Of a stretch of DNA of 32,000 nt, positions 1 to 32,000 are shown piece after piece. The notes beneath the pieces were generated by a model. It was given only the letters and a program-made list of their open reading frames with translations, had not been told where the DNA came from and did no database searches. A program made the translations under genes and the position numbers. This DNA comes from Pseudomonas sp. LS1212. GTDB lineage: Bacteria; Pseudomonadota; Gammaproteobacteria; Pseudomonadales; Pseudomonadaceae. Location of the stretch: contig NZ_CP102951.1 in assembly GCF_024741815.1 (NCBI RefSeq), positions 2,551,115-2,583,114 of the forward strand, read 5' to 3'. Every line of letters begins with the position of its first letter. Position 1 is the stretch's first letter.

Positions 1-143
1 GAATCATAGGCCAGCAGGCCGGACCCGGTGCGGTCTGGGCTGGAATCCAGTTTGACCCCGACCAGGCCGAGCGCATCGATGCCAAAGCCGAGGGTGCCCT
101 CGGTGTAGCCAGACTGCACGTTGAGGATAAAGCCTTGGGCCCA
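1..143 (-). pseudogene. OprD-family outer-membrane porin, internal fragment without its 5' end; continues past the window start
   Basis: Minus-strand translation (codons ending at 3,6,9...) gives [47 protein letters not shown]. This matches the conserved N-proximal block of OprD porins (..[34 protein letters not shown]..). A TGA lies about 10 codons upstream in this frame, and there is no start codon or signal peptide. Confidence 0.6.
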
Positions 144-429
144 AAGTTTTGCAATCAAGTAGTGCGTGGCACATCAGTTTGAAACTGCCACGCCGCATTG
201 GATGACTGTCGATACCGAAGTACTCGTCATCCAGCAGATCCGCCAACGCGACCCAGAGGCGAGCGAATGCGGCGGCCGAGACTCTGGACCGTGGGGACTC
301 CAGCAATTGAGGATCGATGTCGGCCTTTTGTAGTGCAAGTGACACGTCCATGTGGCGTTGTCTGGCACTGTAAAGCGCTTCATGCACCAGGCCGATTGAC
401 GTGGTTCCTTTGTCTTGGGCTGTAGCCAT
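139..429 (-). pseudogene. AraC-family transcriptional regulator, N-terminal ~96 codons only (truncated)
   Basis: [97 protein letters not shown] resembles the ligand-binding/dimerisation N-terminal domain of AraC-type regulators. A GGAGA SD sits upstream of the ATG at 429. After ..CKTLG the frame becomes Arg/Pro-rich nonsense because it reads the porin fragment out of frame. No HTH domain is present. Confidence 0.6.
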
Positions 430-576
430 GACTTCTCCGTTCTATTGACGGCTGTGCTCGGTCAATGCATATGTGCCCCAGGTGCCCCGGAAAACTACGC
501 AAAACGTCGGAGCGCACCAGGTCGGAATGTGTAAGCCCCATGATTGCTGGCACTAATGGGCTGAGAGCACTGGCCT

Positions 577-1491
577 TCACAGACTATCCGGATCCCCGAA
601 GAACATCTGAATCCGAGACCGCAACCAGCGCTCCCCCGGGTCATTGTCCTGCGACCCACGCCAGGCCATGTGCAGCTCGAACGACTGGACATCGATCGGC
701 AGCTCTTCGGCACGCACGCCGCCGGCGGCGGTCAGGGCGTCGGCCGTATAGTCGGGCACGGTTGCGACGATATCGGTGCCGGCCAGCAGCGTGCTCAACC
801 CATTGAACTGAGGCACGGCCAGCACCACGTGACGCTTGCGCCCGACTTTTTCAAGCTCAGCGTCGACGAACCCGCTCAGGTCGCCGGCAAACGAAACCAG
901 CGCATGGGGCCTGGAGCAGAAGTCGTCCAGGCTCAGCGCGCCCGGCATGGTGTCGGCGCGCAGCAGCTTCGGCTTGCTGCGGCGCAGCACCTTGCGCTTG
1001 GCATTGGCCGGCAGGTCGGCGGTGTAGCTCACTCCGATGGAGATTTCCCCGGAGGCCAGCAAGGAGGGCATCAGAATATAGTTGACCCGTCGCACCACCA
1101 GGACAATGCCAGGCGCTTCGGCGCGCACGCGCTTGAGCAGCATCGGCAGCAAGGCGAATTCGGCATCGTCGGACAGGCCGATGCGAAACACTGCGTTGCT
1201 GGTGGCCGGGTCGAAATCGGCCGCGCGGCTGACCGCGGTAGAGATGGAATCGAGTGCCGGCGAGAGCAGGGCGAAGATTTCCACCGCCCTGGCCGAGGGT
1301 TCCATGCTGCGGCCGGTACGGACGAACAAGGGGTCGTCGAACAGGTTGCGCAAGCGCGACAGGGCCGCGCTGATGGCCGGCTGCCCCAGGAAGAGTTTTT
1401 CCGCCGCACGCGTCACACTGCGCTCATGCATCAGTGTTTCGAATACGATCAGCAGGTTCAGATCGACGCGACGCAGGTCGTTACGGTTCAT
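577..1491 (-). CDS. LysR-family transcriptional regulator
   Basis: 304 aa. The N-terminal wHTH is LNLLIVFETLMHERSVTRAAEKLFLGQPAISAALSRLRNLFDDPLFVR, followed by a LysR substrate-binding-like domain. It is divergent from the oxidoreductase gene. Confidence 0.9.
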   Translation of the reverse strand: MNRNDLRRVDLNLLIVFETLMHERSVTRAAEKLFLGQPAISAALSRLRNLFDDPLFVRTGRSMEPSARAVEIFALLSPALDSISTAVSRAADFDPATSNAVFRIGLSDDAEFALLPMLLKRVRAEAPGIVLVVRRVNYILMPSLLASGEISIGVSYTADLPANAKRKVLRRSKPKLLRADTMPGALSLDDFCSRPHALVSFAGDLSGFVDAELEKVGRKRHVVLAVPQFNGLSTLLAGTDIVATVPDYTADALTAAGGVRAEELPIDVQSFELHMAWRGSQDNDPGERWLRSRIQMFFGDPDSL

Positions 1492-1704
1492 CTGGTTCGC
1501 TTCACTGGGCTGTCAGGAATGGGGCTCGGAGTGAATCTTACGGGCAAAGGCTGTTACCCTGCATCGGAAAATTTGATTTTTGCCGCTGTAGAATGGATCT
1601 GCAATCAATGACAGGCATGTCGACTATTAATGGCCACTGATGGTCTAACCGGTAAAGCCCGGATAGAGTTCATGGCATTAGAGGTTTATTTGGCGAGGTT
1701 TGCG

Positions 1705-2727
1705 ATGTCCCGCACGATTCGTTTTCACAAGTTTGGCCCGGCCGAGGTGCTCAAGTGCGAAGAGCAGGTACCTGTGCAGCCCGCACCCGGTGAGGTGCAA
1801 ATACGTGTCGAAGCGATCGGCATCAGTTGGTATGACGTGCTTTGGCGCCAGAACCTGGCACCGTCCCAGGCGCATCTGCCTGCCGGGCTGGGTCATGAAA
1901 TGGCAGGCATCGTGCTGGCAGTGGGCGAGGGCGTGGACGATCTGGCAGTGGGCGACAAGGTGGCCAGCTTCCCGGCCGAGAGCCCCAACCAGTATCCGGT
2001 CTACGGCGAAGTGATCGTATTGCCACGCACGGCCCTGACCCGCTACCCGGACATCCTGACCCCGATCGAGGCCAGCGTGCATTACACGCCGTTGCTGATC
2101 GCCTATTTTGCCTATGTCGACCTGGCGCGGTTCAAGCCAGGGCAAACCGCGCTGATCACCGATGCCAGCCATTGTGCCGGCCCTTCGTTCGTGCAATTGG
2201 GCAAGGCACTGGGTATCAAGGTCATCGCGGCGACCAAATCCGCAGATGAGCGCGAGTACCTGCTGTCGTTGGGCGCCGACAAGGTCATCGTCACCGAGGA
2301 GCAGGATCTGCTCATGCAGATCAGGAAGTACACCGACGGGCGTGGCGTCGACATGGCCCTGGATGGCCTGGGCGGCCCGCAGATGTCACTGTTGGGCGAT
2401 GCCCTGGCGCCGCGCGGCAGCCTGGTCCTGTACGGCTTGCAAGGCGGCAACCAGACGCCATTCCCGGCCTGTGCAGCGTTCCAGAAGAACATTCAGTTCT
2501 TCGTGCACTGCCTGGGCAACTTCACCGGCAAGCCGGAGCTGGGCATTACCCAGGATCAGGTCGCATTGCAGCGAGCCCTGCGCGATATCAATCAGATGAC
2601 CGCGGATCGGGTCCTGGTGCCGCAAATCACCCGGGTCTATCCGTTCGAGCAGTTCGTCGAAGCGCATCGCTACATGGACGAGTGCCCGTGTCGCGGCCGG
2701 GTGGCGTTGCAGATGCCCCCCGCCTGA
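1705..2727 (+). CDS. Zinc-type alcohol dehydrogenase / NADPH:quinone oxidoreductase family (MDR superfamily)
   Basis: MSRTIRFHKFGPAEVLKCEEQ..GEVQIRVEAIGISWYDVLWRQN..GHEMAGIVLAVGEGV is a typical MDR N-terminal GroES-like fold. I chose the ATG at 1705 (GAGG 8 nt upstream) over the ORF-track start at 1630. Confidence 0.85.
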   Translation: MSRTIRFHKFGPAEVLKCEEQVPVQPAPGEVQIRVEAIGISWYDVLWRQNLAPSQAHLPAGLGHEMAGIVLAVGEGVDDLAVGDKVASFPAESPNQYPVYGEVIVLPRTALTRYPDILTPIEASVHYTPLLIAYFAYVDLARFKPGQTALITDASHCAGPSFVQLGKALGIKVIAATKSADEREYLLSLGADKVIVTEEQDLLMQIRKYTDGRGVDMALDGLGGPQMSLLGDALAPRGSLVLYGLQGGNQTPFPACAAFQKNIQFFVHCLGNFTGKPELGITQDQVALQRALRDINQMTADRVLVPQITRVYPFEQFVEAHRYMDECPCRGRVALQMPPA

Positions 2728-2776
2728 AGGCGGCTTGCAGCGGCGTGAAGCCTGTTGCTCCTCGTTGTTTCCCTAT

Positions 2777-2810
2777 AGCGCCAAGGCTGACTGCCTTGGC
2801 GCTTCTTTAT
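2777..2810 (+). terminator. Rho-independent terminator after the oxidoreductase gene
   Basis: Perfect 11-bp stem AGCGCCAAGGC / GCCTTGGCGCT with loop TGACT, followed by TCTTTAT. Confidence 0.7.
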
Positions 2811-3386
2811 ATGCAGATTATTCCGATCTTGCTTTAGGAAATTTCCTCTTGGTTAATCATGGTGGATAAACCTATTCCTCGGTTATTTTTGCGGTTTATA
2901 GGGGCTTGTGTCTCTCTTCTTGATGTTGCCTGGGATTTGAAGAAAAACTGAACTGGTTTTTTGCTGGATTCTGTATCTTTTAATCACTGCACAAGTGCCG
3001 ATAATAGCTCACTCACCGTATTCTCACGGAATGAGACATGATCGTACATCCGCTTCGTATTACGTGTTTTTCAGTGCTCGATGGTGAGCTTTCCGAACCC
3101 TGTACTTGCCGTCAAGGCATGCGTGTGTGCAGGTTTGAGCGAACACAGAAGATTTAAAGTTTCTGTTTAATCTGTGATGAATTCGCCGGTAAACAGTTGT
3201 AGGAAGTTATTGGAAAATTCCTAGGATGTCGCAATTAAAAGACGACCACTCCTGACGGGAGTGGTTTGCCCGGTTACGCGTACTTGGCGCGTTGTTCGGC
3301 GATCCCTGTTTGCTGCCAAACGTTAATCTGTGTCGCGCTACTTGGCCGTGCCGAGCGTGACCGTCATTGAATGTCAGGTAAAAGCT

Positions 3387-4871
3387 ATGAGCACGACTCA
3401 CGATCAGGCCATGAAAAACGTATACCACCAGGTATTGCAGCGGATGCTCAGCTATTTCTCCATTGCGCAGAAAACTTCATTGCAACTGTTGATCCAGCGA
3501 CTGATCGTGGCCGCCGGAGGGATCGAGCGTATTGGCGGGTTCAGAGTCATGCTGGCTTACGGGGGTGGCAAGGACAGCTCCCACGCGCTGGCATTCCTGC
3601 GCGCTGCACAATTGAGCATCGCGGCCCGTGCGCCGGATACCTTCGACCTGCGCGTGGCAACCTGTCGCCACGCAGGCATCACCTCTGCGGTGATGGAGAA
3701 CATCCAGCGTAGCTATCGTGCCTTGTTCGCCGATGACGACCCCCGGGTTGAAGTGCTGATGGTCGATGATTGCCAGATATTGCCTTTTGACGCCGATGCA
3801 CGCCTTTCAACGGCCACCTGTAAATCCAATCGCATGGACTTGCTGATGGCCGGTCATCTGACCGGCGGCCAGGCACGCGCCTCGTTTTGCAATAGCTGCT
3901 ATTTGTCCCTGGCGGATTTCTATCGACGCATCATGGCCTGGGAAGGCGGCGTCGACCTGGTAGTGGGCGCCGACCTGCCGTCCGAGCAGGCAAGGTACCT
4001 GGCCTGGGGCAGGAGTACCTTGCGTGACGCCGGGTTGTTGCGCACCGAGGCAGCCCCCCGGCACGGGGCCTTGCTGGAGCAATTCGAGCCCTTGGGGCAT
4101 GAATATTATCGGCAACTCCACGGCGAGAATCATATCGGCGCGGCCCCTTTACCCAGTCTGCCGATAGAACCGCGCTTTTTGTCGATTCATGACCTGGTTC
4201 ATGTGCCCAACCCGGCGAAAAGCACATTGCTCACCGAGTTTCTCGGGTTCCGGTACGCCGACCTTGCGTTCGCCTTCAGTGAATCCGATTGTGCCAATCC
4301 CTTGTTGATGGCCCATATGCGTGGGCTGCGTGCCCAGTTCCTGCAGAACCGCAGTTATCGCGAGGGCATCGACGAGTACCTGCAACTGGCCGAGGCCATG
4401 ATGCGACGCAAGCGCATGCCCGCCGAACTGATCGAGCAGGCCCTGGCTGCCTACCGGGGCGAGGCTGGCTTGAAACAGCGGCGCCAGTTGGCGACCGATT
4501 TTGCGCAACAAGCCTATGGCTTGAGCGAGGTACAACTGGTTTGCCTGCTGCACGCGCCCTTCGTCAGCCAGGGGCGGGACCTGGAAGCTTTTCTACGCCA
4601 CTGTCATCCAGGCATGCTGGTCGCATTGCCGTATCTGCACAAGGCGCTGCAGGGCAAGGCTTCGCCTGAGCCGGTGATGCAGTGGCTGGTGGATATCAGC
4701 GGTTTGCCGCAAGAGGCGCTGCAGCGTTTGTACCGCATGCAAAGGGCGGACGGGCTCGACCGTAGTTCGCTGATTGCCCGTGTGCGTGCCAGTGACCCGG
4801 ACAAGTGCCGCATCAAGGCGCATGACCCGCGCACTGGAAAAACGGCCTTCGAGCTTGTCTGCGGTCGCTGA
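3387..4871 (+). CDS. PP-loop ATP pyrophosphatase, TtcA-like N-terminal domain with an unrecognised ~270-aa C-terminal region
   Basis: PP-loop variant RVMLAYGGGKDSSHAL (canonical SGGxDS, with the first Ser replaced by Gly). About 120 aa downstream comes ARASFCNSCYLSLADFY, then VDLVVGADLPSEQ. This parallels E. coli TtcA (CLSGGKDS .. TTCSLCSRLRRG .. IALGHHRDD). Start taken at ATG 3387 (AGGT SD) rather than the GTG at 3330. The stop overlaps the next gene's ATG (TGATG). Confidence 0.7.
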   Translation: MSTTHDQAMKNVYHQVLQRMLSYFSIAQKTSLQLLIQRLIVAAGGIERIGGFRVMLAYGGGKDSSHALAFLRAAQLSIAARAPDTFDLRVATCRHAGITSAVMENIQRSYRALFADDDPRVEVLMVDDCQILPFDADARLSTATCKSNRMDLLMAGHLTGGQARASFCNSCYLSLADFYRRIMAWEGGVDLVVGADLPSEQARYLAWGRSTLRDAGLLRTEAAPRHGALLEQFEPLGHEYYRQLHGENHIGAAPLPSLPIEPRFLSIHDLVHVPNPAKSTLLTEFLGFRYADLAFAFSESDCANPLLMAHMRGLRAQFLQNRSYREGIDEYLQLAEAMMRRKRMPAELIEQALAAYRGEAGLKQRRQLATDFAQQAYGLSEVQLVCLLHAPFVSQGRDLEAFLRHCHPGMLVALPYLHKALQGKASPEPVMQWLVDISGLPQEALQRLYRMQRADGLDRSSLIARVRASDPDKCRIKAHDPRTGKTAFELVCGR

Positions 4872-6274
4872 TGAACAGGCAACGGAAAACGGGTTTCGCC
4901 TACCAGGCGGTCTATCGCTACCTATCGACCCTGGTCAACGAAGTCGCACCCGGAACGCGGAAAAAACTGCCGTCATTGCGTGATTTGTCCCGGCGCTTGA
5001 AAGTGTCCATTTCAACCATTCAATACGCCTATTCCTTGCTGGAAAGCGAAGGGCGGATCTATTCGGTCGCCAAATCCGGGTATTTCGCCATGCCGCCCGG
5101 TAGCCGGGGCGTCTGTCAGAATGAAAAGGACATGCTGCAGACGATGCAGTATTACGCCAATCGGCCGGACATGCTGGTGTTGAGTCGCGTCGAGCCGACG
5201 GCGTTGATGTCGCTGGACAACCCGCTGTTGATGCTCGAGCGCGAACTGCTGCGACAGAATCCGCGCTGGCAGGGCAGTATCCGGCAACCTTGCGGCGAGC
5301 TTGAATTGCGTGCAGCCCTGGCGGCACGTTACACCCGCTCGGCGCAGCACTATTGGTGCGCCGATGACGTTTACATCGGCGTCGATGTACGGGCGGTGCT
5401 GGAGATCATGTTGAGCGCGCTCGAGCTGCGCGGCAGTACCGTGCTGGTTTCGTCGCCGTGCTCCTGGATGATTCTGCGGGTATTGCAGGCCGCTGGCCTG
5501 CGCATTATCGAAGTACCGCTTTGCCAGGCCGGTCGCCTGGACCTGGAACAGTTCAAGCGGTTGCTGCGCAGCGAACCGGTGCGGCTGGTGTTGCTGTGTT
5601 CGGGCGTGAGTTCGCCCCAGGGCAGCCTGATGCCCGAATCGGACAAGCGCGCCATTGCCCGGCTGTTGGAGCTTCATGGGGCATGGCTGCTGGAAAACGA
5701 TCTGGATGGCGAGTTCTGTTTTGGCGACGAGCCGGGGCAGAAACTGCGTGATCTGGTCAATCCCGATCGCTTGCTGGTGTTTTCTTCGCTCGAGAAGATC
5801 GTCGGCCCCGAAGCCCCCTACGGTTATCTGCTGTCCCGGCATTTCAGCGCGCAACTGCAGCGGCACTTTCTGTTGCGTTCATTTCGCATGCCCCCCATTC
5901 GCCAGCGGGCCATCGCCCGCTTGTATCGCAAGGGCCGGATAGACCTTCACCTGCAGCAATTGCGGCGCTACCTGCAAGAATGCCTGTATGGCCTGGCCCG
6001 GCAACTCCAGGAGCATCTGGGTGAACAACTGCATCTGAGCTTGCCCATGGGCGGTGCCGGGCTCTGGACCCGGGTCGTGGAGCCAGTGGAGCCACGGCGG
6101 GTATTCGAGCGCTTGCTCGAGCGCAGGATAGTCATCGCCCCGGGGGAAATTTTCAGTTTGCAGGGGTTGCACCGGCAATATTTTCGCCTCGGTTTCCCGC
6201 AGGACGGTCGTCAGGATCTCACTTGGGCGCTCCAGGCCATTAGTGAGGTGCTGCGCCAGGAACGCCTGGAGTGA
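4871..6274 (+). CDS. MocR-subfamily GntR regulator (wHTH fused to a PLP-dependent aminotransferase-fold domain)
   Basis: N-terminal GntR HTH LPSLRDLSRRLKVSISTIQYAYSLLESEGRIYSVAKSGYF, followed by a ~380-aa fold-type-I aminotransferase-like domain. This includes the SSLEKIVGPEAPYGY block, which corresponds to the SxSK PLP-lysine motif of MocR proteins. Confidence 0.85.
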   Translation: MNRQRKTGFAYQAVYRYLSTLVNEVAPGTRKKLPSLRDLSRRLKVSISTIQYAYSLLESEGRIYSVAKSGYFAMPPGSRGVCQNEKDMLQTMQYYANRPDMLVLSRVEPTALMSLDNPLLMLERELLRQNPRWQGSIRQPCGELELRAALAARYTRSAQHYWCADDVYIGVDVRAVLEIMLSALELRGSTVLVSSPCSWMILRVLQAAGLRIIEVPLCQAGRLDLEQFKRLLRSEPVRLVLLCSGVSSPQGSLMPESDKRAIARLLELHGAWLLENDLDGEFCFGDEPGQKLRDLVNPDRLLVFSSLEKIVGPEAPYGYLLSRHFSAQLQRHFLLRSFRMPPIRQRAIARLYRKGRIDLHLQQLRRYLQECLYGLARQLQEHLGEQLHLSLPMGGAGLWTRVVEPVEPRRVFERLLERRIVIAPGEIFSLQGLHRQYFRLGFPQDGRQDLTWALQAISEVLRQERLE

Positions 6275-6734
6275 GCAAAATCCGAGGCCTCGAATCGTTC
6301 CATTTTTGAGACTCTTCAGCTCAGTCTGGCGACTACCGAAGGCAAAATTCAGGAACTACTGTGTATCTCCCGCCCCATTGGCGCCGACATTCAGTCGCAC
6401 CGATGGAACACTGGAGAGGGCGCAGGCCTGAGCTTATCGACCGCCTGCCCTCGCTGATACACGAGGAGATGGAAATGAGCGCTTCCGTTAACGCAGCGTA
6501 TGAATCCCCTACAGGCCACGTGGATAGCGGGTTTCAGCGGATCGTGTCATTCGTCGTACCACGGACAGATACCACGGTTCGGCACAGGGCTTGCAGCGAT
6601 GCAGGCCCTTGGCGTTTCGGGTCGGGGTTACGTTGGGGTCACGACACCGCTTCGATCAAGCGCACGATATCGGGCTGCCCTCGGTGTTCGGCCTGCCACA
6701 AATCATAGGCCGCCTGCATGGCCACTGGCGCACA

Positions 6735-6766
6735 ACAAAAAAGCCCCCACCGCTTCGATGGGGGCG
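6735..6766 (-). terminator. Rho-independent terminator after isochorismatase paralog A
   Basis: On the minus strand: GCCCCCA-tcgaagcgg-TGGGGGC followed by TTTTTTG, about 15 nt after the stop at 6782. Confidence 0.7.
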
Positions 6767-6781
6767 ATACAGCGGATACGA

Positions 6782-7462
6782 TTACTTGCGCTGTGAATCA
6801 AGCACTTCCTTGTTATTCACCACATCTTGCGCCTTCATGTAACTTTCGATCAGCAGTTGGTAGGCCGGGAAAATTTTGGTGTAAACCTCAGCCCATTGCT
6901 GAGCATCGTCTCGGTTCCAGGTTTTTTGCAGCTCAGAAGCGACTGCGCCCGTATCCATCGGTACTACACCAGCCTGGACCACACGAGCGAGCGTAATTTC
7001 CTGCGCCATCTTGGTGTAGGTGCCCGAGGCATCCACCACGACGAAGACCTGATAACCGTCATGGACGGCGCTGATGGCGGGGAAGGCCATGCACACGCTG
7101 GTGATGGTGCCGGCAATGATAAGTTGCTTCTTGCCAGTGGCTTTCACTGCGGCCACGAAATCCGGATTGTCCCAGGCATTGATCTCACCCTTGCGCGCCA
7201 CGTACTGGGCGTGAGGAGCATTTTCATGAATCTCGGGGATCAGGGGGCCGTTCGGGCCTTGCGGTACGGAGGCAGTGGTGATGACCGGAATCTTGGCTAG
7301 CGTTGCCATCTTGGCCAGTGCCGCAGCGCGCAGGCGTAGCTCGGGCATCGGCATATCGCCCACTGTCTGGAACAGACCACTCTGGTGATCGATCAGCAGC
7401 ATGACGGCGTTGGATGGGTCAATGGCAGGTCTCTGGTTGTTAAAGTTAGCAGGCGTGCTCAT
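6782..7462 (-). CDS. Isochorismatase-family (cysteine hydrolase, YcaC-like) protein, paralog A
   Basis: 226 aa. Contains [60 protein letters not shown] (catalytic Cys context) and VVVDASG. A strong GAGGAGAG SD lies upstream. Confidence 0.9.
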
Positions 7463-7715
7463 GGGGACTCTCCTCGGATGGGATGGCGACGATCAGGCCG
7501 CCGAAAAAACCCTCATAGCGTCATGACGCCATGAAGGAACTCAATGGGCGATTTGTCCAAAGCGCCCGCTGTTGAAATCGTTGATCGCCTGAACGATCTC
7601 GTCTTGCGTGTTCATGACGAAGGGGCACACCAACACGTAGGCTACAATCACAGGGCGCCGATTTCCCATTTGCAGGGGCGCTCGCCAAGTACCTGCTAAG
7701 TGTGGAGATACCAAA

Positions 7716-7886
7716 ATGCTCATCGCCATCATCATCGACCAAGAAAGCCTAGACGCATTTGTCCATCCTGCCCTTGACCTTGTGAGCGGGTGCCTCATCG
7801 AACTGGAAGCACCAGTGCAACTGGAGTTGTTCCCTACGCAAAATCTGCCGCAGCATAGCCCTGCGATTGATCCGGATTTCACCTAG
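7716..7886 (+). pseudogene. Displaced chromosomal 5' fragment of isochorismatase paralog B (56-codon ORF running into the island end)
   Basis: The ORF ends ..ELFPTQNLPQHSPAIDPDFT*. The segment PTQNLPQHSPAIDP aligns with the N-termini of paralog A ([14 protein letters not shown]) and paralog B ([13 protein letters not shown]). Homology stops at the 12-bp repeat, and a stop follows 3 codons later. The true original start codon is uncertain. Confidence 0.35.
7864..7875 (+). repeat. Candidate attL core (CGATTGATCCGG)
   Basis: Exact 12-nt direct repeat of 18634-18645. It lies 8 nt from the stop of the last island gene. In both copies it encodes the IDP of an isochorismatase N-terminus. Confidence 0.55.
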
Positions 7887-8524
7887 CGCGGTTTCCGGAA
7901 GCGTTGCCCATTGATCGTGATCGACGGTGCCGGGCTGGGCCGGACAGGACCGGGGCCACACTGCTCGGCACTCGAACCAACGTAGTTTGTCAGGTTGGCT
8001 TCCTTGGTCTGCCGAATCAGTCTCTGGTCGGCGCGCTCTTCATCGGTCAGTGGTAGCTCACTGGCCCAACGTTCGCGCTCGGGGTCAGGCATGGGTTCAG
8101 GGGGTAGCAAGGGCATGGCATCAGGACGCTGCCAGTGCGGGTCACAGGCTTGCTGCGGTGTCGGCTGGACATCGATGGCGGGCTCTTGGTCCTTGCGCGC
8201 GTACGCGGCTTTGGACAAAGCGAAAGCAATCCTGCGAGCGGCTTCAAATTCAGTGTCGATGTTGATCTGCACATTGGTCTGGATATCGACGGCATCATCG
8301 CGTGCCATCGGCGGCATCAACCGCGACAGGCAGTCGCGGATGAAGGCTTCGGGTTTGGTCTTGGCGTAGTCGAGGAGAAAGGCTGCACCGCCCATGGCTT
8401 GGTACACCGCCAAGATGTCATTGGCGATTTCGCCGCCGATTAATTGCCGCTGGTTTTTATCCAAGCTGCCTTTAACCCTGCCGCCAGATTTGACGCAACC
8501 GGGTTTTCGACCACGGGTTGCCAT
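7883..8524 (-). CDS. Hypothetical protein; tentatively small-terminase-like (function uncertain)
   Basis: 213 aa. The basic Gly-rich N-terminus MATRGRKPGCVKSGGRVKGSLDKNQ followed by ..FLLDYAKTKPEAFIRDCLSRLMPP resembles N-termini I associate with phage TerS proteins. It is the last gene before the att core. Its start abuts the upstream stop (TAAATG). The gene call is solid; the product call is weak. Confidence 0.55.
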   Translation of the reverse strand: MATRGRKPGCVKSGGRVKGSLDKNQRQLIGGEIANDILAVYQAMGGAAFLLDYAKTKPEAFIRDCLSRLMPPMARDDAVDIQTNVQINIDTEFEAARRIAFALSKAAYARKDQEPAIDVQPTPQQACDPHWQRPDAMPLLPPEPMPDPERERWASELPLTDEERADQRLIRQTKEANLTNYVGSSAEQCGPGPVRPSPAPSITINGQRFRKPR

Positions 8525-8707
8525 TTATTCCACCGCCTCATCCAGTGTCACATCCATCCATTGCAGCTTGCCGGTGGTGTCGTATTTGAACCCTGCCTTG
8601 CCAGAACTGGGCGGCTGCTCGGGCTGCTCTTTTAGCCATTCAGCGAGCGCCATGACCAGTACGCGGGCTTCGGCTACGGGATCGCCGTCAAAAGTAAGGG
8701 TTGCCAT
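8525..8707 (-). CDS. Hypothetical small protein (60 aa)
   Basis: GGAGA SD 7 nt upstream of the ATG. The stop abuts the next gene's start. No recognisable motif. Confidence 0.6.
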   Translation of the reverse strand: MATLTFDGDPVAEARVLVMALAEWLKEQPEQPPSSGKAGFKYDTTGKLQWMDVTLDEAVE

Positions 8708-8718
8708 TGCTCGATCTC

Positions 8719-9237
8719 CTATTGCGGTATACCCAACTGGTAAGGGTTCGGTCCAGCGTCAGGGGTAGGCGGTGGCACTGTGGGCGGTCTGATTTCCTTC
8801 ATGCCAATGACTTTACCGGCACCGTCGCGGACGGCTTGCAATACCGCACCGTTGTTGTATTTCACCTGAAAAATCTGCCCCGCCGAATCGCGGACGAACT
8901 GCATTTCGGGAACGAGTCTGGGCCCGGCGCCAGCGTTGGCTGGCGTGGGCGGTAGTGGAGCCGGTGCATTGAATTCCCGCATCATCCGTTCCGTATGGGA
9001 CGATTGTTCCCGCTGCCTTTCCAGTTCTTTAGCAATACGCTCCGCCACACTTGCATCGATTAATTGCTGGATAGCCGTACCCAAACCCGAAACGTCCACA
9101 GGATCGGGGGCTTTATCCGGTAGCTCGATGCCGAGTTGCCGCGCCCGGTACAACAGGCGGCCGAGCGCGGGATGCGTACTTGCAGGCGCTGGTTCTTCCT
9201 TTCGCGGGGGCGGGGGCCGATTAAGGATATTGCTCAT
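8719..9237 (-). CDS. Hypothetical protein, Pro-rich termini (172 aa)
   Basis: The start overlaps the upstream stop (ATGA). Pro-rich segments (RPPPPRKEEPAP, PPTVPPPTPDAGPNP) flank a helical middle and a beta-like C-terminal region (QFVRDSAGQIFQVKYNNGAVLQAVRDGAGKVIGMKEI). No family recognised. Confidence 0.7.
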   Translation of the reverse strand: MSNILNRPPPPRKEEPAPASTHPALGRLLYRARQLGIELPDKAPDPVDVSGLGTAIQQLIDASVAERIAKELERQREQSSHTERMMREFNAPAPLPPTPANAGAGPRLVPEMQFVRDSAGQIFQVKYNNGAVLQAVRDGAGKVIGMKEIRPPTVPPPTPDAGPNPYQLGIPQ

Positions 9238-9419
9238 TTCAGTCGCGCCTGTGCAATCAAACCGCGCAGTTTGATTTCCTGCCCGCCGTGCAAAAACGGA
9301 AGGTTTAGCAAATCGTTAAATTTACGGATGAGTGTTTCGTCGCCACCGGCTGCCACCAACTCATCGCGGACTTGGCGACCTTCAAGGCAAAGGGGATGTG
9401 AAGCGGAAATGTTGTCCAT
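9234..9419 (-). CDS. Hypothetical small protein (61 aa)
   Basis: GAGGT SD 8 nt upstream. ATGA overlap with the downstream gene. Confidence 0.6.
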   Translation of the reverse strand: MDNISASHPLCLEGRQVRDELVAAGGDETLIRKFNDLLNLPFLHGGQEIKLRGLIAQARLK

Positions 9420-9430
9420 GATTTTAACCT

Positions 9431-9811
9431 CTATATAAATTCACTTAGCCCAAGTTTTAAAACGCGGTTACTGCTTTGGGCCACAGCCGCGCCCGTCGTC
9501 GTTATACTCGTTAGCTTCAGCAGTTGAAGGCCAGCGAACTGGGCTGGGTCAAAGGCGACGACTCGATTAGCCGCTGCCTGAAAAACCAGAAAATCACCAG
9601 CGCTATTGCGCACCGGGAAAAAGCTGGTACTGCCATCCACATTGGTTTCAAAGCCAATACCAGCCGAGTCCCATGCCGTGGACATTTGAACGCAGCTAAG
9701 GGTCAGCCCGGTAACGTTGACGCTATCACTAACGCCAGATGCGGCTGTGGAAAGCGTCACCGTGGCAAATGTGCGGCTGGATGGTTTGGGGCGGATGGGT
9801 CTGGTTGCCAT
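9431..9811 (-). CDS. Hypothetical beta-rich protein (126 aa), possibly virion-associated
   Basis: Strong GAGGTG SD. The Ser/Thr/Val/Gly-rich composition with alternating pattern (TFATVTLSTAASGVSDSVNVTGLTLSCVQMS..) suggests a beta-sandwich. The function is inferred only from context. Confidence 0.65.
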   Translation of the reverse strand: MATRPIRPKPSSRTFATVTLSTAASGVSDSVNVTGLTLSCVQMSTAWDSAGIGFETNVDGSTSFFPVRNSAGDFLVFQAAANRVVAFDPAQFAGLQLLKLTSITTTGAAVAQSSNRVLKLGLSEFI

Positions 9812-9814
9812 GAT

Positions 9815-10738
9815 TCACCTCTTATCCCGAGCATCAATCAATACGCGATATCTCGCTTGCAGTTGCGGGTCAGCGAGATATTTTTTACGCTCGGTCTTCA
9901 TCACGTTTTCGATTGCAGCGATCTCTTGGGCAATCGCACCGCCTGACGTGGGCAGGGAACCACTACCGATGGCGCTGTTAAACAAATGTTCGAGCACTTC
10001 CACACTGTTCAACATTGACCCTTGATTGCTGATCTGGCTCAAGTGCGCCTGATCCTTGGCCGGGAGATTGTTCAAATATTCCTGCGCCACTTGCAGATTC
10101 GATTCGTAGGAAGTGCCCCAACGCTTGCGCAAGGTGATTTCTGTATTCAGCTTGAGGCGTTCGTTACGCCGGTCGAGTTCGCGCCATTCGCCATCGGTCA
10201 ACTGATCCTCATAAGAAGGGGGTGCGCTTCCTTGCGCCGGAGCACTGCCTCCAACTTGTTGCGCATTAATCCGTCGCGTCGCCTCCGACACCCACCAGCA
10301 GCAGTCCTGAACCATCTTCGCGCTAAAGTTGTGGTCGTGGGCGAAATCGGCGAAGGCTTGGAAAATCGGGTCGGACTTATGCTCGAAAAGGTTATAGCGG
10401 TGGCGTTGCCGTTGTGGCCGTGGCGGATTAGCGAGTGCATCCTGATACCATTGAATGGCTTGCTGGATATGCCGCGCATTGTGCTGAAGCTGGGAAAAAT
10501 CCGAGAGAAAAACAGCACTCAGCTGTCCGATTGCGGCCTGCACTTGTTGGGCAGTTACACCGGGGGGGGCTGCTTGCCCAAAGATCGTTTGGCCGCCTTG
10601 AAAGTCGGCAACCTCCCTTGGTGACAACAGGTCAACGTCGGTTGTTCCCCACGAATCAGGTTGTATGGGCGCCAGCGGGGACGGTGCGACAGGCGCTAGC
10701 TCGCCGCCGCTATCATAAAGCTCAATGTCAGTGCTCAT
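9815..10738 (-). CDS. Hypothetical protein (307 aa), Gln-rich and helical; scaffold-like by composition only
   Basis: ATGA overlap with the upstream gene. It has a long predicted helical region and a basic C-terminal helix (..IAAIENVMKTERKKYLADPQLQARYRVLIDARDKR). No family recognised. Confidence 0.7.
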   Translation of the reverse strand: MSTDIELYDSGGELAPVAPSPLAPIQPDSWGTTDVDLLSPREVADFQGGQTIFGQAAPPGVTAQQVQAAIGQLSAVFLSDFSQLQHNARHIQQAIQWYQDALANPPRPQRQRHRYNLFEHKSDPIFQAFADFAHDHNFSAKMVQDCCWWVSEATRRINAQQVGGSAPAQGSAPPSYEDQLTDGEWRELDRRNERLKLNTEITLRKRWGTSYESNLQVAQEYLNNLPAKDQAHLSQISNQGSMLNSVEVLEHLFNSAIGSGSLPTSGGAIAQEIAAIENVMKTERKKYLADPQLQARYRVLIDARDKR

Positions 10739-11166
10739 AGTAATTCAGCCTTCAGTTTCTGTAGCTTGACTAGCCGCAATTCCTCACGCAAAAGCCTTAG
10801 CGGCTTCCGGCAAAGCGAGTGGACGTTTTGCCCTTCGACCCACTCGCCGTTGTCGTCAAGCTCAGGCACCAGATCAAGCTCGACCTCTTCGTACAAGTTG
10901 CAGAACTGGCAGGTGTGCGCCCCCCAGACATAGCGGGGGAGTTTTTTCACGGTTAAATCGACGACGCGGATGTAGGGGTCGAAGTGAGAGTAAAACAGGG
11001 CAATGCCCATACCAAGGAGCACATAGCGGAAATGCGTGCTTTGAATCGTCACCAGCGCGTCCTTGGCTTTGACGGCGCGCAGGAATTGTTTTGGCGAGTA
11101 CATTCCGGTCTTGCCTTTGAAGCGGGCGACGATTATGTGTAAGAGTTCGGTTTCTGCTGCGGTCAT
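10735..11166 (-). CDS. Hypothetical protein with C-terminal CxxC-x26-HxxC motif (paralog of the upstream gene)
   Basis: 143 aa. Motif: ..HTCQFCNLYEEVELDLVPELDDNGEWVEGQNVHSLCRKP... ATGA overlaps at both ends. Confidence 0.7.
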   Translation of the reverse strand: MTAAETELLHIIVARFKGKTGMYSPKQFLRAVKAKDALVTIQSTHFRYVLLGMGIALFYSHFDPYIRVVDLTVKKLPRYVWGAHTCQFCNLYEEVELDLVPELDDNGEWVEGQNVHSLCRKPLRLLREELRLVKLQKLKAELL

Positions 11167-11636
11167 GACTTAGCCCTCGCCACAAGGTCGCGCATCAAGC
11201 CCCAAGGTCTGGAGCATTGCCGGTGGAGCATGACACCGGGGATCGGGTTATTATAAATGTCCAGTTCTGGTTTTAATGCCTCCATGACTCCACGTTCATC
11301 TTGAAGGCAATAAGCACAGCAGTCAGGGCTGGGTGGCCGTTTAGCCAATAAGCGTTTGGCTACTTCAGGATCAGCAGTAACTGCCAAGCAGATCAAACGC
11401 CATGATTGAGTTCTATCTGCTGATCGCCACAGTGCAGTTTCGTAAGTCACTTCTAATGTCCGTTGGGTTTCTTCCTTGCGTATAAATACGCTGATCTGGT
11501 CGGCATCTGGCGCAGCCTCACCAATAGAGTAAGCTATTAATTCTATTAGCTTTTCCAGACTGCCACGGAAGGCAATGTAAAACTTTGCGCAATAGGCGGT
11601 ATGGGCGAGCACTATCAGTTGATCTTCAAGTTTCAT
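11163..11636 (-). CDS. Hypothetical protein with C-terminal CxxC-x27-HxxC motif
   Basis: 157 aa. Motif: ..DCCAYCLQDERGVMEALKPELDIYNNPIPGVMLHRQCSRP... The start lies 6 nt after the upstream stop. Confidence 0.7.
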   Translation of the reverse strand: MKLEDQLIVLAHTAYCAKFYIAFRGSLEKLIELIAYSIGEAAPDADQISVFIRKEETQRTLEVTYETALWRSADRTQSWRLICLAVTADPEVAKRLLAKRPPSPDCCAYCLQDERGVMEALKPELDIYNNPIPGVMLHRQCSRPWGLMRDLVARAKS

Positions 11637-11642
11637 GGTCGA

Positions 11643-12122
11643 TCACCGCAGCGTTGCTGAATCTAACAGTTCGGCTAATGCAGCATCGCGGGAAGGTTTA
11701 CCGCGTACCATCATTACATTGTCAGCCAGTCGCGTTACACACCACTGGCACTCCTGATCTGGCCCTCGGTAGTCAATTGAAAAGCCGGGTGGAAGGCCTT
11801 CAGTGCTGGTGAGAAGTGCTGGTAATGGATAGAAGTGCAGTAACTGCATAGTGCAAAACCCGCGTCCGGCATCGACCACTAACAGTTCGGCATAGCCGCT
11901 GCGATCTTCATAAATCACGTTGACTCTATCGAAGGGTCTGAATTGATCGGATACCACACTCCAAAGCCCTGATTGCAGCAGCCTTTCCTTTGAAGTGTTG
12001 CGCGGCACCACTGCGGACCAAACGTTGTTCCGGCTCTCGTTGAACGTAATAGCGCTGCGGTACAACGGGATGATCTTTTCCGCTGGGGCTTCTGCGGTTT
12101 CAGTGCTGGGGCTGTTGGCCAT
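11643..12122 (-). CDS. Hypothetical protein (159 aa)
   Basis: Start chosen at MANSPSTE (ATG 12122, GGAGA SD 8 nt upstream) rather than the ORF-track start at 12170. No recognisable motif. Confidence 0.7.
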   Translation of the reverse strand: MANSPSTETAEAPAEKIIPLYRSAITFNESRNNVWSAVVPRNTSKERLLQSGLWSVVSDQFRPFDRVNVIYEDRSGYAELLVVDAGRGFCTMQLLHFYPLPALLTSTEGLPPGFSIDYRGPDQECQWCVTRLADNVMMVRGKPSRDAALAELLDSATLR

Positions 12123-12204
12123 GTTGGGTATCTCCAAAGTCAGGTGTATTTGGTATTTTGACTTCAGCATGAACCGGCATGGCAGCAGATGTGCGGCTTG
12201 TTAG

Positions 12205-12603
12205 TTAGAACCCTTTAAACTCATAGGCAACTCGACGAACGGTTTGGATATCCGGTGCGTCAAGCCCATTCAGTTCATAAAACTTCATCAGGATACTGGT
12301 CCAGCCACAGCGGTTTTTGTCTACAAGTGCAGCCCGCTTTCTGCGAATCACGTCTTCGATGTGCGCCTCGATCAAGGCAGTGCGGAAGTCACGGGCAAGC
12401 CGGGCCTTCCTGTTGCCAATGGCCTGGAGTCGCTGGAGTTCCACCTGCGCCCGCTGCCAAGCCAATAGAGGCGCACGGGCCTCGTCGGAGCAGAGTTCCA
12501 TCTGCCTGTCCAAACCCCACTCAACCAGTAAAGACAGGGCTTTCTGGTCGCCCTTCTGCGCCTTGTCGATCAGGCGACGAATTTCAGTGTGTGTCAGTTT
12601 CAC
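12205..12603 (-). CDS. Hypothetical protein (132 aa), possible regulator
   Basis: Start chosen at GTG 12603, preceded by GAGGAGG 5 nt upstream. The N-terminus THTEIRRLIDKAQKGDQKALSLLVEW resembles the opening helix of sigma-70 region 2 / ECF sigma factors, but the protein is too short to be a full sigma factor. Confidence 0.65.
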   Translation of the reverse strand: MKLTHTEIRRLIDKAQKGDQKALSLLVEWGLDRQMELCSDEARAPLLAWQRAQVELQRLQAIGNRKARLARDFRTALIEAHIEDVIRRKRAALVDKNRCGWTSILMKFYELNGLDAPDIQTVRRVAYEFKGF

Positions 12604-13074
12604 ATCTACCTCCTCAAGCCCCAAGCGGGCAGCAGGATCATTTCTGGGCGCCTTTCTCTATCTAGGAGCTAGGGGTAGTAGCGCTCACCATGTTGTTGCG
12701 TCTCTTAGCGCATCCTGCGAGGTCGGCCACCTAAACCCTTACGTCTTTCCGATATAAAAAAACAGCTTTCACATAACCGTCTATGGGGGTTTTCAGGCCT
12801 CCATGTAGCCCGGTTGTAACCCCATCGGCACCGAACCGCTCTACCACAGGGTTTTTATGGCCGGAATCAGCGGATCAAAGATCCGTTTAGGGGTTCTTTC
12901 AGGTCATGGTGGACCTGTTTCGAGTGCCCGCGTTCCGCTGTATATCCATCCATCATTTACCCTCTCTTCGTGGTAGGAATCAGCCCTGTTACCACAACCA
13001 TCATTCACCGCGTCCAGTGTTTATAGGCTTGTCTGCCTTCAGATGCGCTGCTTGGAGAGCAGGCATATGTGTTT

Positions 13075-13449
13075 TTAGAGCCCGCAATGACGCCGCATGA
13101 ACTCCAAGGCGTCGTCCACCTGCTCGATGGTCACTTCACACAACAGGTTGACGTGCCTATGCAGAAAAAACGCTCGCTGCGAGTGAGGCATCCGCCGCAA
13201 CTGCGGCGCAAGCGCGACAGCCGTACGGGTTATGACGGCAAGGTTGGGGAACTCGGGACGCGGGTTGAACAAATGGTTTTCTTCGCACCGGGCACGCACA
13301 AAAGCTTGATGCATATCGTCGGGGGCGTCATTTCTCAAGTAAGTCACCCCATCCATAAAGTCTCCGCCCGGTTTGTCCGTTAAAGCTTTAAGTGCTTCGT
13401 ATAATTTTCCGCTCATAAAGCTGCCTACCTTGGGCGTTCGGCCCGTCAT
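13075..13449 (-). CDS. Hypothetical protein (124 aa; alternative start at 13416)
   Basis: Open frame with coding-like composition. The internal ATG at 13416 has a better SD (AAGGTAGG). No motif recognised. Confidence 0.6.
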   Translation of the reverse strand: MTGRTPKVGSFMSGKLYEALKALTDKPGGDFMDGVTYLRNDAPDDMHQAFVRARCEENHLFNPRPEFPNLAVITRTAVALAPQLRRMPHSQRAFFLHRHVNLLCEVTIEQVDDALEFMRRHCGL

Positions 13450-13469
13450 AACGGTAATCTGCTAATTTT

Positions 13470-13775
13470 CTATTTCTCTATGTCCGCCTTACTGTTTTCA
13501 CTACTAGCGCGCAATAACCGCATTAGCAATTGCGCAACAGTTTCACCCGGCAGGCGTGCAGCTAATAAAGCCTCTGCATCTGCCATATCCAGATATGCGG
13601 CAATGCGTTTTTGTCCTAGTGCTTTACGGCGCAGGCGGAATACACGCTGCTTGCGGGCGTTCCGGTTCACCGTCCCCTTCAACTCGACCCATCCCTGTTG
13701 CAACAAACGGTCAAGGTCGCCGGGGCCGACTTCTCGGCATTGGCTCGGGTGCGCCAGCTTTGTTCCTGTTTTCAT
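13470..13775 (-). CDS. Hypothetical basic protein (101 aa) adjacent to the iteron block
   Basis: Start at ATG 13775 with GGAGGT 5 nt upstream; the ORF-track start at 13871 would read through the iterons. It has an Arg/Lys-rich centre (NRNARKQRVFRLRRKALGQKR), which suggests possible DNA binding. Confidence 0.65.
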   Translation of the reverse strand: MKTGTKLAHPSQCREVGPGDLDRLLQQGWVELKGTVNRNARKQRVFRLRRKALGQKRIAAYLDMADAEALLAARLPGETVAQLLMRLLRASSENSKADIEK

Positions 13776-13786
13776 CACTACCTCCA

Positions 13787-14102
13787 GCGTTCCCGCGTTC
13801 CCGTGCGTTCCCGCCTGTTCCGGGAACGCGCAAACCCTTGTGCAGCAAGGCCCCGTGGCACATTTTTTCACGCGTTCCGGGGGGGTATCGCGTGCACATC
13901 CAAAAAAAACCTTTTTTAAAAATTGTCACCTTTGAAAAAATCCTCCACGCGTGGATGTACGGGAACATATATTTTTTTTACCATTCCAAGGCTCTAGCCT
14001 GTGGCTTTGCGCGTTCCGGGAACGCGCCGGAACAGCCTTGGCGAAAAAGCCCACCAGCCGCTCTAGCCCGTGGCTTCCAGCGTTCCCGACCGTTCCGGAA
14101 CG
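13787..14102. repeat. Iteron array flanking an AT-rich tract: candidate replication origin of the island
   Basis: GCGTTCCC occurs at 13787, 13795, 13805 and 14080. GCGTTCCG occurs at 13872. An inverted GGGAACGC is at 13822. The palindrome GCGCGTTCC-G-GGAACGCGC spans 14009-14027, and the palindrome CGTTCCGGAACG spans 14091-14102. An 18-nt repeat GCTCTAGCC(T/C)GTGGCTT(T/C) occurs at 13991 and 14060. A/T tracts lie at 13902-13940 and 13966-13981. The block sits immediately 3' of the replicase gene. Confidence 0.6.
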
Positions 14103-14112
14103 CCCTATCGCC

Positions 14113-16761
14113 CTATTCAGACAGCCGCACCGCTGGAATGCCCTGATCTGCGGCCCTGTGTTCGATGGCCGTGGTGTCCGTGAGGTAGATCAAGGCTTCG
14201 ACAAAGGTCTTGCTGTTCAACATCTTGGCGCGCCTTAGAAGCACCGAACGCGGCACCCAACCGGCCTTGAGGGCGTCATCTTCCGCAGTCCGCAGGGGCG
14301 TGAACTGGCCTTCCTTGAGAAAGCCCACCAGCATGGCGGCGTTGGCCTGTGTCTCACCGCAGTGCATGTAGTCCCCGACGAAGGCCAGAATCGTCGCATC
14401 GGAGGCCCGCACGAAGGCAGCCGCCCATGCCACGTGTTCCATCGTGATGACGGGGTAAACGTGGTTGTCGTAAACCGCCAACACTCCCGCGATCCGTTCA
14501 GCCTTCTCGTAGCTGCGCACATGCAGGGCCTTGGCGAAAGGCGAGCAGGTGGACAGGCCACGTTGATGGAACTCTTCCAGCAGGGCATCGAGGGCCTGAT
14601 CGGCCTCGTCGCTGATCGTGATCAAGGTTTCTTTTTTATCGGCGGCAAAGTCCCCCGCCACCGTCTCCATCCTGAGCATGGCGGTCTTGGCCACGTCGGG
14701 CATGTGGATCGGCTTCAGCGAGCGCCGGGGTTTAGGGTCGCTCCTGCTTTGCACGAACAAGTCCCGACCCAGCAGTCCATCCGCGATGTTATCCAGTTTG
14801 AGGGCTTCCCCCAGCTTTTCCGGGGTGGCGAAGCCAAGCAAGGACACCGCTGGATGCTGGATGAGGCGCCCCTTCGCCCCGACTTTGGTGCGGGTCGGGT
14901 AGCTGCCGCTGGATGCCGAGAACAGCGACAGCAGGATCCCGGCCAGTTCAACCATCCACGGCTGTGCCCCTTTCCCGGTCATGTTGCAGAAGAAATGCGC
15001 GACCTCATCGATTGCAATCAGCAGACCCCGGTAGTCTTCGAGGAGTTCTTCCAGTCCCTGCCCTGACGCCATTCGCCCTTTGACTTCCGCACCGGCCTGC
15101 CCAGCCAGTGCCATGGCGGCCCTGAGTGGAATGTCCTTGCCCGCGCCGGTCACGGCAATGCCACAACCATAAAGGTTACAGCGCGCACCGTTGGGCAGGG
15201 CGAAGTAGCCCCCACAGCCAGAGGCCATGGCAATGAGGGTCGCCAGTGTAGTCAGTTCGACCTGTGGCTTGTGGGCGCCCTCTAGCACCGCATTGACGGC
15301 ACCTTCCATCACACCCCGGAAGGGCATCGGGAATCGGATAGCGGGTGCTGGCTTCTTGCTGGATTTCACCGGGGTGTCGAAGCAGCCCTGATCATCGCGC
15401 GGGCCAGTCCAACTCTCGGCGTAGGCTTTCTTGACTTCCCGTTCTGCGAATTTCATCGCCTCTTCTTCGTTACGCCTTTTGCTGGTGCAGTAAGCCCATA
15501 AGCCCGGCGTATGCAGGACCGTGGTCAACACATCGGCCAATGCTGCCCCACCGTCAATCAACTTATTCAGCAGACCGTACATGACCTCGGAACGCTGGCC
15601 TTCCGGCAAGGTGCCCTCGACCAAAGCCTGCTGATCGGTTGACAGGCCGATCAGGGGGAGTGGACTGCCATTGGTGGCTATGGGGGTCGGCATGATCGTC
15701 TTGGCCGTGGCCTTGACCTTGGCCGTAGGCTTTGCCGTATCGACTTGTGACAGGAAGGCGAAGGCGTCCGGGCCGTAGGTCTTGTCGTTCTGTTCCAACA
15801 GGGCCGCAGGCACAACTACGCGGCCTTTCTTCAGTTTGCTTGCAGTAGGCAGGTTGAGGGTGCCGGGTAGCCGCATGATGCGGCAGATGTCGTGGCAGTG
15901 GTCGCTGCCCAAGGCCAGCTCCAGCCGCTTGTTGATCGACTCCAGCTCGTCGGTGTTGCTGCCATCGTGTAGGATCGGCTCCTTCAGCCGGTAGAAGATC
16001 CCCAGACCATTGCCACTATCGACCACTTCGCTGGGCACGGGCAGACCCCCGTCTGCGATCAACTGCCGCGCCGTCAGCTTCCATGCCGCGTGTGCCTCTG
16101 GCGTCAACGCCTCCTTCGGCGGATCGTGATCGATGTGGTGATAACACAACGCGGCAATGTCGGCCTTACTAGCCTTCTTGCCAGGATCACGGATCAACGG
16201 GTTCACGGCAAAATACAGGTTCGCCTTGCCGTTGTGCTGCTTGATGAATGGAAGCAGTTCGTCGATCTGGTCGGGATGCACAGCCTTCGCCGTGATGGGC
16301 CCGTCCGGCACGATGGCGACCAGTTGCACGTACCAGTCAGGTAGCCAGCCTTGGCGGTGCCCCTTCAGAAAGCCAAGCGGTTGCTCGGCAGGGCCGCCCG
16401 TACCTTCCAACTGCGGTTGATCTTGGGTCAGGCAACCCGGCGTACTAGTGGGCTCCCTCTCGGGGATCAGGGCCCGCACTTCACCCAGCCGCCGGTTAAA
16501 CCCGGCATCGTCCTTGCCCTCAAGGTCGCACAGCTGCTTAAGCCCGAATTCCGTCAAGAGTGCTCGTGCTACGTCTCTGTCCGCGCGGATCAGTCTCTCA
16601 AAGCGCCAAACGGTGCGCAGCGAAATCTTCCTCGCACTCGCGGGGGTGCACTCGACCGGCGCTTGCCCGGTGTCGAGTTCGGTACTACGATCAGGTTGTG
16701 CGTTTCCCTTGGCCCCCTGCGCCGGTTCATCCCCGGCCTCGGGGTTTTCTTTTGCGTCCAT
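14113..16761 (-). CDS. Replicase: AEP-type primase-polymerase domain fused to a DUF3987-like P-loop ATPase (helicase-like)
   Basis: 882 aa. AEP-like motifs: LYFAVNP, HHIDHD (DxD), SGNGLGIFY and RLPGTLN. In the C-terminal half, AVTGAGKD is Walker-A-like and LLIAIDEV is Walker-B-like, as in YfjI/DUF3987 proteins of CP4-57-type elements. The start is 2 nt after the alpA stop. Confidence 0.85.
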   Translation of the reverse strand: MDAKENPEAGDEPAQGAKGNAQPDRSTELDTGQAPVECTPASARKISLRTVWRFERLIRADRDVARALLTEFGLKQLCDLEGKDDAGFNRRLGEVRALIPEREPTSTPGCLTQDQPQLEGTGGPAEQPLGFLKGHRQGWLPDWYVQLVAIVPDGPITAKAVHPDQIDELLPFIKQHNGKANLYFAVNPLIRDPGKKASKADIAALCYHHIDHDPPKEALTPEAHAAWKLTARQLIADGGLPVPSEVVDSGNGLGIFYRLKEPILHDGSNTDELESINKRLELALGSDHCHDICRIMRLPGTLNLPTASKLKKGRVVVPAALLEQNDKTYGPDAFAFLSQVDTAKPTAKVKATAKTIMPTPIATNGSPLPLIGLSTDQQALVEGTLPEGQRSEVMYGLLNKLIDGGAALADVLTTVLHTPGLWAYCTSKRRNEEEAMKFAEREVKKAYAESWTGPRDDQGCFDTPVKSSKKPAPAIRFPMPFRGVMEGAVNAVLEGAHKPQVELTTLATLIAMASGCGGYFALPNGARCNLYGCGIAVTGAGKDIPLRAAMALAGQAGAEVKGRMASGQGLEELLEDYRGLLIAIDEVAHFFCNMTGKGAQPWMVELAGILLSLFSASSGSYPTRTKVGAKGRLIQHPAVSLLGFATPEKLGEALKLDNIADGLLGRDLFVQSRSDPKPRRSLKPIHMPDVAKTAMLRMETVAGDFAADKKETLITISDEADQALDALLEEFHQRGLSTCSPFAKALHVRSYEKAERIAGVLAVYDNHVYPVITMEHVAWAAAFVRASDATILAFVGDYMHCGETQANAAMLVGFLKEGQFTPLRTAEDDALKAGWVPRSVLLRRAKMLNSKTFVEALIYLTDTTAIEHRAADQGIPAVRLSE

Positions 16762-16763
16762 GG

Positions 16764-17060
16764 TTATGCCCCCTCACTCAGCAGGGCACGCTTGGCTGCC
16801 TTGGCGGCAACGGCTTTTGCGGCATTGGCGTCCTGTTCGGTCCTGACGTAGCAGGCAGCGAGAACGGCGCGAATGTCGGCCACCCGCCAGCCGACCGAAC
16901 GCGGGGCGATTTGCAGGGCTTTAGGGTAGATGCCGTCCTTGATCCCGTTCCACCATGAGGCGCGGGAGATGCCGACAAGGGCAATGACGACGGGCAGGCG
17001 GACGATTGCCGAATTAGGCAGGTCGTCGAAGTTCTTGATGGGATCGAAAGCAGTAGCCAC
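16764..17060 (-). CDS. alpA: AlpA-family phage regulatory protein / excisionase-like HTH
   Basis: IVRLPVVIALVGISRASWWNGIKDGIYPKALQIAPRSVGWRVADIRAVL matches the AlpA/Xis-type MerR-like HTH pattern (..LRLPEV...G.SRST.Y......FP.P..LG.R.VGW...EI..W.). GTG start with AGGAGG 9 nt upstream. Confidence 0.85.
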   Translation of the reverse strand: MATAFDPIKNFDDLPNSAIVRLPVVIALVGISRASWWNGIKDGIYPKALQIAPRSVGWRVADIRAVLAACYVRTEQDANAAKAVAAKAAKRALLSEGA

Positions 17061-17091
17061 GACGGCACTCCTCCTGATTTAAGGGAAAGAA

Positions 17092-17116
17092 TGCCTGTCT
17101 CCAGAAACTGCCTGTC
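17092..17116. promoter_or_regulatory. Direct repeat TGCCTGTC x2 in the int-alpA intergenic region (candidate operator)
   Basis: TGCCTGTC occurs at 17092-17099 and 17109-17116 (17-bp period), 32-56 nt upstream of the alpA start. Confidence 0.3.
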
Positions 17117-17219
17117 ACAGCTGACGCCACAGACGTGGATCGGCTTTTAACAAACCCCGGATGGGGAGGATGCCGTACCAATTACTTGAATGAATTTATA
17201 GTCCCTTGGATTTTGCTGG

Positions 17220-18434
17220 TCAAGGGTGGCACTCACGTGCTACAAGCAAACCGCACACGTAGTCGGCCCAGTGGTTCATCAGGCGTCGTCTTTCGGGCAG
17301 ATAGCGGGCCTTGTTGTAGACGCCTCTTACGCCACCAGCGATGTGAGCCAACTGCGCTTCGATGGCATCGGCATCGAACATCTGCTGATCACCCTCGCGG
17401 GCTTCATTCAGGTAGGTCGAAGCAATGTGCCGGAATCCGTGTACCGTTTGTTTACCGCCGTAACCTAAAAACTTCAGCGCATTTAATAGCGAATTACTGG
17501 AAATACCTTTTTGCTTTCCGCGCCCTGGCAGAATGAATTTGCTGGTGGGATGCATGGCTTTCAATTCATGCAAAATGTCCACCACTGGCGGACTCAGTGG
17601 CACCAATAGCGGCTTGTCTTTTTTCATCCTTTCACTGGGGATTTCCCACAACAGATTTTTAAAATCGAATTCGCTCCATTCGGCCTGGAGCAATTCGTTT
17701 GCCCTTGTGAAAACCAATATGACCAATTGCAACGCCAACCGGGTTTCGCGGAACTTGTACGTAGCGATTTTCTTGACCAGTTCGGGAAATTCTTTCTGGC
17801 TGACATGCGCCCGGTTTTTCGTTTTGGGGATCTTCAATGCCCCTTCGCGGCCTACGGCCACGTTGTGCACCAGCCTCCCGTTGTTGATGGCGAAGTCGAG
17901 AATGGCGCGGATGCTACCCAATAGCCGAAAGGCGAATGCGGTAGCCCCCGTGGCCTGGACCTTTTTGAGTACGGTGATAATGTCCGGCGCCTCGATTGCT
18001 GTGACCGGCATCGTGCCCAGGAGGGGGAAGGCATGGGTCTCCAAGGCGCTCCAGACGTTGCGGGCATACTTGGTGGACCATAGGTGTGCCCGGCTCTCGT
18101 ACCATTCCTTGGCGAAGGCTGAGAAGGTATCAGCCTTGGCCTGCCTGTCATCGCGGACCTGCTGTTGCTTCACCAAGGACGGGTCCTTGCCCGCCTTCAA
18201 TGTCTCGCGCATGCCATCGGCTTTCTTGCGGGCTTGGGCAAGGCTGGTGGCCGGATAGGCACCGAGGCCCAACAGCTTTTCCTTGCCGTCGATGTAGTAC
18301 CTGAACCGCCAGTACTTGGCGCCGGTAGCAAAGACCCACAGGTATACGCCATCGCCGTCGCTGAGCTTGAGGATCTTCTGCCCGTCAGGGCAGGTAGCGT
18401 TCCGGCATTTCACATCAGTCAGCTTCGTGGTCAT
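17220..18434 (-). CDS. int: Tyrosine-type site-specific integrase, P4/CP4-57-like (DUF4102 N-terminal domain)
   Basis: The N-terminus MTTKLTDVKCRNA..KILKLSDGDGVYLWVFATGAKYWRFRYYIDGKEKLLGLGAYPATSLAQARKKA is the typical P4-integrase arm-binding domain. The catalytic region has FTRANELLQAEW (Arg), HGFRHIAST (HxxR) and VRGVYNKARY (Tyr). The ATG at 18434 is preferred over the GTG at 18476. Confidence 0.95.
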   Translation of the reverse strand: MTTKLTDVKCRNATCPDGQKILKLSDGDGVYLWVFATGAKYWRFRYYIDGKEKLLGLGAYPATSLAQARKKADGMRETLKAGKDPSLVKQQQVRDDRQAKADTFSAFAKEWYESRAHLWSTKYARNVWSALETHAFPLLGTMPVTAIEAPDIITVLKKVQATGATAFAFRLLGSIRAILDFAINNGRLVHNVAVGREGALKIPKTKNRAHVSQKEFPELVKKIATYKFRETRLALQLVILVFTRANELLQAEWSEFDFKNLLWEIPSERMKKDKPLLVPLSPPVVDILHELKAMHPTSKFILPGRGKQKGISSNSLLNALKFLGYGGKQTVHGFRHIASTYLNEAREGDQQMFDADAIEAQLAHIAGGVRGVYNKARYLPERRRLMNHWADYVCGLLVARECHP

Positions 18435-18450
18435 GGCGGCAGCCCTTTCT

Positions 18451-18496
18451 GTGGTATCTGCCTCAATTAATACCACGGTCGCCTGTGAGATACCAC
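18451..18496. promoter_or_regulatory. Inverted repeat GTGGTATCT ... AGATACCAC upstream of int
   Basis: 9-bp arms at 18451-18459 and 18488-18496, with a related TACCAC at 18471-18476. It abuts the int SD, so it could be an operator or a recombinase arm site. Confidence 0.35.
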
Positions 18497-18521
18497 TAGA
18501 TTCAACTGGATTACCCTAGAC

Positions 18522-18563
18522 ACTAAAAAGGGCTGTAACCCAGCAGCGGCAAGGGTTGCAGCC
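18522..18563 (-). terminator. Intrinsic terminator-like hairpin (minus strand) between attR and int
   Basis: On the minus strand: GGCTGCAACCC-(11-nt loop)-GGGTTACAGCC (11-bp stem, one mismatch), followed by CTTTTTA. Confidence 0.45.
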
Positions 18564-18633
18564 GTCTAGCTCAAGCGTTCATGGGCTACTTCGACTGTCG
18601 TTAATGCAGCCAACTTCAATGGCCAAAAGCCAA

Positions 18634-18645
18634 CGATTGATCCGG
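18634..18645 (+). repeat. Candidate attR core (CGATTGATCCGG)
   Basis: Exact direct repeat of 7864-7875. It lies inside the N-terminal coding homology of isochorismatase paralog B (..KPTIDPADT..). Confidence 0.55.
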
Positions 18646-18656
18646 CCGACACGGCC

Positions 18657-19277
18657 ATGTTGCTGATCGACCATCAAAGTGGCTTGTTCCAGATCGTGAA
18701 GGATATTGAGGTCCCGCAACTTCGAGCGAATGCAATTGCCCTGGCCAAGGCCGCCAGGCTGTTGAACATCCCTGTCATTACCACCGCCTCCGTACCGCAG
18801 GGCCCGAATGGCCCGTTGATTCCCGAGATCCAGGAAGCCGCGCCGCATGCGCAGTACGTTGCCCGTCGCGGTGAAATCAATGCCTGGGACAACCCCGAAT
18901 TTGTCGCGGCCGTAGAAGCCACCGGCAAGAAAACCCTGGTGATCGCCGGCACCTTGACCAGCGTCTGCCTGGCATTCCCCTCCATCAGTGCAGTGCACGC
19001 CGGCTACAAGGTGTTCGCCGTGGTCGATGCCAGCGGCAACCATTCGAAACTGGCCACTGAGCTGACCATTGCGCGCCTGGCGCAGGCTGGCGCGGTGCCG
19101 ATCGACATCATGGCGACCCTCTCGGAACTGCAAGGTTCGTGGAACCGGCCAGATGCGCAGGAGTGGGCTAAGGTCTATACCCAGGCCATGCCTCACTACC
19201 AGTTGCTCATCGAAAGTTACATCAAGGCTCAGGAGGTCGCGAACAACCACGAAGAGCTTGATTCGCAACGTAAATAA
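18657..19277 (+). CDS. Isochorismatase-family protein, paralog B (integration target; native 5' end disrupted)
   Basis: 206 aa from the first in-frame ATG, highly similar by eye to paralog A. In-frame homology extends upstream to ~18585 ([24 protein letters not shown]) with no in-frame start. The ATG at 18581 is one base out of frame (ATGGGCT). Confidence 0.8.
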
Positions 19278-19352
19278 GCGCTGTCCAACCGGGTGAAACC
19301 GATCCGTTTCGATGGGCGCCAGACGGTTCCCATGACCTAAAGGAGAATGAAA

Positions 19353-19979
19353 ATGTCCACAGCCTACAAACGTCTCGACAAGGATCAAGCGGCCGTATTG
19401 TTGGTCGATCACCAGACCGGCCTGCTGTCGCTGGTTCGCGATATCGAGCCGGACAAGTTCAAGAACAACGTGTTGGCATTGGCCGACCTTGCCAAGTACT
19501 TCAAGCTGCCGACCATTCTGACCACCAGTTTCGAGAACGGCCCGAACGGTCCGCTGGTACCGGAGTTGAAGGCACAGTTCCCTGATGCGCCGTACATCGC
19601 CCGGCCGGGCCAGATCAATGCCTGGGATAACGAAGATTTCGTCAAGGCGATCAAGGCGACCGGCAAGAAACAATTGATCATCGCGGGCGTCGTCACCGAG
19701 GTGTGCGTGGCGTTCCCGGCGCTGTCGGCGATCGAGGCGGGCTACGACGTATTCGTGGTGACCGACGCCTCGGGCACCTTCAATGAAATCACCCGGCATT
19801 CGGCCTGGAACCGCATGTCCGAAGCCGGTGCACAGCTGATGACCTGGTTCGGCCTGGCCTGCGAACTGCATCGCGACTGGCGCAACGATGTGGAAGGGTT
19901 GGGCACGCTGTTCTCCAACCACATTCCGGATTACCGCAACCTGATCACCAGCTACAGCACACTGACCGCAGGCAAGTAA
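19353..19979 (+). CDS. ycaC: Isochorismatase-family hydrolase YcaC
   Basis: Close to E. coli YcaC along its full length as I recall it (..AAVLLVDHQTGLLSLVRDIEPDKFKNNVLALADLAKYFKLPTILTTSFENGPNGPLVPELKAQFPDAPYIARPGQINAWDNEDFVKA..). The ATG at 19353 has AGGAG 7 nt upstream. Confidence 0.9.
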   Translation: MSTAYKRLDKDQAAVLLVDHQTGLLSLVRDIEPDKFKNNVLALADLAKYFKLPTILTTSFENGPNGPLVPELKAQFPDAPYIARPGQINAWDNEDFVKAIKATGKKQLIIAGVVTEVCVAFPALSAIEAGYDVFVVTDASGTFNEITRHSAWNRMSEAGAQLMTWFGLACELHRDWRNDVEGLGTLFSNHIPDYRNLITSYSTLTAGK

Positions 19980-20034
19980 AACGCTCGTCAGGGGCTGGTC
20001 GGTTGATCAGCCTTTGACGCAAAGGAGTGAGTTC

Positions 20035-20439
20035 ATGAGTGGGTCCATTGTTCGAGCGGTACAGGACGGCATCCCTTATCAAGTGGAGCTGAGCGATGGC
20101 GTGCATCAATGGCTGGCAGACGAAAGTGCTCAATTGGGCGGCAAGGATTCGGGCCCCAATCCTCATCAACTGTTGTTGTCGGCGCTCGGCGCCTGCACTG
20201 CCATCACCTTGGCCATGTATGCCCAGCGCAAGGAAATCCCGCTCAAGGGCATCGATGTACAATTGAGTATCCTCAAGGAAGAAGGGCGACCTGAAGTCCA
20301 TACCGAGATATCGCGCTCGATTACCTTGAACGGGGACCTCGACGACAAGCAGCGCCAGCGTTTGCTGGAGGTCGCCAACGTCTGCCCGCTGCACAAGCTG
20401 CTGAGCGGGACTATCCGGATCGACAGCCAACTGACCTGA
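20035..20439 (+). CDS. OsmC/Ohr-family peroxiredoxin-like protein
   Basis: GGKDSGPNPHQLLLSALGACTAITLAMYAQRK .. VANVCPLHKLL shows the two conserved Cys contexts of OsmC. AAGGAG SD upstream of the ATG at 20035. Confidence 0.85.
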   Translation: MSGSIVRAVQDGIPYQVELSDGVHQWLADESAQLGGKDSGPNPHQLLLSALGACTAITLAMYAQRKEIPLKGIDVQLSILKEEGRPEVHTEISRSITLNGDLDDKQRQRLLEVANVCPLHKLLSGTIRIDSQLT

Positions 20440-20450
20440 AAGAACAGACC

Positions 20451-21401
20451 ATGAGCAATCAAGAAACCCACTGCCATTTGTCGACCTCTTCGGACTGTCC
20501 GATAGAGGAGGGACTGCGTGTCATACAACGGGTGACCGCGCGTACGGCCGAGGTCGGTGGCGGCATTCCCGTCAGCCGGGTGATGCCGTCGCGGCAGCGT
20601 CGCAAGATTGGAGCCTGGTGTTTTCTCGATCATGCCGGCCCCGCGGTTTTTCAAAGTCGGGGTGGCCTGCGTGTGGGGCCGCACCCGCATATCGGCTTGC
20701 AGACCTTCACCTGGATGATCGAAGGCCAGGTGCTGCACCGTGACAGCCTGGGCAACGTCCAGGTGATCCGGCCAGGGCAGGTCAATCTCATGACCGCCGG
20801 GCGGGGCATCACCCATACCGAAGAATCCCTGCTCGACGAACATCATTTGCACGCGGCGCAGTTGTGGATTGCCTTGCCCGAATCGGACAAGCATTGCACG
20901 CCGGCCTTCGATCATTATCCCGACCTGCCGGTATGGTCCCAGGACGGGCTGCAGATCACGCTGCTGGCCGGCAGCTTTGCCGGAAGAACGGCACCGACCC
21001 GGCTCTTTTCAGCGCTGGTGGGACTCGACCTGGCCAGCCAGGGCGCCGTCGATACCGGGCTCATTCTCGATCCGGCCTTCGAATACGGCGTGCTGATACT
21101 CGAAGGTGCCGTGGAGGTGAACGGGCAAACCTTTACCAGCGACGAACTGGCCTACCTGGGCCGCGGCCTGCACGATGTCCAGCTGCAAACATCCGGGGCT
21201 TGCCGGGCGCTGCTGCTGCTGGGCGGCGAGCCTTTTGCCGAGGAAATCCTGATGTGGTGGAACTTCGTCGGCCATGACAAGCGGGAAATGGCTGAGGCGC
21301 TGCAGGACTGGAACAACCGCAACCTCGACCGTTTTGGCGATGTGGCCGGTTACGACGGGCCTCGACTGGTCGCTCCGGAACTGCCCTGGAGACAGGTGTA
21401 A
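20451..21401 (+). CDS. Pirin-family protein (bicupin)
   Basis: GPHPHIGLQTFTWMIEGQVLHRDSLGNVQVIRPGQVNLMTAGRGITHTEES is the pirin N-terminal cupin metal-binding motif. Confidence 0.9.
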   Translation: MSNQETHCHLSTSSDCPIEEGLRVIQRVTARTAEVGGGIPVSRVMPSRQRRKIGAWCFLDHAGPAVFQSRGGLRVGPHPHIGLQTFTWMIEGQVLHRDSLGNVQVIRPGQVNLMTAGRGITHTEESLLDEHHLHAAQLWIALPESDKHCTPAFDHYPDLPVWSQDGLQITLLAGSFAGRTAPTRLFSALVGLDLASQGAVDTGLILDPAFEYGVLILEGAVEVNGQTFTSDELAYLGRGLHDVQLQTSGACRALLLLGGEPFAEEILMWWNFVGHDKREMAEALQDWNNRNLDRFGDVAGYDGPRLVAPELPWRQV

Positions 21402-21444
21402 GTCGTCGATTTTTTGCTGCTCATTGCCGCAGCGGCGGCGTCGA

Positions 21445-22089
21445 TCAAAGGGTTGCAGTCTGATCGGGTGTGGCGATGCCTTTCATGAAAATGGCGATGG
21501 CCTCTTCGATCAGGCGGTCTTGTTCGGCCTGCGAGGGGATATCCAGCAGCCCCAGCAGGCAGCGCAACTGAAGATCGCCTGTCAATCCGTCGAGGAAAAA
21601 CACTGCGCGGGTGTGAGCGTCGCCAGGCGTGATCAAGCCCGCGCCGTCGGCCCAGGTGAAGTACTCGGCCAGGCACCGATAGGCCGTGGCCGGCGCTGCG
21701 GCGAAGAACGACCGCGCCGCTTCCGGGGCGCGTGGCGCCTCGGCAACCACCAGTCGATGCAGCGCAAGGGTCCTCGGCGCCAACACCACCCCGATGAACT
21801 TATAGGCAATCGTCGACAACGCTTCGCCCAATGGCAATCGTTTCAGGTCCAGGTGGGTGAGGGGGGTGACGTTCTCGGCGCAGAGGTGCTCGATGATCGC
21901 AGCAAATAGCCCGTCCTTGTCACCGAAATAGGCATAGATCGTACGCTTGGAGCCACCGATCCTGGCAATGATCCCGTCCACGCTGACGCCGGCATAGCCG
22001 TCCTCAAGGAACATTTCGCTCGCCGTGTGGAGAATGGCTTGGCGTTTTTCTACTTGTCTGGGCCGCTGCATGAAGGAGTCGTCTTTCAA
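21445..22089 (-). CDS. TetR-family transcriptional regulator
   Basis: N-terminal HTH RQAILHTASEMFLEDGYAGVSVDGIIARIGGSKRTIYAYFGDKDGLF. It is divergent from the FAH-family gene. Confidence 0.85.
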   Translation of the reverse strand: MKDDSFMQRPRQVEKRQAILHTASEMFLEDGYAGVSVDGIIARIGGSKRTIYAYFGDKDGLFAAIIEHLCAENVTPLTHLDLKRLPLGEALSTIAYKFIGVVLAPRTLALHRLVVAEAPRAPEAARSFFAAAPATAYRCLAEYFTWADGAGLITPGDAHTRAVFFLDGLTGDLQLRCLLGLLDIPSQAEQDRLIEEAIAIFMKGIATPDQTATL

Positions 22090-22272
22090 AGGTTAGGTAC
22101 GGTACGGGTGAGTTCTGCTGCGCGCAGAAACCTTCGTAGACTAACGATCAACACTCGCGCTGACCAGTGTCCTTCCAAGTCGCCAACAGAATAAAACCTC
22201 CTCGATAAAGCACAAAAACCTCTTGAGCAGGGATTGACAGCGCCTGCCTGGGAGGATTAGTTTTGTCGAAAG

Positions 22273-22293
22273 GGTACGGTAACGTACCGTACC
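22273..22293. promoter_or_regulatory. 21-bp palindrome GGTACGGTA-ACG-TACCGTACC (candidate TetR operator)
   Basis: 9-bp perfect arms in the TetR/FAH divergent intergenic region. A related GGTACGGTAC occurs at 22096-22105, next to the tetR start. Confidence 0.4.
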
Positions 22294-22330
22294 GTAATGC
22301 CTAACCATAAAAACAACAGAGGTAGTACTC

Positions 22331-23192
22331 ATGCGTTTCGTGCGATTCATGGAAAACAGCCACAAGGGCCTGGCTGTGGAAGAGGCTGGCGTGCTCAGAG
22401 GGCTGTTGGAGAACGAGCCCGGTTATCCGGGTAGCCTCCACGATTTGCTGACGGCAGGGCCGACAGCGCTAAAGGCGGCGTACCGGCAGCTGCGCGACGC
22501 GCGGTTGATCGACCAGGCCGCTATCACCTTGCTCCCTCCGATCGAACGCCCGTCGAAGATCGTCTGCGTAGGCCTCAACTACGCCGATCACACCAAGGAG
22601 AGCCCTTACGAGCAGCCCGCTTACCCCACCTTCTTTCCCGGCCTCAACCTTAATCGGTCACGACAGCGCCATCGTGCGTCCGCGTGTCTCCGAGCAGCTC
22701 GACTTCGAAGGTGAGTTGGCCGTGATCATCGGCGTGGGAGGACGACACATTGCCAAGGAGCGCGCGCTCGAACATGTCGCCGGATATTCCATATTCAATG
22801 AAGCTTCGGTACGGGACTATCAGTTCAAGTCGCCGCAATGGACGATCGGTAAAAACTTCGACGCAACGGGTGCCTTCGGTCCGTCCTTCGTCAGTGCCGA
22901 CGAACTGCCGCCAGGTGCAGCAGGGCTAGGCCTGGTCACGCGGCTGAACGGCCAGGTGGTCCAGCAGTGCAATACTGCCGACATGATCTTCAGCGTCGCC
23001 GACATAATTGCCATCCTCAGCGAGGCGGTGACACTCGAACCCGGCGACGTCATCGTCACCGGAACTCCGGCCGGCATCGGTTGGGCCCGTCGTCCTCCAT
23101 TGTTCATGAAACCGGGCGACCTCTGCACCGTGGAGATCGAGGGACTTGGTACCTTGAGCAATGCCATCGCCGACGAGACTCATCCGGCCTAA
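22331..23192 (+). pseudogene. Fumarylacetoacetate hydrolase (FAH)-family hydrolase/isomerase, interrupted by a +1 frameshift
   Basis: The N-terminal part (..KIVCVGLNYADHTKESPYEQPAYPTFFP) is in one frame. The remainder (ASTLIGHDSAIVRPRVSEQLDFEGELAVIIG..GDVIVTGTPAGIG..) is in the +1 frame. Removing one base in CCCGGCC (22637-22643) restores PTFFPASTLIGHD. Confidence 0.75.
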
Positions 23193-23338
23193 GCCCACGC
23201 GACTGCCATTCACTCGAACGCGTCACCGCCATGGCCGTGCGGCGCAACCCCACGCCCTGGTGACCGGCGCCTGAACTGTGTGTTGCCTGACCCACCCCCG
23301 GATGCGTGTACCGGGGGTAGGGCAGAGGAGGAACTGCC

Positions 23339-24304
23339 GTGCTCCAGCTTGAAGACATTAACCATGTCGTGTACTGCCATCCTGACCTGGATGTGATTGA
23401 AAGATTTCTGACCGATTTCGGGCTGGTCGTCGCCCAGCGCACCGAGCAACATCTTTATATGCGAGGGGCCGGCTCATTGCCCTATGTGTATGTCGCCGAG
23501 CGTGCCGAGCGCGCCAGCTTTGGCGCCATTGCCTTTGCCGTAAAAGGGATGGCCGACCTCGAGCAGGCAAGCCGATTGCCGGGGGCTTCTCGGATCGAAG
23601 CGCTTGAGGGGCCAGGAGGTGGGCAGCGAGTTTCGCTGACAGACCCGGCTGGCCGGCGCATCGACCTGGTCCATGGCATCGAACCGGTGCAGCCCTTGTC
23701 GATCCGCCCGGGACTGACTCACAACACGGCCATCGAAAAGCGTCGGCTGGGTGTCGCACAACGGCCGCCCAAGGGGCCGGCGCAAGTCTTGCGCATCGGT
23801 CATGCAGCGATCGGCGTCCGGGACCTGCATACAAACCTGGAGTGGTACACGCGCACCTTGGGCCTGCTGCCCTCGGACCTGGTCGTGGAAGGAGGCAAGG
23901 ACAATCCTGTCGCAGCCTTCCTGCGCATCAACCGCGGCAGTGAGTGGACCGATCATCACACCATTGCCTTGTTCACCGCCGATGAAGACCGCATTCACCA
24001 CGCCTCCTTCGAAGTGCAGGACTTCGATGCCCAATGCCAGGGTCACCACTGGATGGTCGCGCAAGGCTGGTCGCCGTTCTGGGGCGTGGGCAGGCATTTG
24101 CTGGGTAGTCAGATCTTCGATTACTGGCTGGATCCGTCCGGCAACATCATCGAGCACTTCACCGATGGCGATCAGTACAACCAGCATTCTCCTCTGGGTT
24201 ATACCGCCTCCTGCGACTCCAGCCTGTACCAGTGGGGGCCCCAGATGTCGGTGGAGAACTTTCTCGGCGGGGTCTGCGAGATCGAGCGCAACGCCCGGCG
24301 CTGA
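23339..24304 (+). CDS. VOC-superfamily (glyoxalase/extradiol dioxygenase-like) two-domain protein
   Basis: 321 aa. Two VOC-type modules: INHVVYCHPDLDVIERFLTDFGL and IGHAAIGVRDLHTNLEWYTRTLGLLPSD, with HHASFEV. GTG start with GAGGAGG upstream. The substrate is unknown. Confidence 0.7.
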   Translation: MLQLEDINHVVYCHPDLDVIERFLTDFGLVVAQRTEQHLYMRGAGSLPYVYVAERAERASFGAIAFAVKGMADLEQASRLPGASRIEALEGPGGGQRVSLTDPAGRRIDLVHGIEPVQPLSIRPGLTHNTAIEKRRLGVAQRPPKGPAQVLRIGHAAIGVRDLHTNLEWYTRTLGLLPSDLVVEGGKDNPVAAFLRINRGSEWTDHHTIALFTADEDRIHHASFEVQDFDAQCQGHHWMVAQGWSPFWGVGRHLLGSQIFDYWLDPSGNIIEHFTDGDQYNQHSPLGYTASCDSSLYQWGPQMSVENFLGGVCEIERNARR

Positions 24305-24352
24305 CCGGGTTCAACGTTGCAATGGCTCAGTGTTAACGACAGGAGAGATACA

Positions 24353-24976
24353 ATGAACGAACCGGTGAACGATCACTGTCTGGATTTATTGTTTCGCAAG
24401 GCCCGTAGCCAGAACGGCTGGCTCGACAAACCCGTGCGCGATGAAACCCTTAAAACGCTGTACGACCTGGTGCGTTGGGGGCCGACCAGTGCCAACAGTT
24501 GCCCGGCCAGGATCGTGTTCTTGCGCACGCCCCAGGCCAAGCAACGGTTGCTGCCGGCATTGAGTGCCGGGAATGTGGAAAAGACCCTGAGCGCGCCGGT
24601 CACGGCGGTCATCGGCTACGACATGGCCTTCTATGATCAGTTGCCCAAATTGTTTCCCCACCATCCCGGCGTGCGCGAGTGGGTCCTCGAACAGCCTGAA
24701 TTGATCGAAGCCACTGCGTTGCGCAACAGCTCGATGCAGGGCGCCTACTTCATTCTGGCGGCGCGTGCCCTGGGCCTCGATTGCGGGCCGATGTCTGGGT
24801 TTGAACATGCCAGGGTGGATAACGAGTTTTTCCCGCAGCAACGATCGTTGCGAGACTGTTTTGCAGACATGCAGATCAAGTCGAACTTTATCTGCAACCT
24901 GGGATATGGCGATCCCAGCAAAGTATTCGCACGAAGTCCGCGCCTGGACTTTGACGAGGCCTGCGTACTTTTATAA
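24353..24976 (+). CDS. Nitroreductase-fold malonic semialdehyde reductase, RutE family
   Basis: Aligns with E. coli RutE as I recall it: WGPTSANSCPARIVFLRT, LSAPVTAVIGYD, FRNSSMQGAYFILAARALGLDCGPMSGF, NLGYGDPSKVFARSPRLDFDEACVLL. Confidence 0.85.
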   Translation: MNEPVNDHCLDLLFRKARSQNGWLDKPVRDETLKTLYDLVRWGPTSANSCPARIVFLRTPQAKQRLLPALSAGNVEKTLSAPVTAVIGYDMAFYDQLPKLFPHHPGVREWVLEQPELIEATALRNSSMQGAYFILAARALGLDCGPMSGFEHARVDNEFFPQQRSLRDCFADMQIKSNFICNLGYGDPSKVFARSPRLDFDEACVLL

Positions 24977-25075
24977 CCCAGTAATCATGTGACTGACCCC
25001 CAGCCGACAGATGAAGGCGGCATGCCGTCGCCTTCGAATCGTACGGGCAAAACAATAACAACAAGGAAAACATCG

Positions 25076-26302
25076 ATGAAAACCATCTCGAAATGGCATG
25101 TGCTCGTGGGCGGATTCCTCGCTTATTTGTTCGACGCCATGGAAATAATACTCTTGACCCTTGCACTACCGGTTATTCGCCAGGACTTGGGCTTGAGTTT
25201 CAATGAAGCGGGAATGCTGGCCTCGGCAACATTGTTGGGCATTGGCTTCAGCAGTATTACCACCGGTTGGTACTCGGACAATTTCGGCCGGCGTAATGCC
25301 TTGCTGATTTCGTTATTGATCTTCGGCGCACTGACGACTCTGGTGGCGGTCGCCCACAGTTGGGCGTTGCTGCTGGTGCTGAGATTTCTCTCGGGCCTGG
25401 GACTGGGCGGTGTCTGGGGGATTGTCTCGGCTTATGTAACGGAAACCTGGCCGCCCCATCAGCGGGCACGGGCAATCGGCTTTGTGCTGAGTTCCTTCCC
25501 GGTCGGCGCCAGTATCGCGGCATTGGCGGCAGGTGCATTCTTGCCTGATTGGGAAATGCTGTTTCTGGTGGCAGGCGTCTCAACACTGATTCCTGTCGTA
25601 TATATCCTGCTGTTCGTGCCCGAATCCCAAGAGTGGAAAGCGCAAAAAGCCCTGTCGCGGACAAACTCCGGCGTGGGCAGCAACGTTTCGATCGGAGAAA
25701 TCTTCGCGCCTGAACTGCGCCGTCTCACCTTGTTGGGCACCCTGGCGGCCAGTTGTGCGGTGATTGGCTTTTGGGGGGCCAGTACCTGGCTGCCGACCTA
25801 TCTGGTCCAGGAGCGAGGGCTGAACATCGGCATGATGGCCAGCTTTATCGCGATACTGAACGTGGGGGCCTTCATCGGCATCAATGCCTTCGGCCTGATC
25901 GCCGACTGGATCGGCAAGAAGAACGCCACGCTGCTGTCGCTCTTGGGCTGCGCCATCATGTTGTCGATCTACTCCGTCACCGAGCAGAATCGAATCCTGT
26001 TCTGGCTGGGGCCGGTCTATGCCTTCTTCTACGCCTTCGCCAGTTTGTTCGCGTCCTATTTCAGCGCGCTGTACCCGACTCGGGTTCGTACGCTGGGCGC
26101 GGGTTTCTGCTTCAACTTCGGTCGCGGTCTCGCTGCCTTCGCGCCTCTGCTCTTGAGTGGGATTGCCGCCCATTACAGCCTCGCACTCGGGCTATTGGTC
26201 TGCGCGGGGTTTTTCGCCCTGGCCACGATCACCATGCTCTTCATGCCGAGTACTGAAGGGACCAGTGTCAGTGCAAAGGCCAGCGAACTTTTGCCTGGCT
26301 GA
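25076..26302 (+). CDS. MFS transporter
   Basis: About 12 predicted TM segments. MFS motif A is GWYSDNFGRRNALLISL. The ATG at 25076 has an AAGGAAAA SD. Confidence 0.85.
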   Translation: MKTISKWHVLVGGFLAYLFDAMEIILLTLALPVIRQDLGLSFNEAGMLASATLLGIGFSSITTGWYSDNFGRRNALLISLLIFGALTTLVAVAHSWALLLVLRFLSGLGLGGVWGIVSAYVTETWPPHQRARAIGFVLSSFPVGASIAALAAGAFLPDWEMLFLVAGVSTLIPVVYILLFVPESQEWKAQKALSRTNSGVGSNVSIGEIFAPELRRLTLLGTLAASCAVIGFWGASTWLPTYLVQERGLNIGMMASFIAILNVGAFIGINAFGLIADWIGKKNATLLSLLGCAIMLSIYSVTEQNRILFWLGPVYAFFYAFASLFASYFSALYPTRVRTLGAGFCFNFGRGLAAFAPLLLSGIAAHYSLALGLLVCAGFFALATITMLFMPSTEGTSVSAKASELLPG

Positions 26303-26424
26303 CGCGGCGGCTTTTCTGAAATACCTGTGCGTTCGTAATTCCAACTCTTAGTAAATCAAAAATCACAGTCCTTGTGTCGGGTACTTCAAGTACCGGGCCA
26401 TGGCCTGCCTATGCGGAGCGTTTA

Positions 26425-27933
26425 ATGATGGCTACTCGGTTGCAGCATTTTATCAATGGCGAACTTGTCGACGGTTTGAGTGAGCGGTATTCCGATGTTT
26501 ACGATCCGGCTACCGGCAGGGTCACGGCCAGGGTTCCCCTGGCCACTGGCACCGAGCTCCACGAGGCAGTATCGGCAGCGCGGGAAGCCTTCCCGGGCTG
26601 GTCGGGCATGACACCGCTGCGTCGGGCGCGGGTATTGAGCACGTTCAAGGATTTGCTCGAGCGCAACGCCGCTGAGCTGGCAACATTGATTAGCGCGGAG
26701 CATGGCAAAACCCATTCCGATGCGCTGGGAGAAGTTACCCGTGGCATCGAGGTGGTCGAGTTCGCCTGTGGTGGGCCGCACCTGCTCAAAGGTGAAGTGA
26801 GCGAGAATATCGGCAGCAGCATCGACTCCCACTCACTGCGCCAGCCATTGGGGGTGGTGGCTGGCATAACGCCGTTCAATTTCCCGGCGATGGTCGCACT
26901 GTGGATGTTTCCGGTGGCGTTGGTCTGTGGCAACACCTTCGTTCTCAAACCCTCTGAACGCGATCCCTCGGCGGCAATTTTCCTGGCCAAACTGCTGCAG
27001 CAGGCAGGCCTGCCCGCAGGTGTATTCAACGTGGTCCACGGCGACAAGGAGGCCGTCGATGCCATAGTGGAACATCCGGACATCCAGGCGGTCAGCTTCG
27101 TTGGCTCTACTCCCATTGCCCGTTCCATCTATGCCAAGGGTGCCGCCAACGGCAAGCGGGTCCAGGCCCTGGGCGGCGCCAAGAATCATATGGTGATCAT
27201 GCCGGATGCGGATCTGGACAAGGCCGCCGATGCATTGATGGGGGCGGCTTACGGCGCAGCCGGAGAACGCTGCATGGCCATTTCGATTGCCGTGGCGGTG
27301 GGCGATGCCGTCGCCGATGCGTTGGTCTCGCGACTGGCGCCACGGGTGAGTGCACTTAAGATCGGCCCGGGCGATGACCCTGAGGCACAAATGGGGCCAC
27401 TGGTCAGTCGTGCCCATCGTGACAATGTCAAAGGGTACGTCGACCTCGGCGTGGCAGAGGGCGCTCGGTTGGTGGTGGATGGGCGCACGTTCCAGATGCA
27501 GCAGCCCGGTTATGAGCAGGGCTTCTATCTCGGCGCCAGCCTGTTCGACCATGTCACGCCTGACATGCGCATCTACCAGGACGAGATCTTCGGGCCCGTG
27601 CTGGGTGTGGTGCGGGTCCAGAGCTACAAGGAAGCGGTGGTGCTGATCAACGCGCATCAATATGGCAACGGCACCGCCATCTTCACCCGCGATGGCGACT
27701 CGGCGCGAATGTTCGCTCACGAAATACAAGTGGGCATGGTCGGCATCAACGTGCCCATCCCGGTACCCATGGCGTTCCACAGCTTCGGCGGCTGGAAGAA
27801 CTCACTGTTCGGCGATCACCACATGCACGGGCCCGAAGGGGTGCGTTTCTACACTCGGCTCAAAACCGTCACCTCTCGCTGGCTGAGCGGCATCGGCAGC
27901 GGAGCCGACTTCGTAATGCCGACGATGAAGTAA
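26425..27933 (+). CDS. mmsA: CoA-acylating methylmalonate/malonate-semialdehyde dehydrogenase
   Basis: ALDH fold with [31 protein letters not shown], catalytic [12 protein letters not shown], and C-terminal [24 protein letters not shown], which is typical of MmsA. Confidence 0.9.
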
Positions 27934-28036
27934 AGAGCTGTCGACACAACTGCTTCCTGCTCAAAACAACAACAAAAAAAGTTCGATGCCGCCCGCCTCG
28001 CAGAAGCCGGGCGCTCGAACCCTAGGAGCCTTACCC

Positions 28037-28882
28037 ATGACCTCCCCGAAAAACTGCGCACGTGCGGTTCTGGCTGCGCTCGGCCTGATGTTTCTGGCAC
28101 AGTGTGCACACGCGCTGACCTGGAGCGACACCTTCATCGGCTATCGCTATGGCACGGATTTCACCGAGCCAGGCGTTGACGAAAAAATCCAGAAAAACGT
28201 CGTGCAGATCAGCCATGCCAGCGGTTATGCCCTTGGGCAGAACTTCTTCAATCTGGATATTCTCAAGTCCGACCATCACGATCCAAGGAAGGACAGTAGC
28301 TCCGGTGCCGTCGAGGGTTACCTGGTCTATCGCCACCAACTCTACCTGAGCAAGGTGTTCGACCGCTCCTTCGCCTTCGGGCCGGTGAAAGAGGTCGCCA
28401 TGAGCGGCGGTATCGAACTCAACTACAAGAACACTGCGTTCGCTACCCGCAAGAAGTTGCTGGTCTTCGGCCCGACCTTGAAGTTCGACGTACCCGGTTT
28501 CCTCGATTTCAGCCTGCTGTACGCCTATGAATGGAACCATTGCGGGCTGCAGAACTGTACCGAGAACCTTGCGTTCGACCCTTACTATGTCGTGCATGCC
28601 GCCTGGGGTATTCCGTTTCAGCTGGGCCAGGTCCCCTTGCGGTTCCAGGGGTTCGCCAATTACCGGACGGCCAAGGGCGAGGACTACTTCAAGGTCAAGA
28701 CGACAGAGGAAACTCAGGTTCGTACGGCCTTGATGGTGGATGTCGGGGAGCTGGCCCTTAACAGGAAGAACAAAGTGCTGGTCGGTTTGGGTTATGAGTA
28801 CTGGCGCCATAAATATGGAGCCCATGGCAAGCCTGGGGCCACAACCTCGGCACCGATGGTGCAGTTGGAGTGGCACTTCTGA
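28037..28882 (+). CDS. Outer-membrane beta-barrel channel, Tsx/OmpK-like
   Basis: Signal peptide MTSPKNCARAVLAALGLMFLAQCAHA. Alternating beta-strand pattern. The FAFGPVKE block resembles Tsx LSFGPFKE. The C-terminal ..LEWHF (terminal Phe) is an OMP signature. Confidence 0.6.
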   Translation: MTSPKNCARAVLAALGLMFLAQCAHALTWSDTFIGYRYGTDFTEPGVDEKIQKNVVQISHASGYALGQNFFNLDILKSDHHDPRKDSSSGAVEGYLVYRHQLYLSKVFDRSFAFGPVKEVAMSGGIELNYKNTAFATRKKLLVFGPTLKFDVPGFLDFSLLYAYEWNHCGLQNCTENLAFDPYYVVHAAWGIPFQLGQVPLRFQGFANYRTAKGEDYFKVKTTEETQVRTALMVDVGELALNRKNKVLVGLGYEYWRHKYGAHGKPGATTSAPMVQLEWHF

Positions 28883-28894
28883 GTTGAGCAAGAT

Positions 28895-28921
28895 GCCCCG
28901 CTTTCTTGATGGAAGCGGGGC
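28895..28921. terminator. Hairpin between convergent genes (possible bidirectional terminator)
   Basis: GCCCCGCTT-tcttgatgg-AAGCGGGGC, a 9-bp stem. The flanking T/A runs are weak. Confidence 0.45.
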
Positions 28922-28979
28922 TTGATCGTCTGGCAAAGCGCCCACGACTGATCGTAGGCGCAAGAGGAAACGGGTGTAC

Positions 28980-30389
28980 TTATCGATTTTTCGGTTGCAC
29001 GACGGGTAACGGCTTATAAAGGCTGATTTGTGATTTGCGACGAGAGACACCGATCAACAACATCGCGCCGGCGACCACTGCGGTCATTAGCGTTTCATAG
29101 CGGTAGGTAGGGCTGATCAACATGTAGCCCAACACGACACTGATGAGTGCAATGACAAACCAGGTAAGCCAAGGGAATAACCACATTTTGAAGGAAAGTA
29201 CTTCGCCTTCTTTTTCAAGAATCGCTCGCATACGCAGTTGTGAGACAGCGATCACCAGATACACCAGCAGTGCAATCGCTCCAGTCGTAGACAACAGGAA
29301 ACTGAAGACCTTGCCGGGAAACGCATAGTTGACGAAACATCCAACGAAGCCGGCCAGCGTGGAGAGAATTACCGCGACAGTCGGAACGCCATTGCTGGAA
29401 ATATGGCGAGTGATGGGGTGTGCTTCACCACGTGCGCCAAGCGAGTAGAGCATGCGAGATGCAGTGTACAGCCCTGAATTCATGCAACTGGTCACAGCAA
29501 CCAAAACCACGATGTCGACCATCATCTTGGCGCCAGGAACATTCAGGATTTCCAGCGCTCGCTGGAAGGAGCCAACCTGCAGCAGACGCGGGTCATTCCA
29601 GGCAACCAGCGAAACAATGAAGAAAATCGAAAAAATGTAGAAAATGGCGATGCGATAGACGACGAGGTTCGTGGCCTTGCGAATCTTTTCTTTTGGATTT
29701 GAGGTTTCATCTGCCGCGATAGTGACAATTTCCGCACCGAAGAACGAGAAAATAGTCACCAGTACGCCGCCAAGAACGGCGCCAAAGCCATTTGGCATAA
29801 AGCCGCCGTTACCGAGAAGCTGGCCAACGCCAGACACTTCAGCCAACGGCCAGTACCCCGATACACCCAGTGCGCATACGACGATGAAAGCAAGAATCGC
29901 GATAACTTTGACCAAGGCAAACCAGTATTCAAATTCACCAAAGTTCTTGACGCTTATCAGGTTGGTACAAGAAAGCGTGATCATGATCAGAAACGCAAAC
30001 AGCCATGACGGAACAGAAGGAATCCAGGCGTGAAGAATATCGGCACCTGCGATGGCCTCGACGGGAATGATGAGCACCCAGAACCACCAGTAAAGCCATC
30101 CGATGGTGAACCCGGCCCATGGGCCTATCGCTTTGCCTGCATAGGTCGAGAACGAGCCACTGTCAGGATTGGCGATGGCCATTTCGCCGAGCATTCGCAT
30201 CACCAATAGAACCAGGAGGCCGGCTATGCCATAGGAGATCAGAATTGCCGGCCCTGCTGTTGCGATGGCGTTGGAGGACCCTATAAACAACCCGGCCCCA
30301 ATGATTCCTGCAATCGAAATCATCGAGACCTGACGTGACGTCAAACCATGCTTGAGTGAGTGATGCTCGTTATTTTGAAGCGAAGCCAT
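28980..30389 (-). CDS. gabP: APC-family amino acid permease, GabP-like
   Basis: Full-length similarity to E. coli GabP as I recall it (SMISIAGIIGAGLFIGSS, GSFSTYAGKAIGPWAGFTIGWLYWWFWVLIIP, GFMPNGFGAV, FGAEIVTIAA, GAIALLVYLVIAVSQLRMR). The actual substrate is not determinable from the sequence. Confidence 0.8.
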   Translation of the reverse strand: MASLQNNEHHSLKHGLTSRQVSMISIAGIIGAGLFIGSSNAIATAGPAILISYGIAGLLVLLVMRMLGEMAIANPDSGSFSTYAGKAIGPWAGFTIGWLYWWFWVLIIPVEAIAGADILHAWIPSVPSWLFAFLIMITLSCTNLISVKNFGEFEYWFALVKVIAILAFIVVCALGVSGYWPLAEVSGVGQLLGNGGFMPNGFGAVLGGVLVTIFSFFGAEIVTIAADETSNPKEKIRKATNLVVYRIAIFYIFSIFFIVSLVAWNDPRLLQVGSFQRALEILNVPGAKMMVDIVVLVAVTSCMNSGLYTASRMLYSLGARGEAHPITRHISSNGVPTVAVILSTLAGFVGCFVNYAFPGKVFSFLLSTTGAIALLVYLVIAVSQLRMRAILEKEGEVLSFKMWLFPWLTWFVIALISVVLGYMLISPTYRYETLMTAVVAGAMLLIGVSRRKSQISLYKPLPVVQPKNR

Positions 30390-30645
30390 GATCTACCCTC
30401 GATCGGCACGTTACCTTGCACCCGAATACGGCAGCGGTCCCGGGAAAAAAAGCAACGGAATTAGAATAAGCTTTATTGTTAGCTCAGTTGTTAGGCTGTT
30501 AGTTGCTTATGTGCTGCCATTGTTTGTTCCTTGTCATTGATTTCGGGTGGCAGCGAAAAATTAATGAACTTTTCTTGTTTTATGGAATAGGGCTTGAAGT
30601 GCACCGGCCTGCAACCGGGTTCGTTGAGCCCGGTTGTGTTTGTCA

Positions 30646-32000
30646 TCAGTCGAAAACGATGCCCTGAGCCAGCGGCAGTTCGCGGGAGTAGTTCACGGTA
30701 TTGGTTTGACGACGCATGTAGGCTTTCCACGAGTCAGAACCAGACTCACGACCGCCACCGGTTTCTTTCTCGCCACCGAAGGCACCGCCGATCTCGGCAC
30801 CACTGGTACCAATGTTGACGTTGGCGATGCCGCAGTCACTGCCCGAAGCGCTTTGGAAGGTTTCAGCTTCACGGATGTCCGTGGTGAAGATGCAAGAAGA
30901 GAGGCCTTGCGGTACTTCATTATTCAGGCGCAGTGCTTCCTCGAACTCGTCGTAGGTCAGCACGTAGAGAATTGGAGCAAATGTCTCGTGTCGCACGACT
31001 TCGCTTTGACCTGGCATTTCAACGATGGCAGGTGTGACGTAGTAGGCGTTCGGATACTTGTCTTGCAGCTGACGCTCACCGCCGAAAACCTGACCACCCT
31101 CATCACGAGCTTTGGTCAAGGCATCCTGCATTGCGCAGTAGGCCAGTTTGTCTACCAGCGGACCGACCAGGTTGTCCTGGCGTGGATCACCGATTCGGAC
31201 CTTGGCATAAGCTGCCTTGACCCGTGCGACAACTTCGTCTTTTACCGAACGGTGAACAATCAGACGACGCAGGGTGGTGCAACGCTGACCAGCAGTACCG
31301 ACTGCGGAAAACAGAATGCCACGAACAGCCAGGTCCAGGTCAGCGCTTGGCGTCAGGATCATGGCGTTGTTGCCTCCCAGCTCGAGGATGCTGCGGCCAA
31401 AACGCGAAGCAACGCGTGGACCTACTTCGCGACCCATGCGAGTGCTGCCTGTAGCACTGATCAGTGGTACGCGCGAATCATCGACGAGCGCTTCACCAGC
31501 ATCGCGATCACCGATGATCAACTGAGCGATACCCTCTGGAGCGTCACCGAAAGTGGCCAGTGCTTTTTCAAGCAGCGCCTGACAAGCCAATGCCGTCAAC
31601 GGGGTCTTTTCCGAGGGTTTCCACAGCACAGCGTTACCGCATACCAGTGCAAGCGTCGTGTTCCACGCCCATACGGCAACAGGGAAGTTGAAGGCGCTGA
31701 TTACGCCAACGACGCCCAAAGGCTGCCAGGTTTCACGCATGTGGTGACCCGGGCGTTCGGAGGCAATCGTCAAACCATAGAGCTGGCGGGACAGACCTAC
31801 TGCGAAGTCGCAGATGTCGATCATTTCCTGAACTTCACCCAAACCTTCCTGGGTGATCTTGCCGGCCTCGATGGAAACCAGTTCGCCCAATTGCGCCTTA
31901 TGCTCGCGCAACACTTCGCCGAGGATTCTGACCAACTCACCACGGCGTGGTGCAGGTACGCTACGCCACTTCAAAAAAGCACTATGGGCACTTTCAATGC
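30646..32000 (-). CDS. amaB: ALDH7-type aldehyde dehydrogenase (piperideine-6-carboxylate / alpha-aminoadipic semialdehyde dehydrogenase-like), 5' end beyond the window
   Basis: ..AFLKWRSVPAPRRGELVR..KITQEGLGEVQEMIDICDFAVGLSRQLYG..FNFPVAVWAWNTTLALVCGNAVLWKPSEKTP..GTAGQRCTTLRRLIVH. The frame stays open to position 32000 (..IESAHSAFLKW), so the TTG at 31974 is not the start. Confidence 0.8.
   Translation of the reverse strand, partial: IESAHSAFLKWRSVPAPRRGELVRILGEVLREHKAQLGELVSIEAGKITQEGLGEVQEMIDICDFAVGLSRQLYGLTIASERPGHHMRETWQPLGVVGVISAFNFPVAVWAWNTTLALVCGNAVLWKPSEKTPLTALACQALLEKALATFGDAPEGIAQLIIGDRDAGEALVDDSRVPLISATGSTRMGREVGPRVASRFGRSILELGGNNAMILTPSADLDLAVRGILFSAVGTAGQRCTTLRRLIVHRSVKDEVVARVKAAYAKVRIGDPRQDNLVGPLVDKLAYCAMQDALTKARDEGGQVFGGERQLQDKYPNAYYVTPAIVEMPGQSEVVRHETFAPILYVLTYDEFEEALRLNNEVPQGLSSCIFTTDIREAETFQSASGSDCGIANVNIGTSGAEIGGAFGGEKETGGGRESGSDSWKAYMRRQTNTVNYSRELPLAQGIVFD

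Follow-up and report, generated by a model that had tools for sequence, protein, structure and literature searches.

We have identified, in the chromosome of Pseudomonas sp. LS1212, a 10.8-kb island that is probably an integrative, helper-dependent phage satellite of Pseudomonas with a PICI-like layout and a member of a family not described before, the hallmark of which is a conserved hijack operon of about nine genes. It lies in a 32,000-nt stretch of DNA (the window) and is one of three related islands in this genome. Fifteen ORFs, all on the minus strand and none of them broken, occupy positions 7883–18476 between two exact copies of the 12-mer CGATTGATCCGG (7864–7875 and 18634–18645), as the initial annotation had described. 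The order is P4-type integrase, AlpA, DUF3987 primase, iteron/AT-rich origin and 12 close-packed distal ORFs. Junctions with 4-nt overlaps or direct abutment, earlier likened to phage-style packing, were located at 10735/10738, 11163/11166, 9234/9237 and 8524/8525. Searches of Pfam, NCBIfam and PHROG models revealed no MCP, portal, TerL, tail or lysis gene in the island. The anatomy stands as first proposed; the case for an AEP domain in the replicase, and for the 12-bp repeat as att core, is weaker than had been claimed.

The integrase (17220–18476, minus strand; true start likely ATG 18434) matches Arm-DNA-bind_3 (1e-25), Phage_int_M (1.6e-23) and Phage_integrase (3.4e-13) in Pfam and is 35.5% identical to P4 Int (E 5e-70). 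It is followed on the same strand by an AlpA-family HTH protein, an excisionase or activator (16764–17060; PF05930, 3.5e-10; 25% identical to P4 Vis, E 1e-8), and by an 882-aa replicase (14113–16761). The C-terminal half of the replicase is a DUF3987/D5-type helicase (DUF3987 at residues 568–785, 3e-12, Pfam), and the protein matches phrog_3022 ‘DNA primase’ (1.6e-46); residues 118–453 are 57% identical to the replicase of a related island, L006. While HMM searches recovered the integrase, AlpA and DUF3987 in the order originally read, no Pfam match to Prim-Pol was found in the N-terminal half. Weak PHROG matches there (phrog_2478 ‘DNA polymerase/primase’, 2.4e-5, residues 140–306; phrog_1829, 2e-4) and motifs spotted by eye (HIDHD, SGNGLG and RLPGTLN) hint weakly at an AEP domain. 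Directly 3´ of the primase stop lies a candidate replication origin (13776–14112), in which two blocks of CGGGAACGC-type iterons and the palindrome CGCGTTCCCGGAACGCG are arranged around an AT-rich tract of ~90 bp (13900–13990, 33–37% GC). The window holds 24 matches to CGGGAACGC (at most one mismatch), of which ten, including six of the seven exact ones, fall within 13787–14103; this bears out the iteron/AT-rich block noted at the outset. PICI origins, as described (PMC6092414), combine iterons with an AT-rich tract just 3´ of the replicase, an architecture that the island matches.

None of the 12 distal ORFs has a match in Pfam at E ≤ 0.01, in NCBIfam at the curated cut-off (one match is at noise level) or in PADLOC. 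No capsid, portal, tail, TerL, lysis, relaxase or T4SS family was matched, in agreement with the initial annotation, and models for Sid, Psu, Delta, relaxase, T4SS and defence systems gave no match. The operon, entirely on the minus strand, opens with F1 (~101 aa, 13470–13775), a candidate regulator that is kept in all islands and has a C-terminus resembling, by eye, a ribbon-helix-helix (RHH). F1 probably starts at ATG 13775 (101 aa) and not at GTG 13871, as the longer version would run into the iterons. Next is a 124-aa ORF (13075–13449) that is unique to this island, with no homolog in the related islands and no family match, and then a non-coding gap of 450 bp (12625–13074) with GTGGTA motifs at 12842, 12970 and 12990. 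The gap is a possible regulatory region or late promoter; it shows neither an Rfam match nor a sigma-70 consensus. F12 (139 aa, 12205–12624), the C-terminal half of which is kept in two other islands, and F6 (175 aa, 11643–12170) precede F9 (157 aa, 11163–11636), a CCHC zinc-module protein. Residues C107, C110, H and C141 and a PW..MR..VAR tail of F9 are conserved in seven islands; it has no family match, and we infer that it may be a regulator. The adjoining 143-aa protein (10735–11166) shares its C-terminal CxxC...HxxC module with F9 and occupies a variable slot in the family. The remaining genes are F2 (307 aa, 9815–10738), F10 (126 aa, 9431–9811), the small F3 (61 aa, 9234–9419; conserved in seven islands), the Pro-rich F4 (172 aa, 8719–9237; eight islands), the small F7 (60 aa, 8525–8707; six islands) and F5 (213 aa, 7883–8524), the operon's last gene in all eight islands. 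F4 and F7 have no family match.

Homologs of four of these genes (F2, F5, F6 and F10) sit in the head/packaging module of podophage contigs of ~50–55 kb. Judged by their gene content, the contigs are established as phage: TerS matches phrog_309 (6.6e-40), TerL is 44% identical to that of Acidovorax phage AP1, the portal matches PF12236, the MCP Phage_capsid_2 (1.3e-22) and a tail protein phrog_394. Residues ~121–307 of F2 are homologous to a phage protein encoded between portal and MCP, i.e. in the scaffold position (hhalign 98.9%, E 2e-17, 161 columns; tblastn 1.5e-13), and its N-terminal 120 aa differ from the phage counterpart. Both proteins match phrog_3742, annotated ‘unknown’ (4.7e-5 for F2; 2.9e-39 for the phage protein), and the phage protein has no similarity to Bbp18 of BPP-1. 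Scaffolds are typically all-helical with a disordered N-terminus. F2 is scaffold-like in both respects, since its AF2 model (pLDDT 78) consists of helices only, with residues 1–49 disordered, and it is a candidate alternative scaffold setting capsid size. F10 is 55–67% identical to a phage gene between terS and terL and has more than 200 homologs. Its all-beta AF2 model (pLDDT 87.5, pTM 0.78) matches uncharacterised Caudovirales proteins in BFVD (Foldseek TM 0.84, E 5e-10) and, in the PDB, gives only weak jelly-roll matches, among them the BPP-1 cement protein (3j4u_H, E 0.019); F10 is a candidate virion or packaging accessory protein. For these two proteins, the structural comparisons that had been proposed gave a jelly-roll for F10 and no PDB fold match for F2.

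The phage homolog of F6 is encoded between a small post-capsid protein and the first tail protein (tblastn of F6 against the phage loci, 1e-9 to 2e-10), and both match phrog_26742 (1.4e-14 for F6; 7e-33 for the phage protein). F2 and F6 are only 25–34% identical to their phage homologs. F5 comprises a basic N-terminal domain (1–75), a segment shared with TerS at ~84–114 (EAARRIAFALSKA), a Pro-rich linker and a conserved C-terminal motif. It has only a C-terminal segment of 31–36 columns in common with phage TerS (hhalign against the TerS profile 95.6%, E 1.2e-8; 96.6%, E 6e-10 with 40 sequences), which makes it a candidate chimeric small-terminase mimic. Its family comprises 136 clusters at 50% identity among 1.84 billion representatives, and no match was found in Pfam or among PDB sequences. 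Sister islands add two further genes with homologs in the phage head/packaging module, F16 (post-capsid protein) and F31 (74% to a Bbp19-like protein). About half of the operon (F1, F3, F4, F7, F9 and F12) has no homolog in the phage segments compared, and no regulatory DNA common to the island and the podophage contigs was found.

A search for related islands, as the initial annotation had suggested, returned the three copies in LS1212 and at least eight further islands with a collinear distal operon (L001, L002, L005–L009 and L032). Gene order in the operon is kept in at least nine islands from different species. Integrase, excisionase and replicase are swapped among them, the replicases being DUF3987, Prim-Pol+DUF5906 or AAA_25 proteins, and attachment sites vary (tRNA-Met, tRNA-Ser, inside ORFs). 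On the sequences compared, the distal operon is the family signature and the int-alpA-primase backbone the variable part. Delimited relatives measure 12.1–12.4 kb, compared with 10.8 kb here, and contigs that carry F2 cluster at 11.5–13.8 kb. L007 (12.1 kb) is bounded by a 49-bp tRNA-Met 3´ repeat, and the L001 and L032 contigs end within tRNA-Met att repeats. L006, with an integrase 39% identical to the one studied here, has a proven 13-bp repeat at its ends, and taking out L006 restores an ORF of 1132 codons.

The ends of the 10.8-kb island are less clear-cut. The left 12-bp copy, a candidate attL core, lies 7 nt past the stop of the last island gene, and the right copy lies within codons T-I-D-P-A of the target gene, a YcaC-type isochorismatase-family gene (18581–19277, plus strand) that adjoins the int end. 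The repeat is the sole exact match of at least 10 nt between the two boundary zones, with a chance roughly estimated at ~0.005 for two 300-bp zones; the region 6500–20500 holds 31 recurring 12-mers. It is well placed, given that the right copy is ~158 bp upstream of int and the proven repeat of L006 is 174 bp from int. However, the DNA island-ward of the right copy is native-looking ycaC 5´ coding sequence, reading as in orthologs of 88–93% identity, with blastn homology beginning at 18602, and the similarity of the left flank to the ycaC 5´ region is not significant. The repeat itself is real and is a candidate for the att crossover. A 7-nt frameshift after ATG 18581 makes ATG 18657 the first in-frame start of the ycaC-type gene. 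Three GTGGTAT motifs with 20-bp spacing at the int 5´ end (18451–18496) are candidate arm-type integrase binding sites; in L006 the same arrangement adjoins int and recurs near the distal att.

The closest known systems are the Gram-negative PICIs (e.g. EcCICFT073 and PmCI172; Fillol-Salom et al., 2018, PMC6092414), which share the int-alpA-pri/rep order, a size of ~10–15 kb, the lack of structural and lysis genes, a distal packaging/morphogenesis module and the presence of more than one island per genome. In contrast to PICIs, the 12 distal genes match no PICI packaging or capsid-morphogenesis family, nor any entry of Pfam or of the PHROG ‘head and packaging’ category, the island resides in Pseudomonas, its candidate helper is a podophage and not a lambdoid siphophage, and the family is defined by its hijack operon, with int, alpA and rep swapped between members. 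Scored by the logic of SatelliteFinder, the island with its int, AlpA and primase would rank no higher than a ‘Type C’ PICI, and that class is discarded by the SatelliteFinder authors. SaPIs reportedly hijack capsid size and packaging by means of the alternative scaffold CpmB and a SaPI TerS. The island likewise has a protein related to the C-terminal portion of the candidate helper's scaffold-position protein (F2) and a TerS-like protein that would work with the helper TerL (F5), but neither is related in sequence to CpmA, CpmB or SaPI TerS, F5 has a helper-TerS segment of only ~35 residues instead of full TerS homology, and regulation is of another kind, with AlpA present and no Stl-type repressor seen. 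With P4 (NC_001609) the island shares Int, AlpA/Vis, a size of ~11 kb, a large primase-helicase with iteron origins and the general scheme in which one protein determines capsid size and others act as capsid accessories. The P4-like class first suggested holds for Int and AlpA/Vis, whereas Sid, Psu, Delta, Epsilon and the cI region have no homolog in the island, BLASTP gave no match between the replicase and the P4 alpha protein, and the search for RNA families returned neither a C4-type match nor any other. Moreover, F2 has its relative in a gene at the internal-scaffold position and not in the external Sid lattice, and P4-like elements are enterobacterial. Genomics or viromics also uncovered the Vibrionaceae PICMIs (PMC10803314) and marine VEIMEs (PMC9618062), small satellites of the int-alpA-primase type in which few genes are recognisable. 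As described, PICMIs are without capsid-remodelling genes (PMC10803314); on that description they differ from the present family, which carries a homolog of the scaffold-position gene and further homologs from the head module.

The homologies of the scaffold paralog, the TerS tail and the jelly-roll protein would also fit dominant-negative decoys against the matching podophage, in an anti-phage interference island that spreads otherwise or not at all. Satellites are known to interfere with their helpers (PMC6092414), and no pac or cos site was found for the island. We nevertheless regard this as improbable: pure defence needs neither a replicase and origin nor three copies per genome, the tight size range is kept despite differing integrases and replicases, and no known defence model matches. 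Somewhat less probable still is spread by conjugation, the island being an integrative mobilisable element or an integrated plasmid-like replicon with unrecognised mobilisation functions in the operon. The int-alpA-replicase backbone is common to IMEs such as PIMEs, and many ORFs are without assigned function, but PIME hallmarks are absent, Pfam, NCBIfam and PHROGs gave no match to relaxase, TraJ, TrbJ/TrbL, T4CP or T4SS, and the recognisable homologs are phage head/packaging genes and not conjugation genes. A decayed prophage of the same podophage lineage, which would account for the shared head/packaging genes, is very improbable in view of the intact ORFs collinear across species, a gene order unlike the phage's, the low identity of F2 and F6, the novel domains of F2 and F5, the lack of any MCP, portal, TerL or tail fragment, the island-typical replication and integration modules and the precise att sites of the relatives. 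The last two readings had been named initially as contrary to a satellite, and neither was borne out in silico.

A helper-dependent satellite with a hijack, remodelling or packaging operon, as originally proposed, thus gains comparative support from the conserved island family and the four phage-module homologs. From these homologies, the synteny, the att sites of the relatives and the origin-like repeats, we infer a cycle in which the island would depend on a helper, be excised and be packaged. The helper, for which an uncultured podophage lineage of ~50–55 kb with BPP-1-like head-gene order is the candidate, would infect or be induced; AlpA and Int would excise the island, and the DUF3987 primase/helicase would fire the adjacent iteron origin. 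The distal operon would then subvert helper morphogenesis. F2, in which a new N-terminal third precedes two thirds retained from the C-terminal side of the scaffold-position protein of the helper, may compete as an alternative scaffold and redirect the helper coat protein into small capsids fit for 11–12 kb, comparable to SaPI CpmB. F5, in which a C-terminal TerS segment of the helper is joined to another, putatively DNA-binding N-terminus, may replace or co-assemble with TerS such that the helper TerL packages island DNA, comparable to SaPI TerS and E. coli PICI Rpp. F10 and F6 may be satellite versions of head or packaging accessory proteins of the helper, and the CCHC proteins and the small RHH-like F1 may act as regulators. 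If the satellite reading is true, the operon of ‘unknown’ genes would include diverged copies of head-assembly and DNA-packaging genes of the podophage lineage and would represent a new hijack module.

The fifteen ORFs of the island (7864-18645) run from 18476 down to 7883, all on the minus strand, and several of their junctions are 4-nt overlaps or abut. The integrase is of the P4 type, with Arm-DNA-bind_3, Phage_int_M and Phage_integrase domains in Pfam, and the AlpA HTH protein is likewise confirmed by Pfam. The 882-aa replicase had initially been read as an AEP primase fused to a DUF3987-like ATPase. DUF3987 at residues 568-785 (Pfam) and a match to the DNA primase family phrog_3022 (1.6e-46; PHROGs) uphold the primase/helicase assignment, whereas the N-terminal AEP part has a weak PHROG match (phrog_2478, 2.4e-5) and none in Pfam. 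DxD, SGxG and RLPGT-like motifs can be seen by eye in the N-terminal half, and a PDB sequence search with the primase gave no match. The primase stop is followed directly, on its 3´ side, by a non-coding stretch of 337 bp (13776-14112). Of the 24 sites in the window resembling the iteron CGGGAACGC, 10 lie in this stretch, among them six of the seven that match exactly, and they form two blocks around an AT-rich tract of ~90 bp (33-37% GC). Because a start at GTG 13871 would run the coding sequence through the iterons, the first distal ORF probably starts at ATG 13775. The Pfam and PHROG matches, the 15 minus-strand ORFs and the iteron block show that the anatomy proposed in the initial annotation, a co-oriented integrase, alpA, primase, origin and operon, was essentially right. 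A promoter scan of the island found no sigma-70 consensus, and an Rfam search gave no match.

An exact 12-bp direct repeat, CGATTGATCCGG, occurs at both ends of the island (7864-7875 and 18634-18645), as had been claimed, and is the sole exact match of at least 10 nt between the two boundary zones. The left copy lies 7 nt beyond the last stop codon and the right copy 158 bp upstream of int. Its role as an att site is clouded by native-like ycaC 5´ sequence on the island side of the right copy. This copy falls within a YcaC-type isochorismatase gene, at its codons T-I-D-P-A; the N-terminal sequence of the orthologs (88-93% identical), MS(T)..., is also encoded island-ward of it, and homology to orthologous loci starts at 18602 (blastn). 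Compared with the orthologs, the ycaC-type gene (18581-19277, plus strand) has a 7-nt insertion, GGCTACT, after ATG 18581; the first ~25 codons are frameshifted, and ATG 18657 is the earliest start in frame. The frameshifted start (18581-18660) is either the 5´ end of a pseudogene or an island-borne, imperfect copy of the target 5´ end. A MAFFT alignment had suggested the left flank as a diverged copy of the ycaC 5´ end, a reading dropped when a shuffle test of the local alignment found no significant similarity between the left flank and the right ycaC region. The attP arm may carry a copy of the 5´ end of the target gene, the left flank may have been rearranged later, or CGATTGATCCGG may not be the crossover core. 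In a related island, L006, with an integrase 39% identical to that of the window, a 13-bp repeat lies 174 bp from int and removal of the island restores an uninterrupted sensor-kinase ORF of 1132 codons. GTGGTA motifs with 20-bp spacing adjoin int in both islands (18451-18496 in the window). Judged from sequence, the layout of repeat and int in L006 lends indirect support to CGATTGATCCGG as a candidate att repeat.

Further features of the surroundings may be recorded here. GTGGTA is also found at 12842, 12970 and 12990 in a 450-bp non-coding gap of the operon, and at 7980 and 7994 in the equivalent gap of L006; these motifs may be bound by Int, by AlpA or by a different regulator acting at an internal promoter. 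Three YcaC-type paralogs surround the island, at 6782-7462 (minus strand), 18581-19277 and 19347-19979 (both plus strand), the first two being inverted copies of ~72% nucleotide identity, one on each side. Orthologous loci have only the tandem ycaC pair, followed by pirin. Between the island end and the left paralog, a strong hairpin resembling an intrinsic terminator (7510-7537, minus strand; 12-bp stem and T run) directly follows a 24-codon ORF (7541-7615) reminiscent of a SnoaL-like N-terminus. Elsewhere in the window, a 513-aa ORF without Pfam match (3330-4871, plus strand) sits in a patch of low GC content (~0.51 compared with ~0.60 around it).

The island belongs to a family. On the 5.69-Mb replicon that encodes the 307-aa protein (NVV94_12135) there are also two paralogs of it, with identities of 74% and 54%, and the LS1212 genome thus carries three related islands; NVV94_05295 and NVV94_05685 mark the other two. 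We read eight further islands, from Logan contigs (L001 and L032), a JGI metagenome (L002), IMG/VR (L005) and four Pseudomonas genomes (L006-L009); the genome scan used a strict peptide pattern and for this reason found only 4 loci. The distal operon is collinear in all eight, with products in the order (sizes as in the window) ~101 aa, 139 aa or another protein, 175 aa, 157 aa, a variable slot, 307 aa, 126 aa or an alternative, 61 aa, 172 aa, 60 aa and 213 aa. Integrase, excisionase and replicase vary among the members, the replicases being of the DUF3987, Prim-Pol plus DUF5906 or AAA_25 type. The att contexts vary too: L007 (12.1 kb) is bounded by a 49-bp tRNA-Met 3´ repeat, L009 adjoins tRNA-Ser and L006 lies inside an ORF. 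In L001 and L032 both contig ends fall inside the 3´ half of tRNA-Met, with terminal overlaps of 12 and 10 nt. We had considered these ~12-kb Logan contigs as circular episomes and rejected this, as end overlaps of 10-12 nt are just what k=31 assembly yields for an island with att repeats of ~48-50 bp and hence are no sign of circular forms. Delimited relatives measure 12.1-12.4 kb compared with 10.8 kb for the window island, and contigs with a member of the 307-aa family cluster between 11.5 and 13.8 kb because the islands are bounded by att repeats. Since the operon is kept while integrase, excisionase, replicase and att site are swapped, the sequences mark it as the part that is conserved in an integrative element of constrained size, whose backbone is exchangeable. 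In two sister islands, additional ORFs spanning 2-2.3 kb separate the last gene of the operon from the distal att repeat (L006 13129-14932; L007 12977-15098), likely a cargo slot; such ORFs are absent from the window island, where 7 nt separate stop codon and repeat. In L005 the island is followed at 10664-12640 by tRNA-Leu and a second 401-aa ORF at the integrase position, which suggests a tandem array of integrative elements.

The distal ORFs had been described as lacking an annotated family, and indeed none of the twelve has a significant match in Pfam or NCBIfam; the 175-aa and 307-aa proteins match phrog_26742 and phrog_3742, respectively, both of unknown function. Homologs of the 126-aa protein number more than 200, and several lie on contigs of 50-60 kb. 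Eight contigs (L010 and, from IMG/VR, L013, L016-L018 and L024-L026) are phage genomes with a common head and packaging gene order. It reads TerS (phrog_309, 6.6e-40), a homolog of the 126-aa protein, two genes without assignment, TerL (44% identical to Acidovorax phage AP1 and 42% to BPP-1), two small genes, portal (PF12236), a Bbp19-like protein of 88 aa, a ~308-aa protein (phrog_3742, 2.9e-39), the major capsid protein (Phage_capsid_2, 1.3e-22), a 113-119-aa protein (phrog_18004), a ~159-aa protein (phrog_26742, 7e-33) and a tail protein (phrog_394). This order mirrors the head module of BPP-1. The C-terminal 161 columns of the 307-aa family align with the phage ~308-aa protein (hhalign 98.9%, E 2e-17), whereas its N-terminal ~120 residues are unrelated to it. 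The 175-aa protein matches the ~159-aa phage protein (tblastn, down to 2e-10), and identity between the 126-aa protein and its counterpart in the phages amounts to 55-67%. The 213-aa family shares with phage TerS only a segment of 31-36 columns, EAARRVAFALSKA, in the C-terminal part of TerS (E 1.2e-8, or 6e-10 when the profile comprised 40 sequences). The slot that follows the 307-aa gene encodes, in sister islands, a homolog (43% identical) of the post-capsid protein of the phages, and L006 has a copy of the Bbp19-like gene (74% identical).

Predicted structures add detail. The 307-aa protein is predicted to be all-helical with a disordered N-terminus (pLDDT 78) and has no fold match in the PDB. 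The 126-aa protein is a confidently predicted jelly-roll (pLDDT 87.5), closest to uncharacterised Caudovirales proteins (TM 0.84, E 5e-10); its PDB matches are weak and generic and include the BPP-1 cement protein (E 0.019). The 157- and 143-aa proteins have a common CxxC...HxxC module. PDB sequence searches with profiles of the 213- and 126-aa families gave no match, and the phage protein in the scaffold position has no similarity to BPP-1 Bbp18. No DNA motif common to the island intergenic regions and the phage loci was found. The whole island has no megablast match among GenBank phages and PLSDB plasmids, nor do the 307-, 175- and 126-aa proteins match GenBank phages by tblastn; the candidate helper lineage is found only in metagenome and IMG/VR contigs. 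As separate observations, the 175-aa gene contains a 19-bp tandem repeat (11812-11851, 2.1 copies), and in L010 a sugar-biosynthesis cluster (430-9535; NeuB, CTP_transf_3, DegT aminotransferase, epimerase and acetyltransferase) directly upstream of terS looks like a phage-encoded pathway of the nonulosonic-acid type.

The island resembles several known systems in part. It has the PICI order of int, alpA, pri/rep and an origin immediately 3´ of the replicase (Fillol-Salom 2018, PMC6092414), and, as in PICIs, structural and lysis genes are absent from an element of ~10-15 kb. PICI att sites are flanked by direct repeats; in the window the 12-bp repeat is accompanied by the ycaC-like sequence, and att repeats are clear in the two sister islands L006 and L007. 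Homologs of the PICI packaging and capsid-morphogenesis genes (terS, cpm/ccm, rpp, ppi) are not detected by PHROGs, Pfam or NCBIfam, the only likeness being the ~35-column similarity to the TerS C-terminus. The definition of PICIs also includes induction that depends on a phage, specific packaging into phage-like particles, transfer at high frequency and interference (PMC6092414). Judged from its genes, the island resembles Gram-negative PICIs in architecture and SaPIs in the proposed strategy of an alternative scaffold and a TerS-like protein. The P4-like core in SatelliteFinder comprises psu, delta, sid, alpA, epsilon, alpha and int (PMC10085698). The island integrase (E 5e-70) and AlpA (against Vis, E 1e-8) match P4 proteins by BLASTP, whereas the psu-delta-sid operon and epsilon are absent from the window island: no protein of the window or of seven related islands matches Sid, Psu or Epsilon at E<=1, and a single Delta match (E 0.06 over 13 residues) is noise. 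The window replicase, with its DUF3987 and PHROG primase matches, has no BLASTP match to alpha, and those of L001 and L005 match weakly. The capsid, portal, protease, head-tail connector and terL genes that cfPICIs own were not detected in the island. By the logic of SatelliteFinder it ranks at best as a PICI of ´Type C´, and this class is left out there as unreliable. Neither this family nor a Pseudomonas satellite of the same type was described in the literature searched; the Pseudomonas AH14b satellite (PMC4936722), present in the phage collection, is not matched by the 307-, 175- and 126-aa proteins (tblastn).

Three other readings deserve consideration. The island might act purely in interference, its phage-like proteins serving as decoys; PADLOC-DB 2.0 defence-system models have no match among 10 distal ORFs, and a decoy island would leave the replicon, the size constraint and the multi-copy state unexplained, and we consider this improbable. 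A conjugatively mobilised element is unlikely because relaxase, T4SS and PIME hallmarks are absent in Pfam, NCBIfam and PHROGs, in keeping with the initial annotation; PIMEs combine int, alpA and replicase with trbJ and trbL, with or without traJ/traI (bioRxiv 10.64898/2026.01.12.698999), and membership was rejected as no conjugation-related match was found. A remnant of an ordinary prophage is very unlikely, because the operon is intact, collinear and diverged across species and the island has no MCP, portal, TerL or tail fragment.

A satellite with a hijack operon, as first proposed, gains support from the new comparative evidence, namely the podophage head and packaging homologs and the collinear family. 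The homologies, the synteny and the att sites of the relatives are established from sequence, and from them we infer every one of the functional steps proposed here. Helper infection would lead to excision by AlpA and Int, and then to primase-driven replication at the iteron origin. The 307-aa scaffold paralog would compete with the helper scaffold through the common C-terminal part and alter capsid size; to judge by P22 gp8 and 80alpha gp46/CpmB, it is this part of a scaffold that should bind the coat protein. Via the segment in common with TerS, the 213-aa protein may bring island DNA to helper TerL or reprogramme helper TerS, and the jelly-roll and 175-aa proteins may be accessory head or packaging proteins adapted to the satellite. 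The islands (10.8-12.4 kb) have 0.2-0.25 times the length of the helper genome (~49-55 kb). One speculation, for a helper with T=7, is that such a ratio would suit a T=3 capsid or a T=4 capsid holding two copies.

In conclusion, the description that suits the island best is that of a PICI-like phage satellite of a new family, or variant, whose hijack operon derives from its helper. On balance, we think it probable that this is an undescribed, largely Pseudomonas-borne family defined by a ~9-gene operon and not by integrase or replicase, that the operon was built from diverged helper scaffold, TerS tail, jelly-roll and head-accessory genes together with novel zinc-module proteins, and that the family parasitises uncultured BPP-1-like podophages, uniting SaPI-style scaffolding and TerS mimicry in one Gram-negative element with a podovirus helper. 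The shared genes allow the candidate helper lineage to be identified, and the helper prediction, the redirection of capsid size by the scaffold paralog and the TerS-tail mimicry are therefore directly testable. Known satellite families are few, with a bias to enterobacteria, staphylococci and vibrios. SatelliteFinder and other current detectors rely on int, alpA and rep and would discard islands of this kind as ´Type C´. The present family gives a biological context to five unannotated protein families, including phrog_3742, phrog_26742 and phrog_18004, and indicates that satellites can be recognised by their helper-derived hijack modules even where int, alpA and rep are interchangeable.
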